Assembly: GCA_045598975.1 (NCBI GenBank)
Contig: JAZRVE010000062.1
Location: 18,815 to 82,814, forward strand
Reading direction: 5' to 3'
Source of the DNA: Eubacteriales bacterium
GTDB taxonomy: Bacteria > Bacillota > Clostridia > Oscillospirales > CAG-382
Length of the DNA: 64,000 bases
Of the stretch, positions 1-64,000 are shown piece after piece; position 1 is the first letter of the stretch, and every line of letters starts with the position of its first letter. Position numbers and translations under genes: made by a program. The notes below the pieces were generated by a model. The model saw only the letters and a list, made by a program, of their open reading frames with translations, was not told the origin of the DNA and did no database searches.

Positions 1-1247
1 ACGATCATGCCGCAGTAAATGTCGGTATCGGCGCTGTTGGAAATATCGTAACTCTCGATGCGTTCGGGGACGACTTCCAGACGAAGCAGTTCGGCAAGGC
101 GGATCAGCAGATCGGAATCGTTTTCCTCCCGTGCTTTCCGCGTGCGGATGGCTTCTTTTGCGTTTTCCACCGCCATGGCGCACAGTTCTTTGTTTTTTCC
201 GCGCTTGGGGGTGCGTACGTACACCGTGCGTCCCGCCTTTTCGGAGAGCATTTCCGAAAGGGCGCTTTCCGTTTCGTCTGTCAGATCGAATGACAGCGTG
301 ATCTCGCCGGGAATGATTTCGCCGCTTGGATAATAGCGTGCCACGAGATCGGCGAGCTCTTCGGGATCGGAGATCTCGTCAGGCGCTAAAAAGAGGATGT
401 CCTTGTCGATGATGACGCCGTTTCGCACGAGCAGAACGGCGATCGCCGAATAAGTTTCGGATTCGAAAAAGCCGAAAATGTCCTTTTGCACGTCCGGCGT
501 CGTTTTGATCTTCTGCCTGTCGGAAAGAGAGGCGAGATGCCGGATGCTGTCGCGATATTTGGCGGCGGTCTCAAAGCGGAGCGCTTTTGCGGCGGCGTTC
601 ATTTTCTCTTTGAGGGAGTTTTCCGCCTTTTCGTAGTCTCCTTTGAGGATCATCTCGACTTCTTTGAATGTTTCCGCAAATTCTTCTTCGGAAACCGTTC
701 CCATGCAGGGCGCCGCACATTTGTCGATGTGATAATTGAGGCAGGGACGGCAGACGGCTTTTCCGAAATGAAAAGATTTGCCGCAGGTGGGCAGTTTGAA
801 GGTCGTCTGAATGGTCTGTATGATGTCGCGTGCCGCAGGAGCGGATGGGTAGGGACCGAAGTATTTGGCCTTGTCGTTTCGCCGCGTATGGCAGAGAAGG
901 ATATGCGGATACGCGTCCGCCGTTACCTTGATATAGGGGTAGGTTTTGGAATCTTTTAGCTTGATGTTGTATTTTGGTGTGTGAAGCTTGATGAGCTCGT
1001 TTTCCAGGATAAAGGCTTCGGCTTCCGTGGACGTGACGATGATCTCAAAATCGGCGATGTGGGAAACTAACTTCTGCGTTTTGAAGGTGAGCGTATCGGA
1101 AGACTGAAAATAACTGGAAACGCGGTTTTTTAAGTTTTTGGATTTCCCGACGTAGATGATCGAGCCGGCGGCGTTTTTCATGAGATACACGCCCGGAGAA
1201 TGGGGCAGAACCGACAGTTTTTCTTCGATAATCTGATTTCTCGGCAT
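1..1247 (-). CDS. uvrC: Excinuclease ABC subunit C (UvrC), N-terminal ~415 aa; the gene runs off the left edge of the window
   Basis: Absent from the supplied ORF track because there is no stop in the window. My own translation from ATG (minus) at 1247 gives 'MPRNQIIEEKLSVLPHSPGVYLMKNAAGSIIYVGKSKNLKNRVSSYF', a GIY-YIG motif. Later come 'CRPCLNYHIDKCAAPC', the UVR-like 'AAKALRFETAAKYRDSIRHL', and 'RIESYDISNS' near position 1. The frame stays open throughout. Confidence 0.9.
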   Translation of the reverse strand, partial: MPRNQIIEEKLSVLPHSPGVYLMKNAAGSIIYVGKSKNLKNRVSSYFQSSDTLTFKTQKLVSHIADFEIIVTSTEAEAFILENELIKLHTPKYNIKLKDSKTYPYIKVTADAYPHILLCHTRRNDKAKYFGPYPSAPAARDIIQTIQTTFKLPTCGKSFHFGKAVCRPCLNYHIDKCAAPCMGTVSEEEFAETFKEVEMILKGDYEKAENSLKEKMNAAAKALRFETAAKYRDSIRHLASLSDRQKIKTTPDVQKDIFGFFESETYSAIAVLLVRNGVIIDKDILFLAPDEISDPEELADLVARYYPSGEIIPGEITLSFDLTDETESALSEMLSEKAGRTVYVRTPKRGKNKELCAMAVENAKEAIRTRKAREENDSDLLIRLAELLRLEVVPERIESYDISNSADTDIYCGMI

Positions 1248-1378
1248 AGGCACCTCTTAACAAAACAAAAAAGGAGTATCCAAACCGATACTCCTTTGCG
1301 GACAAAATGACAACGGTTTGAAAAAACGTAAGAAGAGAAAACGCTTTGACAAACTGTATGCGAAAAAAGACAGCGAGG

Positions 1379-1642
1379 TTACTTGGAAAGACCGGTCGCA
1401 ATGAGTGCGGCGAGAGAATCGACGGCATCCTGCTCATCCGAGCCGTCCGCCGTAATGAGAATCTTCATATCCATGGTGATACCGAGCGAAAGAACGCCGA
1501 GAAGACTCTTGGCATTGGCACGGCGATCGCCGTTTTCGATCCAGACGGAGCTCTTGAAGGTGTTGGCTTTCTGAATGAAGAGCGTAGCAGGTCTTGCGTG
1601 GAGTCCTTCCATATTCTTGACGATTACTTCTTTGGTTGTCAT
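1379..1642 (-). CDS. ptsH: Phosphocarrier protein HPr
   Basis: 'MTTKEVIVKNMEGLHARPATLF' places the catalytic His at residue 15. 'AKSLLGVLSLG' supplies the Ser46 regulatory site. I trimmed the ORF from 1672 to the ATG at 1642 so that His falls at position 15. Confidence 0.93.
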   Translation of the reverse strand: MTTKEVIVKNMEGLHARPATLFIQKANTFKSSVWIENGDRRANAKSLLGVLSLGITMDMKILITADGSDEQDAVDSLAALIATGLSK

Positions 1643-1683
1643 AGCAAACGTTCCTTTCCCAAGTCGTATCATATAACAGTGTA

Positions 1684-1712
1684 ATTATAGCAAGTTTTTA
1701 CGAAAAAATCAA
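1684..1712 (-). promoter_or_regulatory. Sigma-A-type promoter upstream of ptsH
   Basis: On the minus strand: TTGATT, 17 nt, TATAAT (plus-strand 'aatcaa' at 1707-1712 and 'attata' at 1684-1689). It lies about 40 nt upstream of the ptsH start. Confidence 0.6.
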
Positions 1713-1805
1713 CAATATCGGAAATTTTTTTACATTTTGACGTAAAAGTCAATTCAAAAAGAGAATTTGCGATAAAACTATGCAATTTCACGAATAATTC
1801 ACGCC

Positions 1806-2264
1806 TTATTCGGCGGAGATGCCGGTAACGAGCCCGGTAAAGGAAAAGACGGGCGTGTAAAAGGTGCGGGTGTCGCCATAGAGAAGCGTGGAGGAATCGG
1901 CAAAGCGGAGCGTCGTATCACCGACCGACTCGGCGGACGCCGTGACTGTTACCGTCATGTCGACTTTGTCGGGATGAATGTGAGCGGGGAGCGTGGGATA
2001 CCCTTGCGCATAAGTGAGCTTGATATCCGCGACGGTGCCGCATTCGGTCTCGTCGGGCAGGAGACGGAGCGTGTCACCGACGGCAAGAGAGGAAGAAAAG
2101 GCGGCGTCCATCCCCTTGACGGATACGGTATACGAAACGGTGCGCTGCTGCATCCCGACGGACAGATTTTTGAGGACAAAAACGCGGAAGAGCGTAAACA
2201 GAAGCAGCAGAACGATCAGAACGATGAGAATGATGTCAAGAATATTGAATTTCGTAGATTTCAT
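1806..2264 (-). CDS. Small N-terminally membrane-anchored protein (DUF4330-like; family recalled from memory, tentative)
   Basis: N-terminal TM 'FNILDIILIVLIVLLLLFTLF' is followed by a ~120-aa soluble domain. It has the same architecture and similar motifs as the next gene ('VSYTVSVKG' versus 'VSYVLRITG'). Confidence 0.6.
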   Translation of the reverse strand: MKSTKFNILDIILIVLIVLLLLFTLFRVFVLKNLSVGMQQRTVSYTVSVKGMDAAFSSSLAVGDTLRLLPDETECGTVADIKLTYAQGYPTLPAHIHPDKVDMTVTVTASAESVGDTTLRFADSSTLLYGDTRTFYTPVFSFTGLVTGISAE

Positions 2265-2269
2265 GTTGA

Positions 2270-2752
2270 TTATGCCTCCTGCGGTAATACCGAAAGAACG
2301 GTGAGCGAGTCATAGTAAAACGGCAGTAATACCGAGAGCGGATGATTGGCGGAAAGATAATCGTTTCCGCAGAGATAGTGCCCGTCCTGCAAGGGGCAGG
2401 ATGTCTGCACGTTTACGTACAGCGTATAGCGGTCGGGAATGCTGACTTCCGTGTAGCGGTTGGCGTCCGCGTCAAAAACAACGGACGTCTGAGGCTTTGC
2501 CGCAAGAGAAACGACCGTGCCGACCGATGTTTGCGTAACGGCGTGAATGAGGTCGTCGTCCTCTTTCAGAAGTCCGGTGTCTTCATAGGACACGCCGGTA
2601 ATGCGCAGAACGTAGGAGACCGGTTGCTGCTTGGCGTTGAAATAGCCGGAAAAATGGAAGAAGGCAAAGGCGGCGGCAAGCAGAAAAAGAAGGATCAGCA
2701 AGGCGTCGATCACGGTAAAATGCGGGCGGTTCCGGGTTTCGGTTGGAGTCAT
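2270..2752 (-). CDS. Small N-terminally membrane-anchored protein, paralog of 1806..2264 (DUF4330-like, tentative)
   Basis: TM 'VIDALLILLFLLAAAFAFF' followed by 'QPVSYVLRITGVSYED'. The start is ambiguous: the ORF opens at 2761, but the second ATG at 2752 has better spacing to 'gaaagga'. Confidence 0.6.
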   Translation of the reverse strand: MTPTETRNRPHFTVIDALLILLFLLAAAFAFFHFSGYFNAKQQPVSYVLRITGVSYEDTGLLKEDDDLIHAVTQTSVGTVVSLAAKPQTSVVFDADANRYTEVSIPDRYTLYVNVQTSCPLQDGHYLCGNDYLSANHPLSVLLPFYYDSLTVLSVLPQEA

Positions 2753-2785
2753 ACGGAGCATCCTTTCTGTTTTTGACAGGGATCG

Positions 2786-4636
2786 TCAGAATGATTGTCG
2801 GACTTCGTCGGGAAGACCGACGGGAATGGTGTCATGCGCGGAGGCGGTAGGAGAAGCAATGCCGAGAGAGGCAATGAGAAAGATGAGCGTCAGCAGGCAA
2901 GGATCGGCTGTGACGTTGCAGAAAAAGCCGGCGATCATGGCGGAAACCAAAGCCGAAAAGAGAACGGCGGTGCGCTTTCTGACCTGTTTCGGAAGATCGG
3001 GGGAAACGGAAAAAACAAGAGAGCGAAGCGGAAGTACGAAAAAGGCGAGCAACACGGCGATAAAAAGGGGAAGCCCGAAGATCCACATTAAGGAGGCGTA
3101 GGTGTTGCTGTTGGATAAAGTCGCAAACGGCGTGATGCCGATGCCGGTAAGAAGAACGGAGACCGAATCGAGCCCCGACATATCGGCAAACACCGGAATG
3201 GAGGGGTCTTCAAAAACGGAAAGTAAGAAGGTCTGCGTCTGTGAAAAGAGGTTTTCGGGAATAAAATAACGAACGGAAAAGCCGATAAGAACGAGAGAGA
3301 GAAGGATGAGCCATCCGCGTCTGTTGAAGAAGAGGAGATACACGGCATAGGCAATAAGCACCGACAGATAGGCGTATCCGGTATGCAGAAAGAGCATATC
3401 GAAAACAAGGAAAAACGTGGAAAACAGCGGCAGAAGCGCCATGTTATAATGCGAATGCGAGAAAAAGAGGGGCAAAAGCAGACAAAGATAAGCCGCGGTG
3501 TCGGCACCGGAACGCATAGCGGGAAAGGAAAGGGACGGCAGGGCGGGGAGAAGATCCGCCATGAGAAGAGTGGAAAGCAGATCCCACGCGCAGACAAGAG
3601 AGAGCAGAAAAGCGGATAAAGACAGCATACGCATACATTTTTTGCTCATGTCGGTGGAGCGTACGAGAGAGAGGACGCATATGCCGGCAAGCACGGCGGA
3701 AACGGTTTCCAGCATGGGGAAGAGCGGCAGATGACGGTAGGAAACAAAGCAGGCGAGCAAAACGGCGGTAAGAAGAAAGAACAGAAGGATCATGGAAAAA
3801 GAAAGCGGAAACGCACGTTTTGCACGGAGTACCTTGAAAAGGTAGGAAAAGAAAGTCAAGAAACTGAGCAGACAAAGCCATCTGACATCGAGAAACGGAG
3901 TAAAAAAGCAAAGGAGCAGGACGCCGTTTTCGGGGTGCGTGATAACGAGATAAAAGACGAATACGGCGGCGAGCGTCAGAAGCACGGGCTTTGGCGAGAC
4001 GACGTAGGAAAACACGCCGCACAGAAGACCGAAAATAAGGGAAAATTCCGTCGTCATGCGAACGGGCAGAGCGCTTGCCTTTTCAATGTCGTTGATGCGG
4101 AAAAGGGAGTCGGAGAAGGGTGAGAAAAAGGAACTGCCGCGTATGAGAGAGGCAAGGCTGATTTGGGAAAACGGGAGCATGAACAGCGACAGGATGACGA
4201 GAAACAGAGAGAAAATAAAGGAATCGCTGAATTGCAGATGACGGAGACGGTCAAAACCGTTGAGAAGATTGGCGGAAAGGATAAAAAGCCCGAAGCTTAA
4301 AAAATAGATGCCGAAGGAACGGAGGCTTGACGAAAAGAAACGAAGGCTTGCCACATGAAAGCGGGAGACGAGAAAACTGTTTTCCGATCTTTCGGCAAAA
4401 GCGAGTTTGAAAGAAAGTTTTTGCCGATAAAAGGCGGGATGCTCGGTCAGAACCGAAGAAAGAAACGATTTTCCGAAAAGGGATTCGGCGCGGCTGTCGC
4501 GAAAAAGAAAAGAAAGAATGCGGCTGGAAGAAACAAGCGAAGAGAATATGCCGGTAAATTTCTTTCCCCAATGGGAAAAGCGCGCTTTCCGCGCTTCCGG
4601 AGAAAACAGAGAGGCTTTATGCAAAACCGTCACCAC
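2786..4636 (-). CDS. Large polytopic integral membrane protein, possibly O-antigen-ligase/Wzy_C-like (tentative)
   Basis: 616-aa ORF dominated by hydrophobic segments (more than 10 predicted TM by eye, rich in L/F/S). It sits immediately upstream, in the same orientation, of the two anchored paralogs. The start is uncertain (GTG at 4636 or TTG at 4627). Confidence 0.5.
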   Translation of the reverse strand: MVTVLHKASLFSPEARKARFSHWGKKFTGIFSSLVSSSRILSFLFRDSRAESLFGKSFLSSVLTEHPAFYRQKLSFKLAFAERSENSFLVSRFHVASLRFFSSSLRSFGIYFLSFGLFILSANLLNGFDRLRHLQFSDSFIFSLFLVILSLFMLPFSQISLASLIRGSSFFSPFSDSLFRINDIEKASALPVRMTTEFSLIFGLLCGVFSYVVSPKPVLLTLAAVFVFYLVITHPENGVLLLCFFTPFLDVRWLCLLSFLTFFSYLFKVLRAKRAFPLSFSMILLFFLLTAVLLACFVSYRHLPLFPMLETVSAVLAGICVLSLVRSTDMSKKCMRMLSLSAFLLSLVCAWDLLSTLLMADLLPALPSLSFPAMRSGADTAAYLCLLLPLFFSHSHYNMALLPLFSTFFLVFDMLFLHTGYAYLSVLIAYAVYLLFFNRRGWLILLSLVLIGFSVRYFIPENLFSQTQTFLLSVFEDPSIPVFADMSGLDSVSVLLTGIGITPFATLSNSNTYASLMWIFGLPLFIAVLLAFFVLPLRSLVFSVSPDLPKQVRKRTAVLFSALVSAMIAGFFCNVTADPCLLTLIFLIASLGIASPTASAHDTIPVGLPDEVRQSF

Positions 4637-4664
4637 CTTTTTTGAAAAATCGGGAAAATCGGGA

Positions 4665-5405
4665 TCATTCGGCGCCGTCTAAACGCAGGCTTTCGAGGTA
4701 CAGAATATCTTCGCGGGTAAGAGGGGCATCGTTCAGCAGATCGGGACGGCATTGCCGCGTCTTTTCAAGAGCGGCACGCCTCTGCCACAGAAGAATGTCT
4801 TTGTGATTGCCGTTCTGCAATACCTCCGGCACGCACATGCCTTCGTAAACGGCGGGCTTTGTGTATTGCGGATGTTCGAGAAGCCCGGAAGCGATGCTTT
4901 CGTTTTCGTAGCATTCGCTGTCGGGCAGAACGCCGTCTATCAGCCGGGAGACCGTGTCGATGAGAACGGCGCAGGGCAGTTCGCCGCCGGTGAGAACGAA
5001 ATCGCCGATGGAGATTTCCTCGTCCACTACCGATTCGATGACGCGCTCGTCGATGCCCTCATAGTGTCCGCAAAGTAGGATGAGCGTGTCATACGAACGC
5101 AGTTCCAGCGCTTTTTTGTGAGAAAAAACGGTGCCGCGCGGGGAAAAGTAAATCGTCCGTACCTTTCCCTCGGCGTCTGCGGATGCCGCTTTGTGACAGT
5201 CGAGAAGCGGCTGAGGCGCCATGATCATGCCGTAGCCGCCGCCGTAGGGCGTGTCGTCCACCCGACGGTGCTTGTCAAGGGAATAGTCGCGTATGTTGTA
5301 GTAATCCACCCGGATATGCCCGGCGCTCTGCGCCCGCCCGAGGATGCTGGCATCGGTGTAGGGCTTAATGACTTCCGGAAACAGCGTCAGCACTTTGAAA
5401 ATCAT
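4665..5405 (-). CDS. trmD: tRNA (guanine37-N1)-methyltransferase
   Basis: 'MIFKVLTLFPEVI...DDTPYGGGYGMIM...ICGHYEGIDERV...SIGDFVLTGGELPA'-type TrmD signature. Its start overlaps the rimM stop by 4 nt. Confidence 0.93.
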   Translation of the reverse strand: MIFKVLTLFPEVIKPYTDASILGRAQSAGHIRVDYYNIRDYSLDKHRRVDDTPYGGGYGMIMAPQPLLDCHKAASADAEGKVRTIYFSPRGTVFSHKKALELRSYDTLILLCGHYEGIDERVIESVVDEEISIGDFVLTGGELPCAVLIDTVSRLIDGVLPDSECYENESIASGLLEHPQYTKPAVYEGMCVPEVLQNGNHKDILLWQRRAALEKTRQCRPDLLNDAPLTREDILYLESLRLDGAE

Positions 5406-5920
5406 CGGATCTCCTCCGCTTGATCGAACATGCCGGCGATGGGGCGCACGGCGATGCCTTTTTCCGTATCGACGGCTATGATAAACTCTTTCACGGCGGG
5501 AACGAAGTATTCGTTTTTGCCGTCGGATATAGCGTAAATGTCCGACGCACCGCGGTTGAAGACCTCTTTTACTTTTCCGTATACGGTTCCGGTATCGGTA
5601 TCATAGACCGGAAGCCCGATAAGATCGTCGATAAACACACTGCCTTCCGTAAGCGGAAGATCGCCGCGGTCGGCGTACAGCACGCGGCCGCGGAGCGCGT
5701 CTGCCTGCTCGGGGGTAGAAACGCCTTCAAGAAGCAGATAGCCGCAGCCCTTGTACACCTTTGCGGAAAGCACGGCGCGTCCGTCTTTTCCCGCCGGGTC
5801 AAGGTACAGTTTTTTCAAGGCGCAGAGCGCCTGCGGCGTGTCGCAGTAGGTTTCGACTTTGAGCTCGCCTTTTATGCCGCGTTTGTTGATGATTTTTCCG
5901 GCTTCGAGATATTGTTTCAT
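5402..5920 (-). CDS. rimM: 16S rRNA processing protein RimM
   Basis: 'MKQYLEAGKIINKRGIKGELKV' is a typical RimM N-terminus, and a PRC-barrel-like C-terminus follows. I trimmed the 259-aa ORF to the ATG at 5920. The upstream extension is a P/S/R-rich shadow that overlaps the FkbM gene. Confidence 0.88.
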   Translation of the reverse strand: MKQYLEAGKIINKRGIKGELKVETYCDTPQALCALKKLYLDPAGKDGRAVLSAKVYKGCGYLLLEGVSTPEQADALRGRVLYADRGDLPLTEGSVFIDDLIGLPVYDTDTGTVYGKVKEVFNRGASDIYAISDGKNEYFVPAVKEFIIAVDTEKGIAVRPIAGMFDQAEEIR

Positions 5921-5936
5921 GCGGAATCCTTTCCGG

Positions 5937-7037
5937 TCATCGGCGGGATGGCGCGATATAGACGTTGGCGTCCCAGCCGGGAATATAAGGAAAATGACGG
6001 ATATACAGTGAAAAACCGTCTTCGTAGAGGGACGTGAGGAAGCTCGGCAAAGCAAACAGATCTTCCACGCGGTGATAGACGGCACAGCCGACGACGGGGC
6101 GGGAGGCGCGGATAGTCCCGGCAAGCCCACGCACGACGGCAAGATCGGCGCCCTCGGCGTCGATTTTGATGTAATCGGCACGCAGGTCTGTGGCGGAATC
6201 GGCGGGGTACGCGGGGATGAGCGTTACCTTTTCGCCGGCGTGCGACGTGGTATGGGCGCTTGCGCGTCCCGAACGCGCGTAGAACGAAAGCGTCTCCTCT
6301 TTGTCCCACGCGGCGGCGTTGTGAAGAGAGATATCGGATATCCCGAGTTCTTTCGCCGTTTGCCGCAATTTTTTGAAATTGCGTGCATCCGGCTCGAAGC
6401 AGACAGCGGAAATATCTTGTCCGGCAAAGGAAACGTATTCCCGCAAGGTGTCGCCGTTGTAAGCGCCGATGTCGACGTACCTGTCGCCGCCCTTCGGACG
6501 GATGACGGTGTGATAGACTTCCGCGACGTCAGTTTCGCAGTCTTTGAGGTAGTCGATCTTTCCGGTGATCTTGTGCGCGATAAGATCAAGATAGGCACGG
6601 CGCGACAGATCGTCGGAGAGGGTATCGTAAACCGAGCGGAAAAGCGCGGCATTGTTCAAAAAATAGGATTTGTCAAATATTCCCTGTCCGAAGACCGGAA
6701 CATCCGGCGCGTATAGCTCGTCGGTTTCATTAAGATTATATATGCTTTTCATGACGTTGTCAAGTCGTGTGGCAAAAGAGACGAGAATGATACACTTGCC
6801 GAGTGAGCGCCGGAGTGTCGCGTAGTCCGTGAGATCAAAACCGTGAAAGGTCTTGTGCCTCACGAAGCCGTCGCTTGCAAAGACGCCGGAAATGCGGATA
6901 TTCTTGCTTTCACAGACGGCGAGAATCTTGTCGGCACCGTCGCCCATGCCGTAGAGAACGATGGGCTTGTCGGCGTTTTGCAGATGTTCCCACAGATCGG
7001 GCAGATTCGACAGCTCGTCGAAATTCCGTAAAAGCAT
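5937..7037 (-). CDS. FkbM-family SAM-dependent methyltransferase
   Basis: 'YVDIGAYNGDTLREY...CFEPDARNFKKL...YIKIDAEGADLAVVRG' matches FkbM-type methyltransferase motifs. The start was moved to the ATG at 7037, preceded by 'aggag'. Confidence 0.75.
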   Translation of the reverse strand: MLLRNFDELSNLPDLWEHLQNADKPIVLYGMGDGADKILAVCESKNIRISGVFASDGFVRHKTFHGFDLTDYATLRRSLGKCIILVSFATRLDNVMKSIYNLNETDELYAPDVPVFGQGIFDKSYFLNNAALFRSVYDTLSDDLSRRAYLDLIAHKITGKIDYLKDCETDVAEVYHTVIRPKGGDRYVDIGAYNGDTLREYVSFAGQDISAVCFEPDARNFKKLRQTAKELGISDISLHNAAAWDKEETLSFYARSGRASAHTTSHAGEKVTLIPAYPADSATDLRADYIKIDAEGADLAVVRGLAGTIRASRPVVGCAVYHRVEDLFALPSFLTSLYEDGFSLYIRHFPYIPGWDANVYIAPSRR

Positions 7038-7261
7038 AATCCATACTCCTTTGCACAAAATTTGCCGATAAAGAATAAAATTAACAATTTGACTGAAAAA
7101 AAGTCCCGCGCGTTTCAACAAGGTCATGTAGTATTATACCATATCTCACGGTACAATACTTATTGTATATGAAATTCCCGCCGTTTCAAGTGTTATTTTT
7201 GAACATATCGGGAATTTCCGACAAATATTTTCAAAAAAAACAGGAAAGGAACGATATATCT

Positions 7262-10033
7262 ATGAAAAGATGGCTTTCGGTGTGCCTTGCTTTGCTGTTT
7301 GTTCTTGCGCCCGCCGTTCCCGCGGCGGAGACAGAAGCGATTGCGGAAGCAACGGCGGCAGAAAATGCCGTGCGAACGGGATACAGTGTGACGTATCCGC
7401 TTTCGGACGGACTCACCTTGACACGGAATATCTGTGAATCGCCGTCGGACGGCCCCGAACGTACCTATCTTTTGGAATATACGCCCGGTGCCGGAACGCA
7501 ATTGTCTTTTGTGACGGGCGAAAAACTCAGGAAGCCCGCGACGATCGCCTCTCTTGCGGCGGTGAATTTTCCCGACAGACGCTTTGTCGCCGGCATCAAC
7601 GCCGATTTCTTCAATATGTCCACCGGTGTGCCGGAATCGGCGCTTGTCATTGACGGAAGGCTCTATACGAGCGACCGCGGCGGATATTGCCTTGTCAAAA
7701 AGGCGGACGGTACATACGAATTTGCAAAGCCGCAGATAAGCCTTGTCCTGACCGATGAAAAGGAAACGGCGTATACCGTTCTTTCGCTCAATAAAGAATT
7801 CACGCAGTACGGACTGTACCTGTATGACTCGAATTTTGCCGTTTATACCAACGTTTTCACCTCTAACACCACCGCCGTGCTCCGTGCTTACGAGGACGTG
7901 CTTTCGTGGGAGGAGATGTGTGCGCGTTTTCCGGAGACCGTGCAGAGCGTGACGGAAGAATTTGACGCCGAAATGCAGGCACAGCCGCAGACCGAGCCGC
8001 CGACCGAAACGGCTGAGGATGCGCCGGAAGAAGTGCCGGAGATCACCGAAGAAGAGCGCGAGCGCATACGGGAAGAAACGGAACGGAACGTGCAGGCGGA
8101 ACGCGAAAAACGCGTTGCGGCGGCGCTGGAAAAGCAATCGGGCTATACCCGGATCGGGGAAGATTTTTATCTTCTTGCCGAGGTCTGCCCGAGGATCGGT
8201 CAGCCGGAAAAGCTTGTGGTATGCCACGTCAACGCCGACGCCGGAAGCGCCGCGATCCGTGATGGTGCTTATATGCTCTGCGCCGATAATTCCTCTTACG
8301 GATACCTTATCATGGCCATGTACCCGGGTGAGCGTCTGACGCTCGATATCCGTGCGGATGAAGCCTTTGCCGACGTTACCGACGCCGTCGGAACGGGAGC
8401 CGTCATCGTGCACGAGGCAAAGGCGCTCGATGACCGGAACCTTTCGCATTATACCACGCTCCAACCGCGCTCTGCGGTCGGCATCAAGGAAGACGGCACG
8501 CTCGTTTTCTGCGCCGTCGACGGCAGACGGAAGGGTGTCAGTGTGGGCATGAAGATTTTGACGCTCGGTGAATATCTGGTTTCGCTCGGCTGTGTGGAGG
8601 CGGCGAACTTTGACGGCGGCGGCTCGACGGCGGTGCGGGCATTTCTGCCGGCGGGAGATAAGAATACCCTTGTCAATAAGCCGTCCGAGGGGAGTGAACG
8701 CGCCGTTTCGACGGCGGTCGTCTTTACGGATACGCGCAAAAGGAGCGAAACGCCTGCCGCCGCTGACGCCTACTTTTTCGGCGACGCCTACGTGACCTAC
8801 AACGACTGTCCCATAGAGCTCGGTGCATACGCACTGTCCGATGAGAACGGTTTTTCCGTCGCGGAGAATGAGCAGGAGCCCGTGAACGTCTCGCTGTATG
8901 CGGAAGACGGTATCGTGGCGGATAACGTGTACTATCCGCTCGGCGCCGTCGGGTTTATCCCGGTGTACGCGCTTGTCGGGAATGAAAAAGAGGGCAACAC
9001 GGCAACGACGGTCGTTTCTCTTGCCGAGCCGGACAGCATTAACATCACCGTGGGGCAGAACACCATAAAACCGTTTGAATCAACGAGCGTTTCCGTCGGC
9101 TCTCTCTTTTGCGGTCTGCCGGTAGGGGATCTGCCGACGAGCTACCTTTGGCGTATTGCGCCCACCAAAGATGAAGATGATGAAAACAATGAAAACGTGA
9201 CGGAAGAAGACGGACAGACGACCGTTACCCGCGGTGAAACGGGGGACGTCGTCATCGAAAGCGAATACGGCGTTATCCGTGACGGCATTTTTGTGCCGAA
9301 AATTGACGGCGTGACGCTGTCCGTATCGGCGTCACGCGGCGAAAAGAAAGCGGAAGCTCGGATATTTGTCAAGCCGTATCCGTTTGCCGACATGAAAGGG
9401 CATTGGGCGGAAAAAGAGATATTTTCGCTTGCCGAAGCGGGCGTCGTCAACGGGGAACTCGACGAAAACGGGGTGGCGTTCTATCTGCCCGAGCGCACCT
9501 ATTCGCGCCATGAATTTTTCACCATGCTGTGGCGGCTGACGGACATCGGGGACGAGACGGATTTTGCATGGCAGACGGAAGAGATCATACCAGAGCCGAC
9601 GGAAGACGGTGAAGAGACTGTTCCGGAGGAGGAAACGGAGCCGGTACGGCGTTTCACCGATCTTGCGGATGCCGATGAAGTGCCGGATTGGGCATTTGAA
9701 GCGGCGGTGCATCTGTATCAGAACGGGCTTCTCGATGCGGTACTGCATACGGACGGGGAGGGCGCCGTGATACTCGACGGGGATGCGCCCGTCACGCGCG
9801 CCGAGGTCATCGACGTCATGGGGCGTGTCTGCCGCGCGGCACCGGCGGACTACGTAAGCGAGCCGTATGCCGATCTTACGCCGGAACAGGCGGACGATCC
9901 GTTTATTAAAAATGCGCTGTATGCCGGTATTTTCTCCGGGTACGAGGATAAAACACTGCGGCTCGACCGCTTTCTGTCCCGTGCCGAAGCGGCGGCTGTG
10001 TTCGCGAGGCTGTCGGGGGTATTTAAAAAATAA
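7262..10033 (+). CDS. Secreted phosphodiester glycosidase (DUF2233/NAGPA-like) with three C-terminal SLH domains
   Basis: Signal peptide 'MKRWLSVCLALLFVLAPAVPAAE'. 'ANFDGGGSTA' is the phosphodiester-glycosidase hallmark. The C-terminal SLH repeats are 'FADMKGHWAEKEIFSLAEAGVVNG', 'FTDLADADEVPDWAFEAAVHLYQNGLL' and 'YADLTPEQADDPFIKNALYAGIFSGY'. Confidence 0.8.
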   Translation: MKRWLSVCLALLFVLAPAVPAAETEAIAEATAAENAVRTGYSVTYPLSDGLTLTRNICESPSDGPERTYLLEYTPGAGTQLSFVTGEKLRKPATIASLAAVNFPDRRFVAGINADFFNMSTGVPESALVIDGRLYTSDRGGYCLVKKADGTYEFAKPQISLVLTDEKETAYTVLSLNKEFTQYGLYLYDSNFAVYTNVFTSNTTAVLRAYEDVLSWEEMCARFPETVQSVTEEFDAEMQAQPQTEPPTETAEDAPEEVPEITEEERERIREETERNVQAEREKRVAAALEKQSGYTRIGEDFYLLAEVCPRIGQPEKLVVCHVNADAGSAAIRDGAYMLCADNSSYGYLIMAMYPGERLTLDIRADEAFADVTDAVGTGAVIVHEAKALDDRNLSHYTTLQPRSAVGIKEDGTLVFCAVDGRRKGVSVGMKILTLGEYLVSLGCVEAANFDGGGSTAVRAFLPAGDKNTLVNKPSEGSERAVSTAVVFTDTRKRSETPAAADAYFFGDAYVTYNDCPIELGAYALSDENGFSVAENEQEPVNVSLYAEDGIVADNVYYPLGAVGFIPVYALVGNEKEGNTATTVVSLAEPDSINITVGQNTIKPFESTSVSVGSLFCGLPVGDLPTSYLWRIAPTKDEDDENNENVTEEDGQTTVTRGETGDVVIESEYGVIRDGIFVPKIDGVTLSVSASRGEKKAEARIFVKPYPFADMKGHWAEKEIFSLAEAGVVNGELDENGVAFYLPERTYSRHEFFTMLWRLTDIGDETDFAWQTEEIIPEPTEDGEETVPEEETEPVRRFTDLADADEVPDWAFEAAVHLYQNGLLDAVLHTDGEGAVILDGDAPVTRAEVIDVMGRVCRAAPADYVSEPYADLTPEQADDPFIKNALYAGIFSGYEDKTLRLDRFLSRAEAAAVFARLSGVFKK

Positions 10034-10157
10034 CAGCGGCATTTGTAAAATTTTATCGTTCGGAAAAAAGTTGCGGCTAAACTCTTGCCAAAACGCGGGT
10101 TTTGTGCTACAATAAACCATCCCTGTACCACATTTTACGGAAAAGGATATTCTGAAT

Positions 10158-11975
10158 ATGTCTGACAGCCCCAAGGATCTCTCACTCATCCGCAATTTCT
10201 GTATCATTGCGCACATCGACCACGGAAAATCGACGCTTGCCGACCGGATATTGGAAAAAACCAACACGGTGGCGCTTCGCGAATCCAAGGATCAGATGCT
10301 CGACGATATGGAGCTCGAACGGGAGCGCGGGATCACCATCAAGGCGCGAGCCGTCAAAATGAATTTTACGCATGAAGGCGTGACGTATGATTTCAATCTC
10401 ATCGACACGCCCGGTCACGTTGACTTTAATTACGAGGTGTCCCGCTCACTCAAAGCCTGTGAGGGGGCGCTTCTTGTCGTGGACGCCACGCAGGGCATCG
10501 AGGCGCAGACGCTTGCCAACGCCTATCTTGCCGTAGATAACGATCTGGAGATCTTGCCCGTCATCAATAAGATCGACCTGCCTTCCGCCGACATCGAGGG
10601 TACCCGCAAGGAGATCGAGGATGTCATCGGTATTCCCGCCGAGGACGCGCCTGCGGTTTCCGCCAAGGCGGGAACCAATATCGAGGAACTGCTCGTGCAG
10701 ATCGTCAAGCAGATTCCGCCGCCGAAGGGCGATGCGGCGTCGCCGCTCAAAGCGCTTATCTTCGATTCCTATTACGATTCTTACCGCGGTGTCGTCGTGT
10801 ATATCCGCGTCTATGACGGCAGGATCAAGGCGGGCGACAGGGTACGCATGATGTCGACCGGCGTCGATTATGAGGTGACGGAGGTCGGTTTTCTCGATCC
10901 GTTCGGACTGCATGCCTGCGGAAGCCTTGACGCGGGCGAGGTCGGCTATTTTACCGCCGCCATCAAAACGGTTGGCGACACGCGGGTAGGTGATACCGTA
11001 ACGGGTGCGGAAAATCCGGTAGAAGCACCGCTTCCCGGCTTCAAGAGAGCGCTCCCCGTCGTGTTCAGCGGCATTTATCCCGCGGACGGCGCCCGCTACG
11101 GCGACCTGCGGGACGCTTTGGAAAAGTTGGCGCTCAACGACGCGGCACTCACCTATGAGCCGGAAACGTCCGTTGCGCTCGGCTTCGGGTTCCGATGCGG
11201 CTTTTTGGGACTCCTCCATATGGAAATTCTCGAAGAACGCCTGGAACGCGAGTTCAATCTCGATCTTATCACCACGGCGCCGAGCGTTATTTATAAAATC
11301 CGGATGCGCTCGGGAGAAGAGTATTATATCGACAACCCGACCAAATTCCCGGTCGGCGACGACGTGGAGACTGTCAGCGAGCCGGTCGTGAAGGCAAACA
11401 TCCTCTGCCCGACGGAATTTGTCGGCGGCATCATGGAGCTGTGCCAGGATCGGCGCGGCGTGTATAAGGATATGACGTATCTTGACGCCGGACGGGCGGA
11501 GCTTCACTATATCCTGCCGCTCAACGAGATCGTGTATGACTTTTTCGATGCCCTCAAATCCAAGAGTAAGGGCTATGCCTCCCTCGACTACGATTTAGAC
11601 GGATATCAGCCGTCGAAGCTTGTCAAGCTGGACATTCTTCTCAACGGAGAAATGGTAGATGCGCTTTCGTTCATCGTCCACACCGACAAGGCGTACGGAC
11701 GGGCACGCAAGATCGTGGAAAAATTAAAGGACAATATCCCGCGACAGTTGTTTGAAATACCCATTCAGGCGGCGATCGGCGGCAAGATCATCGCACGCGA
11801 GACGGTCAAAGCGCTCCGAAAGGACGTGCTTGCCAAGTGCTACGGCGGCGATATCACCCGTAAGAAGAAACTGCTTGAAAAGCAGAAGGAAGGCAAAAAG
11901 CGTATGCGCTCGCTCGGCAGTGTCGAAGTGCCGCAGGAGGCGTTTATGGCTGTGCTCAAATTTGACGAAGAATAG
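10158..11975 (+). CDS. lepA: Translation elongation factor 4 (LepA/EF4)
   Basis: '[20 protein letters not shown]', 'DTPGHVDF' and 'NKIDL' are GTPase motifs. The LepA-specific C-terminus reads '[23 protein letters not shown]'. Confidence 0.97.
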
Positions 11976-11989
11976 GAAATGGATTCTGT

Positions 11990-13162
11990 ATGAAGACGTT
12001 GGGGTTATATCTGCATATTCCGTTTTGTATGCAGAAGTGCCGCTATTGTGATTTTTATTCCCTTGCCGGGTGCTCGGCTGCCGACAAGGATGCCTACGTG
12101 CAGACGCTTTGCGCGCATATGCGGGAGTATAAATTGCAGGCGAAGAACTATACCGTGATGTCTGTATATCTCGGCGGCGGTACGCCGTCCTTGCTCTCGG
12201 CGGACGAACTGAAAATGCTGATGCGTCATGTTCGCGCATCGTTTCGTCTGCATCCCGATGCCGAGATCACCATGGAGGCGAATCCCGGCACGGTGGACGA
12301 GCAGAAATTGAAAGCCTTTCGTCGGTGCGGCGTCAATCGTATCAGCATCGGCGTGCAGTCCTTTCATGACGAAGACCTTTCGATCAGCGGGAGGATACAT
12401 ACGGCAAAAGAGGGATACGAGGCGATCATCGCCGCCAGAAAAGCCGGCTTTGACAATATCAGTATCGACCTCATGTTCGGGCTTCCCGGGCAGTCGCTCC
12501 AGACCGTGACGGACAACGTCAACACGGCGGCGTCGCTGGAAGTGGATCACGTTTCGCTGTACGGGCTGAAAATCGAAGAGGGGACGCCTTTCTGGTTTGA
12601 CAGAGCGTCGCTGGCTTTTCCCGACGAAGAGACCGAGCGCACCATGTATTATACCGCCTGCGGACTGCTCGAAACATATGGCTATAAGCAGTATGAGATT
12701 TCCAATTTTGCGAAAACCGGTAAAAAATGCCGCCATAATCTCCGGTATTGGAATACCGAGGAATATCTCGGCTTCGGACCGGCGGCGCACTCCTATTTCG
12801 GCGGCAAGCGGTTTTCCTTCAAACGGAACCTGCCGTTGTACCTCGATTCGTTCGATCCGGAAAAAACGGTATCGGAGCCTCTCATCGACGAATATATCGA
12901 CATTCCGTATCCGTCTCGCGTGGCGGAATACGTCATGCTGCGGATGCGCCTCAACGCGGGCGTTGACTGCGAGGCGTTCTATAAGCGCTTCGGACGTCGG
13001 TTCGACGAGATTTATGCCGAACGGCTGAAACCGTTCATAAAAAGCGGGCACGTCGTCAGAACGGCGAAAGGGTACGCCTTTTCACCGGAGGGACGGTACG
13101 TCTCCAATTATATCTTGGCGCGCGTGGTGGATTTTGATTTGGTCGTACCGGGTGCGCAGTAA
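11990..13162 (+). CDS. hemW: Radical SAM heme chaperone HemW (HemN-like, oxygen-independent coproporphyrinogen oxidase family)
   Basis: 'LYLHIPFCMQKCRYCDF' contains the CxxxCxxC radical-SAM cluster motif. The position directly after lepA is the conserved Firmicute arrangement. Confidence 0.9.
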   Translation: MKTLGLYLHIPFCMQKCRYCDFYSLAGCSAADKDAYVQTLCAHMREYKLQAKNYTVMSVYLGGGTPSLLSADELKMLMRHVRASFRLHPDAEITMEANPGTVDEQKLKAFRRCGVNRISIGVQSFHDEDLSISGRIHTAKEGYEAIIAARKAGFDNISIDLMFGLPGQSLQTVTDNVNTAASLEVDHVSLYGLKIEEGTPFWFDRASLAFPDEETERTMYYTACGLLETYGYKQYEISNFAKTGKKCRHNLRYWNTEEYLGFGPAAHSYFGGKRFSFKRNLPLYLDSFDPEKTVSEPLIDEYIDIPYPSRVAEYVMLRMRLNAGVDCEAFYKRFGRRFDEIYAERLKPFIKSGHVVRTAKGYAFSPEGRYVSNYILARVVDFDLVVPGAQ

Positions 13163-13173
13163 GGAGAATGCTT

Positions 13174-13842
13174 ATGAAAAAAACGGCTCTGCTTGCCGCG
13201 GTCCTTGTTGTCATGACCTTTGTCTTCGGCGGCTGTAATGCCAAAAAAGAACAGCCGGAGAATGACGGGCATGAGATGCCGGAGGAAACGTCGGCACAGC
13301 AGTCTTTGGAGCAGGCGATGCGGCAGGATAACGTATCGTGTGTCGTCAATCTTGCCTGTCCTTCCTCGTTTGCCGGCTCCGGAACGGTCGGAGCATGGAA
13401 AAAACTGTTTGATACCACGGCACTGCCGAGCGCTTACGATTGCCTGACGTATATGAGCGAAGAAGAGATCGTTTCCGATCTTCTTGACGGCAAGGTGGAT
13501 TTTGCTCTGCTCTCTCCCGATGCGGCGGCGGGATTATACCGCCGGAACGGCGATTTTTCGGCGCTTGCGGGAATGCTTGAATATGCGGATGAGGAAACGG
13601 CGGCGGAAATACTGCCGACGGTTTCCGGGCAGATGCATGAGGTCGTAACGGCGGCGGTTCTCGTTGCCGATCGAGCTGTTGCCGAAAGTAAGCCGGATGC
13701 ATACGCTTACGTGCTTGCCACCGCAAAAAGTACGGACGGCTTTCTGACGGGAGAAGCGTTCCGCTCGGCGTTTGAACTGTATTATGTCGGTTTGTATGCA
13801 TCACAGCCAGGTCTTGTGCCGTCGGGATCGTTTTATGATTGA
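13174..13842 (+). CDS. Lipoprotein of unknown function (possibly a solute-binding-like fold)
   Basis: Lipobox 'MTFVFGG|C' follows a hydrophobic signal sequence. The ATG at 13174 has better spacing to 'aaggag' (13161-13166) than the ORF-track start at 13168. Confidence 0.6.
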   Translation: MKKTALLAAVLVVMTFVFGGCNAKKEQPENDGHEMPEETSAQQSLEQAMRQDNVSCVVNLACPSSFAGSGTVGAWKKLFDTTALPSAYDCLTYMSEEEIVSDLLDGKVDFALLSPDAAAGLYRRNGDFSALAGMLEYADEETAAEILPTVSGQMHEVVTAAVLVADRAVAESKPDAYAYVLATAKSTDGFLTGEAFRSAFELYYVGLYASQPGLVPSGSFYD

Positions 13843-13881
13843 CAATTATAATTTTATATAAGAAAGTGCAGGAAAACAATC

Positions 13882-15558
13882 ATGGCTTATCTGACAGACA
13901 TTGAAATCGCACAGAACTGCAAAATGAAGCCCATCACGGAGATCGCCGCCAAAGCACACGTTGACGAGAAGTACCTCGAACAGTACGGACGCTATAAAGC
14001 AAAGGTCGATATGTCTCTTTTGAATGAGACCGACCGCAAGAACGGAAAACTCATCCTTGTTACGGCAATCACGCCGACTCCGGCGGGAGAGGGCAAGACC
14101 ACAACGACCATCGGACTTGCCGACGGACTTGCCCGCATCGGCAAAGACGTCACCGTCGCCCTTCGTGAGCCGTCGCTCGGACCGGTGTTCGGTGTCAAGG
14201 GCGGTGCCGCCGGCGGCGGTTACGCACAGGTCGTCCCGATGGAGGATATCAATCTGCATTTTACCGGTGACTTTCATGCCATCGGTGCCGCCAATAACCT
14301 GCTTGCGGCAATGCTCGACAACCATATCCAGCAGGGCAACGCGCTCGGTATCGACGTGCGTAAGATCACGTGGAAGCGCTGCGTGGATATGAACGACAGA
14401 CAGCTTCGTTTCCTCGTGGACGGTATGGGCGGCAAGGCTAACGGCGTTCCGCGTGAGGACGGCTTCGATATCACGGTGGCTTCCGAGATCATGGCTGTCT
14501 TCTGCCTGGCAAGCTCCATCACCGACTTGAAAGAACGCCTTGCCCGGATCATCGTCGGCTATACCTATGACGACAAGCCCGTCACCGCCGGAGATTTGAA
14601 AGCGGTCGGTGCCATGACCGCCTTGTTAAAGGATGCGCTGAAACCGAATTTGGTACAGACTCTGGAAGGCACCCCCGCCTTTGTACATGGCGGACCGTTT
14701 GCCAATATCGCACACGGGTGCAACTCGGTCATGGCGACGAAGCTGGCGCTCAAAATGGGTGACTACACCGTCACGGAGGCAGGCTTCGGTGCCGACCTCG
14801 GCGCCGAGAAATTCCTCGACATCAAATGCCGCATGGCAGGGCTCACGCCGAGCGCCGTGGTGGTCGTCGCAACGGTGCGCGCACTCAAAATGCACGGCGG
14901 ACTCGATAAGAAATCGCTCGGAACGGAAGATATCGCGGCGCTCGAAAAGGGCATCCCGAACCTCCTCCGTCACCTTTCCAACATCAAGAACGTCTATCAG
15001 CTTCCCTGCGTGGTAGCGGTCAACCGCTTCCCGACGGATACCGATAAGGAGATCGACTTCATCATCGCCAAGTGCCGCGAGCTCGGTGTCAACACCGTTC
15101 TCTCGACGGTCTGGGCGGACGGCGGCAAGGGCGGCGAAGACCTTGCCCGTGAGGTGGTGCGGCTGTGCGAAGAGGAAAAGGGCAACTTTACCTACTCCTA
15201 TGCGCTTGATATGAGCATTGAAGATAAGATCAAAGCTGTTGTCAAAAGAATTTACGGCGGTGACGGCATCACCATCATGCCGAACGCCAAGAAGCAGATC
15301 GAACGGCTGACCGAGCTCGGCTTTGACAAAGTTCCTGTCTGCATCGCCAAGACGCAATACAGCTTTTCCGACGATCCCGCGAAACTCGGCGCACCCGAGC
15401 ATTTCACCGTCACCGTCAAGAACGTCAAGATATCTGCCGGTGCCGGCTTCATCGTCGTGCTGACGGGCGATATCCTCACCATGCCCGGACTTCCCAAGTC
15501 CCCGGCGGCAGAACGGATCGACGTCGATGAAAACGGAAAGATTTCCGGTTTGTTCTGA
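13882..15558 (+). CDS. fhs: Formate-tetrahydrofolate ligase
   Basis: '[17 protein letters not shown]' P-loop, full length (558 aa) and overall FTHFS sequence. Confidence 0.96.
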
Positions 15559-15571
15559 TAATAAACAAAAC

Positions 15572-15606
15572 AAAAAAGTGTGATGAGAGATCATCACACT
15601 TTTTGT
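15572..15606. terminator. Bidirectional rho-independent terminator between the convergent fhs and AraC genes
   Basis: Stem 'gtgtgatga' (15578-15586), loop 'gaga', stem 'tcatcacac' (15591-15599). It is flanked by an A-run upstream and 'tttttg' downstream. Confidence 0.8.
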
Positions 15607-16445
15607 TATCGGGATATGATAAGCGGCGTATGCCGCGAGGGGGATTTGCCGGTCTGTTTTTTGTAGGCGCGGTAGAAAGAGGAATAATCGTGGAATCCGA
15701 CGCGAAAGGCGGCTTCTGCGGCGGGGACACCGGCGGAAAGAAGCTGCTTGGCAGTCGTGATGCGCTTGGTCGTGAGGTAGGTATACAGCGAAATGCCGGT
15801 ATGCTTGCGGAAGGTGTGCGAGAGATAGTATTTGCTGACGAAAAAGTGTTTTGCCGTGCTTTCCAGCGTGATGTCCTCGCCAAGGTGCTCGTTGAGATAA
15901 CCGAGAACGTCCCGCGTGAGGGCGTCTTCGGAAATGGCGGTGTAGGAGGGCTTGACAAGTGACAGATAGACAAGGATCTGCCCGATGACGGAGCGGATCA
16001 TGGGAAGAATGAGCGGATCGGACGCGGGACGGTCGGAAAAGAGCGGCTTGTAGGCAAGCGTTTCAAACTGCTTCACGAGCGGCTCCGAAACGGCTTCCGG
16101 CGGGAAATAGAGCGCCTTTTCGAGCGCCTTCGTTTTGTGCAGGATGGGAAACTCGTCGGAGGTGCCGGAAAGAAACGATTCGGAAAAGCCGATGACGTAG
16201 CGCTCATACGGCGTGTCCTCGTCGGCACGCACATAGTGGTATTCCGTCGGGCGGAACAGAAAGACGGAATGCGGGCAGAGCGGGTATTCGGCGCCTTCGA
16301 CGATGTATTTTCCGTATCCCTGCGCCACGTAAAGCAATTCATAATGGTTGTGGCAATGGCTCGCATAGGCGGCTTTGTCGGGGGATTCGGTCAGACGGTG
16401 GGAAAACGTCACCTGTTCGTAGGCACGTTCAAAGGCAATGTCCAT
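15606..16445 (-). CDS. AraC-family transcriptional regulator (cupin sensor plus HTH)
   Basis: C-terminal 'ESTAKHFFVSKYYLSHTFRKHTGISLYTYLTTKRITTAKQLL...VGFHDYSSFYRAYKK' is an AraC HTH pair. The start was set at the ATG at 16445, preceded by 'aaggag'. It is divergent from uxuA. Confidence 0.85.
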   Translation of the reverse strand: MDIAFERAYEQVTFSHRLTESPDKAAYASHCHNHYELLYVAQGYGKYIVEGAEYPLCPHSVFLFRPTEYHYVRADEDTPYERYVIGFSESFLSGTSDEFPILHKTKALEKALYFPPEAVSEPLVKQFETLAYKPLFSDRPASDPLILPMIRSVIGQILVYLSLVKPSYTAISEDALTRDVLGYLNEHLGEDITLESTAKHFFVSKYYLSHTFRKHTGISLYTYLTTKRITTAKQLLSAGVPAAEAAFRVGFHDYSSFYRAYKKQTGKSPSRHTPLIISR

Positions 16446-16604
16446 GTCATCACTCCTTGTTCTCTTTCCATCATAACACACATGAGCAATTTTTGCAATA
16501 TAATTTGCAATATTTGCAATTGCTTATCGGCGAAAATTCTTTATAATGGAGATGAAAAGAATAATACAGAATCAGAATCGTTTTGCAGAAAGAGTGGATC
16601 AATC

Positions 16605-17639
16605 ATGAAAATGACATTTCGTTGGTATGGCGAAAACGACAGCATCTCACTTTCCCATATCCGTCAGATTCCCGGTATGACGGGCGTCGTCACGGCGGTC
16701 TACGACGTGCCGGTCGGTGAGGTATGGGATCTCGACCGCATCCTGCATCTCAAAGCCCTGTGCGAAAAGGAGAACCTCGAAATGGAAGTCATCGAGAGCG
16801 TTCCCGTACACGAGGACATCAAACGCGGACTTCCGACACGCGACCGTTATATTGCAAATTATGCAAAGACTATCCGCAATCTCGGAAAAGCTGGCGTCAA
16901 GTGCATCTGCTATAACTTCATGCCCGTCTTCGACTGGCTGCGCACCAATCTGCACACCGCGTCGGCAGACGGCTCCGATTCGCTTTCGTACAGCCATGAG
17001 GAACTGATGTCGCTCGATCCGCATGACCTGCACCTGCCCGGCTGGGACGAAAGCTATTCGCCGGAGGAACTGAATTCCTTGCTTGACGCCTACGCCGGCA
17101 TCACGCACGAGCAGTTGTTCGACAATCTTGTCTATTTCTTAAAAGGAATCATGCCCGCCTGCGACGAGACCGGCATCAACATGGCGATCCACCCGGACGA
17201 TCCGCCCTGGGATATGTTCGGACTGCCGCGTATCATTACCGGTCCCGAAAGCTACCGCAAGCTGTTTGACGCCGTCCCGGACGTGCATAACGGCATCACC
17301 CTCTGCACGGGTTCGCTCGGCGCCGGACGGGAAAACAACATGGTCGAAATGGCGCGTACGCTGGCAAAGCGTACCTACTTTGCGCATCTGCGTCAGATCC
17401 GCTTTGAAGGGGAGAAGGATTTCTGCGAGTGCGGACATCAGACGGCTCTCGGCAGTCTCGATATGTACGGCATCGTGAAAGCGCTCGTTGAAAACGGCTT
17501 CGACGGATACGTCCGTCCCGACCACGGGCGCAATATCTGGGGCGAGGACGGAAAACCGGGATACGGGCTGTATGACCGTGCACTCGGTGCTTGCTATCTG
17601 ACGGGTCTTTTCGAGGCAGTCGAAAAGGCGGGAAAATAA
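16605..17639 (+). CDS. uxuA: Mannonate dehydratase
   Basis: 'MKMTFRWYGENDSISLSHIRQIPGMTGVVTAVY' is the UxuA N-terminal signature. The 500-aa ORF in the track is an artefactual 5' extension running antisense through the AraC gene, so I trimmed it to the ATG at 16605. Confidence 0.9.
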   Translation: MKMTFRWYGENDSISLSHIRQIPGMTGVVTAVYDVPVGEVWDLDRILHLKALCEKENLEMEVIESVPVHEDIKRGLPTRDRYIANYAKTIRNLGKAGVKCICYNFMPVFDWLRTNLHTASADGSDSLSYSHEELMSLDPHDLHLPGWDESYSPEELNSLLDAYAGITHEQLFDNLVYFLKGIMPACDETGINMAIHPDDPPWDMFGLPRIITGPESYRKLFDAVPDVHNGITLCTGSLGAGRENNMVEMARTLAKRTYFAHLRQIRFEGEKDFCECGHQTALGSLDMYGIVKALVENGFDGYVRPDHGRNIWGEDGKPGYGLYDRALGACYLTGLFEAVEKAGK

Positions 17640-17666
17640 GAGAGAATACGAAAGGAAAGGTGCAAT

Positions 17667-18500
17667 ATGAAATTACCATTTTCTGTTGATCTGTCCGATA
17701 AAGTGGCGGTCATCACGGGTGCGGGCGGCGTGCTCATGAGCGAATTTGCCAAGGCATTCGGTGCGTGCGGCGCAAAGATCGCACTTCTTGACATCAACGA
17801 GCAGGCGGCAAAGACCGTGGCGGATGAAATCGGAGAAAACGCGATCGCCATCGGGACGAACTGCCTCGATAAGCAGAGCATCCTGAACGCAAGGAATATC
17901 ATTTCCGAAAAGTGGGGAGGCGTCAATTTTCTCATCAACGGCGCCGGCGGCAATAATCCCCGTGCGACCTGCGACAATGAGATCATGACGCCCGATTTGA
18001 AAGACGACGTCAAGTCCTTTTTCGATCTTGAAGAAAGCGGCTTGAAGTTTGTATTTGATCTCAATATCACGTCGGCGTTTCTCGTCACGCAGGTCTTTGC
18101 GGAGGACATGGTAAAGACAGGCGGCAATATCATCAATATTTCTTCGATGAATGCCTTCCGTCCGCTGACCAAGATTCCCGCGTACAGTGCCGCCAAGGCG
18201 GGCATTTCCAACTTTACCGAATGGCTCGCCGTGCATTTCGCGCCCTGCGGTATCCGCGTCAATGCCATAGCGCCCGGCTTTTTCGTCACCAATCAGAACA
18301 AAGCGCTTTTGTATGATGAAAACGGAAATCCGACGCCGCGTACCGGGAAAATACTTGCCGGCACGCCGCTCGGCCGCTTCGGCGAGGTCGACGACCTTAT
18401 CGGCACGCTGCTGTGGCTGTCGGATGATAAGGCAAGCGGCTTTGTCACCGGCGTCGTCGTCCCGGTGGACGGCGGCTTCAACGCTTACAGCGGAGTGTAA
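17667..18500 (+). CDS. SDR-family oxidoreductase, likely the mannonate/fructuronate reductase partner of UxuA
   Basis: 'VAVITGAGGVLMSEFA' is a Rossmann motif, 'YSAAKAG' is the YxxxK catalytic motif, and 'NGAGGN' is also present. The gene sits directly downstream of uxuA. Confidence 0.7.
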   Translation: MKLPFSVDLSDKVAVITGAGGVLMSEFAKAFGACGAKIALLDINEQAAKTVADEIGENAIAIGTNCLDKQSILNARNIISEKWGGVNFLINGAGGNNPRATCDNEIMTPDLKDDVKSFFDLEESGLKFVFDLNITSAFLVTQVFAEDMVKTGGNIINISSMNAFRPLTKIPAYSAAKAGISNFTEWLAVHFAPCGIRVNAIAPGFFVTNQNKALLYDENGNPTPRTGKILAGTPLGRFGEVDDLIGTLLWLSDDKASGFVTGVVVPVDGGFNAYSGV

Positions 18501-18517
18501 CGGAACATGATACTGAT

Positions 18518-18553
18518 AAAAACTCTCTTTACTTTGTGAAAGAGAGTTTTTTT
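18518..18553 (+). terminator. Rho-independent terminator after the uxuA-SDR unit
   Basis: 'aactctcttt' (18521-18530) pairs with 'aaagagagtt' (18539-18548), followed by a T-run. Confidence 0.8.
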
Positions 18554-18698
18554 GTCGTGTCAGACGTTTTGAAAAATACCTCGTAAATCCTTCCCGCTGT
18601 TTACGGATTAGCGCTTGACTTCTCCTTTTGTCTCATTTATAATTGTAATGAGGTTGTGGAACAGACACCTATATAGCCGACGAACGGATGACAAATAC

Positions 18699-19045
18699 AT
18701 GAACTGTGATAACGAAAAACGGATCGCCTATTGCGGTCTCGACTGCGAAACGTGCGACGCGAGACGGGCGACCGTGACGGATGACGACGTTTGCGAAAAA
18801 AAACGGCTGAAATGTGGTCAAAACTAAACGGCGTGACCATCACGAAGGATATGATAAACTGCCTCGGATGCCGTGCGGACGGCGTCAAGACACCGTACTG
18901 CGAGAGTCTGTGCCCCATCCGCAAATGCGCGTCGGCAAAAGGATATGCCTCCTGCGGCGACTGCACGCTCTGGAAACAGTGCGAAACGGTGGGAGCGATC
19001 GTTTCCCATGATCCCGCGGCGGAAAGCAATCTGAAAAACAGATAA
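18699..19045 (+). pseudogene. DUF3795-like Cys-rich protein gene, split by a frameshift in an A8 homopolymer
   Basis: Frame A gives 'MNCDNEKRIAYCGLDCETCDARRATVTDDDVCEKK' and then a stop at 18825-18827. Frame B continues with 'TAEMWSKLNGVTITKDMINCLGCRADGVKTPYCESLCPIRKCASAKGYASCGDCTLWKQC'. Adding one A to the run 'gaaaaaaaac' (~18795-18803) joins both halves into one DUF3795-like ORF. Confidence 0.7.
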
Positions 19046-19160
19046 TACGCGACTTCTTTCAGAAATGTCACACGTATTTTCCCATATGTCACACCGAACG
19101 ATGGCGAAAATCACCCGCTGTATGTAAAATAGAAGCATCAGACATACGGAGGTTTTGATT

Positions 19161-19925
19161 ATGACGATATTGGACGTAAAACACTTGAAAAAAACCTATA
19201 TTTCCCGTTACGGCGGGGCACAGGTGCGTGCGCTGAAAGACGTCACATTCTCGGTGGAAAGCGGCGAGTACGTTGCCATCATGGGCGAATCGGGCTCGGG
19301 AAAAACGACGTTGCTCAACATTCTCGCCTCTTTTGACAAGCCGACCGGCGGCACCGTGCTTCTCGACGGAAAGGACACGGCGACTCTGCGCGATAACGAA
19401 CTTGCTCTGTTTCGCCGGGCGAATCTGGGCTTTGTTTTTCAGGAATTCAATCTGCTCGACACGTTTTCTCTGCGGGATAATATCTATCTGCCGCTCGTGC
19501 TCGACGGCGTGAACATCCGCGAGATCCGCCGCCGTGCGGCGCCCATCACCTTTACGCTCGGCATTTCCGATCTGCTCGACAAATTCCCGTACGAGGTATC
19601 CGGCGGGCAGAAACAGCGTGCGGCCGTAGCGCGGGCGCTTATCACAAATCCTAAACTCATTCTTGCCGACGAGCCGACCGGTGCGCTCGATTCCGCCTCC
19701 TCCTCCGAACTGCTCAAAGTGTTCGGCGAGATCAACCGGAGCGGGCAGACCATCCTAATGGTCACCCATTCCGTCGATGCGGCGTCCCATGCCAACCGCG
19801 TGCTGTTTATCCGGGACGGTGTCATCTTCCATCAGATTTACAGGGGAGACGCCGACAACGAGCAGCTCTATAAGAAAATATCCGACACGCTCACACTGCT
19901 CAAAAACGGGGGTGGTGAGCAATGA
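19161..19925 (+). CDS. ABC transporter ATP-binding protein (BceA/MacB-type)
   Basis: Walker A 'GESGSGKTTLLN', signature 'VSGGQKQRAAVARAL', Walker B 'ILADEPTGALD'. The ATG at 19161 lies 8 nt after 'ggagg'. Confidence 0.92.
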   Translation: MTILDVKHLKKTYISRYGGAQVRALKDVTFSVESGEYVAIMGESGSGKTTLLNILASFDKPTGGTVLLDGKDTATLRDNELALFRRANLGFVFQEFNLLDTFSLRDNIYLPLVLDGVNIREIRRRAAPITFTLGISDLLDKFPYEVSGGQKQRAAVARALITNPKLILADEPTGALDSASSSELLKVFGEINRSGQTILMVTHSVDAASHANRVLFIRDGVIFHQIYRGDADNEQLYKKISDTLTLLKNGGGEQ

Positions 19926-21964
19926 AAAAGGGACTTTGCCAAACGCTTGCCGTCGGGAACATCCGCAAGAATTACCGCTTCTTTATTCCGCGTATTCTTG
20001 CGGAGACCGGGCTTCTTGCCTGCTTTTATATCATTTTCACGCTGGCGTGTGACAGCCGTCTTGCCTCTGTCAAGGGCGGGGATTACCTGCCGACCTTCAT
20101 GTGGATGGGCGCTGTGATCATAGGGCTGCTTTCCGCAATTCTGATGCTGTACACGGGCAGTTTCTTAATGAAACAGCGAAAACGGGAATTCGGGCTGTAC
20201 AGCGTTCTCGGCATGGAAAAGAAGCACGTCTGCCGCGTTCTGTTTCACGAATCGTTTCTGTGCAGTGTCGTGTCGGTCATCCTCGGACTGCTGTGCGGCA
20301 TTCTGTTCTATAAGCTGTGCTCGCTCGGTATCTGCAAACTGCTGAAAGCCGACATCGTCGCCGGCTTCTATTTCATCACGCCGAAGACCGTCATCCCGTC
20401 AGGTCTGATCTTCTTGGGGATAGACGCACTTGTTTTCCTCTTCAATCTTGTCAGCATCCGCAGAACAAAGCCGGTCGATCTGCTTTCCGGTGCGAACGTC
20501 GGTGAAAAAGAGCCGAAGGTGAAATGGCTTCTTTTGGTTCTCGGTGTCGTGTTTCTCGCGGGCGGGTACGCTATCTCTTTGTCGACAAAAAATCCGTTGC
20601 AGGCGATCTTGCTTTTCTTTGCCGCGGTGCTCGCCGTCATGGCAGGAACGTATTTTCTGTATATCGCAGGCAGTATTTTCCTGCTCAAAATCTTGAAAAA
20701 GCGGGACGGCTACTACTATAAACCGGGACACATGACGTCGGTTTCGGGGCTTCTGTACCGCATGAAGCAGAATGCCGTCGGACTTGCCTCGGTGGCGATC
20801 CTTGCGACCGGCGTGCTTGTCATGATCTCGTCCACCTTTTGTCTGTATTCACGGACGGAGGGTGTGCTGAATCAGAACTATCCGCAGGATTTTTATCTGA
20901 CATCCTGTTATGATGACGCAGACGGAACTCTCGTCAGGATTCCGGAAAACGTCATCGAAGATACCGTGCGCACGTCGGCGGAAAACAACGGTCTGAAAGT
21001 AAAAGAAGGATTCTTTGAAGAATTTTTCTACGCCACCTTTCTCCATAAGCCGGGACAACTGATAACCGACCGCGAAGCGATCGATAGGGACATGGATATT
21101 TCGGAGCTCTGCAATATCACCTTTATTACGGAGGAAATGTACGTAAAGCTCGGCGGTGAACCGCTCGGATTACGGGATAACGAGGTCGCCGTGTCTCCGT
21201 TCAATGTAACGGCGGACTTTGCGGACGAAACGTTTTCCCTCGGCGGTAAAACGTATACGGTCGCGAAAAAACTGATGATTTTTCCGGTCAGAACGGCGCT
21301 CATCTCGGTAAACTGCTTCGGCTTCGTGGTGGCGGACGACAGCGCGTTTTCGGATATTTTCGCTTTTCAGAAAGAAGCATACGGCGAAGACGCTTCGGCA
21401 TTACAGTGCCGGTACAGCGTTACCTTTACGGATCGCGGCAGGGCGCTTGACGCCGGTCACGCTTTTGCCGGTGACGTCATAGCCGCTCTTTCGGACGCCG
21501 TCGGCTCACAGGCATACGCCGATGCCGCTTATCGGGATTACGATTCGGTGTGGGATGCCCACGAAAGCCTGTACGGTATGTACGGAACGTTACTGTTCCT
21601 CGGTATCCTTCTCGGTATCGTGTGCCTGTTTGCCACCGTTCTCATCATCTACTACAAGCAGATTTCGGAGGGGTACGAGGACAGGAACCGCTATCAGATC
21701 ATGCAGAAGATCGGCATGACAGAGCGCGAAGTCAAAAAGACCATCCGTTCGCAGATAACGCTCGTGTTCTTTCTGCCGCTCGTTACGGCAGGTGTCCATG
21801 TGGCGTTTGCGTACCCCATTCTGACAAAGCTGATGGAGATATTACTGCTTGACGACGTTTGGCTGTTTGCCAAATGGTGTGCCGTTGTGTACGTGGTCTT
21901 TGCGCTCGTGTATGCGCTCATATATAAACTGACCGCAAAGACCTATTACAAAATCGTTTATTAG
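19922..21964 (+). CDS. FtsX-domain ABC permease, BceB-type (10-TM with a large extracellular domain)
   Basis: 680 aa. There are N- and C-terminal clusters of TM helices, with a ~200-aa soluble insert (about residues 310-520). It overlaps the ATPase stop by 4 nt. Confidence 0.85.
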   Translation: MKKGLCQTLAVGNIRKNYRFFIPRILAETGLLACFYIIFTLACDSRLASVKGGDYLPTFMWMGAVIIGLLSAILMLYTGSFLMKQRKREFGLYSVLGMEKKHVCRVLFHESFLCSVVSVILGLLCGILFYKLCSLGICKLLKADIVAGFYFITPKTVIPSGLIFLGIDALVFLFNLVSIRRTKPVDLLSGANVGEKEPKVKWLLLVLGVVFLAGGYAISLSTKNPLQAILLFFAAVLAVMAGTYFLYIAGSIFLLKILKKRDGYYYKPGHMTSVSGLLYRMKQNAVGLASVAILATGVLVMISSTFCLYSRTEGVLNQNYPQDFYLTSCYDDADGTLVRIPENVIEDTVRTSAENNGLKVKEGFFEEFFYATFLHKPGQLITDREAIDRDMDISELCNITFITEEMYVKLGGEPLGLRDNEVAVSPFNVTADFADETFSLGGKTYTVAKKLMIFPVRTALISVNCFGFVVADDSAFSDIFAFQKEAYGEDASALQCRYSVTFTDRGRALDAGHAFAGDVIAALSDAVGSQAYADAAYRDYDSVWDAHESLYGMYGTLLFLGILLGIVCLFATVLIIYYKQISEGYEDRNRYQIMQKIGMTEREVKKTIRSQITLVFFLPLVTAGVHVAFAYPILTKLMEILLLDDVWLFAKWCAVVYVVFALVYALIYKLTAKTYYKIVY

Positions 21965-22025
21965 TATCAATCAAGGCAACCGCCCGCACATCGGGCGGCT
22001 TTGCCCGTATACGGAGGTGTGAGCC

Positions 22026-22697
22026 ATGTACCGTATTCTGATCGTCGAGGACGATACGGCGCTTGCCGACGCCATGAAAAAGCAGTTGGAGCCCTATGGC
22101 AATGAGATCGTGACGGCGGGGGATTTCAAGGATATAGCGGGGGAGTTCCGCCGCTGTATGCCGCAGCTCGTTCTGTTAGATATCATGCTGCCGTTTTATA
22201 CCGGCTTCTACTGGTGCGGCGAGATACGGAAATTCTCCACCGTGCCCATCGTGTTTCTCTCGTCGGCGTCCGACAATATGAATATCGTGACTGCCATCAA
22301 CATGGGTGGCGACGATTTTATCGCGAAGCCGGTCGATCCGATGGTGCTCTCGGCAAAGGTGCAGGCGATCCTGCGGCGGACGTATGAGCTCGGAGAAAGC
22401 GCCCCCATCCTGACGTGTCACGGTGCGGTGCTGAACCTGAACGATGCCTCGCTCGGTTATGGCGATCAGCGCGTCGAGCTTACCAAAAACGAATTTCGTA
22501 TCTTGCAGGTGTTGTTCGAGAATAAGGGAAAGATCGTCAGCCGGGACGTTCTGATGACCAAACTGTGGCAGAGCGATCTCTACGTCGAAGAAAACACGCT
22601 GACGGTAAACGTGGGAAGACTCCGCAAGAAATTGGAATCCGTCGGGCTGTGCGATCTGATCGTGACCAAAGCGGGAAGCGGGTATATGGCGCAATGA
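22026..22697 (+). CDS. OmpR-family response regulator (BceR-like)
   Basis: 'ILIVEDD...LVLLDIMLP' is a receiver domain. The C-terminal winged helix is 'LTKNEFRILQVLFENKGKIVSRDVLM...TLTVNVGRLRKKL'. Confidence 0.92.
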   Translation: MYRILIVEDDTALADAMKKQLEPYGNEIVTAGDFKDIAGEFRRCMPQLVLLDIMLPFYTGFYWCGEIRKFSTVPIVFLSSASDNMNIVTAINMGGDDFIAKPVDPMVLSAKVQAILRRTYELGESAPILTCHGAVLNLNDASLGYGDQRVELTKNEFRILQVLFENKGKIVSRDVLMTKLWQSDLYVEENTLTVNVGRLRKKLESVGLCDLIVTKAGSGYMAQ

Positions 22698-23695
22698 AGC
22701 GGAGTAAGGAAGTGTTTTTCGACGCACTGAAAAAAAGCAGGGCTGTGATGGCGGTGACCGCCGTTATATTTGCGGGAGCCGGCGGCGTGTTTTATCTGTA
22801 CCGGCTGCCGATCGAACCGTTCGCGTACGTTGCCGTCATCGTCGTCATTCTGGAGCTTGTCGCTTTTGCCGTGTTTTTCGAAAGCGAAAGGAAAAAAGCG
22901 GAAAAGCGTGAGCATATGCGGCAGTCGGTGCTTACGGAAGACGCCCTGCCGCAAGCGTATTCGCTTGCGGAAAAGGATTACGGCGAAGTCATCCGATCAC
23001 TCAAAGAGGAAATGCTCGCGATCAAGAACGAATACGACGTGCAGAGGCAGGATGAGATCGACTATTATACGGCATGGGTACATCAGATCAAAACGCCTAT
23101 CGCCGTCATGCGTATGGAACTCGGAAACGGGGAACAGCCGGAAAACCGGCGCGTTTTTGAAACGGAGCTGTTTCGTATGGAGCAGTACGTGGATATGGTC
23201 TTGCAGTATATCCGGCTCGGAGGCGGCAGTCACGATCTCGTCATCCGGGAATATGCGCTTGACGATCTTGTCCGCGAAACCGTCCGCAAATTTGCGCCGC
23301 AGTTCGTGGCAAAACGGCTTCGCCTTTCCTACGACGGTGTGACCGGTATCGTCGTCACGGATAAGAAGTGGTTTTCCTGCATATTGGAACAGATCGTTTC
23401 CAACGCCATCAAGTACACGCAGGCAGGCGGGGAGATCGGCATCGTGCGTAAGGCGGATTCTCTTGTTATTTCCGATACCGGCATCGGCATTGCCGCCGAG
23501 GATGTGCCGCGCATCTTTGAAAAGGGTTTCACCGGCGAGAACGGGCGCATAGAAAAGCGGTCGAGCGGGCTCGGACTGTATCTGTGCAAAAAAGCGGCAG
23601 ACCTGCTTGGCGTGCGGCTTTCCGTGGAAAGCAAAGTCGGTGAGGGAAGCGCCTTCGCGGTAGAAATGAAAGAGATGTTCAAAGAATCGTTATAA
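22694..23695 (+). CDS. Intramembrane-sensing histidine kinase (BceS-like)
   Basis: Two N-terminal TM helices with almost no extracellular loop. H-box 'WVHQIKTPI', N-box 'QIVSNAIKYT', G-boxes 'DTGIGI' and 'GLGLYLC'. The ATG at 22694 overlaps the response-regulator stop. Confidence 0.9.
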   Translation: MKRSKEVFFDALKKSRAVMAVTAVIFAGAGGVFYLYRLPIEPFAYVAVIVVILELVAFAVFFESERKKAEKREHMRQSVLTEDALPQAYSLAEKDYGEVIRSLKEEMLAIKNEYDVQRQDEIDYYTAWVHQIKTPIAVMRMELGNGEQPENRRVFETELFRMEQYVDMVLQYIRLGGGSHDLVIREYALDDLVRETVRKFAPQFVAKRLRLSYDGVTGIVVTDKKWFSCILEQIVSNAIKYTQAGGEIGIVRKADSLVISDTGIGIAAEDVPRIFEKGFTGENGRIEKRSSGLGLYLCKKAADLLGVRLSVESKVGEGSAFAVEMKEMFKESL

Positions 23696-23710
23696 AGGAG
23701 TACACGGAGG

Positions 23711-24064
23711 ATGACGATTGACGACGCCTTGCATCATCTTCAAAAATCAGCGTTCAGAGCCAAGTTTCATCTGAAAAAGCGGGAAAAGGATTACGTCCGG
23801 GAAAAGGGCATGAGCACCGTGCGCCGTCATGCGGGGGACTTTGTGAAAACGAGGCTCGCTCCGGCATATATCCCCAATGACGGGAAACAGACGCCCATGC
23901 GGGGACACCCGGTGTTTGTTGCTCAGCACGCGACCGCTTGTTGCTGCCGTGGCTGCCTTAAAAAATGGTATAAGGTTCCCGAAGGGAAGGAACTGACCGA
24001 GGAGCAGCAGAAAAGAATAGTCAACCTCTTGATGGCATGGATCGAAAAAGAGATGGATCCATGA
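23711..24064 (+). CDS. DUF4186 domain protein
   Basis: 'HPVFVAQHATACCCRGCLKKWYKVPEGKELTEEQQKRIVNLLMAWI' matches the conserved DUF4186 Cys cluster as I remember it. Confidence 0.7.
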   Translation: MTIDDALHHLQKSAFRAKFHLKKREKDYVREKGMSTVRRHAGDFVKTRLAPAYIPNDGKQTPMRGHPVFVAQHATACCCRGCLKKWYKVPEGKELTEEQQKRIVNLLMAWIEKEMDP

Positions 24065-24110
24065 TCTTCGCCGCACGCAAGTGCGGGAACTGTAAACCAC
24101 AAAGAACAAA

Positions 24111-24154
24111 GACCGCGTCAAAGGCATATGACCCGTGACGCGGTCTTGCTTTTT
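24111..24154. terminator. Bidirectional terminator between DUF4186 and the convergent luxS
   Basis: 'gaccgcgtca' (24111-24120) pairs perfectly with 'tgacgcggtc' (24136-24145). 'ttgcttttt' lies downstream and an A-rich run upstream. Confidence 0.8.
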
Positions 24155-24163
24155 GGAGAAAGG

Positions 24164-24664
24164 CTATTTTTCGAGTACGGTCAGATATCCTTCGGCGCGC
24201 TTTTTTGCCGCGTCGGGATCCATGTCGGAATAGTTGCCGCATTCTTCCGGTGAAGCGCCGGGGACCTTGCCTTCGAAGCCGGTAATAAAGCGGAAGGTGT
24301 CCCGCATGAGCGTGATGACGTCGGAAAGAGCCGGCGCACCGGACAGAATGAGATAAAAGCCGGTACGGCAACCCATGGGACCCCAGTAGATGACGCGGTG
24401 CGCGACGTCGGCGCGGTTTCTGAGATAGGTAGCCCCGAGGTGCTCGATGGCGTGTATCTCCGACGTGCTCATGACAGGCTCAAAGTTTGGGCGCGTCATG
24501 CGGATATCGTAGGTGGTGACGGGGCAGAGGGCATCCTGCCCGCCGTCCTGCGGTGCAAAGAGGGAAGACGTGGCGTCCGCGGCGTTTGCGTAGTCGGTAC
24601 GGCTAACGTAGACGCCCGGCAAAAGCGTCATGTGATCGACGGAAAAACTTTTGATTCGTTCCAT
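24164..24664 (-). CDS. luxS: S-ribosylhomocysteine lyase (AI-2 synthase)
   Basis: 'MERIKSFSVDHMTLLPGVYVSR', the metal site 'HAIEHL' (HxxEH) and 'GPMGCRTGFY'. The ORF was trimmed to the ATG at 24664. Confidence 0.92.
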   Translation of the reverse strand: MERIKSFSVDHMTLLPGVYVSRTDYANAADATSSLFAPQDGGQDALCPVTTYDIRMTRPNFEPVMSTSEIHAIEHLGATYLRNRADVAHRVIYWGPMGCRTGFYLILSGAPALSDVITLMRDTFRFITGFEGKVPGASPEECGNYSDMDPDAAKKRAEGYLTVLEK

Positions 24665-24969
24665 GTGTGTGACCTTTCTTTTGACTTGAAATGATGTATA
24701 TAAGTTTATTCTTTCGGCAACTCCCAAACGGTACCGCTTTTGCATTTGTTTTCCGTGTATAATCTTATATTGAGTATAGCACATTTTTTGCGGGTTTGCA
24801 AGTTTTTTGCGCTGATTTCAGATACGCCCATGTTTCAATAATTTTTAGTGATAGAAGCACGCAGTCGGTGACGAAACAAGTATCACGACGGCTTTCGACA
24901 GTGTTTTGTTTAATATTGCAACTTATGCCTTATGAAATGTAAAAAAACAGATAAAAAAGCATTTTTCTA

Positions 24970-24997
24970 TTGCATATTCCGAAGAATATGATATAAT
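24970..24997 (+). promoter_or_regulatory. Strong sigma-A-type promoter with extended -10, candidate promoter of the polysaccharide operon
   Basis: TTGCAT (24970-24975), 16 nt, then TGaTATAAT (TG at 24989-24990, TATAAT at 24992-24997). It sits in an AT-rich 400-nt intergenic region and leaves a ~190-nt leader before the first CDS. Confidence 0.6.
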
Positions 24998-25196
24998 TAT
25001 ACTGTGTGTTTTTGCGCAGTCCCGGTATGAGGGCGAGGCACAAACGGCAGCGGTAAAAAGCCGTGAAAGGTATTGTCAAGGGGAAGCAGAGCACCCGGTT
25101 GTACACCGAATGATATTTTCTGGATATTGCCGGTCTTTGACGATATAAAAAACAGCCGAAACCTTTTTATTGATTTGCACATCGGAGGAAAACAAG

Positions 25197-26414
25197 TTGA
25201 AAACAGTCAGTGTCATCGGCATGGGCTATATCGGACTGCCTACTGCCATGATGTTTGCATCGCAGGGGGTGCCGGTCATCGGAACAGACTGCAATGCGAA
25301 GCGGATCCGTTCATTGCAGGAAGGAAATCTCCCGATAGACGAGGACGGCATGGACGAGCTTTTTAAGAAGGCGAGCGCCCACGGCATTCGCTTTTCGGAG
25401 AAAGTCGAGGTCGCTGACGTTTATATCATCGCCGTTCCGACGCCGTATGATAAAGAAACGAAAAAAATCGACCCGTCCATGGTGGTTTCCGCTTTCAAGA
25501 GCGTTTTGGAGGTTTGCCCCGAAAACGCGGTGCTCATCTTGGAATCGACGGTCTCGCCCGGAACGGTGGATAAATACGTCCGTCCGCTCATCGCGGAGCA
25601 CCCGGAGAAAAAAGTGAATCTCGCTCACGCACCGGAGCGCATCATTCCCGGCAATATGGTTTATGAGCTTTGGAATAATGCAAGAACGATAGGGGCGGAC
25701 GATCCCGCTGTCGGCGAGAGCATCAAAGAACTGTATCGGAATATCTGCAAGGGCGGGATCACGGTAACGGATATCCGCACGGCGGAAATGACGAAGGTCA
25801 TCGAGAATACCTATCGGGATATCAATATCGCCTTTGCCAATGAAGTGTTGAAGCTCTGCAATGCGGCGGGTATAGACGCTTATGAGATCATCCGCATCGC
25901 CAACAAGCACCCGAGAGTCAACATTCTCTCTCCCGGGCCCGGTGTCGGCGGACACTGCATATCGGTCGATCCGTGGTTTCTGGTCGGCGATTTCCCGGAA
26001 TATACCGATCTGATAAGACAGGCACGGATTATCAACGACGGAATGCCGGAATACGTTTTACAACGTATCAAAGAAGTCATGAAGCGGGAAGGACTTGCGG
26101 ATTTCGGAAAAGTCGGCTTGTACGGACTGACGTACAAGGAAAACGTGAACGACACGAGAGAAAGTCCGACACTTCAACTTCTTGCACGCATGAAAAAGCA
26201 TTCGGTCGGCGGCATCAAAGTGTATGATCCTTTCGTCAGAGAGAAGATCGCGGAGCATCAGTACTTTGATTTACAGTCGTTCTTAAACGACGTCGATATG
26301 GTCGTCATCATGGTGGGACATGATGAGATCAAACAGCATTATGATTTGATAAAACAAAAAACCGTTCTTGACACAAGACATATTTGTCCGATAGACGGTA
26401 CATATTATCTTTGA
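25197..26414 (+). CDS. Nucleotide-sugar 6-dehydrogenase, UDP-N-acetyl-D-mannosamine (WecC/Cap5O)-like
   Basis: 'VSVIGMGYIGLPTAMMFASQG' is the NAD-binding motif; also 'ESTVSPGT' and 'AHAPERIIPGN'. I chose the TTG start at 25197, 8 nt after 'ggagg'; the ORF track opens at 25170. Substrate assignment (ManNAc versus GlcNAc) is tentative. Confidence 0.8.
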   Translation: MKTVSVIGMGYIGLPTAMMFASQGVPVIGTDCNAKRIRSLQEGNLPIDEDGMDELFKKASAHGIRFSEKVEVADVYIIAVPTPYDKETKKIDPSMVVSAFKSVLEVCPENAVLILESTVSPGTVDKYVRPLIAEHPEKKVNLAHAPERIIPGNMVYELWNNARTIGADDPAVGESIKELYRNICKGGITVTDIRTAEMTKVIENTYRDINIAFANEVLKLCNAAGIDAYEIIRIANKHPRVNILSPGPGVGGHCISVDPWFLVGDFPEYTDLIRQARIINDGMPEYVLQRIKEVMKREGLADFGKVGLYGLTYKENVNDTRESPTLQLLARMKKHSVGGIKVYDPFVREKIAEHQYFDLQSFLNDVDMVVIMVGHDEIKQHYDLIKQKTVLDTRHICPIDGTYYL

Positions 26415-26432
26415 TTTCAGGAGGGAAAGAAA

Positions 26433-27347
26433 ATGAGTAAGATTTTGGTAACCGGTGGTCTGGGCGTCGTCGGCACGGAGCTTGTCAAAGAGCTTCGCTC
26501 CCGTGGTCATGAGGTGTGGGTGTGCGATCTGCCGCACAATCATCACCCGCAGTATATCCGCTGTGATATCGGTGAGTACAGACAGCTCGAAAGAATTTTT
26601 GAGGCGCATACCTTTGACTATGTCTATAATCTGGCGGCGGAATTCGGTCGCTGGAACGGCGAAGATTATTACGAAAAGGTCTGGCATTCCAATGCCGTCG
26701 GTATGAAAAACGTGTTGAGATTGCAGGAGAAGTACCGTTTCAGACTGATCCATTTTTCTTCCTCCGAGGTCTACGGCGATTATACCGACGTCATGTACGA
26801 GGATGTTCTGGAAAAATGCCCCATCAAGCAGATGAACGACTATGCCATCTCCAAGTGGGTGAATGAATTGCAGATCCATAATTCGGAGCTTATGTTCGGC
26901 ACGGAAACGGTCAGAGTCCGTCTGTTCAACACCTACGGACCCGGCGAATATTTCAGCAACTACCGCAGTGTTATCTGCACCTTTACCTATAAAGCACTTC
27001 ACGATATTCCGTACACGGTCTACACGGGACATCACCGGACGAATACCTACATCACCGACTGCGTCCGTGCGCTCGCTACCATCTGCGAGAACTTCAAGCC
27101 GGGCGAGGTCTATAACATCGCATCGTCCGAGTATTACGATATCAAGACGCTGTCCGACCTGATCTTGAAATATGCGGGAAAGACCGACGCGCTTGTGACG
27201 TACAAGGAGCATGAGCCGCAGACGACCATCGACAAAAAAGTGGATAACAGCAAAGCCGTCCGCGATCTCGGGCTCAAAACGACGGTCGATATCGAAGAGG
27301 GCATCCGCCGCAATGTCGAGTGGATGAAGAAAGTATACTCCGAATGA
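26433..27347 (+). CDS. NAD-dependent nucleotide-sugar epimerase/dehydratase (extended SDR)
   Basis: 'ILVTGGLGVVGTELV' Rossmann motif, with 'SSSEVYG' and 'YAISKW' forming the S/YxxxK triad. The exact reaction is unknown. Confidence 0.8.
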   Translation: MSKILVTGGLGVVGTELVKELRSRGHEVWVCDLPHNHHPQYIRCDIGEYRQLERIFEAHTFDYVYNLAAEFGRWNGEDYYEKVWHSNAVGMKNVLRLQEKYRFRLIHFSSSEVYGDYTDVMYEDVLEKCPIKQMNDYAISKWVNELQIHNSELMFGTETVRVRLFNTYGPGEYFSNYRSVICTFTYKALHDIPYTVYTGHHRTNTYITDCVRALATICENFKPGEVYNIASSEYYDIKTLSDLILKYAGKTDALVTYKEHEPQTTIDKKVDNSKAVRDLGLKTTVDIEEGIRRNVEWMKKVYSE

Positions 27348-27390
27348 TTCGGCGCATGCCTGCGGCAGGCGTTGAAGAGGAAGGTCTGCC

Positions 27391-28494
27391 ATGAAAAAAA
27401 TCATGCTTCAAGGATATCTGAACGGCTCGAATTTCGGAGATATTCTGTATGCACATCAGTTTTATCGGAAATGCAAGGAGCTCGGCTTTCGGGAAACCGA
27501 TATTTTTCAGTATAACAAAAATCACGGTATCAGTCCGTTTTGCCGGAAAGAACTCGGATACACGAATCGCAAGAACTTTTTCTCCTCGCTGAGTGCGGAT
27601 GCGTTTGTGCTGATTTCCGGCGGTCATCTTTGGGATGACGGAAAAAGTAAACGCACGGTTGTCCTCAGATACTTGCGATTTGTTTTGCCTGCCCGGCTGT
27701 ATCAGTGCATGGGAAAACCGGTGTACATTCTCGGTGTCGGCGGCGGACCGGTGAATACGCCGTGGCTCAGAAGAAGCATCGTAAGGATGCTTGACCGTGC
27801 AAAGATCGTATACTTTCGTGATGCGGGAACAAAAAAAGTGTTTGAGGCGTATGGCGTAAAGAATCAATTGACCGTGACGGCGGATACGGCGCTTTTGGTA
27901 ACGGCGGATATGCTGCCGGCTTTGCGGGAAAAGCAGGAGCTGGACGCGGCAGCGAACGGACGGAAAAAACTGCTGCTGCATATTCATCCCGGTGATCCGG
28001 CGGGTTTCGGGTACCTTAGGGATATGATATTGCCGGCGCTGATCGATTTTCTGAAAGAACACCGAGAATACCTGCTCGTCTTATCACAGGACAATGAATT
28101 TGATGCCGAAAGTGTGCCGCAAATAAAGGAAGTATATAAAAAGCTGGACGAATCCGGCACGGAGTATTACCGGTATAACTATCACGACTGTATGCAGATG
28201 GCATCTCTTATCAACGAAACGGATTGTATCGTAACGATGAAACTCCATGTCGGTGTTGTCGGTGCGGCGCTCGGCAAAAGCGTGGTATCTTTCCCCGATC
28301 ACCGTGAAAAAACGGATTATTTCTATGCGGAAACAGGAGAATCCGGGAGATGCTGCAACGTCAGACGGCTCACAAGAGAACTGGCATACCGTCAGCTCGA
28401 AGAATTTCACGATAAGCCTGTTGCAATATCCGAGGCTCTGCGAAAAAAAGCCGCGGAAAACCTTGATGCATTGAGCAAAACAGCGCGTATTTAG
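27391..28494 (+). CDS. Polysaccharide pyruvyl transferase family protein (WcaK/CsaB-like)
   Basis: The N-terminal 'GYLNGSNFGDILYA' and 'ISGGHLWDD' resemble PS_pyruv_trans motifs. Size (367 aa) and context also fit. Confidence 0.6.
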   Translation: MKKIMLQGYLNGSNFGDILYAHQFYRKCKELGFRETDIFQYNKNHGISPFCRKELGYTNRKNFFSSLSADAFVLISGGHLWDDGKSKRTVVLRYLRFVLPARLYQCMGKPVYILGVGGGPVNTPWLRRSIVRMLDRAKIVYFRDAGTKKVFEAYGVKNQLTVTADTALLVTADMLPALREKQELDAAANGRKKLLLHIHPGDPAGFGYLRDMILPALIDFLKEHREYLLVLSQDNEFDAESVPQIKEVYKKLDESGTEYYRYNYHDCMQMASLINETDCIVTMKLHVGVVGAALGKSVVSFPDHREKTDYFYAETGESGRCCNVRRLTRELAYRQLEEFHDKPVAISEALRKKAAENLDALSKTARI

Positions 28495-28515
28495 CTTACA
28501 TGAAGGAGGGGCGTT

Positions 28516-29526
28516 ATGCTTTCGAGTTATAGAAAATGGGACGTTCAAGGTAAGACCAAAACGTTGGGATTATGCAAAGGCACGACGGCGTGGGCGCTTG
28601 ACATAATGGCCAGACGCACCGGGAACGACAAATGGGAAAAACCGGTTCACAAAACCTATATGAAATGGTTGCAGAAAAAATATTGGGATGCCGGCTTGTA
28701 TAACACAGATGCCGTGAGTGAAATAACGTTCGGAGAATACGAAAAATCCGACAAGACCGACGTCTGGATTTTTTGGCATCAGGGCTGGGACACCGAAAAT
28801 GCGCCGCACTACGTTGAAGACTGCTTGTATCAGGGTTGGGAGAAAAATTCCGCTCCTGATATTGTCAAGAACTGCCGGAAATCGACAGATAAGTTTTTGG
28901 ATCGGGAAAAATACAATATCCACCGTCTGGATAAAGATAATTACAGCTCATTCGTAAAATTCCCCGAATGGATCATGAAAAAGGTTGAATCGGGAACGAT
29001 CAATCTTACAAAATTCAGCAATTTATTAAGACTGGCACTGCTGTACCGATACGGCGGGATATGGATGGACGCCACCATATTCCTTACGGAGCCGCTTGAT
29101 GAAAAGATAACGGATTATCGGTATTTCTCCATAAAAACGCCGCCGGTAAAACCGAACTTCTGGATATCCTTTGACTGGACAACTTATTTTTTGGCGACCG
29201 GTGCGTGCGAAACAAAGTTTTTCAAAGAACTGCTGACATTGCAGATGGAGTATTGGCGAAGAGAAGACTACGTCATGGATTATCTGCTGTTTGATTATCT
29301 GATCGCCTTGATCCATGCCAACGAGCCGGATATCGCCGAAGAATGGGCGAAAATTCCGGAGAACAATGTAGACAATCTGTTTATTGAGCACTCGTTGAAT
29401 AAGAAATTTGATCCTGTGGAGTGGGAAGAAATCAGGAAGAAAACGAGTATATTCAAGGTTACTTATAAAGTCCCGCTCTCGGACGATCCGGATACATACT
29501 ATAACAGGGTAGTGAACAGTATATGA
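28516..29526 (+). CDS. Capsular polysaccharide synthesis protein (Caps_synth / DXD-type glycosyltransferase-like)
   Basis: 'VWIFWHQGW' and 'FSNLLRLALLYRYGGIWMDATIFLTEPL' are characteristic of the Caps_synth/Gly_transf_sug family. Confidence 0.7.
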   Translation: MLSSYRKWDVQGKTKTLGLCKGTTAWALDIMARRTGNDKWEKPVHKTYMKWLQKKYWDAGLYNTDAVSEITFGEYEKSDKTDVWIFWHQGWDTENAPHYVEDCLYQGWEKNSAPDIVKNCRKSTDKFLDREKYNIHRLDKDNYSSFVKFPEWIMKKVESGTINLTKFSNLLRLALLYRYGGIWMDATIFLTEPLDEKITDYRYFSIKTPPVKPNFWISFDWTTYFLATGACETKFFKELLTLQMEYWRREDYVMDYLLFDYLIALIHANEPDIAEEWAKIPENNVDNLFIEHSLNKKFDPVEWEEIRKKTSIFKVTYKVPLSDDPDTYYNRVVNSI

Positions 29527-30629
29527 AAAAAATCTTATTGATCGCAGACACGTATCATCCCGATTCAAGCGCGACGACGAATCTGTTTCGGCGGACAATG
29601 GAAGCATTGGCAAAGCTCGGCTATGATGTTTCCGTATATCCGACGGAGCTTTCGGGGAACCGATTTTCGTATCCCGAGGAATATAACGGCGTAAAAATCT
29701 TCAAGCCGGAGCAGTCGCTTGATGAGATCCTTGACAGTACGGAATACGATTATGTATTCTCGGGTGCTGTCAATTTCCGGGTGAATTTCATTGCTCATAA
29801 AGCATTAAAGGGCAGAAAATGCAAGTGGTTCCCGACGTCCTACGATCCGTATGCGTTCGATCCGCATATCACGGCGGAACAGAAAAAGGCGTATGTTCAG
29901 GAAGAAATCGACGCTCTGAAAGATGCGGCAAAGGTTTTCTTCTTAACGGAATTCAAAGAGGATTATATCGGCTCGCCGATCGAGGACAAGATCGAGTACT
30001 TCATGCTCCCGTGCATCCGGGAATTTTGCCCCGATACAGCGAAAAGAGTTGTTGAATTTGATGATGATTTTATCAACTGCGTATTCCTCGGAGATTTCTA
30101 TCTCGGCATTGAAAATACGGATTTCATCTTCCGTCTGTTTGAAAAAATCATCGAAAAAAACAAAAAGATACGCTTCTATACGGTCGGCAATCTCGGTGAC
30201 TACGGCGACACGGTCGAATTGTGGAAGAAAAAACTCGGAGACGGGTATATCTGCCATAAGCGTGTCAGCCAAGAGGAATCGTATAATGTGTTATTTGACT
30301 GCGACGTGCTTGTCAGCATGGGGCATGACAGCGCCAATATGTGCCCGAGCAAGATCATAGACTTTGTTTCAGCCGGCAGACCGATCTTACATATCGGGAA
30401 GATCGAAAACTGCTGCGGCAAAAAATATCTCGCGAAATACCCCGATAAATATTGCATTTATCAGGGCGACGAACTGACCGCCGAAAGGGTAGACGAGACA
30501 GAACGGTTTATCGTAAACGCAAAAGGCAGAGAGAGAATACCGTTTGAAGACGTAAAAGAAATATACGGCGATTTCACGATGGAAGCATTGATCGGAAAAA
30601 TTCTCAAAGTATTTGATGAGGTGCGGTAA
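29523..30629 (+). CDS. Putative GT-B-fold glycosyltransferase (family unclear)
   Basis: 'MKKILLIADTYHPDSSATTNLF' is a GT-B-like N-terminus and a second Rossmann-like half follows. There is no clear EX7E motif. It overlaps the previous stop by 4 nt. Confidence 0.45.
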   Translation: MKKILLIADTYHPDSSATTNLFRRTMEALAKLGYDVSVYPTELSGNRFSYPEEYNGVKIFKPEQSLDEILDSTEYDYVFSGAVNFRVNFIAHKALKGRKCKWFPTSYDPYAFDPHITAEQKKAYVQEEIDALKDAAKVFFLTEFKEDYIGSPIEDKIEYFMLPCIREFCPDTAKRVVEFDDDFINCVFLGDFYLGIENTDFIFRLFEKIIEKNKKIRFYTVGNLGDYGDTVELWKKKLGDGYICHKRVSQEESYNVLFDCDVLVSMGHDSANMCPSKIIDFVSAGRPILHIGKIENCCGKKYLAKYPDKYCIYQGDELTAERVDETERFIVNAKGRERIPFEDVKEIYGDFTMEALIGKILKVFDEVR

Positions 30630-30630
30630 C

Positions 30631-31266
30631 ATGATGGAAAACATACTGATCGTCGGGGCGCATTTCGACGATGCCGAGCTCGGTGCCGGCGGCACGGCGG
30701 CAAAGCTTGTAAGTCAGGGAAAAAAAGTATATAAATTCACGCTGACGGATAATGAAACCCATTTCGCACAGCGTAACGTTCACGTCAGTTTCAGCGATTC
30801 GGTAAAACAGAGCGCCGAGGCGGCAAAAGCCATCGGCATGATCGAGATCGAAAACAAGAATCCGATCCCGCACGCCGCTTTGACGTACGGCACGGAGATC
30901 ATGCAGAAGGTGGAAAGCATCATTTTCGATTATCACATCGACACCATCTTCCTCCATTTCGACGAGGATATGCATCAGGATCACGTGGAGGCAAATAAAA
31001 TCTGTCTGACGGCGGCACGGCACTGCGCCAATATCCTCGAATACAAGAGTAACGGATATATTCTCGAAAACGAATATCATCCGACCTATTTCGTGGACAT
31101 CAGCGATTATATCGGGCAAAAGAAAAAGGCACTTGCCTGCTACGGCTCGGAGCATGACAGAATGAGCCGCCTGTTTGAGATGAATATCGAAAGAAATCAT
31201 ATCTGGGGCTATGCAAACGAAGTCGAATACGCCGAGGGCTTCCGCGTCATCAAAATGCTCGGCTGA
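30631..31266 (+). CDS. PIG-L/LmbE-family N-acetylglucosaminyl deacetylase
   Basis: '[22 protein letters not shown]' (the AHxDD...GxGGT motif) and 'HQDH' metal ligands. The ATG at 30631 lies 7 nt after 'gaggtg'. Confidence 0.85.
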
Positions 31267-31298
31267 TAAAAATTCCCATAAGAAAAGAAGTGAAACAG

Positions 31299-32531
31299 AT
31301 GAAGATCGCCATTGCCGGTACGGGATATGTGGGACTGTCGCTTGCGGCTCTGCTTTCGCAGAAGAACGAAGTGACGGCAGTTGATATCGTTCCCGAAAAG
31401 GTCGAAATGATAAATAACAGAATCAGCCCGATTCAGGATAAAGAAATCCAAGAATTTTTTGCCGAAAAGAAGCTGGATCTGAAAGCCACCGTGAATGCCG
31501 AAGAAGCATATCGGGATGCAGAGTATGTTGTCATTGCCGTTCCGACAAACTACGATCCTCAGAAGAACTTTTTTGATACCTCTGCCGTTGAAACTGTGAT
31601 CGAAACGGTGATGCGTCATAACAAAATCTGTGTTATGGTGATAAAATCCACCGTTCCCGTAGGCTATACCGAAAAGGTCTGCGAAAAATACGGAACGGAC
31701 AGAATTATGTTCAGCCCGGAATTTTTGAGAGAATCCAAGGCACTGTATGATAACCTTTATCCGTCCAGAATCATCGCCGGAACGGACAAAGCCAATCCGG
31801 AAATGGTGCAAAAAGCGGTAAAATTTGCCTCACTTCTCCGGGAAAGTGCCGAAAAAGAGGAAGTCGAAACGCTGATTATCGGCAGAAACGAGGCGGAAGC
31901 CGTCAAGCTTTTCGCCAACACCTATCTTGCCCTGCGTGTTTCCTATTTCAACGAGCTTGATACCTATGCGGAGTTGAAAGGCTTGAACACAAAAGACATT
32001 ATCGACGGCGTCTGTCTTGACCCGAGGATCGGGAACTTTTACAACAATCCTTCTTTCGGTTACGGCGGGTACTGCCTGCCGAAGGACACCAAACAGCTCC
32101 TTGCCAACTACGGCGACGTGCCGGAAAATCTGATCGGCGCCATTGTGGAAAGCAACCGTACGCGAAAGGAATTCATCGCAGACCGTGTGCTTGCCATGGC
32201 GGGGTATTATGAGGCAAGCGAAAGCTATGACAAGGCCAAAGAGAAAGAGATCACCGTCGGCGTTTACCGCCTTACCATGAAAAGCGGAAGCGACAATTTC
32301 CGTCAGAGCAGTATCCAGGGTGTGATGAAACGGATCAAAGCCAAAGGGGCAAAGGTCATAGTCTTCGAACCCTCGCTTGAAGACGGCACGACCTTTTTCG
32401 GAAGTGAAGTAGTGAATGATCTGGATTCATTCAAAAAGATGAGTCAGTGCATCATCGCAAACCGATACGACGCCTGCCTTGACGACGTGAAAGAGAAAGT
32501 ATATACAAGAGATTTGTTCAAGAGAGATTGA
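31299..32531 (+). CDS. ugd: UDP-glucose 6-dehydrogenase
   Basis: '[21 protein letters not shown]', 'FSPEFLRE', catalytic Cys in '[10 protein letters not shown]', and overall Ugd length. Confidence 0.92.
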
Positions 32532-33613
32532 TGAAAATGAAGCAAACGACAGAACTGAACGACAGGACGATTCTTGTGACCGGCTCTCCGGGATTTATCG
32601 GCGGCGCCCTTGTGCTCCGGCTGATAAAAGAACTTAATAATGCGACGATCGTTTCATTCGACAACATGAATGACTATTATGATCCGGCACTGAAAGAATA
32701 CCGTCTGGGCCTGATAGAAAAAGCGGCGGAAAAAAAGCCGGATATCAGACACGTTTTCATAAAAGCCGACCTTCATGATAAATCCGCTGTTGATAAGGTG
32801 TTTTCGGAATATAAGCCGGACGTTGTCGTCAACCTTGCCGCACAGGCGGGTGTCCGGTACAGCATTACAAATCCGGATGCGTATATAAATTCAAATATTA
32901 TCGGGTTTTATAACATTCTCGAAGCCTGCCGCCGTTATCCCGTCGAACATCTTGTATATGCAAGCAGCAGTTCCGTTTACGGCGGAAACAGGAAGGTTCC
33001 GTTTTCCACAGACGATAAAGTGGATGATCCCGTATCGCTTTATGCGGCAACAAAGAAATCGAATGAGCTTCTGGCTCACAGTTACAGCAAATTATATAAC
33101 ATTCCCGCTACGGGCTTGCGTTTCTTTACGGTTTACGGTCCCGCGGGAAGACCGGATATGGCATATTTTACCTTTACGGATAAGTTTACAAAGGGCGAAA
33201 CGGTAAAACTGTTCAATTTCGGCGACTGCAAGCGTGATTTTACGTATATTGACGATATCATCGAGGGTGTGTACCGTGTTATGCATGGCGCACCGATAAA
33301 GGAAAACGGCGAGGACGGACTGCCCGTTCCTCCCTATGCGATCTACAATATCGGCGGCGGACAGCCGGAGAATCTCATGTGTTTTGTCAATACCCTTTGC
33401 GAAGAGCTGATCCGTGCCGGTGTTCTGCCGGAGGATTTCGATGTTGCCGCTCACACGGAGAAAGCTCCCATGCAGCCGGGCGATGTTCCGGTGACGTACG
33501 CGGACAGTTCGGGACTCGAACGGGATTACGGCTTTACACCGAAGATTCCGCTTCGGGAAGGGCTCAGGCGGTTTGCCGAATGGTACAAGTCTTATTATGA
33601 TTTATCGATCTGA
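32531..33613 (+). CDS. UDP-glucuronate 4-epimerase (Cap1J/GlaKP-like extended SDR)
   Basis: 'ILVTGSPGFIGGAL', 'YASSSSVYGGN' and 'YAATKKSNELLAHSYSKLYNIPATGLRFFTVYGPAGRPDMA' are typical of UDP-GlcA 4-epimerases. The gene is directly coupled to ugd. The start is ambiguous among 32528, 32531 and 32537. Confidence 0.85.
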   Translation: MKMKQTTELNDRTILVTGSPGFIGGALVLRLIKELNNATIVSFDNMNDYYDPALKEYRLGLIEKAAEKKPDIRHVFIKADLHDKSAVDKVFSEYKPDVVVNLAAQAGVRYSITNPDAYINSNIIGFYNILEACRRYPVEHLVYASSSSVYGGNRKVPFSTDDKVDDPVSLYAATKKSNELLAHSYSKLYNIPATGLRFFTVYGPAGRPDMAYFTFTDKFTKGETVKLFNFGDCKRDFTYIDDIIEGVYRVMHGAPIKENGEDGLPVPPYAIYNIGGGQPENLMCFVNTLCEELIRAGVLPEDFDVAAHTEKAPMQPGDVPVTYADSSGLERDYGFTPKIPLREGLRRFAEWYKSYYDLSI

Positions 33614-33661
33614 CCGACAGCACGGTTACAATACTTTTACAACATATTGGAGTTACTTAAA

Positions 33662-34912
33662 ATGAGGAATATCAAGTTTACTTTCCCGGATATATCGGAT
33701 GCGGAGATTGAGGGTGTTTGCGAAACGCTGAGGTCCGGCTGGCTTACGACCGGCCCCAAAACAAAGTTGTTTGAAAAGAAACTCGCTTCTTTTGTCGGAG
33801 ATTATAACGGTGAAGGATCGCCGAACTGTATCGGGGTCAGCTCCGCTACGGAGGGATTGGAACTGTCTTTGAGGATGCTCGGCATCGGTTCGGGCTCGGG
33901 AGGAAGCGAGAAGGACGAGGTCATCACCTGTGCCTATACGTATACCGCATCGGCATCCGAGATACATCATGTCGGGGCGAAGATCGTGCTTATCGACTGC
34001 CTTGACAAAGACGGCGTCATCGAGCCTGATTATGATAGACTCGAAGCGGCGATAAACGAGAACACCAAAGCCGTTATCCCCGTCGATATCGGAGGCATCC
34101 CCTGCGATTATGACAGGATATTTGAGATACTCGAAAGAAAAAAATCCCTCTTCAAGCCGACTTCCGATCTTCAGGCAATGCTTGGCAGAGTGGCTGTCAT
34201 CGAGGATGCGGCGCACGCTCTCGGTGCCGTTTATAAGGGGAGAAAAATCGGCAGCGTTGCCGATTTCACGGTGTTTTCTTTCCATGCCACGAAGAACTTT
34301 TCAACAGGAGAGGGCGGTGCCATCTTCTGGAATCACTTTGACGGCATAAACGATGACGATATGTATCGCATGACACAGCTTTACAGCCTTCACGGTCAAA
34401 GCAAGGACGCCTTTACCAAGGACAGGCTCGGTGCCTGGGAATACGACATTCTCGGTATCTGGTATAAGTGTAATATGACGGACATCATGGCGGCGATAGG
34501 CCTCGGACAGCTTGAAAGATATCCCACGATGCTTCCGCGCAGAAAAGAAATAATAGAAAGATACGATGCTGCGTTTCGTTCGCTCGGTATAAAAACACTC
34601 GATCATTATACCGGTGAGCACATAAGCTCGGGACACCTCTATGTCACGAGGATACCCGGTATAAACAGGGAGAACGCAAACGAAATTATGGAAAAGATGG
34701 CAAAGGCCGGCATTTGTACAAATGTGCATTTCATACCTCTGCCCATGTTTACGGCGTATAAGAATCTGGGCTTTGATATAAAGGATTATCCGGTCGCCTA
34801 TGCGAAGTTTGAGAATGAGATCACGCTTCCTCTGCATACCAAGCTTACGGATGAAGAGGTGGAGTATGTGATAGAAAAGTATGCGGAGATCGTGCAGGCG
34901 TACAGGAACTGA
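33662..34912 (+). CDS. DegT/DnrJ/EryC1-family PLP-dependent sugar aminotransferase
   Basis: 'EIEGVCETLRSGWLTTGPKTKLFE' and the PLP-lysine motif 'FSFHATKNFSTGEGGAI'. The ATG at 33662 follows 'ggag'. Confidence 0.9.
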   Translation: MRNIKFTFPDISDAEIEGVCETLRSGWLTTGPKTKLFEKKLASFVGDYNGEGSPNCIGVSSATEGLELSLRMLGIGSGSGGSEKDEVITCAYTYTASASEIHHVGAKIVLIDCLDKDGVIEPDYDRLEAAINENTKAVIPVDIGGIPCDYDRIFEILERKKSLFKPTSDLQAMLGRVAVIEDAAHALGAVYKGRKIGSVADFTVFSFHATKNFSTGEGGAIFWNHFDGINDDDMYRMTQLYSLHGQSKDAFTKDRLGAWEYDILGIWYKCNMTDIMAAIGLGQLERYPTMLPRRKEIIERYDAAFRSLGIKTLDHYTGEHISSGHLYVTRIPGINRENANEIMEKMAKAGICTNVHFIPLPMFTAYKNLGFDIKDYPVAYAKFENEITLPLHTKLTDEEVEYVIEKYAEIVQAYRN

Positions 34913-34940
34913 GTTGTCCCTTTAAGAAAGGTGAGATGCC

Positions 34941-36128
34941 TTGAAAAAAGTATTGATAATAGGAGCCGGCTTTTTGCAGATGTTCGTCATAAAAAAAGCA
35001 AAGGATATGGGGTATTACACTCTGGCGGTGGATGCCGATCCCAAAGCTCCCGGCTTTGCTTTTGCGGATAAATACGCCGTCATCAACATCGTTGACGAAA
35101 AAGCCTGCCTTGCATTTGCCCAAAAAAACCAAATCGACGGTGTACTGACCGCCGCTACGGAATACGGTGTACTGACCGCATCGTATATTGCGGAAAAAAT
35201 GAACCTTACGGGGTTAACGTACACGGCGGCTCAAAAGACCAAGAACAAATACAACGTGAAAAAGTGTTTTCTCGAAAACCGTGTCGATGATTCGGATGGT
35301 CAATGCTGCCTTATTGATGCCGATACCGATATCGGCACGCTTGCCGGGAAACTTTGCTATCCGGTGATCGTAAAACCGTGCGACGGCTCCGGCAGTCGGG
35401 GAACGAGCAGAGTTGATGCCCCGGACGGTTTGCCTGCGGCGTGCGGATTTGCCATGAACGGTTCGATTTCTCACCGTGCAGAGGTGGAATCCTTTGTCGA
35501 TGGTAAGGAATACGGCGCGGAAAGTCTTGTCGTAAACGGCAGGGTTTATGTGTTGGCGATCATGAAAAAACGGATGACAGACCCGCCTTATTATGCCGAG
35601 CTCGGTCATATGATCCCCTGCGGACTGCCTGCGGATATTGAAGCAAAAGCAAAGAAATGTGTGGAAAATGCGATCAAAGCGCTCGGGATCAATTCGGGTT
35701 CCGTCAATACGGATATGATCATCACCGACGGCGGAGAAATACATATCGTCGATATCGGTGCCAGAATGGGCGGAAATATGATAGGTCCGTGTATCATTCC
35801 GTACGGTACGGGGATGGATTATATGGCGGCAATGCTCGAAAACGCGGTCGGCGATTTTAAGGAATTCAAAAAAACCGAGCCAGTTGCCGTAGCGACGAGA
35901 TTGCTTGCATTCCCCGAGGGCGATGTGGTAAATCTGCCGGATGTTCCGGCATTTGAAAAAGAATTCGACGTCGAGCTTTACCACCATATGACAAAAGGTC
36001 AGCACGTCAATGCGTATCATACCAATCTGGACGGGCTGGGATACATTGCGGCAAAAGGCAAAACGGCAGAGGAAGCGGAGGAAAAAGCCGCAAAGGCTTA
36101 CAGATATTTATCGGAGGTGCTTTTCTGA
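34941..36128 (+). CDS. ATP-grasp enzyme, L-amino-acid-ligase / carboxylate-amine ligase-like
   Basis: The pre-ATP-grasp Rossmann-like N-terminus 'KVLIIGAGFLQMFVIKKAKDMGY' is followed by 'YPVIVKPCDGSGSRGTSRV' and '...EIHIVDIGARMGG'. It uses a TTG start. Confidence 0.75.
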   Translation: MKKVLIIGAGFLQMFVIKKAKDMGYYTLAVDADPKAPGFAFADKYAVINIVDEKACLAFAQKNQIDGVLTAATEYGVLTASYIAEKMNLTGLTYTAAQKTKNKYNVKKCFLENRVDDSDGQCCLIDADTDIGTLAGKLCYPVIVKPCDGSGSRGTSRVDAPDGLPAACGFAMNGSISHRAEVESFVDGKEYGAESLVVNGRVYVLAIMKKRMTDPPYYAELGHMIPCGLPADIEAKAKKCVENAIKALGINSGSVNTDMIITDGGEIHIVDIGARMGGNMIGPCIIPYGTGMDYMAAMLENAVGDFKEFKKTEPVAVATRLLAFPEGDVVNLPDVPAFEKEFDVELYHHMTKGQHVNAYHTNLDGLGYIAAKGKTAEEAEEKAAKAYRYLSEVLF

Positions 36129-36139
36129 CCGTGGAGCTC

Positions 36140-36610
36140 ATGATGAAAAGAATCAAAATGATGGATCTTGCCGGACTGAAAAAAGTCGAAAAGGTGCTTT
36201 ACGCCTGCGGAAAAGATATGGCAAAAAAATATGATATTCATCAATGGGATAATACGCATGCCAAAGACATGATAATACTCGCTTTGTGTGAGTTGAAAAA
36301 CGACGTGTTTTTGGTTTCCGATGAGCTTGAAAAAACCGTTGCCACGTTTCAGGTCAGAGCGACGGATGATGTGTTATATTTTGAAAAATTCGGGACATTG
36401 CCGGAATGCCGGGGAAAAGGCATAGCTGAAAAGATGCTTGAAAAAATCAAGAGAATCGCAAAAGAGAAAGGCTGTTCCAAAGTCGCCTGCTCGGTTTATG
36501 AAAAAAATAAATACGCGCTTGAATATTATCAAAAAAATGGCTTCACGACCTGCGGCATGACACAAACGAAAAAATACAAATTGATCGATATGGAATTGAG
36601 TGTAATATGA
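36140..36610 (+). CDS. GNAT-family N-acetyltransferase
   Basis: 'CRGKGIAEKMLEKIKRIAKEKGCSKVACSVYEKNKYALEYYQKNGF' is an acetyl-CoA-binding motif A/B region. Confidence 0.8.
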   Translation: MMKRIKMMDLAGLKKVEKVLYACGKDMAKKYDIHQWDNTHAKDMIILALCELKNDVFLVSDELEKTVATFQVRATDDVLYFEKFGTLPECRGKGIAEKMLEKIKRIAKEKGCSKVACSVYEKNKYALEYYQKNGFTTCGMTQTKKYKLIDMELSVI

Positions 36611-37320
36611 ATTCAAATGAAAAACTGACTCCCCGTCAGCATTATGACAGGGTAAAGCATCTCGAAAACTATAACGGGTTTTATCAAAAAACAGTCAAAA
36701 GAGCACTTGATATCCTTATCTGTGTGATGATTCTTCCGTTTTTCTTACTTCTTGCGATACCGATTTCCATAGCGATCAAGCTTGAAGACGGCGGCCCCGT
36801 ATTCTATCGTTCAAAACGGCTCGGTATCGGTTTTAAGGCATTCGGGATGCTGAAATTCCGGTCGATGAAGGTGGATGCACCGGATATCCGAAACCAAGAC
36901 GGAAGCACGTTCAATTCCAGAACGGATGCAAGGGTTACAAAGATCGGACGCATTCTTCGTGAAACGAGCCTTGATGAAACGCCGCAGATTTTCAACATAT
37001 TTGCGGGGCAGATGAGTTTCGTCGGTCCGAGAGCCGGAGACGTGGAGTCCAAAGATACATATGAAGAAGACGAGAAAGACAAACTTTTGATAAGACCGGG
37101 GATAACGGGATATACGCAGGCATATCACAGAAATCAGATGGATGTGGGAAACAAGCGGCTGCTTGACGCTTGGTATGCCCACAGCGTAACATTCTTGCTT
37201 GATGTAAGAATCATTATCCGAACTGTCAGAACGGTTCTTTTCAGAGAAAAGATCTATACGAACAGCGAATCGGAACCGGTTACGGATAAGGAAAAAGAAA
37301 TGATTTCCGCGGCGAAATAA
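36607..37320 (+). CDS. Priming phosphoglycosyl transferase (small monotopic 'bacterial sugar transferase', PglC/WbaP-C-like)
   Basis: 'KRALDILICVMILPFFLLLAIPISIAIKLEDGGPVFY' is the re-entrant helix; also 'KFRSM' and 'DETPQIFNIFAGQMSFVGPRA'. Confidence 0.92.
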   Translation: MNSNEKLTPRQHYDRVKHLENYNGFYQKTVKRALDILICVMILPFFLLLAIPISIAIKLEDGGPVFYRSKRLGIGFKAFGMLKFRSMKVDAPDIRNQDGSTFNSRTDARVTKIGRILRETSLDETPQIFNIFAGQMSFVGPRAGDVESKDTYEEDEKDKLLIRPGITGYTQAYHRNQMDVGNKRLLDAWYAHSVTFLLDVRIIIRTVRTVLFREKIYTNSESEPVTDKEKEMISAAK

Positions 37321-37339
37321 TGATAAAGCGGGTGTGAAG

Positions 37340-38428
37340 ATGGCGGTCAAAAAAAAGACGAAAGCCCTATATAATAAAATATTTGACGGAACCGAAACAA
37401 AGGTCGCCAATGCGATCATCACGTTTCAGGAACGAAGACAGATAAAGAAATACGTCAAAAACATGCCCCGTCTCACATCGGAGCAGAAGAAAGCCGTCAG
37501 GGATTTCTGGAAGCCGTATTGTAAGGTTGATACGGATTGGGTAAGGTACTATACTTATATTACAGGAAAGTTTGATCCGAGATATATCCCGAGTGATCTA
37601 CATTACACAAAAATAGACCAACATTTCAATAACAGAAAACTGGGCTATGGATTCAATGATAAAAACTATTATTCTTTGATTTTTCCGGGGATAAAACAGC
37701 CGAAAACGGTCGTCCGAAAAATCGGCGGGCTGCTTTTTGATGAAGACTATAAGTTGATAGATACGGAAAAAGCGAAGGAGCTTCTGAAAGCCGAGCCGGA
37801 GGTGATCGTAAAACCGACGCAGGAGAGCGGAAGCGGAAGAAATATCCGGTTTTTCGACACAAAATCGGATATGAATGAATTGACCGGCATTTTGTCGGGG
37901 CATGACGACGATAACCTGATCGTTCAGGAAATCGTGAAACAGCACGATGAGCTTGCGAAAATGCATCCGGGATCGCTGAATACCGTTCGTATTTACACGG
38001 TCATGCTGAATGACGGCGTGCACTTTCTGTCCGCTTCTCTGAAAATGGGAGCCGGGGATAGCCGTATTGATAATGTCAGCGCCAATTCCGGCATTATCGT
38101 CGGAGTAAAAGAAAACGGCGAGCTTATGGAAAGCGCATATTTTGATATGTATTCCGGAAAGACGACGGACAGGCATCCCGACGGGATGCTTCTCGGCGAA
38201 ATAAAAGTACCCGAATTTGAAAAGATGCTTGAAACCGTAAAAAGAGCGGCGCAATATACGGGGAATTTCAGATTGGTCGGATGGGATATGTCGGTCGATG
38301 AAGACGGAGATGTTATTCTGATCGAAGCCAATATGCGTAAGGGTGCAATAGGTCCGATTCAATGCGAGCACGGTCCTTTCTTCGGGGAACTGACGGAAAA
38401 AGTGTTAGATGAGGTGTTTGGTAAATGA
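37340..38428 (+). CDS. Sugar-transfer-associated ATP-grasp ligase, paralog 1 (ATPgrasp_ST-like)
   Basis: 'EVIVKPTQESGSGRNIRFFD', 'MHPGSLNTVRIYTV' and 'FRLVGWDMSVDEDGDVILIEANMR'. The ORF opens at GTG 37334; I prefer the ATG at 37340. Confidence 0.75.
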   Translation: MAVKKKTKALYNKIFDGTETKVANAIITFQERRQIKKYVKNMPRLTSEQKKAVRDFWKPYCKVDTDWVRYYTYITGKFDPRYIPSDLHYTKIDQHFNNRKLGYGFNDKNYYSLIFPGIKQPKTVVRKIGGLLFDEDYKLIDTEKAKELLKAEPEVIVKPTQESGSGRNIRFFDTKSDMNELTGILSGHDDDNLIVQEIVKQHDELAKMHPGSLNTVRIYTVMLNDGVHFLSASLKMGAGDSRIDNVSANSGIIVGVKENGELMESAYFDMYSGKTTDRHPDGMLLGEIKVPEFEKMLETVKRAAQYTGNFRLVGWDMSVDEDGDVILIEANMRKGAIGPIQCEHGPFFGELTEKVLDEVFGK

Positions 38429-39483
38429 ACAGAACGTTGTCGAAAATCAAACACGGGGTTTTATCGACTTCTGCCGGCAAAAAAATCAGGAAAACCAAAT
38501 ACAGAGCCTATTTTACAAGAGAAAATGCGATCCGTGATCTGACAAAATTCGGTATTGCTCCCACGGAGGAGCTTATTGCCGATATGTTGAAGGAAGCGTT
38601 GGACCATGACGTGACGTTTAATGAATACCTGTACTATCACTTTTATGAAGTGGAAGAAAAAGAGCGCAGAGAATTCATTCCGTTGTGGGAAGCGGAAAAC
38701 AGGTATGTTGAGGTGTTCAATGATTACAGAACGGCAGACCTGTTTTTCGATAAGGAAAGAGTTTATAACAAATTCAAGCAATTCTATAAGAGAAAACTGA
38801 TTGCATTACATCTATACAATCAGCGGGAAAAAGAGGAATTTCTTGCCTTTTTCAAAAGTGCCGGGCGTGTCATCGTAAAACCGTATGACGGCGGAGAGGG
38901 GCGCGGAGTCCGGATTTTCGATGACAGTACAGACACGGAAAAAATATTTGAGATATTAAAACGTGATTATCGGCACGGTGCGGTCGTCGAAGAAGTCATA
39001 GAACAGGATGAAAGGATGGCGGCTTTGCATCCTGCATCCTTAAATACTTTGAGAATAGCGACAGTCCGGCTTGACGATGAGATCATGGTTCTGCCTCCGG
39101 TCATGCGTGTAGGGGCAAACGGATCGGTCGTGGATAATTGCGGCTCGGGCGGAATATTATGTGAGCTTGATGAAAACGGTGTCGTAACCGGTACGGCGGA
39201 TGAAAGAGGACAAAGCTTTGAATATCACCCGACTACCGGCAAAAAGCTGATCGGATATCAGGTGCCCGACCTTACGGATGCCGTCAACCTGGCAAAAGAG
39301 TTGTCGTCGGTTTATCCGGCAGTCCGACTTGTCGGATGGGATATTGCTTTGTCAAAAGACGGCTTTGTTATGATCGAAGGAAACAGTGCTCCGAATTTTG
39401 CGGCTTATCAGTTATTCGGAAAAGGATGCCGCACATATATGGATTCCGTACTTAACAGATACAAAGAGGGTAAAAACAAATGA
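38425..39483 (+). CDS. Sugar-transfer-associated ATP-grasp ligase, paralog 2
   Basis: 'RVIVKPYDGGEGRGVRIFDD', 'LHPASLNTLRIATV' and 'VRLVGWDIALSKDGFVMIEGNSAP'. The start overlaps the previous stop (ATGA). Confidence 0.75.
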   Translation: MNRTLSKIKHGVLSTSAGKKIRKTKYRAYFTRENAIRDLTKFGIAPTEELIADMLKEALDHDVTFNEYLYYHFYEVEEKERREFIPLWEAENRYVEVFNDYRTADLFFDKERVYNKFKQFYKRKLIALHLYNQREKEEFLAFFKSAGRVIVKPYDGGEGRGVRIFDDSTDTEKIFEILKRDYRHGAVVEEVIEQDERMAALHPASLNTLRIATVRLDDEIMVLPPVMRVGANGSVVDNCGSGGILCELDENGVVTGTADERGQSFEYHPTTGKKLIGYQVPDLTDAVNLAKELSSVYPAVRLVGWDIALSKDGFVMIEGNSAPNFAAYQLFGKGCRTYMDSVLNRYKEGKNK

Positions 39484-40586
39484 ATTTATTTTCGTTAGGC
39501 ACCGGATTTTATAATTGGTTTGTGACGGCTTCTTATGATGTTTTCCGAAAGAAAATAGTAAAAAGCTATTCCATCGGGCAATGGAACGATGCGAAGAAGA
39601 ATTATCCGGACTGGAAAACGCTCACCAAAGAGCAGAAAAGTGAAATTGCGCAGTTCTGGGGGTTACAGCATCCTTCCGAATACGATTTTTATACGCACGA
39701 GATCATGCTGAATGTCCGTGGGGAATTTGACGTCCGCTATTTGCCGGAAAGGATTCATAAAGTATACCTCGATCCGTCTCAGGTGAAAAGAGGCTTTAAC
39801 AGACCGTGGGAGGATAAGAACTATTTTGAACGTTTTCAGCCGAACCTTCCTCTCCCTTATACGTTTGTCAGAAACATAGACGGTTGCTTCCTTGACCATG
39901 ACTATCGGCATATCAGCCGTGAAGAAGCGAAAAGGATCATGCTGGAACACCTTCCTTTGATCGTCAAGCCGTCCATTGATTCGGGAGAGGGCAAAAATCT
40001 CAGACTTGTTTCCGATGCGAAGGGCGTAGAGGAAGTTTTTACGGCATATGATAAGAATTATCTGGCACAGGAGGTCATTGCGCAGTGTGAGTTGTTCGAA
40101 AAAACAAATCCTCACAGCGTTAATGCCATGAGAATCGTTACGGCGATCGTAAACGGAGAAGCAAAGCTTATGTCGGGTATGCTTCTCACCAACACAACCG
40201 ATGTGATCGCGTGCAATACGAACAAAGGCCCCGGTGAGGGCGTGGTTTGTATCGGGATCGATGATAAGGGAAAATTCCTCGATACCGGATATTATGAAAA
40301 CGCAAAACCTCTGACGGAAATGCCGAACGGTCTGAAATTCGGCGGATTGGAAGTACCTTCCTATAAAGAGGCGGTCGCGCTTGCGCTTGAAGCGCATAAT
40401 GCGATGCCGATGTTCGGGATCATCGGCTGGGATATCACCATCGATAAAGATAACAAGCCGCTTATCATCGAGTGGAATCTCCATGCGATCGGTATGTATC
40501 ACTCTCAACTGACGACCGGTCCGCTTTTCGGTGAAGATTCCGAATATTTTGCAAAGCAGGCAAAAGAGCTGATGAAGCGGAGATAA
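39480..40586 (+). CDS. Sugar-transfer-associated ATP-grasp ligase, paralog 3
   Basis: 'PLIVKPSIDSGEGKNLRLVSD', 'TNPHSVNAMRIVTA' and 'FGIIGWDITIDKDNKPLIIEWNLH'. Its N-terminal region resembles paralog 1 ('LTKEQKSEIAQFW' versus 'LTSEQKKAVRDFW'). The start overlaps the previous stop. Confidence 0.75.
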   Translation: MNLFSLGTGFYNWFVTASYDVFRKKIVKSYSIGQWNDAKKNYPDWKTLTKEQKSEIAQFWGLQHPSEYDFYTHEIMLNVRGEFDVRYLPERIHKVYLDPSQVKRGFNRPWEDKNYFERFQPNLPLPYTFVRNIDGCFLDHDYRHISREEAKRIMLEHLPLIVKPSIDSGEGKNLRLVSDAKGVEEVFTAYDKNYLAQEVIAQCELFEKTNPHSVNAMRIVTAIVNGEAKLMSGMLLTNTTDVIACNTNKGPGEGVVCIGIDDKGKFLDTGYYENAKPLTEMPNGLKFGGLEVPSYKEAVALALEAHNAMPMFGIIGWDITIDKDNKPLIIEWNLHAIGMYHSQLTTGPLFGEDSEYFAKQAKELMKRR

Positions 40587-40588
40587 AT

Positions 40589-41851
40589 ATGAGAATACTC
40601 AGACTACGAGCTTACTGTTATCCGGAAAATGCGGCTGCGTTCGCCATGAATGAGGATTTCGAGAACGAGCTTGTCAAAAGAAAGATCACAAGCATCAACT
40701 ATGTGCCCATGCCATCAAGAGGCATTACGGATGAAGTAAGAAAAGAATATAAAAAGAAAAAACACGAGGAACGCAAAGGCGGATATGTGATCGTACACCG
40801 TTTCTCCATGATAAAAGAAGGAACGAACTTTTTGCAGAGAACCTTGAAATTCACGCTTTGCACAATAGCCGAGTATTTCAAAGGGATCAAAGCCAAAGAC
40901 ATTGACGCCGTGTACGCATCAAGTACTCCGCCGACACAGGGAATGCTGTGCGCCAAAGTCGCAAAGAAGCTCGGCAAAAAGAACAAGAAAAAAGTCCCGT
41001 TCGTCTATAATTTGCAGGATATATTCCCGGATTCCCTGGTCAATGCGGGTATGACGAAAAAAGGCAGTCTGATTTGGAAAATCGGTCGAAAAATCGAAGA
41101 TTATACGTACAAAAACGCCGATAGGATCATCGTCATTTCCGAGGGCTTCAAAAAAAACATCATGGCAAAGGGTGTGCCGGAAGAAAAAATCGTTGTTGTG
41201 CCCAACTGGGCGGATACCGACGGAATATATCCGGTGGAGCGGAAAGATAACGTTTTGTTCGACAGATACGGTTTAGATCGGGATAAGTTCTATATTTCTT
41301 ACAGCGGAAATGTCGGATATACGCAGAATATGGATCTGCTCCTTGACACGGCAAAAGAGATAAAGGATGGGCTGAATAACGTTCGCTTTGTCATCATCGG
41401 TGAAGGCGTTGCCAAGGCAGATGTTGAAAGAAGAATAAAAGAAGAAAACATAGATAATGTAATCCTGCTCCCGTTCCAGCCCTATGAGGAGATAGCATAT
41501 GTGTTCAGCCTCGGTGATGTGGGACTTATTATCTCAAAATCCGGTGTAGGCAACAATTCCGTGCCGAGTAAAACATGGGGCTATATGGCGGCGGGGAAGC
41601 CGATCCTTGCTTCCTTTGACAGAGAAAGCGAACTTATATCATTGATTGATAATGTCGGATGCGGAGCGAGTGCACAGGCAGACAGCAAAGACGATCTGAT
41701 AAGAGCGATCCGTCAAATGGTAACCGAATATGATCTGTCGGAAAGAGGAAAACGCGGGGAAATGTATCTGCAAACGAAGCTTAATAAAGAAAACTGCACA
41801 AAACAATATGTTGACACAATAAATGCCGTATTGGAGAGAAAAAACACATGA
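40589..41851 (+). CDS. Glycosyltransferase family 4 (WcaI-like)
   Basis: 'STPPTQGMLCAKVAKKL...FVYNLQDIFPDSLVNAG' and 'VISEGFKKNIMAKGVPEEKIVVVPNWADTD' resemble WcaI-type GT4 enzymes. Confidence 0.75.
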   Translation: MRILRLRAYCYPENAAAFAMNEDFENELVKRKITSINYVPMPSRGITDEVRKEYKKKKHEERKGGYVIVHRFSMIKEGTNFLQRTLKFTLCTIAEYFKGIKAKDIDAVYASSTPPTQGMLCAKVAKKLGKKNKKKVPFVYNLQDIFPDSLVNAGMTKKGSLIWKIGRKIEDYTYKNADRIIVISEGFKKNIMAKGVPEEKIVVVPNWADTDGIYPVERKDNVLFDRYGLDRDKFYISYSGNVGYTQNMDLLLDTAKEIKDGLNNVRFVIIGEGVAKADVERRIKEENIDNVILLPFQPYEEIAYVFSLGDVGLIISKSGVGNNSVPSKTWGYMAAGKPILASFDRESELISLIDNVGCGASAQADSKDDLIRAIRQMVTEYDLSERGKRGEMYLQTKLNKENCTKQYVDTINAVLERKNT

Positions 41852-42921
41852 AAGTATTGCTTATTTCTCCGATTGCTCCGCCGTTTGGCGGATTATCGAC
41901 ATGGACGGATGAATACGTAAAAGCGACAAAAGGCATGCTGGATATTGATTGTGTTAATACGAATTACACGGGTAAAAATCCGATCGAATCCGGGAAAAGA
42001 AGCATAACGCAGGAACTGGCACGGTCCGTTCATATTTGGAGATCCATCCGGAGAAAATGCAAAAAAACAAAATATGATATCGTCCACATGAATTCCCCTT
42101 GTTCTGCTTTCGGAAACCTCCGGGATTGTGTATCAATGCTGTTGATCGGGCTATATCATGCCTCCGGGGCGAACGTGCTGCATTGCCACTGTAATCTGAA
42201 CGATTTTGTCGGATACGGGAAAAGGCGTTTGCCGATATTTAAGCTGTTCCTTAAACGGTTTGACTGTGTATTGGTATTGAATGAGCAGTCATTGGATTAC
42301 ATCAAGGAAATTTCTGCCGTCAAAACGGTCTGTATACCGAATTTTATCAGCGATCTGAAAACAGAAGAAAAACGGTTTCATGAAGCGGAAAACGGATTGA
42401 AGGTGCTGTTCCTGGGACGGCAGACGACGCTCAAAGGTGTTGACGTTTTTATACGGGTCGCGGAAATCGCACGGCAAAACGGAGACGGGTTTTCTTTCCG
42501 TATAGTCGGGAATACGAGTGCCAATATGGAACACTATACCGATCTGCCGGATAATATAAAGATTTACGGTCAGATCGGGCATGATGAAGCATTAAGAATG
42601 TTGTATGATGCCGACGTCCTGCTTTTTCCGAGCAGGACAGAGGGATTCCCGCTTTCCGTTCTTGAAGCTATGATGGTCGGAACACCGGTGATTTCTTCCG
42701 ATGTCGGTGCGGTATCGCAGATGCTTGAAAATACCGGCTCTATCGTTCTTGACTCGTTCGAGCCAAACGATTATTACGAGGCACTGAAAAAATATCTTCC
42801 GACAGAAGTCAGACAAAGGATCAGCACACGGGAAAAGGAACGGTATCGGACGTATTTTTCACCGGAACCCGTATGCAATCTGATTATTCGAGAGTATGAA
42901 AAATTACTGAACCGAGAGTGA
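41848..42921 (+). CDS. Glycosyltransferase family 4
   Basis: 'FPSRTEGFPLSVLEAMMVGTPVISSDVG' is an EX7E motif. The gene overlaps the previous stop by 4 nt. Confidence 0.85.
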   Translation: MKVLLISPIAPPFGGLSTWTDEYVKATKGMLDIDCVNTNYTGKNPIESGKRSITQELARSVHIWRSIRRKCKKTKYDIVHMNSPCSAFGNLRDCVSMLLIGLYHASGANVLHCHCNLNDFVGYGKRRLPIFKLFLKRFDCVLVLNEQSLDYIKEISAVKTVCIPNFISDLKTEEKRFHEAENGLKVLFLGRQTTLKGVDVFIRVAEIARQNGDGFSFRIVGNTSANMEHYTDLPDNIKIYGQIGHDEALRMLYDADVLLFPSRTEGFPLSVLEAMMVGTPVISSDVGAVSQMLENTGSIVLDSFEPNDYYEALKKYLPTEVRQRISTREKERYRTYFSPEPVCNLIIREYEKLLNRE

Positions 42922-42935
42922 AATGAGCGAAAAAT

Positions 42936-44009
42936 ATGAAATTGGTTTTTTATATTGACTGCATGGGACTCGGCGGTGCGCAGAGGGTCATGAAAAATTT
43001 ACTGGACTATTTTTCCGCTTGCAACGACGTGATCCTTGTTAATGATTACGCACCGTCTGTCGGCATCGAAGAATATGAAATATCCGACCGGGTAAAACGG
43101 ATATGCCTGAATGAAAAATGCAAGTCTCCGGAAAGACCCGGCAATCGGGAACGGATCTCGTTGCTCCGAAAAATCTTAATCAATGAAGAGCCGGACGTCG
43201 CCGTGTCTTTTTTGGGACCGCCGAATTACAGGCTGCTGCTTGCGTCAACGGGATTAAAAATCAAAACCGTTGTCTCGGTTCGCAATGATCCGAATAAAGA
43301 GTACGGAACCGGCATCCGGAGGATGTTTGCCGACATGCTGTTCTGTCTTGCCGACGGAGTGGTATTCCAGACGGAAGACGCCGCTTCGTATTTTTCGGAA
43401 AGCGTTCGCAAAAAATCCGTTGTGATATTTAATCCCGTATCGTCCGATTTCTATGAGAAAAAACGGAACGGATCGGGAAAAGAAATCATCGCGGTCGGAA
43501 GACTGCACCCACAGAAGAATCCGCGGCTGCTTTTAGAGGCTTTTATTAAAATCGCAGATAAAATACCGCAGTATTCATTGGGATATTACGGAGACGGCGG
43601 GTTAAGACCGATATTGGAGGCGAGGACCGAAGAGGCGGGGCTGTCTGATCGGATCCGATTTTACGGCAGATGTACCGATATGCCGGGGATCATGGAAAAA
43701 GCCGGAATATTTGTGCTATGTTCGGACTATGAGGGGATGCCGAATGCGCTGATGGAAGCAATGGCGTCCGGGATGCCGGTCATCGCCACGGATTGCCCTT
43801 GCGGCGGTCCGCGGGCACTGATTCGTGATAAAAATGAGGGGCTTCTTATTCCGATGAACGACGTTGAGGCTCTCTCGAAAGCAATTCTGGAATTGGCGTC
43901 AGACGATCAAAAGCGCGCGGATATCGGGAAAAACGCATCGATCAGAGCTCTTGACTTTTCACCGGATATCATTATGAAACAATGGGAAGCTTTTATTTCA
44001 AAACGGTAA
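42936..44009 (+). CDS. Glycosyltransferase family 4
   Basis: 'MGLGGAQRVMKNL' and 'CSDYEGMPNALMEAMASGMPVIATDCPCGGPRALI' (EX7E). Confidence 0.85.
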   Translation: MKLVFYIDCMGLGGAQRVMKNLLDYFSACNDVILVNDYAPSVGIEEYEISDRVKRICLNEKCKSPERPGNRERISLLRKILINEEPDVAVSFLGPPNYRLLLASTGLKIKTVVSVRNDPNKEYGTGIRRMFADMLFCLADGVVFQTEDAASYFSESVRKKSVVIFNPVSSDFYEKKRNGSGKEIIAVGRLHPQKNPRLLLEAFIKIADKIPQYSLGYYGDGGLRPILEARTEEAGLSDRIRFYGRCTDMPGIMEKAGIFVLCSDYEGMPNALMEAMASGMPVIATDCPCGGPRALIRDKNEGLLIPMNDVEALSKAILELASDDQKRADIGKNASIRALDFSPDIIMKQWEAFISKR

Positions 44010-44042
44010 CGAGGGGATGTTTCCCGAAAGGAGGGGAAAAAG

Positions 44043-45248
44043 ATGTCAAACGAAATGAAAAACAAAATTACATTATCAAATGTCGACTATATGGCAATTA
44101 TCTTTTCGGTCATGATAATAGCAAACAATACGTTTGAAATGGATGCGGTATTATACGTCTTTCCGAAGATGCTGATGTTCCTGTTCTTTGCCGTCATGTC
44201 CGTATTCGTTGTTCTGAATATAAAAAATAAAGAACCGTTAAACTGTAAAAATCTGATTTTTCCCGTCCTCTTTTTTGCCTGGGAATCGCTGTCCTTGATC
44301 TGGTCGGCGGACAGAGCGTATTCCTTGTTCCGTTGGGAAACGCAGGCACAGCTTTTTCTCCTGTTTTTGTTCGTATATTACTACATGAGAACAAATGGCT
44401 CGGTGAAGACGTTTCTCGTTGCTACCTATCTGTCGGGATATGCCTTACTCATCTATACGGTTTCCCGATACGGGCTTGCAAACATTTTCACTCTTGTTTC
44501 GGACGCCGACAGACTGGGAGGAGAGATCAACAATGCCAATACATACGGCATGTTTTTTGCAAGTGCGGTGCTTGTCGCGTTTTACTTTATCACGCAGAAG
44601 AAGAGCAAACTTCATATCGTAAGTATCGTGTTGTTCTCGTATTTTGCACTGGCAAGCGGCTCGAAAAAGGCGGCGGTTATGATCCTTGCGGGAATCGTCG
44701 GAATCAGTGTGCTTGCGTACGGAATCAAGCGGATGTGGAAACTATTATTGGTTTTGGCATTGCTGATTGCAATAATTCTTGTTGTCATCAACATGAATCT
44801 GTTTCCTTCCCTTGTTGAAAGGCTTACTTCTTTTCTTGCCGGTGAATTGAATGCGGGCGACAGTGTCAGAGAAATATTCAGAGAAACAGGGCTCGAATTG
44901 ATTACGAAAAGACCGTTGTTCGGATACGGGCTTGCCGTCTTTGCCAAAGTGACCGGTATCGGAACATATTCACATGACAATTTCATTGAGATCTGCGTGA
45001 GTTCCGGGATTGTCGGCTTGCTTTTGTATTATATCCCCTGGTTTTATTCCGCGTTGGTTTTGCTGAAAGACTTTTTCGAAAAAAAAGGCGATAGCTTGAT
45101 TCTGTTCATGTTTGTGATCCTGTATATCGTCATGGGGGTCGGAAACGTTCAGTATGAATCGAGAGATGTATGGATCTTTCTGGCAGTTGTATTGGCGGTA
45201 ATAGATAAAGAAAAACAGGCGGCAGAAGCAGAGGGGTATGCATTATGA
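44043..45248 (+). CDS. wzy: O-antigen/repeat-unit polymerase (Wzy; O-antigen ligase-like family)
   Basis: 401-aa polytopic membrane protein (about 10-11 TM by eye) with a larger loop near 'LVERLTSFLAGELNAGDSVREIFRETGLELITKRPLFGYG'. The locus also encodes Wzx and a Wzz domain. Confidence 0.65.
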   Translation: MSNEMKNKITLSNVDYMAIIFSVMIIANNTFEMDAVLYVFPKMLMFLFFAVMSVFVVLNIKNKEPLNCKNLIFPVLFFAWESLSLIWSADRAYSLFRWETQAQLFLLFLFVYYYMRTNGSVKTFLVATYLSGYALLIYTVSRYGLANIFTLVSDADRLGGEINNANTYGMFFASAVLVAFYFITQKKSKLHIVSIVLFSYFALASGSKKAAVMILAGIVGISVLAYGIKRMWKLLLVLALLIAIILVVINMNLFPSLVERLTSFLAGELNAGDSVREIFRETGLELITKRPLFGYGLAVFAKVTGIGTYSHDNFIEICVSSGIVGLLLYYIPWFYSALVLLKDFFEKKGDSLILFMFVILYIVMGVGNVQYESRDVWIFLAVVLAVIDKEKQAAEAEGYAL

Positions 45249-46150
45249 GCAAGCTTGCGATGGGGTTTTATATGTTGGCTGCCGGAGGACACTTCAAATG
45301 GCTGCCGGATAAGACATTTTTGAAAATACAGTACCGGCTGAACATGCATAAAAAACTGAATCTCGAAAATCCGAAGACCTTTACGGAAAAACTGCAATGG
45401 ATGAAAATATACGACAGAAATCCGGATTATATTCCGATGGTCGACAAGTATGCCGTAAAAGAGTATGTTGCCGAAAAAATCGGTGAGGAGTATATCATAC
45501 CGACTTTGGGCGTTTGGGATCGTTTTGACGAGATTGATTTTGACAAGCTGCCGGACATGTTCGTTCTGAAATGTACGCACGACAGCGGAAGCATCGTGAT
45601 CTGCAAGGATAAAAAAACTTTTAACATGGATGCGGCACGAAGAAAAATCAATGCGCATCTGAAAGCGAATCAATATGATGCCTTCCGAGAATGGCCGTAT
45701 AAAGACGTAAAGCCGAGAATTATCGCCGAACCGTATCTTGAAGATACCGAAACAAAAGAACTCAGAGATTATAAACTGTATACGTTTAACGGCACGGTGA
45801 AAATCATAGGCGTTTATACAGGAAGAAAAAGCTCTGCGGGAACATGCACGGATTTTTTCGATGAAAACTATCAACATTTGCCGTTTGTGTGGGTATATCC
45901 CAAAGCAAAGCGTGTCCCCGAAAAGCCCGATCGATTTGAAGAAATGAAGACGCTTGCGGAAAAACTTGCCCGTGGGATACCGCAGGTGAGAGTTGATTTT
46001 TATGAGGTTGACGGCAAAGTCCTTTTCGGGGAAATGACATTTTTCACCAGCGCCGGAGTCGTACCGTTTGAGTCGGAAGAATGGGACGAAAAACTCGGGC
46101 AGATGTGGGATTTGACAGGTCATAACGACACACAGACAAAACAGATATAA
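45245..46150 (+). CDS. TupA-like ATP-grasp amidoligase
   Basis: 'LNLENPKTFTEKLQWMKIYDRNP...VDKYAVKEYV', 'FVLKCTHDSGSIVICKD', 'LRDYKLYTFNG' and 'VRVDFYEVDGKVLFGEMTFFTSAG' form the characteristic TupA-like ATPgrasp pattern. The start overlaps the wzy stop. Confidence 0.8.
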   Translation: MSKLAMGFYMLAAGGHFKWLPDKTFLKIQYRLNMHKKLNLENPKTFTEKLQWMKIYDRNPDYIPMVDKYAVKEYVAEKIGEEYIIPTLGVWDRFDEIDFDKLPDMFVLKCTHDSGSIVICKDKKTFNMDAARRKINAHLKANQYDAFREWPYKDVKPRIIAEPYLEDTETKELRDYKLYTFNGTVKIIGVYTGRKSSAGTCTDFFDENYQHLPFVWVYPKAKRVPEKPDRFEEMKTLAEKLARGIPQVRVDFYEVDGKVLFGEMTFFTSAGVVPFESEEWDEKLGQMWDLTGHNDTQTKQI

Positions 46151-46270
46151 GACAGCAGAACAAGAGCCGCTATTGAATGAGGGAGATTATGCTTGAAGAT
46201 TCTGACTGTTAAGCAAGAAATCACGTAAGAAATAGGCAATATTATCCGGTATTAAGGTGGCGTGAAAACC

Positions 46271-47317
46271 ATGAAATTGCTCAGTATTCTGATTCCCGTA
46301 TATAATGCGGAAAGATTTATTAGACCCCTGCTGGAAAACCTTCTGCGTCAGGTCGACGAAAGATGCGAGATCATTTTGCTTAACGACGGCTCAACGGATC
46401 ACAGCCTTTCGATTTGCGAAGAATTTCAAAGAGAAAACAGAGGCTCGATCCGGCTTATCACAAGAGAAAACAGAGGGGCAGTGAAGTCGCGCAGGGACTT
46501 GCTTGAAGCATCAGATGGGGAATGGATCTGGATCATAGATTCAGACGATAATGTGACAGCCGATGCCGTGTCTTCTCTGATGAGTATTCTTGAAACGACG
46601 GATTGCGATATGATCCTTTTTGATATGTTTTTTAAATTATGTGGGCAGATGTTCGGAAAAAATCAGTTGCCCTATGACGATAACACGGTATTTACAGGTG
46701 ATAACAAGCATTTGTTATATGTAAAATTGGTTGAGGGGACGATAAACAATCTTTGGAATAAGGTGTTCCGAAGAAGCACGGTTGATTTTGAAAAGGATTA
46801 TACACCGTTTTATGATGTGCGCAACGGTGAGGACTGTCTTCAAGTGCTTCCGATTCTCACTGCTGCAAAAAAAATCCTCTACATGAAAAAAGCGCTGTAT
46901 ATCTATGAGATCGGCAACCCGGACAGTGTAACACATACATTCAGCGAAAAAATGTATACTTCATTGCTGAAAGTGTGGAAAGAACAAAGAACGTATGTTA
47001 TTCTCTGGGGGCTTTGGGAGGAGTATTCACGTCTATACTATACTAAGTGTGCCAATTCAGCTTGCAGACTTCTGTCTTTCTATGTTTTGTCGGAGCTGAT
47101 TGCCGATAGGGATATTCAGGCATTTTTTGATAAAGTACTGAGCGATGATGTGTTCGGAGAAAGTATCAGACTGTGTAAAACAACACTTTCACAGAAAAAT
47201 TATATGTTGATAAAGGCGCTGAAAAAAGGAAATATCAAAAGTGCTTGCCGCATAATCAATTTTACGGACAAAATCAGAAAGATTCGCAATAAATTCAGAA
47301 AAGGGTTACACATATAA
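46271..47317 (+). CDS. Glycosyltransferase family 2
   Basis: 'LSILIPVYNAERFIRPLLENLLRQ...EIILLNDGSTDHS' and the 'DSDD' DXD motif. The ATG at 46271 follows 'aaggtgg'. Confidence 0.88.
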   Translation: MKLLSILIPVYNAERFIRPLLENLLRQVDERCEIILLNDGSTDHSLSICEEFQRENRGSIRLITRENRGAVKSRRDLLEASDGEWIWIIDSDDNVTADAVSSLMSILETTDCDMILFDMFFKLCGQMFGKNQLPYDDNTVFTGDNKHLLYVKLVEGTINNLWNKVFRRSTVDFEKDYTPFYDVRNGEDCLQVLPILTAAKKILYMKKALYIYEIGNPDSVTHTFSEKMYTSLLKVWKEQRTYVILWGLWEEYSRLYYTKCANSACRLLSFYVLSELIADRDIQAFFDKVLSDDVFGESIRLCKTTLSQKNYMLIKALKKGNIKSACRIINFTDKIRKIRNKFRKGLHI

Positions 47318-48822
47318 TGACAGACAGACGCGAGAAGCAGGTAAAATACAGTATATATATGTCATTGATCGGCAAGGCGGTTACGGTAATTGTGGGAATC
47401 ATCGTTCCCAGGCTGTTTCTGTCACGCTTTGGCTCAGAGGTGTATGGTGCGACGAACTCGATCAATCAGTTCCTCGCGTTTATCACCATTCTGGAAGGCG
47501 GCGTAGGCGGAGTTGCCCGTGCGGCGCTGTATAAGCCCCTTGCCGAAAACGATATGGGCAAAACCGGCGAAATAATGACGGAAATAAAACACTATTTCAG
47601 AACAATCGGTTTTATTTTCGCGGCGTATGTCGTAGTGTTGGCGTCGGGCTTTCAAAAAATCTCCCGTATTGAGGCACTGGATTGGATATCTACGTTTTGG
47701 CTTGTGATCGTAATCAGTATTTCCGGCTTTGCACAGTATTTTATCGGAATATCCAACAGATTGTTGATGCAGGCATCTCGAAGGCATTATATTTCAAGCT
47801 TTATCGATATCAGCGGTATTATTGTGCAAGCGATCGTGACCGTCCTTTTGATCCGTGCGGGATGCGGTATCATTACGGTAGAATTATTCATCGCATTTGT
47901 TTGCACTTTGAGACCGATTTTGTTATGGCTTTATGTAAAAAAGAGTTTTGATCTGAAAAAGACCGCACGCAATAAAAATGCTCTTGAAAACAAATGGACC
48001 GGCATGGGACAACATCTTGCCTTTTTCCTGCATAACCAGACGGACGTTGCCGTATTGACACTTTTGGGCAATTTGCTGTTGGTGGCGGTATATTCCGTAT
48101 ATGCTATGGCGATCAACGCAATACAGAACATCGTTTTATCTTTCTCGACCGGAATGGAAGCGCTGTTCGGTGATATGTATGCCAAGAAAGAGTATGAGTT
48201 GCTGAACAAGACCTTCAACGAATATGAGACATTGATATCCTGCATAACAACGGTACTGTTTTCGACGACAATTGTTTTGCTCACGCCGTTCGTAAGAATA
48301 TATACAAGCGGTATCACGGATGCGGATTATTATCAACCGCTGTTCGGCATTGTCCTTGCGATCGCTTCTGTCTTATATTGTTTGAGAGCCCCATATCATA
48401 ATATGGTTATAGCGGCAGGACATTTCAAGGAAACCCGATGGGCATCATATGGCGAGGCGGTCATCAATTTGTTGCTTTCAATCCTTCTCGTAATGAAGTT
48501 CGGACTTGTCGGCGTTGCGATCGGAACCGTTTGCGCAACGGCGTTTCGCCTTATATTCTACGTGTTCTATCTGTCAAAAAATATCCTTAACAGAAGCGTC
48601 GGTTTATGGCTGAAAAGGACGGTCGTCAACGCCGTCGTGATGATAATCATAATCTTTTTGGGTAATCTCGCAACAAGTCATATGGAAATAGACAATTATT
48701 TGTATTGGGCTCTGACGGGTGTAATAACAGTCGGTATTGCCGCGGCGGTCACAATGATCGGTAATTTCTGTTTCTATAAGAATGACACTATACGGGTGTT
48801 AAAACATATCATTTCAAAATAA
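47317..48822 (+). CDS. wzx: Wzx-type oligosaccharide flippase (MOP/PST family)
   Basis: 501 aa, about 14 TM helices, N-terminus 'YMSLIGKAVTVIVGIIVPRLFLSRFGSEVYG'. The start ATG shares one base with the GT2 stop (TAATG). Confidence 0.8.
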   Translation: MTDRREKQVKYSIYMSLIGKAVTVIVGIIVPRLFLSRFGSEVYGATNSINQFLAFITILEGGVGGVARAALYKPLAENDMGKTGEIMTEIKHYFRTIGFIFAAYVVVLASGFQKISRIEALDWISTFWLVIVISISGFAQYFIGISNRLLMQASRRHYISSFIDISGIIVQAIVTVLLIRAGCGIITVELFIAFVCTLRPILLWLYVKKSFDLKKTARNKNALENKWTGMGQHLAFFLHNQTDVAVLTLLGNLLLVAVYSVYAMAINAIQNIVLSFSTGMEALFGDMYAKKEYELLNKTFNEYETLISCITTVLFSTTIVLLTPFVRIYTSGITDADYYQPLFGIVLAIASVLYCLRAPYHNMVIAAGHFKETRWASYGEAVINLLLSILLVMKFGLVGVAIGTVCATAFRLIFYVFYLSKNILNRSVGLWLKRTVVNAVVMIIIIFLGNLATSHMEIDNYLYWALTGVITVGIAAAVTMIGNFCFYKNDTIRVLKHIISK

Positions 48823-48870
48823 TTTTTGCAAAAAAGCTTTTCCGAAAAAGAAAAAAGGAGATTTCGTCAA

Positions 48871-50439
48871 ATGAATTCAGCAAAAAAAACAGACAAAACC
48901 ATGGTGGATGTGCATCGTATACTGAAAGCACTGTGGAAAAAGAAGATTCTGATAGTTGTGGTGTCAGTATTGTGTGCGATAATCATGGTAGTAGGCGTTG
49001 CGGTGTTCTCAACGCCGAAATATCGGGCAGACATTCTTGTATATGTCAATAACCATGCCGTTTCCGTCGGGGGCACGGCTATCAGTTTCAGCACGGGAGA
49101 TCTGACGGCGGCAAGAGCTCTTCTTGACACATACATCGTTGCGCTGAAATCAAGAAAATCGTTGGATGCCATTATTGAAAAGGCTGACCTGCCTTATACG
49201 AGAAGACAGCTTTCAAGCATGATTTCGGCGGGCTCGGTAAACAAAACCGAGTGTTTTACCGTTGCTGTCACAGCCGGCGATCCGGAAGAGGCACGGATCA
49301 TTGCGAATACAGTGGCGGAGGTTTTGCCGGAGGTACTGTCAAACACAATTGAAGGAAGCTCGGTCAAAGTTCTCGACTATGCGATCGCGCCACAGAACAA
49401 GGTCGATCCGGGGTATACAACTTTTGCCGAAATCGGTTTTATTATCGGATTCATTCTGATCGCTCTTATCGTTACCGTAAAAGAAATCCTGAATGATAAA
49501 ATTCACGGGGAAGACACGCTGACCGAGATGTCCGATACCGTTCCGGTCCTTGCCACGATTCCGCACAAAGGGATGAAGGGCAGTTATTCCAAATACGGGT
49601 ACGGTCATAAGAATAAGGAAAACGGCAGTTCGCATAAGAGTAAGAGCAAGTTCTTCGATGAAGCTACGGCTATATGCGGCGACCTTGATTTTTCCCAGAC
49701 CGAGGCATACAATCTGCTTCAAACAAGTGTGCAGTACAGCTTTGAAAATGATGGCTGTAAAGTTATCGGCATCACCAGCTCGGAAAGAAATGAAGGAAAG
49801 AGTACACTTGCCGTTAACCTTGCCTATTCGCTTTCGGCTGACAAGAAAAAGGTACTTCTTCTTGATGGTGATATGCGTCTGCCGACCATCGCAAAGAAAT
49901 TGGGACTTGAATCCACGCCCGGACTCAGTGATTATCTGACCGGAAAAGTACAGAATGACGACGGCATACAGCACAGCCAAAAGGCGCCGTCCATGTCGGT
50001 CATTTGTTCGGGCGTCGTACCGCCCAATCCGTTCCGACTGATCGGCTCGGCAAGTATGGAAAGATTGTTGGATTCACTCAGAGAAGCATATGATTATATT
50101 ATCGTCGATCTTCCTCCGGTCAATATCGTTTCCGATCCGCTTTCCGTTGCCCGATATCTTGACGGATTTATCATCGTTGCCCGCGGCGAATACTCGACCA
50201 GACAGGGCGTTGCGGATGTTGTCAAGAAACTTGAAGTCGTAAAGGCGAATATTCTCGGTTTTGTTGTGAACGGCGACGGTTCGTCTTCGGAAAATAAGTA
50301 CGGCAAATATGGCAAACACGGAAAATATGCGGCCTCGGACGGGGACTATGAAAGCCATTATGAGCGTTCCGCAAAGAAAGCCGCCGACCGCACGGTTTCA
50401 CCGGAATCATCCGGCAGTGATACAACGAAAAAATCATGA
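48871..50439 (+). CDS. Fused Wzz-type chain-length regulator and BY-family tyrosine autokinase (CpsC-CpsD fusion)
   Basis: The N-terminal Wzz module has two TM helices ('ILIVVVSVLCAIIMVVGVAVF', 'IGFIIGFILIALIVTV'). The kinase has Walker A 'SSERNEGKST', A' 'LLLDGDMRLP' and B 'IIVDLPP'. The C-terminal Tyr cluster is 'NKYGKYGKHGKYAASDGDYESHY'. The ATG at 48871 follows 'aaggag'. Confidence 0.88.
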   Translation: MNSAKKTDKTMVDVHRILKALWKKKILIVVVSVLCAIIMVVGVAVFSTPKYRADILVYVNNHAVSVGGTAISFSTGDLTAARALLDTYIVALKSRKSLDAIIEKADLPYTRRQLSSMISAGSVNKTECFTVAVTAGDPEEARIIANTVAEVLPEVLSNTIEGSSVKVLDYAIAPQNKVDPGYTTFAEIGFIIGFILIALIVTVKEILNDKIHGEDTLTEMSDTVPVLATIPHKGMKGSYSKYGYGHKNKENGSSHKSKSKFFDEATAICGDLDFSQTEAYNLLQTSVQYSFENDGCKVIGITSSERNEGKSTLAVNLAYSLSADKKKVLLLDGDMRLPTIAKKLGLESTPGLSDYLTGKVQNDDGIQHSQKAPSMSVICSGVVPPNPFRLIGSASMERLLDSLREAYDYIIVDLPPVNIVSDPLSVARYLDGFIIVARGEYSTRQGVADVVKKLEVVKANILGFVVNGDGSSSENKYGKYGKHGKYAASDGDYESHYERSAKKAADRTVSPESSGSDTTKKS

Positions 50440-51137
50440 CGGAAGAAAAATGTACGGTCGATATCCATACGCATATTTTGCCTCAAATGGATGACGGTGC
50501 TTCTTCTTTGGAAGAGAGCTTACAGCTTGCAGGCGAATTATCAAAGCAGGGGATTACCGTCATAGCGGCAACACCGCACTTCTACGCCGACAGAGAGAAT
50601 CCGTCCGATTTCTTTGACAGAAGACGGAAAGCCGTATCTTTACTTGCCGACAAGCTTGACAAAGGCGTAACGGTTTTGCCGGGAGCGGAGGTTTACTATT
50701 ATCAGGGGATCAGCAGAACGGAGCGGCTGCCGGAATTTGCGATCGGGCAGACGGATCTGCTGCTGCTCGAAATGCCGTTCGGCGATTGGACGCGGTCTGT
50801 GATAAACGAAGTCTGTTCCATTCAGAGAGAGAGAAAATTGCAGGTCGTTATAGCCCATATCGACAGATATATGAGCCAAAAGAACGTGGACAATATTGAG
50901 GATATGATTAGCCTCGGCATGCTGTTTCAGATCAACGCAAGCGCATTCCTTGATAAAAAGCGGAAAAATGCGGCACTTGCCATGCTGAAAAACAGAATTG
51001 TCCACTTTGTCGCTTCCGATTGCCACAACATGACGGCAAGACCGCCTAAACTTCGTGATGCGTATGAAGTGATCGAAAAGAAACTCGGAAGTGACTCCGT
51101 GAAATGGCTCTGCGAGCAATCGGAATTATATTTTTAG
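50436..51137 (+). CDS. PHP-family protein-tyrosine phosphatase (CpsB/YwqE-type)
   Basis: 'VDIHTHILPQMDDGASSLEESL...ATPHF' and a later 'ASDCHN'. The start overlaps the kinase stop by 4 nt. Confidence 0.9.
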   Translation: MTEEKCTVDIHTHILPQMDDGASSLEESLQLAGELSKQGITVIAATPHFYADRENPSDFFDRRRKAVSLLADKLDKGVTVLPGAEVYYYQGISRTERLPEFAIGQTDLLLLEMPFGDWTRSVINEVCSIQRERKLQVVIAHIDRYMSQKNVDNIEDMISLGMLFQINASAFLDKKRKNAALAMLKNRIVHFVASDCHNMTARPPKLRDAYEVIEKKLGSDSVKWLCEQSELYF

Positions 51138-51176
51138 GCAGTTCGTCGTAGCCCGCATTTTGCGAAAGCCGATCAA

Positions 51177-51218
51177 GAAAAAAACCTCCTCTTTCATTTT
51201 TGAAAGAAGAGGTTTTTT
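51177..51218. terminator. Bidirectional terminator at the convergence of the polysaccharide operon and the GDP-fucose operon
   Basis: 'cctcctctttc' pairs with 'gaaagaagagg' (one mismatch). An A-run lies on the left and 'tttttt' on the right. Confidence 0.8.
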
Positions 51219-51221
51219 AAC

Positions 51222-52892
51222 TCAATGTATCAATTTTTCAAGTTCTGCCGTTATGTCCGTTTCAACCGATTTCGCTTTTTCTACGTTTTCCGCACTCACC
51301 GAAAGATAGGCTTTGATTTTCGGCTCGGTGCCGCTCGGTCGGATAACGACCGAACAATTGTCTTCGAGAATGAATTTCAGCACGTCGGATTTCGGAAGTC
51401 CGTCAAGTCCCGGCAGATAGTCAAGCGTCCCTATGACCTTTTTTTCGCCGAATGAGCAAATGTCGTCGCGGAATTTTTGCATGATTTCCGCCATCTTTTG
51501 CATGCCTGCCGCTCCTTCAAAGGTGTAGGAGTGAAGCGTGCAAAGACAGTATCCGTATTTTTCGTAAAGTTCATTCAGCCTTTGGGTAAGCGTTATGCCT
51601 CGTGCTTTATAGAATGCAAGCATTTCGCAGATCAGAAACGCACTGCCAACGCCGTCTTTGTCACGGACATAACTTCCGCTTAAATAGCCGTAGGATTCTT
51701 CAAAACCGAAAACGAATCGGCTTTTTTTGTTTTTTTTCTCCAAAATGCCGATCTGCTCTCCGATAAACTTAAAGCCGGTCAGCACGTTCACGGTCTCTAC
51801 GCCGTAATCTGCGGCGATTCGTTCCGCCATATCGGCCGTGACGATGGTTTTGCAAAGGATCGGTTTTTCCGGCATTCTGCCGTGCTTTTGCCGTTGAGAA
51901 CAGACGTAATCAAGAAGTAACATGCCGACTTCGTTTCCGGTAAGCCGTTTATAATCTTCACCGTCTTTTACGGCGATCCCGACACGGTCGCAGTCGGGAT
52001 CGGTGGCAAGCATCAGGTCGGCATTGTATCTCTCGGCATATTCAAGTCCGAGCGAAAGTGCTTCTTTGATCTCGGGATTGGGATACGGGCAGGTCGGAAA
52101 ATTGCCGTCCGGCTGTTCCTGTTCCTTAACCACGACGATATCGGCAAAACCGCTTTCGGGAAGCACTCTTGTTACGGGTTTCAGCCCTGTACCGTTCAAA
52201 GGGGAATAGACGATCGAGACATTTTTGTCCGCTTTATCACCGTACAGCGCCGATTGCTTTTTGACCTCTTCGGTGAAAGCCGTATAGCAGTCATCGGCGA
52301 TATATTTTATCATGCCGTTTGCCAGACCGACGGAAAAATCCGCTTGTTTTATATCGTTGAAAACGTCGAGCTTTTGGATATCCGAAAAAATCTCTGTTGC
52401 CGCCTCGGTCGTGATCTGACATCCGTCGGAATCGTAAACCTTGTAGCCGTTGTATGCCGCGGGATTGTGGGACGCTGTTATCATAATGCCGCCGGAACAT
52501 CCGTAATACCTTACCGCAAAGGAAAGGCAGGGGGTCGGCATCAATTCGGGATAGAAATACACTTTGATCCCGTTTGCCGCAAATATACCGGTCGCCGTTT
52601 TGGCAAAAAGGTCGGATTTAATGCGGGAATCGTAGGATACGGCAATGCTTCCGTTTTGGTAATGCCTGCCTATATAATCCGCAAGTCCCTGCGATGCCTT
52701 GGCAACGGTATATACGTTCATCCGGTTTGTCCCGGCGCCGATAATACCCCGAAGTCCGCCCGTACCGAAGGAAAGGTCACGGTAAAAAGCGTCTTCCATA
52801 TCGGATCGGCTCATTTTTTTGAGTTCGTTTTGTGTGTCTTCGTCGCCGGTTGTCATTTTCAGCCAGCGCTCGTATTCCTGCTTAAAGCTCAT
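51222..52892 (-). CDS. Alpha-D-phosphohexomutase (phosphoglucomutase/phosphomannomutase, PgcA-like)
   Basis: Active-site 'ITASHNPAAYNGYKVY', Mg site 'ATDPDCDRVG', 556 aa. It is the last gene of the gmd operon. Confidence 0.9.
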   Translation of the reverse strand: MSFKQEYERWLKMTTGDEDTQNELKKMSRSDMEDAFYRDLSFGTGGLRGIIGAGTNRMNVYTVAKASQGLADYIGRHYQNGSIAVSYDSRIKSDLFAKTATGIFAANGIKVYFYPELMPTPCLSFAVRYYGCSGGIMITASHNPAAYNGYKVYDSDGCQITTEAATEIFSDIQKLDVFNDIKQADFSVGLANGMIKYIADDCYTAFTEEVKKQSALYGDKADKNVSIVYSPLNGTGLKPVTRVLPESGFADIVVVKEQEQPDGNFPTCPYPNPEIKEALSLGLEYAERYNADLMLATDPDCDRVGIAVKDGEDYKRLTGNEVGMLLLDYVCSQRQKHGRMPEKPILCKTIVTADMAERIAADYGVETVNVLTGFKFIGEQIGILEKKNKKSRFVFGFEESYGYLSGSYVRDKDGVGSAFLICEMLAFYKARGITLTQRLNELYEKYGYCLCTLHSYTFEGAAGMQKMAEIMQKFRDDICSFGEKKVIGTLDYLPGLDGLPKSDVLKFILEDNCSVVIRPSGTEPKIKAYLSVSAENVEKAKSVETDITAELEKLIH

Positions 52893-54192
52893 ATTTTTGC
52901 TTGTCCTTTACGCTGATTTCCTGCCCGAGCTGAACTTCGATCAGTTTCAAAATCGTTTCTGCCATTACGGTATGTCTGCATCCGGCTTGCATTCTGATCA
53001 CGTCACCGGTTTTGATCCTTTGCTCTATTCCGTCAACAACGGTACGCCCTTCACCTTCAATGACAACCCAAACCTCGTCCCGTTTTTCGTGGCTGTGATA
53101 ATTCATTTTATGCCCGGGATTCAGCGTCACCTTGATGGTGTGGCTTCCTTTTTCGATATTGAGTATCCGGTAACTGCCCCATGACTTTTCCGCATACATG
53201 ACGGGCAGGTCGATCTTGTCTACAAAAGGCTTTATGTAAGACGATTCGTGTTTGTCCGAGACCAGAATGCCGTCCGCGCTTGCCGAAATGACAATGTCGT
53301 GAAGTCCCATGGCAAGCACCGGCACATCAAGCTCATTGATGATATGCACGTTTTCGCAGTTATCGTTCATTACGGCGTCGCCGATGATGTTTTCGTCCAT
53401 CGTTTCGGTCAGCGTGTTCCACGTGCCGATATCCTTCCACTCACCGTTATATCGAAGCACACGGATGCTCTTTTCTTTTTCAACGACTGCATAGTCAAAG
53501 CTGATTTTTGTGAGTGTTTCATATTTGGCAACCAGATCGTGATAATCGGTGAAGTCGATCAGCTCGTGTGCTTTTTTCAGCACGTATCCGATTTTATAGG
53601 CAAATACGCCGCCGTTCCATAAGGCGCCGTCCGCCATATATTTTTTTGCCGTTTCTTCATCGGGCTTTTCCTTAAAAGCCGAAACCGCACTTGCTTTTTC
53701 GTTTGTTTCGGGGATGATATAGCCGTACTTTTCGCTCGGATAGGTCGGCTCAATGCCCATCAGCGTCAGATTGCTTTTGCCGGTCTGTGCTTCACTCCAA
53801 AGCTCGTGGAGAAACTCAAAGTATGTGTTGTCGACATAAGGATCGACAGGGCAGACAACGACGGCTTCTTTCTCGGAAACGCCGCCGATATCGTGCAGAT
53901 ATGCCGTCGCAAGTGCAATCGCCGGGAATGTGTCTCTGCGGCACGGCTCAACGGAAATACCGATATTGTCGCCGAGTTGATTGCGAAGCTCGGATACCTG
54001 CGACTCAGACGTGGCAACGGTAACGGTCGCATCAGAGTCCACCGTTTTGATCTGGCGGTAGATCCGTTCCGCCATGGATTCATATGCACCGTCGTCTTTT
54101 TTGAAAAAACGGATAAACTGCTTGGAGCGTGTATCGTTTGAAAGCGGCCAAAGGCGTTTGCCTGAGCCGCCGGACAGAAGAATAATGTTCAT
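52882..54192 (-). CDS. manC: Mannose-1-phosphate guanylyltransferase with C-terminal cupin domain
   Basis: 'MNIILLSGGSGKRLWPLSNDTRSKQF' is the nucleotidyltransferase motif. The C-terminal cupin is 'HSHEKRDEVWVVIEGEG'. Confidence 0.85.
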   Translation of the reverse strand: MNIILLSGGSGKRLWPLSNDTRSKQFIRFFKKDDGAYESMAERIYRQIKTVDSDATVTVATSESQVSELRNQLGDNIGISVEPCRRDTFPAIALATAYLHDIGGVSEKEAVVVCPVDPYVDNTYFEFLHELWSEAQTGKSNLTLMGIEPTYPSEKYGYIIPETNEKASAVSAFKEKPDEETAKKYMADGALWNGGVFAYKIGYVLKKAHELIDFTDYHDLVAKYETLTKISFDYAVVEKEKSIRVLRYNGEWKDIGTWNTLTETMDENIIGDAVMNDNCENVHIINELDVPVLAMGLHDIVISASADGILVSDKHESSYIKPFVDKIDLPVMYAEKSWGSYRILNIEKGSHTIKVTLNPGHKMNYHSHEKRDEVWVVIEGEGRTVVDGIEQRIKTGDVIRMQAGCRHTVMAETILKLIEVQLGQEISVKDKQKYEL

Positions 54193-54194
54193 CT

Positions 54195-55139
54195 TTATCT
54201 TTCCGCCCGCATCGGATTATGAAGAAAATCCTCGTATGCGAGCCTGATGCCGTCTTCGGGTTCTGTTTTGTAAGTCCAGCCGAGAGAAGTCGCTTTGGAA
54301 ACATCGAGAAGTTTTCTCGGCGTGCCGTTTGGTTTTGAAGTGTCCCAAAGGATTTTCCCGTTATAACCGATCACTTTCGCAACAAGCTCGGTCAGTTCTT
54401 TTATCGTCAGTTCTTTGCCCGTGCCGGCGTTGACCGTTTCGTTTCCGCTGTAATTGTTCATAAGGAACACACAAAGGTTTGCAAGGTCATCCACGTAGAG
54501 AAATTCCCGGAGCGGTGAGCCGTCGCCCCAGCACGTAACGCTTTCCTTGCCCTCGGCTTTTGCCTCGTGAAAACGGCGGATGAGGGCAGGGAGCACGTGG
54601 CTGTGCTCGGGATGGTAGTTGTCATTCGGACCGTATAGATTTGTCGGCATGACGGAAATGTAGTCCGTGCCATACTGTCTGTTCAGAAATTCACAGTATT
54701 TCAGCCCCGATATTTTGGCGAGCGCATACGCTTCGTTGGTTTTTTCGAGCTCGCTTGTGAGCAGGCAATCCTCTTTCATCGGCTGCGGCGCCATACGGGG
54801 ATAGATGCAGGATGAGCCGAGAAATTCGAGTTTTTTGCAGCCGTTTTTCCATGCCGCATGGATCACGTTCATTTCTAAGATCATATTGTCGTACATAAAA
54901 TCGGCAAGTGCATTCTGATTGGCAACGATGCCGCCGACCTTTGCCGCCGCAAGAAAAACATATTCCGGCTTTTCGGCGGCGAAAAAGGCTTCCACAGCGT
55001 CTTGCCCTGTGAGGTCAAGCTCTTTGTGTGTTCTTGTGATAATATTCGTGTAGCCCTGTTTGTCAAGTTCTCTGACGATTGCCGAGCCGACCATGCCTCT
55101 GTGTCCGGCAACGTATATTTTTGCGTTTTTCTCCATCAT
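54195..55139 (-). CDS. fcl: GDP-L-fucose synthase (GDP-4-keto-6-deoxymannose 3,5-epimerase/4-reductase)
   Basis: '[18 protein letters not shown]...[14 protein letters not shown]' and 'YALAKISG' are the Fcl/WcaG signature. Confidence 0.93.
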
Positions 55140-56188
55140 ATTCTTTCGCCCGCTTCCTTTACCGCACGTTCTCTTTTGGCAAGCTTTCTGTCATGCTCTG
55201 CCATGATCCGTATCAGTTCTTCATAAGGTGTGGTCTGCGGATTCCAACCGAGCAGCGTCTTTGCCTTTGTCGGATCGCCCAAAAGGTTATCGACGTCGGT
55301 CGGACGGAACCATTTCGGATTGACCGAAACAAGCAGCCTGCCGGTTTTCGTGTCATATCCTTTTTCATCCACACCGCCGCCTTCCCAACGGATAGTCATT
55401 CCGTTCGCGGCAAACGCCTTTTCGGTGAAATCGCGGACGGTATGCTGAACGCCGGTGGCGATAACGAAATCATCGGGAATATCGTGCTGCATGATGAGCC
55501 ACATACATTCCACATAATCTTTTGCATAGCCCCAGTCACGCAGAGAATCCATGTTGCCGAGTTCCAGACGATCCTGCAAGCCTTCCGCAATACGACCCGC
55601 GGCAAGGGTGATTTTTCTCGTGACAAAGTTTTCGCCTCTGCGCTCCGATTCGTGATTGAACAGAATGCCGTTGACGGCAAACATTCCGTATGCCTCTCGG
55701 TATTCTTTGATCATCCAATAGCCGTACTGCTTGGCAACGGCATAAGGGGAATAGGGGTGAAACGGCGTTGTTTCTTTTTGCGGGATTTCTTCCACTTTGC
55801 CGAAAAGCTCCGAGGTCGACGCCTGATAGATCTTCGTCTTCTTTTCCATACCGAGCATCCGCACGGCTTCGAGGATGCGAAGCACACCGATGGCATCCAC
55901 GTCTCCCGAGTATTCCGGCACATCAAAAGAAACCTGCACATGACTCTGCGCGGCAAGGTTGTATATTTCATCCGGCTGTGTTTCCCTTATAATGCGGATA
56001 AGGGAGGTGGAATCGGTAAGATCGCCGTCGTGCAGCTTGATCTTATCTATAATATGGTCTATCCGACCGGTGTTGGATATGGAGGAACGGCGGACGATGC
56101 CGTGGACTTCATACCCCTTTTCCAGTAAAAATTCGGCAAGATACGAGCCGTCTTGCCCGGTAATCCCGGTTATCAGTGCTGTTTTCAT
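55136..56188 (-). CDS. gmd: GDP-mannose 4,6-dehydratase
   Basis: '[33 protein letters not shown]' and '[37 protein letters not shown]'. Confidence 0.95.
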
Positions 56189-56282
56189 ATAACACTTGCT
56201 CCTTACATAACTATTTTGATAGTATTATACAACACGGAAATACAGGACATAAAGAATAATATTGCCATTCAGTAGCATTATA

Positions 56283-56311
56283 TTGACTTTTACGAAAATT
56301 CGTGATATTAT
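56283..56311 (+). promoter_or_regulatory. Candidate sigma-A promoter for the AraC regulator, in the divergent region shared with gmd
   Basis: TTGACT (56283-56288), 17 nt, TGaTATTAT (TATTAT at 56306-56311). Confidence 0.5.
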
Positions 56312-56345
56312 AATAAGAAAAACATGGGAAAAGGAGCAAAAAGAC

Positions 56346-57209
56346 ATGTTTTCTGACAAAACGGTGGAGTCAAACCGCATTTTATATACACCGTCCGTGT
56401 TTGCCAAAAAAGCACTGTTTTATTTGCAGGAAACGGGAACACTGACGGCAACAAAACCGCATAAAAGCCAACATAAAAGCCTGCTTTCCTACTTGTTTTT
56501 TGTTGTGAAAGACGGCAGGGGTACTTTGGAATACGAGGGGAGAGCCTATCCTTTGAAGACCGGAGACTGTGTTTTCATCAACTGCGAAAACGAGTATGCA
56601 CATATTACCGATAAACAGGAACTGTGGACTCTTAAATGGGTACACTGCTATGGCGATACACTTCCCGCCGTCTACGAAAAATACGAGGAACGCGGGGGAC
56701 AGCCGGTGTTTCATCCGGGTAAGTTATCGGAATATATTGACCTGCTTGACCGACTGTTTGCAATCGCATCGTCCGAAGACCACTTGCGGGATATGCGTAT
56801 CAACGAAACGATCTGTATGCTCCTCACAAAGGTCATGGAAATGAGCTGGGATTCGACAAAACAACCCGATAAAAAAATCGGTGCGGCACACGAATATTCT
56901 TTGCAGAACGTCAGGGATTATCTGGATGAAAACTATTCCGCCAAAATCACGCTTGATGATCTTGCCAAAAAATTTTATGTCAATAAATATTACCTTACCC
57001 GCATTTTCAAAGAACAATACGGAATTACGGTCATAAACTATATCATCAATCTGCGGATAACCGATGCCAAGCGGAAACTGAGATTTTCGGATATGTCAAT
57101 AGAGACGATAGGCTTTGAATGTGGCTTTGATGATGCCAATTACTTTGCACGGACTTTCAAGAATCAGGAAGGTATGTCACCCGGAGAATTCAGACGAAAA
57201 TGGAAGTGA
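56346..57209 (+). CDS. AraC-family transcriptional regulator (cupin sensor plus HTH), divergent from the GDP-fucose operon
   Basis: C-terminal 'LDDLAKKFYVNKYYLTRIFKEQYGITVINYIINLRITDAKRKL...CGFDDANYFARTFKNQEGMSPGEFR'. The ATG at 56346 follows 'aaaggag'. Confidence 0.85.
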   Translation: MFSDKTVESNRILYTPSVFAKKALFYLQETGTLTATKPHKSQHKSLLSYLFFVVKDGRGTLEYEGRAYPLKTGDCVFINCENEYAHITDKQELWTLKWVHCYGDTLPAVYEKYEERGGQPVFHPGKLSEYIDLLDRLFAIASSEDHLRDMRINETICMLLTKVMEMSWDSTKQPDKKIGAAHEYSLQNVRDYLDENYSAKITLDDLAKKFYVNKYYLTRIFKEQYGITVINYIINLRITDAKRKLRFSDMSIETIGFECGFDDANYFARTFKNQEGMSPGEFRRKWK

Positions 57210-57225
57210 TGAGGCATTTTCGGGC

Positions 57226-57263
57226 AAAAAAAGAAACGCGCAGATGAATCATCACCTGCGCGT
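57226..57263 (-). terminator. Rho-independent terminator downstream of tRNA-Pro
   Basis: 'acgcgcag' (57236-57243) pairs with 'ctgcgcgt' (57256-57263). On the minus strand the hairpin is followed by 'tttcttttttt'. Confidence 0.75.
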
Positions 57264-57286
57264 ATTGACAGCGGGGGGCGCCCCGT

Positions 57287-57362
57287 TGGTCGGAGTGGCG
57301 AGACTCGAACTCGCGGCGTCCTGGTCCCAAACCAGGTGCCCTACCAACTGGGCCACACCCCG
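57287..57362 (-). tRNA. tRNA-Pro (anticodon UGG), CCA encoded
   Basis: The reverse complement folds as a cloverleaf: acceptor CGGGGTG/CACTCCG, D-arm GCCC-AGTTGGTA-GGGC, anticodon arm CCTGG-TTTGGGA-CCAGG (anticodon TGG), variable loop ACGCC, T-arm GCGAG-TTCGAGT-CTCGC, then A-CCA. Total 76 nt. Confidence 0.93.
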
Positions 57363-57382
57363 AAAGTATTATCTGTCAGAGA

Positions 57383-57415
57383 ATCAGCCGTCCCGTCAAA
57401 TGAGGGACGGCTGAT
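57383..57415 (-). terminator. Strong hairpin between the acidic-tail protein gene and tRNA-Pro (terminator-like, weak U-tract)
   Basis: 'atcagccgtccc' (57383-57394) pairs perfectly with 'gggacggctgat' (57404-57415). The downstream U-tract on the minus strand is poor ('ttctct'). Confidence 0.5.
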
Positions 57416-57429
57416 GTCGTAAAATGCGA

Positions 57430-58314
57430 TTATTCCTGAACTTCGCCGACTTCTTCCGCACTTGCTTCTTCTGCCGGCTCTTCGGTTTCTTCGGAGACCT
57501 CCGGTTCTTCGGATTCCTCGGTTTCTTCCGTTTCTTCGACTTCGGTCTCTTCGCCTTCATCGGCTTCGGCGGCTTCTTCCTGCTCGGCAAGATATTCCGT
57601 CAGCGTCTGCTCAACGGGAACGAAGGTGTAGTTGCCTTCTTCGTCCGGCTCGATGGTGTAGTAGGAGTTGACGATGACCTTGTCCTGCAGGTAGAGCAGA
57701 GGAGACCAGTCGGTGACGGCACCGTTTTCCATGATGGTGATCTTGTCGACCTTTTCCGCGTCAAGTCCGGTAAAGCCCTCGACTTCGGTAATGCCCGACT
57801 GATAAATGTTTGCCGTGACGAGATCCTTCATGCCGGCAAATACGGACGAATCGGTGACTTTCACGCCGGAAAGCTCGATCATTTCAAGACCGGTGAAGTA
57901 GCGAATGTCGTCCAGAACGTCTTTTTCCGTTCCCTTGAAGTAGGTGTCCTTGATGAAAGCGGAGAATTCCATATCGTCGGTGTTTTCGCCGGCTTCCGTT
58001 TTGGCGTTGTAATCTTCGTACATATCAATAAAATCGCTTCCGCCGGTCAAAAGGGAGTACTGCTTGCCGTCGGCGTCATACATGACGGAGAGATACTTGA
58101 CGGAAGCAAGGTCTTCCTGCTTTACGAAAGCGGGAGCTTTGCCGATGTTTTGGGAAAGAGCAGCGGCAAATTTCTGGTTGTCAAAGAGGGATGATTTTGC
58201 GGAAAGTCCGCAAAACAGCACGTAGGCGATGGCAGCGGCGACCAAGACGATCGCGATCAGCATCACGATAAAGGATTTTTTCTGTTTCTTCTGTGTTCCG
58301 GTTAATGTAGCCAT
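57430..58314 (-). CDS. N-terminally membrane-anchored protein with LRR-like central region and poly-acidic C-terminal tail
   Basis: TM 'FIVMLIAIVLVAAAIAYVLFCGL'. The LRR-like segment is 'FTGLEMIELSGVKVTDSSVFAGMKDLVTANIYQSGITEVEGFTGL'. The tail reads 'EQEEAAEADEGEETEVEETEETEESEEPEVSEETEEPAEEASAEE'. The ATG at 58314 lies 5 nt after 'ggagg'; the track's TTG at 58326 overlaps that RBS. Confidence 0.6.
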   Translation of the reverse strand: MATLTGTQKKQKKSFIVMLIAIVLVAAAIAYVLFCGLSAKSSLFDNQKFAAALSQNIGKAPAFVKQEDLASVKYLSVMYDADGKQYSLLTGGSDFIDMYEDYNAKTEAGENTDDMEFSAFIKDTYFKGTEKDVLDDIRYFTGLEMIELSGVKVTDSSVFAGMKDLVTANIYQSGITEVEGFTGLDAEKVDKITIMENGAVTDWSPLLYLQDKVIVNSYYTIEPDEEGNYTFVPVEQTLTEYLAEQEEAAEADEGEETEVEETEETEESEEPEVSEETEEPAEEASAEEVGEVQE

Positions 58315-58474
58315 GATGTCCTCCAAAAAATGAAAATTTCATGCTCTTCGCATAATAAGCGATTCTATTATAACACTCTTTTCCGAAAAATACAACTGTT
58401 TTTTTAGATTTTTGCGGGAATGTTTGTGTAAAAAATGAAAATCTCAAAAAAATAAAATTTTTTTCAAAAAACTA

Positions 58475-58503
58475 TGTACAAAAGCGAAAAGGTGTGATAT
58501 AAT
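58475..58503 (+). promoter_or_regulatory. Candidate promoter (extended -10) for the STAS / cNMP-binding genes
   Basis: TGTACA (58475-58480), 17 nt, TGaTATAAT (TATAAT at 58498-58503), in an extremely AT-rich spacer. Confidence 0.5.
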
Positions 58504-58542
58504 TTCCTTAATCATAAATATACGCTTGGAGGTATATCATAA

Positions 58543-58839
58543 ATGACGATCAATAAGACTCTCAACGGCTCTGCATTATTGCTTACTCTTGCAGGACGGA
58601 TCGACACAACGACTGCACCGCAGCTCGAAGAAGAACTCAATGCTTCTTACAGCGGCGTGAGTGATCTTGTGTTCGATTTTACGGACATTGAATACATATC
58701 TTCCGCCGGACTGCGTGTTCTGCTCGCGGCTCAGAAGGTCATGAACAAGCAGGGAAGCATGAAGCTCGTCAACGTAAAAGAAGAAGTCAAAGAGGTATTC
58801 GAAATCACCGGTTTCAGCGATATTCTGACAATTGAATGA
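58543..58839 (+). CDS. STAS-domain protein (anti-sigma-factor antagonist, SpoIIAA/RsbV-like)
   Basis: 'LLLTLAGRIDTTTAPQLEEEL...DFTDIEYISSAGLRVLLAAQK...EVFEITGFSDIL' carries the conserved phosphorylatable Ser in 'ISSAGL'. Confidence 0.88.
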   Translation: MTINKTLNGSALLLTLAGRIDTTTAPQLEEELNASYSGVSDLVFDFTDIEYISSAGLRVLLAAQKVMNKQGSMKLVNVKEEVKEVFEITGFSDILTIE

Positions 58840-58856
58840 TCGACGGAGGGGTCGCA

Positions 58857-59378
58857 ATGGAATTAAAAGTATTTGAAAAAGACGAAGTCATATTCTATGA
58901 GGGCGAATATCAGTCCTGCATGTATGACATCCATTCGGGAAAAGTGGCGATCTACGCCAACTTCGGCAAGAAGAACGAGGTTCTGTTGACGGAGCTTGCG
59001 CCCGGAAAACTGTTCGGTGAAATGGGCATGGTGGAAGCCAAGGTCAGATCGGCAACGGCTGTCGCCGTCGAAAAGACGGAAGTGTACCAGATCAACAACG
59101 ATACGTTTTCCGATTATTTCCGTGACCAGCCGGAAAAAGTCATCGCCATCCTGCAAAACATGAGCGGCAGACTGCGCGAGCTGTCCGGAGAATATCTTGA
59201 CGCCTGCAAGACGATTTCCGAATACGTGGAAGCGGAAAAGAACAATAAGCCGAAAGAACAGAGTCTTTTGGATAAGATCAAGAAGATCATCGGGATCGCC
59301 GAGGAATTAGACGTAAAATACGCGGAGTATTATAATTCCGTCTATACCTATGACTCCATGCACGGTTTTTACTATTGA
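58857..59378 (+). CDS. Stand-alone cyclic-nucleotide-binding domain protein (no HTH)
   Basis: 'LFGEMGMVEAKVRSATAVAVEKTEVYQI' is the cNMP phosphate-binding cassette (FGE...RSA). The C-terminal ~70 aa are helical, with no recognisable DNA-binding domain. The ATG at 58857 follows 'ggagggg'. Confidence 0.8.
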   Translation: MELKVFEKDEVIFYEGEYQSCMYDIHSGKVAIYANFGKKNEVLLTELAPGKLFGEMGMVEAKVRSATAVAVEKTEVYQINNDTFSDYFRDQPEKVIAILQNMSGRLRELSGEYLDACKTISEYVEAEKNNKPKEQSLLDKIKKIIGIAEELDVKYAEYYNSVYTYDSMHGFYY

Positions 59379-59417
59379 CGTCTGCGCCATTACGGAAGAA
59401 ACGGAGAAGAAGCTACT

Positions 59418-59876
59418 ATGACGGAAACGATAAATATCAAAAAAGGCACGGTCATCTTTTGTCAGGATGTTTTTGAGGAATGGATGTATGACATCCGCGA
59501 CGGAAAAGTCGGCATTTATAACGATTACGGCTTGGAAAGCGAAAAACTGCTTGTCACGCTCGGTGAAGATACCTTCATCGGTGAAATGGGGCTGATCGAA
59601 AAGAAGCCGCGTTCGGCAACGGCGGTGGCATTGCAGGATTGCACGCTCATCAAAATCACGGCGGAAAGCTTTTCCGATTATCTCAGAGAGCGCCCCGGCA
59701 AGGTACTGACGATCATGCAGCATACCAGTTCCCGTATTCGTGAATTAACGGCGGATTATGTCAGCGCGAGTGCCGCGATCGCCGAATACGTCAAGAATCA
59801 GGAACTCGGCGAGCCACAGAGCGAGGAACTTTTGAAGCGTATGAGAAAAATAGCCGACGACAGCAAAAATCACTGA
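59418..59876 (+). CDS. Stand-alone cyclic-nucleotide-binding domain protein, paralog of 58857..59378
   Basis: 'FIGEMGLIEKKPRSATAVALQDCTLIKI'. It shares the post-domain helix with the neighbour: 'SSRIRELTADYVSASAAIAEYV' versus 'SGRLRELSGEYLDACKTISEYV'. Confidence 0.8.
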   Translation: MTETINIKKGTVIFCQDVFEEWMYDIRDGKVGIYNDYGLESEKLLVTLGEDTFIGEMGLIEKKPRSATAVALQDCTLIKITAESFSDYLRERPGKVLTIMQHTSSRIRELTADYVSASAAIAEYVKNQELGEPQSEELLKRMRKIADDSKNH

Positions 59877-60017
59877 AAAACGTGTTTGAAAAACTGTATT
59901 CGGCAAATGTGAGCGGAGCGGAATATACAGTATTCCACTCCGCCTCTTTTCAGGTGCTGACGGGGAAAGACACCGATACCTGCGGAAATTATTATACTAT
60001 TATATCGAGGGATGAGA

Positions 60018-61412
60018 ATGGAACATCAGGAATTTGTCAATGAAGGCATTATCCGTGATATGTCCGAAGGCATACTGTATATTGCCTTCAACGGGGAAAT
60101 ATGCTCGGTAAACCCTGCGGCACTTTCCATTCTGGAACGGGAGCGGGACGAACTGCTCGGTATGAGCTTCGCCCGGTGCTTTTTTGAATATGAAGAAAAC
60201 GACGCCTTCAATCAGATGGTGTTGGATGCCGTCTATGACCGCGAAAAAACGCATGAGGGATACGTTTCCTATTATACGGGAAAGGTCACCAAGCAGCTTC
60301 GCCTTACTACGTCGTTTTTGACGGAAAAAACGCAGAAGATCGGTATCATCGTCGTTATCAGCGACATCACCGAGCTTTCCGAACTGCGTGACGCCGTGAA
60401 AGCCATGGAAAGGATCCGCGCACTCAACAGCAAGCTCGAGCTTCGCAATAAGCTGTTGTCCGAGACCTTCGGTCGGTTCCTTTCTGATGAGATCGTCCGT
60501 CAGCTTCTTGAAACGCCGGACGGACTGACGCTCGGCGGAAAGAAGCACACTATCACCGTCATGATGAGCGATCTGCGCGGCTTTACGGCAATGAGCGAAC
60601 GCATGAATCCGCAGGACCTCATCACCATGCTCAATCATTATCTCGCGGAAATGACGGACGTCATCGAAGCGCATAACGGTACGATCATCGAGTTTCTCGG
60701 AGACGGTATTCTTGCCATATTCGGAGCCCCGGTATTCACGCAGACGCACGCCGGCGACGCCGTTCATACGGCCGTCGTCATGCAGAGCAGAATGGAAGCC
60801 GTCAACGAATGGAACAAACAGCAGGGATATCCGATTCTGGAAATGGGGATCGGCATCAATACCGGCGAGACCATTGTCGGCAACATCGGCTCCGAAAAAC
60901 GTACCAAGTACGGTGTCATCGGAAGCAACGTCAATCTCTGCGGCCGTATCGAAAGCTACACGGTCGGCGGTCAGGTGCTCATTTCGCCTACGACCGTCGC
61001 ACAGATCGAAGAATCCTCCGAGTCCTTGAACATCATCGCCAAGATGAGCGTTTTCCCGAAAGGGGTAGACCACTCGTTGGAACTGTCGTCTGTCGCGGGT
61101 ATCGGAACGGACACCTGCCCGGTTTTCTCGGAAGAGCCGGAGCCGTTAAAAACGCCGGTCACCGTGCCGTTTTCCGTTGTGGAGGGCAAGCACGGCAACG
61201 ACCGGATGACGGACGGAACGGTGGTGGCGCTTTCGGAAAACACGGCTATTCTGCAAACAGAGCTTGCACTGAACGTGTACGATAATCTGCAATTCGATAT
61301 CGGGGCAAAGCTGTTTGCCAAGGTGCTCGAAAAGCGGGAGAACGGGTATTATCTTCGCTTTACCGCGAAACCGGTCTGCTTCGACGCATGGTTCGGTGAA
61401 AAAACGCATTAA
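60018..61412 (+). CDS. PAS-domain class III adenylate/guanylate cyclase with an extra ~130-aa C-terminal domain
   Basis: PAS-like 'GILYIAFNGEICSVNPAALSILERERDELLGMSF'. Cyclase motifs are 'TVMMSDLRGFT', 'EFLGDGILAIFGAP', 'GINTGETIVGNIGS' and 'YGVIGSNVNLCGRIES'. The ATG at 60018 has better RBS spacing than 60012. Confidence 0.85.
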   Translation: MEHQEFVNEGIIRDMSEGILYIAFNGEICSVNPAALSILERERDELLGMSFARCFFEYEENDAFNQMVLDAVYDREKTHEGYVSYYTGKVTKQLRLTTSFLTEKTQKIGIIVVISDITELSELRDAVKAMERIRALNSKLELRNKLLSETFGRFLSDEIVRQLLETPDGLTLGGKKHTITVMMSDLRGFTAMSERMNPQDLITMLNHYLAEMTDVIEAHNGTIIEFLGDGILAIFGAPVFTQTHAGDAVHTAVVMQSRMEAVNEWNKQQGYPILEMGIGINTGETIVGNIGSEKRTKYGVIGSNVNLCGRIESYTVGGQVLISPTTVAQIEESSESLNIIAKMSVFPKGVDHSLELSSVAGIGTDTCPVFSEEPEPLKTPVTVPFSVVEGKHGNDRMTDGTVVALSENTAILQTELALNVYDNLQFDIGAKLFAKVLEKRENGYYLRFTAKPVCFDAWFGEKTH

Positions 61413-61430
61413 GTAACAAAATCACATAAG

Positions 61431-61465
61431 AAAAACGCTGACGAACGAACATCAGCGTTTTTTGT
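61431..61465. terminator. Bidirectional terminator between the cyclase and the convergent brnQ
   Basis: 'aaaacgctga' (61432-61441) pairs with 'tcagcgtttt' (61452-61461), with T-runs and A-runs on both sides. Confidence 0.8.
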
Positions 61466-61476
61466 TTTGCGGTATA

Positions 61477-62859
61477 TTATTTTGTAAGGTTTTTGTTTTC
61501 CTTGCTTGCGAGGTGAACGACGACGCCGACGGTACAACCGATGATAGTGGGGAACAGCCATCCGAGCCCGATGTCGAAAAAGGGAAGATACATGTTGGCA
61601 AATTCCGTCATGGCGTCAAAAACGTGTGTATCCGTGACGCCTTTGCTCTGTAAGACATCAGCAAGGGACGTGCAGCAATTCAGTATGGCGGGCGGAATGG
61701 CGAACAGGATCGTCCAGACATAGACGGTGTGGCTCTGATCGTAATACTTGCCGAAAATCGCAAGAAAGATAAGAGAAATGGCAAGGGGATACAGGAGCAT
61801 CAACAGCGGGACGCAGAAATCGGTGATGATCGAGAGACCGGCGTTGGTGACAACAAAGGAAATAACGGCAAAGAGCACGATCCAGAAGGAATAGCCCGGT
61901 CCTTTCGGAAACATTCTGACAAAGGCTTCCGCACAGCAGGTCATAAGACCGATGGCTGTCTTGAAGCAGGCGAGAATCACAATGACGGTAATGAGGGGCA
62001 TTCCGAAATTGCCGAAATAGTGTTCGGAAATGGCACGCAGTGCCGAGATGCCGTCGGCACAGTCGGCACAGATGGGAGAGCTCTGGGATGTGATGAGTGC
62101 GATCAGAAAATATAAGACGCCCATCAACAGACAACTGATCACGCCGACACGCGTAGTGTTTTTGGCGATATTTTCTTCTTCTTCAATACCGTGTTTTTTC
62201 ACCATGTTGATCACAAGGATGCCGAATGCAAGTCCCGCAAGCGCATCAAGTGTGTTGTAGCCCTCCAAAAAGCCGGCGAAGAAAGCGGGACCGACATCCT
62301 TGTATGCTTCGGACGGATTGAGCGAGGAGATGCCGGTGATGGGTGTGATGAGCGCCGTGATGACCAAGACGAGAAGAAAAGCCAAAAAGAGGGGATTGAA
62401 TATCCGACCGATCGAAGTCAGCACGTGCTGCGGCTTTAAGGCAAAAATAAGCACGAAAACAAAAAACACAAAGGAAAATATGAGGAGGATAAGTCGGGAA
62501 TCCATCTGCGGGGGCAGACTTGAAACGCCGACAGAAAACGCGGTGCTTGCACAGCGGGGAAGGGCAAACAGCGGACCGATGGTCATGTACAGAAGCGTCG
62601 TGAACACCATACCGTAGATGCGTCCGACTTTTGACGAAAGCTCGTACACACCGCCCGTACGGCTGACGCTGAGTGCCATAACGGCAAGCAGCGGCAGTCC
62701 TACCGCCGTGATGAAGACTCCGATGAAGGCAACCCACATGTTGCATCCGGCATCTTTTCCGATGCCTGCCGGGAACATCAGGTTTCCGGCACCGAAAAAC
62801 ATACCGAAAAGCAGACTTGATATAAGGACGGTTTCTTTCACTGTCAAATTCTTCTTCAT
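61477..62859 (-). CDS. brnQ: Branched-chain amino acid:cation symporter (LIVCS family)
   Basis: 'LLFGMFFGAGNLMFPAGIGKDAG' is the BrnQ N-terminal signature. The protein is 460 aa with about 12 TM helices. Confidence 0.9.
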   Translation of the reverse strand: MKKNLTVKETVLISSLLFGMFFGAGNLMFPAGIGKDAGCNMWVAFIGVFITAVGLPLLAVMALSVSRTGGVYELSSKVGRIYGMVFTTLLYMTIGPLFALPRCASTAFSVGVSSLPPQMDSRLILLIFSFVFFVFVLIFALKPQHVLTSIGRIFNPLFLAFLLVLVITALITPITGISSLNPSEAYKDVGPAFFAGFLEGYNTLDALAGLAFGILVINMVKKHGIEEEENIAKNTTRVGVISCLLMGVLYFLIALITSQSSPICADCADGISALRAISEHYFGNFGMPLITVIVILACFKTAIGLMTCCAEAFVRMFPKGPGYSFWIVLFAVISFVVTNAGLSIITDFCVPLLMLLYPLAISLIFLAIFGKYYDQSHTVYVWTILFAIPPAILNCCTSLADVLQSKGVTDTHVFDAMTEFANMYLPFFDIGLGWLFPTIIGCTVGVVVHLASKENKNLTK

Positions 62860-62903
62860 TGTTCAAAGATTCCTTTCCGACAGTCATCTTAATTATTATG
62901 TTT

Positions 62904-62932
62904 ATTATACCACGCCATCGGATTTTTGTCAA
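62904..62932 (-). promoter_or_regulatory. Sigma-A promoter for brnQ
   Basis: On the minus strand: TTGACA (62932-62927), 17 nt, TGgTATAAT (TATAAT at 62909-62904). Confidence 0.7.
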
Positions 62933-62975
62933 CGGGCAGCGAACCGTTTTCGTATAAAGAAAAACGGGAAAAACA

Positions 62976-63004
62976 TTGACATTTGACACAGAAGGTGGTA
63001 TACT
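62976..63004 (+). promoter_or_regulatory. Sigma-A promoter for the PHP-domain gene
   Basis: TTGACA (62976-62981), 17 nt, TGgTATACT (62999-63004). It is back-to-back with the brnQ promoter. Confidence 0.65.
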
Positions 63005-63043
63005 GTTGAACAGTGAAAATGGAAGATATAAGGAGGAAGATAT

Positions 63044-63862
63044 ATGCGTTACATCATTGATTCGGATCTTCACATCCATTCACATCTTTCGTTGTGCTCG
63101 GAGGATCCGCTCCAAACGCCGGAGGCTATTCTGGAACACGCCAAAAACAACGGCTTGAAGTATATCTGTCTCACGGATCACTTCTGGGATGAACTTGCCG
63201 GCGAATGCTGTGAGGAATTCTACTGGCATCAGGGATTTGCCCATATTTCCGAGTGTAAGCCGCTCCCGCAGGCGGAGGGGATCACCTTTGCGTTCGGCTG
63301 TGAAACGGATTTTGACCACGATTTGCGTCTCGGCGTCAGCGAGGAACGGATGGACGAGTTTTCTTTCATCATTGTGCCGCTCAATCATTTCCATTTCCGC
63401 GGTTTTTCCATTTCTGCGGAGGATTATGACAGCCACGATCCTAAACGCGTTGCCGACTGCCTCATGTCGCGTTTTCACGGACTGCTTGATAAGAACCTGC
63501 CGTTTGAAAAAATCGGTATCGCGCATCTGACGGACTGCCTTACCATGTGGTACCGCAAGAACTTTGCCGACCATATCGATGTGTGCAATGCCATTTCCGA
63601 CAAGCAGTGGCATGATGCCTTTACGCGTGCGGCGGAAAAGGGCGTCGGGATAGAACTCAACTTTGTTGCCGCCAAGTATTCGCCGGAACAACTGCCCGAC
63701 ATCCTGCGGGTGTACCGCATTGCCAAGGAATGCGGCTGTAAGTTTTATTTCGGCAGTGACGCTCACACGCGTGTGGGACACGCCGCATCCATCCCGCATT
63801 TCAACGCCATCGTCGATCTGCTTGATTTGAAGGAAAGTGACAAATTCTTGCCGGCTCTGTAA
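63044..63862 (+). CDS. PHP-domain metal-dependent phosphoesterase (histidinol-phosphatase-like)
   Basis: 'DLHIHSHLSLCS...LKYICLTDH' is the N-terminal PHP His motif, with a later 'GSDAH'. Confidence 0.65.
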   Translation: MRYIIDSDLHIHSHLSLCSEDPLQTPEAILEHAKNNGLKYICLTDHFWDELAGECCEEFYWHQGFAHISECKPLPQAEGITFAFGCETDFDHDLRLGVSEERMDEFSFIIVPLNHFHFRGFSISAEDYDSHDPKRVADCLMSRFHGLLDKNLPFEKIGIAHLTDCLTMWYRKNFADHIDVCNAISDKQWHDAFTRAAEKGVGIELNFVAAKYSPEQLPDILRVYRIAKECGCKFYFGSDAHTRVGHAASIPHFNAIVDLLDLKESDKFLPAL

Positions 63863-63874
63863 GATACATAATAT

Positions 63875-63901
63875 AAAAGCACCCCGACGGGGTGCTTTTT
63901 T
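63875..63901. terminator. Rho-independent terminator after the PHP gene
   Basis: 'aaaagcacccc-gac-ggggtgctttttt'. Confidence 0.8.
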
Positions 63902-63918
63902 GTGCGTGTGCTTTACAT

Positions 63919-64000
63919 TTACTGTTTGCGGTATTCAAAATCCAGCATGGTGACATCATCGAATTGCGTGGCACCCTTTTCGAATGTGTGCAATTCCTCA
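63919..64000 (-). CDS. 3' end (26 codons) of a gene entering from the right edge; possibly a PP2C/SpoIIE-type phosphatase C-terminus (very tentative)
   Basis: My translation of the minus strand gives '...EELHTFEKGATQFDDVTMLDFEYRKQ*', with stop TAA at 63921-63919. 'DDVTML' resembles the last metal-binding Asp motif of PP2C/SpoIIE domains. It is not in the ORF track. Confidence 0.35.
   Translation of the reverse strand, partial: EELHTFEKGATQFDDVTMLDFEYRKQ

Follow-up and report, generated by a model that had tools for sequence, protein, structure and literature searches.

The window analysed here, a stretch of 64,000 nucleotides from a gut- or rumen-type member of the Clostridia, carries a compact cluster of four open reading frames, all on the + strand and all with intact motifs: a STAS protein, two paralogous cyclic nucleotide-binding (CNB) proteins, CNB1 and CNB2, and a PAS-linked class III nucleotidyl cyclase (Table 1). 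A promoter-like site precedes the cluster, the STAS start lying 40 nt downstream of it. An earlier note on this DNA had reported that the stop codon of the STAS gene overlaps the first CNB reading frame, and indeed the TGA at 58837-58839 overlaps an in-frame ATG at 58836. The sizes given in that note for the two paralogs, 174 and 152 residues, hold for CNB2, but the likelier start of CNB1, the ATG at 58857, which lies 8 nt past a GGAGG, gives a protein of 173 residues.

Table 1. Features of the cluster and its surroundings (positions in the window)
Feature	Position	Strand	Evidence
Promoter-like site, TGTACA-17-TATAAT with extended TG	58475..58503	+	10/12 in consensus scan; consensus match only
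STAS / anti-sigma-factor-antagonist, 98 aa	58543..58839	+	PF01740 E=2.9e-19; TIGR00377 E=9e-23
CNB1, 173 aa	58857..59378; alternative start 58836	+	PF00027 E=6.6e-21
CNB2, 152 aa, CNB1 paralog	59418..59876	+	PF00027 E=1.2e-17
Hairpin GAGCGGAGCGGAAUAU-ACA-GUAUUCCACUCCGCCUC, then UUUU, between CNB2 and cyclase	59911..59950	+	RNA fold
PAS - class III nucleotidyl cyclase - C-terminal domain, 464-466 aa	60018..61412; ATG also at 60012	+	PAS E=2.5e-8; Guanylate_cyc E=5.3e-27
PHP-family metal phosphoesterase, 272 aa, between cyclase and PP2C	63044..63862	+	PF02811 E=8e-9
Probable SpoIIE/PP2C-type phosphatase, 3' end (last 26 codons and stop), runs off the window	63919..64000	-	C-terminus match

The STAS protein scored 80 bits against TIGR00377, for which the cut-off is 53. 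In alignments with PDB entries its Ser54, within YISSAGL, falls at the position of the serines that are phosphorylated in SpoIIAA (Ser58) and RsbV (Ser56), so that the protein has the phosphorylatable serine of a partner-switch antagonist. It is 53-67% identical to STAS proteins of 98-99 aa that adjoin CNB/cyclase modules in other species; judged by sequence, these linked STAS proteins are orthologous across the module-bearing species.

CNB1 and CNB2 are 42% identical, and both have the β-barrel and G-E ... R-(S/T)-A cassette of CRP/FNR-type receptors. The phosphate-binding cassettes (GEMGMVEAKVRSA and GEMGLIEKKPRSA) comprise G54-E55 ... R64-S65-A66 in CNB1 and G55-E56 ... R65-S66-A67 in CNB2, and a C-helix motif is common to the two proteins (RLRELSGEYLDACKTISEYV and RIRELTADYVSASAAIAEYV). 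In the AF2 model of CNB1 (pLDDT 81, above 90 in the barrel), only two helices follow the barrel, a long C-helix (residues 92-128) and a second helix (135-168), and the protein ends in an aromatic tail; the top Foldseek matches of this model were only CNB domains, those of CRP, GlxR and Bd1971. The conserved Cys and the aromatic tail are missing from CNB2, which formed a distinct ortholog group in a neighbour-joining tree, the two paralog types being kept across species. Pfam and NCBIfam searches and the structure models showed no HTH or effector domain in either protein, and Pfam searches of the tails at E<=10 returned no further domain. Intact cassettes, a shared helix and the lack of an effector domain were all part of the earlier description, which these results bear out. 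Since neither the domain searches nor the model revealed a winged-helix or HTH region, we rejected the possibility that these proteins are CRP-family transcription factors. At the C-helix position that aligns with Ser128 of CRP there is a Ser or a Thr, a feature shared with CRPs that bind cAMP (PMC11224242); Clr binds both cyclic nucleotides through Thr residues (PMC10187061).

The cyclase, whose likelier start is at 60018, is composed of a PAS domain (residues ~12-123), a catalytic domain (~174-366) and a conserved, unannotated C-terminal domain (~377-460) that is restricted to PAS-cyclases adjoining CNB pairs. Its active site consists of D187, R189, E227, D231, G301, N308, R312 and K350. The metal-binding aspartates (D187 and D231) and the transition-state pair (N308 and R312), previously noted as intact, align with D448, D492, N569 and R573 of Cya2, a bacterial guanylyl cyclase of known structure (residue list in PMC6005667). 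Cya2 was also the best match in the PDB (2W01, E=1.3e-54); the next adenylyl cyclase stood at 1e-28. The base-specifying Glu-Gly pair is present as E227 (IIEFLGDG) and G301 (KYGVIG), equivalent to E488/G562 of Cya2; adenylyl cyclases have Lys-Asp/Thr where guanylyl cyclases have Glu-Gly. Replacing the glutamate of Cya2 by lysine (E488K) yields an adenylyl cyclase (PMC5995499). Over 189 aa, the catalytic domain is 52% identical to that of Cya2, with all eight listed active-site residues kept (PMC6005667, PMC4215837). The tyrosine that precedes the transition-state Arg in Cya2 (NLTYR), and which boosts its guanylyl cyclase activity (PMC4215837), is replaced by G311 in the window's enzyme (NLCGR).

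The same combination recurs in relatives. The window's own enzyme excluded, 32 of the 33 PAS-cyclases of CNB loci (429-572 aa) have the Glu-Gly pair, and these 32 have Gly at the position of the Cya2 tyrosine, where the remaining aligned cyclases have Ser or Ala. In Coriobacteriia, the short cyclases that accompany orthologous CNB proteins carry E/D/G-D pairs. Given the likeness to Cya2 and the retained Glu-Gly pair, cGMP is predicted to be about as likely a product as cAMP, or more so; we would give cGMP an even chance of being the messenger and cAMP an appreciable but smaller one, the small remainder falling to another or a mixed product. The glycine in place of the Cya2 tyrosine, the pairs of the Coriobacteriia cyclases and the Ser or Thr in the CNB C-helix weigh against a firm assignment to cGMP. 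The earlier assumption that the messenger is cAMP is therefore doubtful.

The RNA fold of the region around the hairpin between CNB2 and the cyclase (59877-60011) had an energy of -37.1 kcal/mol (z=-2.6), and an Rfam search with the hairpin returned no family. This element was absent from the earlier note. It is possibly a partial terminator or attenuator; because the hairpin is stable and followed by a short U-run, the cyclase may be only partly co-transcribed with STAS, CNB1 and CNB2, which suggests separate transcription units for the cyclase and the upstream genes.

Beyond the cyclase, a BrnQ gene and the PHP gene stand between the cluster and the phosphatase gene at the right edge, which is convergent with the cluster and lies 2.5 kb downstream of the cyclase. 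The phosphatase gene ends in QFDDVTMLDFEYRKQ before the stop codon (longer translation EELHTFEKGATQFDDVTMLDFEYRKQ), and the 26 residues encoded in the window match the C-termini of SpoIIE/PP2C proteins linked to CNB loci, for example QFDDVTMLGFKYSG and QFDDLTMLCVEYKG, in agreement with the PP2C-like ending noted before. The earlier note had also found no kinase in the window; likewise, HMMs built from relatives detected no RsbW/HATPase_c_2 domain among the window ORFs, nor a second STAS or PP2C domain. The annotated neighbourhoods, those in the window and at loci L001, L004, L090 and L091, showed no sigma factor gene beside the cluster. Homologs of the PHP phosphoesterase did not recur among other CNB loci. 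We list it as a speculative candidate phosphodiesterase, of uncertain membership in the system, because the modules of relatives carry a different phosphoesterase.

A set of 64 species-level loci, drawn from MAGs of rumen and gut, served to assess conservation. About 55 of them had exactly two CNB units, encoded separately or fused in tandem, about 8 had one unit and 1 had three; in about 20 species the units are fused into a single tandem protein. A cyclase gene lay within 1.5 kb of the CNB genes in 41 of the 64 loci. This adjacency, together with the tandem fusions, supports the earlier view of the cyclase and the CNB pair as one functional unit. In 30 of the 64, a gene for either an Endo IV/CbiR-like TIM barrel or a hydrolase of the MBL fold lay within 2 kb, and in some species the TIM barrel is naturally fused to the cyclase. 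One of the relatives is a cultured Butyrivibrio isolate. Representatives of over 3600 sequence clusters were retrieved by a CNB profile search; their annotations go no further than 'cyclic nucleotide-binding domain-containing protein' or wrongly make them Crp/Fnr regulators. The best 120 matches were all tandem proteins, and 119 of them carried only PF00027. The model of a tandem relative (pLDDT 86, pTM 0.76) showed two barrels, each with a long C-helix. The cluster is conserved in many gut and rumen anaerobes, has never been studied, and is a variant of known cyclic nucleotide signalling.

A class III-like cyclase encoded with a CNB-domain protein is also the composition of the Pycsar and Pucsar antiphage systems, in which infection activates the cyclase and CNB-domain effectors respond. 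With PADLOC models, the cyclase matched PycC (best E=7.9e-21) and the CNB proteins matched the CNB part of PycTIR, and a recent preprint reports 'Pucsar' cyclases that make cGMP and act with effectors of the CNB-TIR and CNB-TM kinds. These matches, however, span only the shared cyclase and CNB folds, and the matches to Pfam Guanylate_cyc and to Cya2 were stronger. In Pycsar and Pucsar the effector CNB domain is fused to a TIR or transmembrane killing domain, whereas TIR, transmembrane and other toxic domains are absent from the CNB proteins of the window, and the window's cyclase bears a PAS sensor. The module is moreover conserved alongside phosphodiesterase-like and partner-switch genes, and in the window it is surrounded by genes for housekeeping and polysaccharide functions rather than for defence. 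A role in antiphage defence is thus most improbable.

Partner-switch genes surround the core in several relatives. The order is STAS - CNB - (TIM barrel) - PAS-cyclase - RsbW-like kinase - PP2C in L001 and L004, PP2C::RsbW - STAS - cyclase in L091, and cyclase - STAS - PP2C::RsbW in L043 and L045, while a PP2C::RsbW fusion and a STAS gene adjoin the module in L014. A PP2C gene is adjacent to the module in L053, L055 and L086, that of L086 being similarly convergent, 2.7 kb downstream of the cyclase. An RsbW-type kinase adjoins the module in L001, L004, L014, L043, L045 and L091. Since such kinases occur in the modules of relatives, the lack of one in the window is probably an edge effect, and the kinase gene may lie beyond the right edge.

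These associations are not general. The earlier note had suggested examining the conservation of the four-gene neighbourhood: the core of CNB pair and cyclase is conserved, but partner-switch genes flank it in only about one-eighth of the species, with STAS or PP2C within 3 kb in 8 of the 64 loci. Measured against the flanks of the loci themselves, both gene types were modestly enriched: STAS genes occurred within 2.5 kb at 6 loci, compared with 2 of 517 background ORFs, and PP2C genes within 3 kb at 5 loci, compared with 3 of 517. Partner-switch genes are an accessory of the module, not its general output. One could argue from these numbers that there is no direct coupling, the CNB-cyclase module being self-contained and an independent partner switch lying nearby because signalling genes cluster; STAS proteins of the 98-aa type are also encoded at distances of 5-9 kb or in other places, and in the window BrnQ and the PHP gene separate PP2C from the cluster. 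Yet at least five different gene orders, spread over different families, show the association, among them cases of tight operon-like spacing and stop-start overlap, and it involves the same STAS ortholog group each time. We therefore hold the absence of coupling to be somewhat unlikely, and find it plausible that the module is tied to a partner switch, though not in all species.

Taken together, the data make it probable, on balance, that the locus encodes a chromosomal cyclic-mononucleotide module with a cyclase, a paired CNB receptor that signals by contact and probable partner-switch wiring. The messenger would be made by the PAS-regulated, Cya2-type class III cyclase and bound by the two paralogous CNB proteins, each built of a CRP-like β-barrel and a long C-helix, with neither a DNA-binding nor an enzymatic domain attached. 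CNB1 and CNB2 would form a heterodimeric receptor joined through their C-helices, present as a tandem fusion in many species, and this receptor would act through protein-protein contact with a target. A partner switch is probably connected to the module, since the receptor genes appear to be co-transcribed with the gene of the phosphorylatable STAS protein and a probable PP2C gene is found at a distance of 2.5 kb.

Precedent gives a slight hint of the direction in which the signal might flow. The earlier note had proposed a cNMP-gated partner switch, in which the nucleotide-loaded CNB pair binds STAS (or PP2C, or an RsbW-like kinase) and sets the switch, the output being whatever the RsbW-like protein sequesters. 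The link to partner switching that this proposal contains is plausible from the gene orders of relatives. The translational coupling of STAS to CNB1 in the window, a STAS gene immediately before the CNB genes in L001, L004 and L010, the PP2C gene directly after them in L014 and L055, and CNB proteins without an output of their own would also fit. However, in most species the CNB pair and cyclase have no partner-switch gene nearby, so the pair must have another target; the PP2C proteins bear membrane or HAMP sensor domains of their own; and STAS abuts the cyclase, not a CNB gene, in L091, L043 and L045. A literature search turned up no earlier case of a STAS switch under the control of a CNB protein, and the known cases run the opposite way, a STAS-type protein controlling a nucleotide cyclase, as in SiaC-SiaD, HsbA-HsbD and BgrV-BgrR (PMC8457831). 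Signal flow from the CNB pair to STAS is thus unlikely. By analogy with SiaABCD and HsbA-HsbD, we slightly favour an arrangement in which the phosphorylation state of STAS, set by PP2C and an RsbW-like kinase, would gate the cyclase.

To our knowledge, only a handful of bona fide bacterial cGMP signalling systems have been described, and cyclic mononucleotide signalling in Clostridia is almost unexplored. If the cGMP module is indeed coupled to STAS, RsbW and PP2C, this would be the first case in which a partner switch connects to a cyclase of class III, and the link would extend partner-switch control from diguanylate to class III cyclases. The cluster and its relatives offer a testable system in which a Cya2-like cyclase has candidate receptors encoded next door. 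The receptors belong to a large uncharacterised family, and the binding partner of the output-less pair would reveal how cNMP adaptors work, perhaps in the manner of the single-domain PilZ adaptors for c-di-GMP. The TIM-barrel and MBL proteins near the module are candidates for new cNMP phosphodiesterases. In a broader proposal, which we regard as decidedly unlikely, cGMP would serve Clostridia and Coriobacteriia of gut and rumen as a genuine second messenger: made by a Cya2-type PAS cyclase, read by a new class of heterodimeric or tandem CNB adaptors that lack catalytic and DNA-binding domains, degraded by a hitherto unrecognised family of phosphodiesterases, the Endo IV/CbiR-like TIM barrels, and coupled to a STAS/RsbW/PP2C partner switch.

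Among known systems, SiaA/B/C-SiaD, HptB-HsbR-HsbA-HsbD and BgrSTUWV-BgrR likewise encode a PP2C, an RsbW-type kinase and a small phosphorylatable antagonist beside a second-messenger cyclase, and all three cyclases are activated when the antagonist, in its unphosphorylated form, binds to them (PMC8457831). The best NCBIfam match of the L004 PP2C was SiaA. The cyclases of these systems are GGDEF diguanylate cyclases and differ in this from the class III mononucleotide cyclase of the window; SiaC belongs to DUF1987 and is not a canonical STAS protein.

The PKA regulatory subunit and PKG resemble the fused relatives in having two CNB domains that work jointly, in the latter presumably to regulate a bound partner. 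The packing of CNB-A and CNB-B in PKA-R/PKG was rejected as a model for the pair, the tandem relative giving TM 0.26-0.36 and rmsd 12-21 Å (Foldseek). Unlike PKA-R and PKG, each CNB unit here has a long CRP-type C-helix, and there is no kinase partner or inhibitor sequence. CbpA of Pseudomonas aeruginosa is closer in composition, a cAMP-binding protein with CNB domains only and no recognisable effector (Endoh and Engel 2009, cited in PMC11139211). We detected no specific relationship to CbpA beyond the CNB fold, and CbpA is not known to be linked to a cyclase or STAS gene. CbpA is reportedly a tandem CNB protein found at the cell pole when cAMP is bound. One of its domains is degenerate, whereas both CNB units of the window keep intact cassettes.

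A cyclase gene clustered with the gene of a CNB receptor bearing an E...R(S/T) cassette is known from the cGMP systems GcyB/GcyC-CgrA of Rhodospirillum centenum and XC_0250-XC_0249 of Xanthomonas campestris and from the dual-specificity Clr of Sinorhizobium meliloti (PMC10187061, PMC11224242). CgrA and Clr have an HTH output, in contrast to the window's CNB pair, which has no output domain and consists of two paralogous receptors. The output of XC_0249 is a GGDEF domain. The host of the window's module is a Gram-positive anaerobe, unlike those of CgrA, XC_0249 and Clr. The cyclase itself is most like Cya2 of Synechocystis PCC 6803, with which it shares the Glu-Gly pair, the metal-binding aspartates, the Asn/Arg pair and the supporting Arg and Lys. 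Each also has an uncharacterised extension C-terminal of the catalytic domain (for Cya2, PMC5995499). The sensors differ, a cytoplasmic PAS domain standing in place of the membrane CHASE2 of Cya2. Cya2, the founding enzyme, has no known cGMP receptor (PMC10187061), whereas in the window two CNB genes adjoin the cyclase.

The four genes of the cluster were all recovered as the earlier note had described them, and each product matched its expected domains: PF01740 for the SpoIIAA-like switch protein (STAS), PF00027 for both small cyclic-nucleotide-binding paralogs (CNB1 and CNB2), and PAS and class III catalytic domains for the cyclase. In alignments with SpoIIAA and RsbV, Ser54 of STAS falls on the serine that is phosphorylated in those proteins. 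The STAS stop does overlap an in-frame ATG of the following ORF, but the ATG at 58857, preceded 8 nt upstream by GGAGG, is the likelier CNB1 start, giving a protein of 173 aa where the note had 174 aa. The nucleotide-binding cassettes (GEMG...RSA) of both CNB proteins, which are 42% identical and have a C-helix motif in common, were confirmed to be intact; in the cyclase, the two metal-binding Asp residues and the Asn/Arg pair were likewise in place. A promoter-like site 5' of STAS, together with a stable hairpin followed by UUUU after CNB2, indicates that STAS, CNB1 and CNB2 form one unit. A weak promoter-like site follows the hairpin, and the cyclase may be partly transcribed separately. The 216-nt region before STAS (58327-58542) is rich in A and T, both of which occur in long runs; an Rfam search of the leader and intergenic regions for regulatory RNA gave a single match, to a miRNA, which was below threshold (29.6 bits; threshold 60) and is put down to chance.

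Features of the window and of related loci (L numbers) in other genomes
Feature	Position	Size	Remarks
STAS	window 58543-58839	98 aa	PF01740, E=2.9e-19; TIGR00377 'anti-sigma factor antagonist', 80 bits, above cut-off
CNB1	window, start 58857	173 aa	PF00027, E=6.6e-21
CNB2	window 59418-59876	152 aa	PF00027, E=1.2e-17
Cyclase	window 60012 or 60018 to 61412		PAS domain and class III catalytic domain (residues 174-366)
Cyclase C-terminal domain	window 61140-61391 (residues ~377-460)	~90 aa	conserved
PHP-family phosphoesterase	window 63044-63862		between cyclase and convergent PP2C
PP2C fragment	window, right edge, minus strand		translation ends ...QFDDVTMLDFEYRKQ, then stop
AP_endonuc_2 TIM barrel	L004:6836-7603, L010:2152-3003, L086:9180-9971		and 12 other loci
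MBL-fold hydrolase	L059:10490-11287, L012:5247-6044		and 12 other loci

A ~30-kb polysaccharide biosynthesis region (25170-56188) borders the cluster directly on its upstream side; it encodes glycosyltransferases, UDP-sugar dehydrogenases, a flippase-like protein and a GDP-mannose/GDP-fucose pathway and includes a stretch of lower GC (0.42-0.47) at ~36-48 kb. Genes for an AraC-type regulator and for an acidic membrane protein are also found upstream. The cluster is followed by a carrier for branched-chain amino acids of the BrnQ type (minus strand), the PHP-family phosphoesterase and the convergent gene of the PP2C (SpoIIE-type) phosphatase. Between the latter two, a GC-rich hairpin (63875-63899, AAAAGCACCCCGTCGGGGTGCTTTT) is so positioned that it could terminate transcription from both sides. 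The LepA protein of the window is 84% identical to proteins from Clostridia/Clostridiales MAGs.

We examined the CNB proteins for an output domain. In the AlphaFold model of CNB1 (pLDDT 81), residues 1-80 form a confidently predicted beta-barrel and residues 92-128 a long helix where CRP has its dimerisation helix; a second helix (135-168) is of lower confidence. Foldseek searches with this model matched CRP, GlxR and Bd1971 in their CNB portions only, and neither the model nor these matches revealed an HTH in CNB1. At E<=10 the CNB1 tail had no Pfam match and the CNB2 tail only a spurious sub-threshold one (UBact), in agreement with the earlier description of both proteins as lacking an HTH or effector domain. 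The sole candidate output domain seen in the family belongs to one subclade (L017:639-1481, L024:10227-11081, L055:4453-5310), whose second CNB unit carries a ~115-aa C-terminal domain with a weak ParB_N/sulfiredoxin-like match and the motif LNGHHRW; at L055 a HAMP-PP2C gene follows this unit. No paper on this CNB family was found in the literature.

To define how widely the CNB pair occurs, one genome per species was scanned with a 12-sequence alignment, yielding 79 loci. All relatives found in the genome and metagenome scans were at most 53% identical. The counts below use 64 closely related loci (L007-L068, L074, L078), whose ORFs were scored with HMMs built in this analysis. These loci come from MAGs of the rumen and gut; they include Oscillospiraceae, Lachnospiraceae, Acutalibacteraceae, Christensenellales and Coriobacteriia, and also a few Sphaerochaetaceae, Selenomonadaceae and Anaerolineaceae. 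Two CNB units were present in ~55 of the 64, either encoded side by side or, in ~20 loci, fused into one tandem protein of ~300-340 aa; ~8 loci had a single unit and one had three. A neighbour-joining tree separated the units into two paralog types, kept across species and across fused forms. At E<=1e-20 a profile search retrieved over 3600 cluster representatives, and the best 120 of these were all tandem, 119 with PF00027 only; one tandem protein came from an isolate, Butyrivibrio sp. CB08 (GCA_003625485.1). A tandem member was modelled (pLDDT 86, pTM 0.76) as two barrels, each with a long C-helix, joined by a disordered linker. From the fixed pairing, the gene fusions and the retained CRP-type helix, we infer that CNB1 and CNB2 function together as a single heteromeric receptor. 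In some MAGs the CNB pair is present at two distinct loci (L023/L041, L024/L051, L029/L037, L036/L039), showing that the module can be duplicated within one genome.

A cyclase gene lies within 1.5 kb of CNB in 41 of the 64 loci. The closest solved structure to the window cyclase is Cya2 of Synechocystis (2W01, E=1.3e-54; 52% identity over 189 residues), followed by the adenylyl cyclase CyaB (1e-28). Cya2 is the structurally characterised bacterial guanylyl cyclase; it owes its specificity to a Glu-Gly pair and is turned into an adenylyl cyclase by the E488K substitution (PMC6005667, PMC4215837, PMC5995499). The pair is present in the window cyclase as E227 and G301, all eight listed active-site residues being kept, and in 32 of 33 other PAS-cyclases (429-572 aa) of CNB loci. 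However, where Cya2 has a Tyr that raises its guanylyl cyclase activity, the window enzyme has Gly (G311), and the short cyclases of Coriobacteriia (~255 aa), which are paired with orthologous CNB proteins, have E/D/G-Asp pairs. On the receptor side, CRP Ser128 contacts adenine; a cUMP receptor has Asn at this position, and XC_0249, which is cGMP-specific, has Glu (PMC11224242). CNB1 has Ser there and CNB2 has Thr; both are compatible with cAMP or cGMP, so the receptor sequence does not settle the ligand. Elsewhere in the family alignment, G-E...R-x-A-T-A-V-A, Arg105 and Arg107 are invariant, and Tyr113 and Cys117 nearly so. That apicomplexan PKG ranked first in the profile search was discarded as a ligand clue, because the rank arises from summing over multiple domains. 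By our estimate, cGMP has about an even chance of being the product; cAMP is a credible but weaker candidate, and another or a mixed product appears unlikely.

The C-terminal domain of the cyclase had no Pfam match at E<=10, and the guess that it is PilZ-like found no support. Among 1.84 billion proteins it had 88 representatives, some of the short matches probably being gene fragments, and each of the eight longer members scanned with Pfam had it following a class III cyclase domain. The uncharacterised extension at the C-terminus of Cya2 may be its counterpart.

Candidate phosphodiesterases were found within 2 kb in 30 of the 64 loci. In many species an AP_endonuc_2 TIM-barrel gene (15 loci) lies between the CNB genes and the cyclase; its best NCBIfam matches, the cobamide-remodelling phosphodiesterase CbiR and endonuclease IV, were both below threshold. 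Natural fusions place the same domain at the N-terminus of Cya2-like cyclases (P0193, P0213). The TIM barrel may be a new cNMP phosphodiesterase, or it could instead be a sensor domain. Coriobacteriia and some Clostridia have an MBL-fold hydrolase in its place (15 loci), accompanied by the short cyclase, which has no PAS domain; the best NCBIfam match here was 'cyclic nucleotide-degrading phosphodiesterase' (61 bits, below cut-off). Such gene neighbourhoods suggest that many species possess a complete module for synthesis, reception and degradation. The window has neither gene, and one may speculate that its PHP phosphoesterase substitutes for them. As a recurrent module member the PHP protein was rejected, no homolog being found in any related locus. 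Differing phosphoesterase folds recur around CNB/cyclase modules, and at L086 a calcineurin-like phosphoesterase (Metallophos, 13371-14030) occupies the equivalent place.

According to the earlier note, the nucleotide-bound CNB proteins might act on STAS in a cNMP-gated partner switch. Scanned with HMMs built from relatives, the window showed no further STAS, no PP2C besides the fragment and no RsbW-like (HATPase_c_2) kinase, as had been stated for the kinase; the partial gene at the right edge was indeed PP2C-like, its C-terminus being of the type characteristic of SpoIIE/PP2C phosphatases adjoining related clusters. Complete gene sets do occur in relatives: STAS, CNB(s), TIM barrel, PAS-cyclase, HATPase_c_2 and SpoIIE (L001, L004); CNB-CNB, a PP2C::RsbW fusion and STAS (L014); tandem CNB, cyclase, STAS and PP2C::RsbW (L043, L045); or PP2C::RsbW, STAS, cyclase, ABC transporter and tandem CNB (L091). 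PP2C is adjacent or convergent at L053, L055 and L086. The module-linked STAS proteins, 98-99 aa long and 53-67% identical, are clearly orthologous, and all contain YISSAGLRV. On the other hand, STAS or PP2C lay within 3 kb in only 8 of the 64 species-level loci, so most species run the CNB/cyclase module without an adjacent switch. Enrichment of STAS/PP2C over the outer flanks of the same loci was modest, and the PP2C proteins have their own membrane or HAMP sensors; switch genes and module may be co-located independently. As for direction, the partner switches known to bear on second messengers have the cyclase as their target: SiaC, HsbA and BgrV, when unphosphorylated, activate SiaD, HsbD and BgrR, which are diguanylate cyclases (PMC8457831). 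By analogy, we slightly favour an order in which STAS would act on the cyclase over one in which CNB acts on STAS.

Further genes were noted at two of these loci. At L001 the module is flanked by two STAS-APH (aminoglycoside-phosphotransferase-like kinase) fusions and Y_phosphatase3 (4090-5268, 13294-14439 and 5335-6225). At L091, a widely sampled relative, RelA/SpoT- and HD_4-domain genes (1-2546) precede the partner-switch/cyclase block, and genes for a GAF-ABC ATPase and an FtsX-type permease come after tandem CNB (9875-14284).

The earlier observation is thus confirmed and its interpretation partly supported. The window differs from a complete partner switch in showing no kinase and the phosphatase as a fragment only. 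A Pycsar- or Pucsar-type antiphage system was ruled out, there being no effector domain and no defence context. The CNB proteins are not CRP-family regulators, as they have no HTH, nor are they a PKA-R-like tandem: the modelled tandem relative does not superpose on the tandems of PKA-R or PKG (TM 0.26-0.36). In its working the system would resemble cNMP modules already described, where a cyclase has a CNB receptor as its partner.
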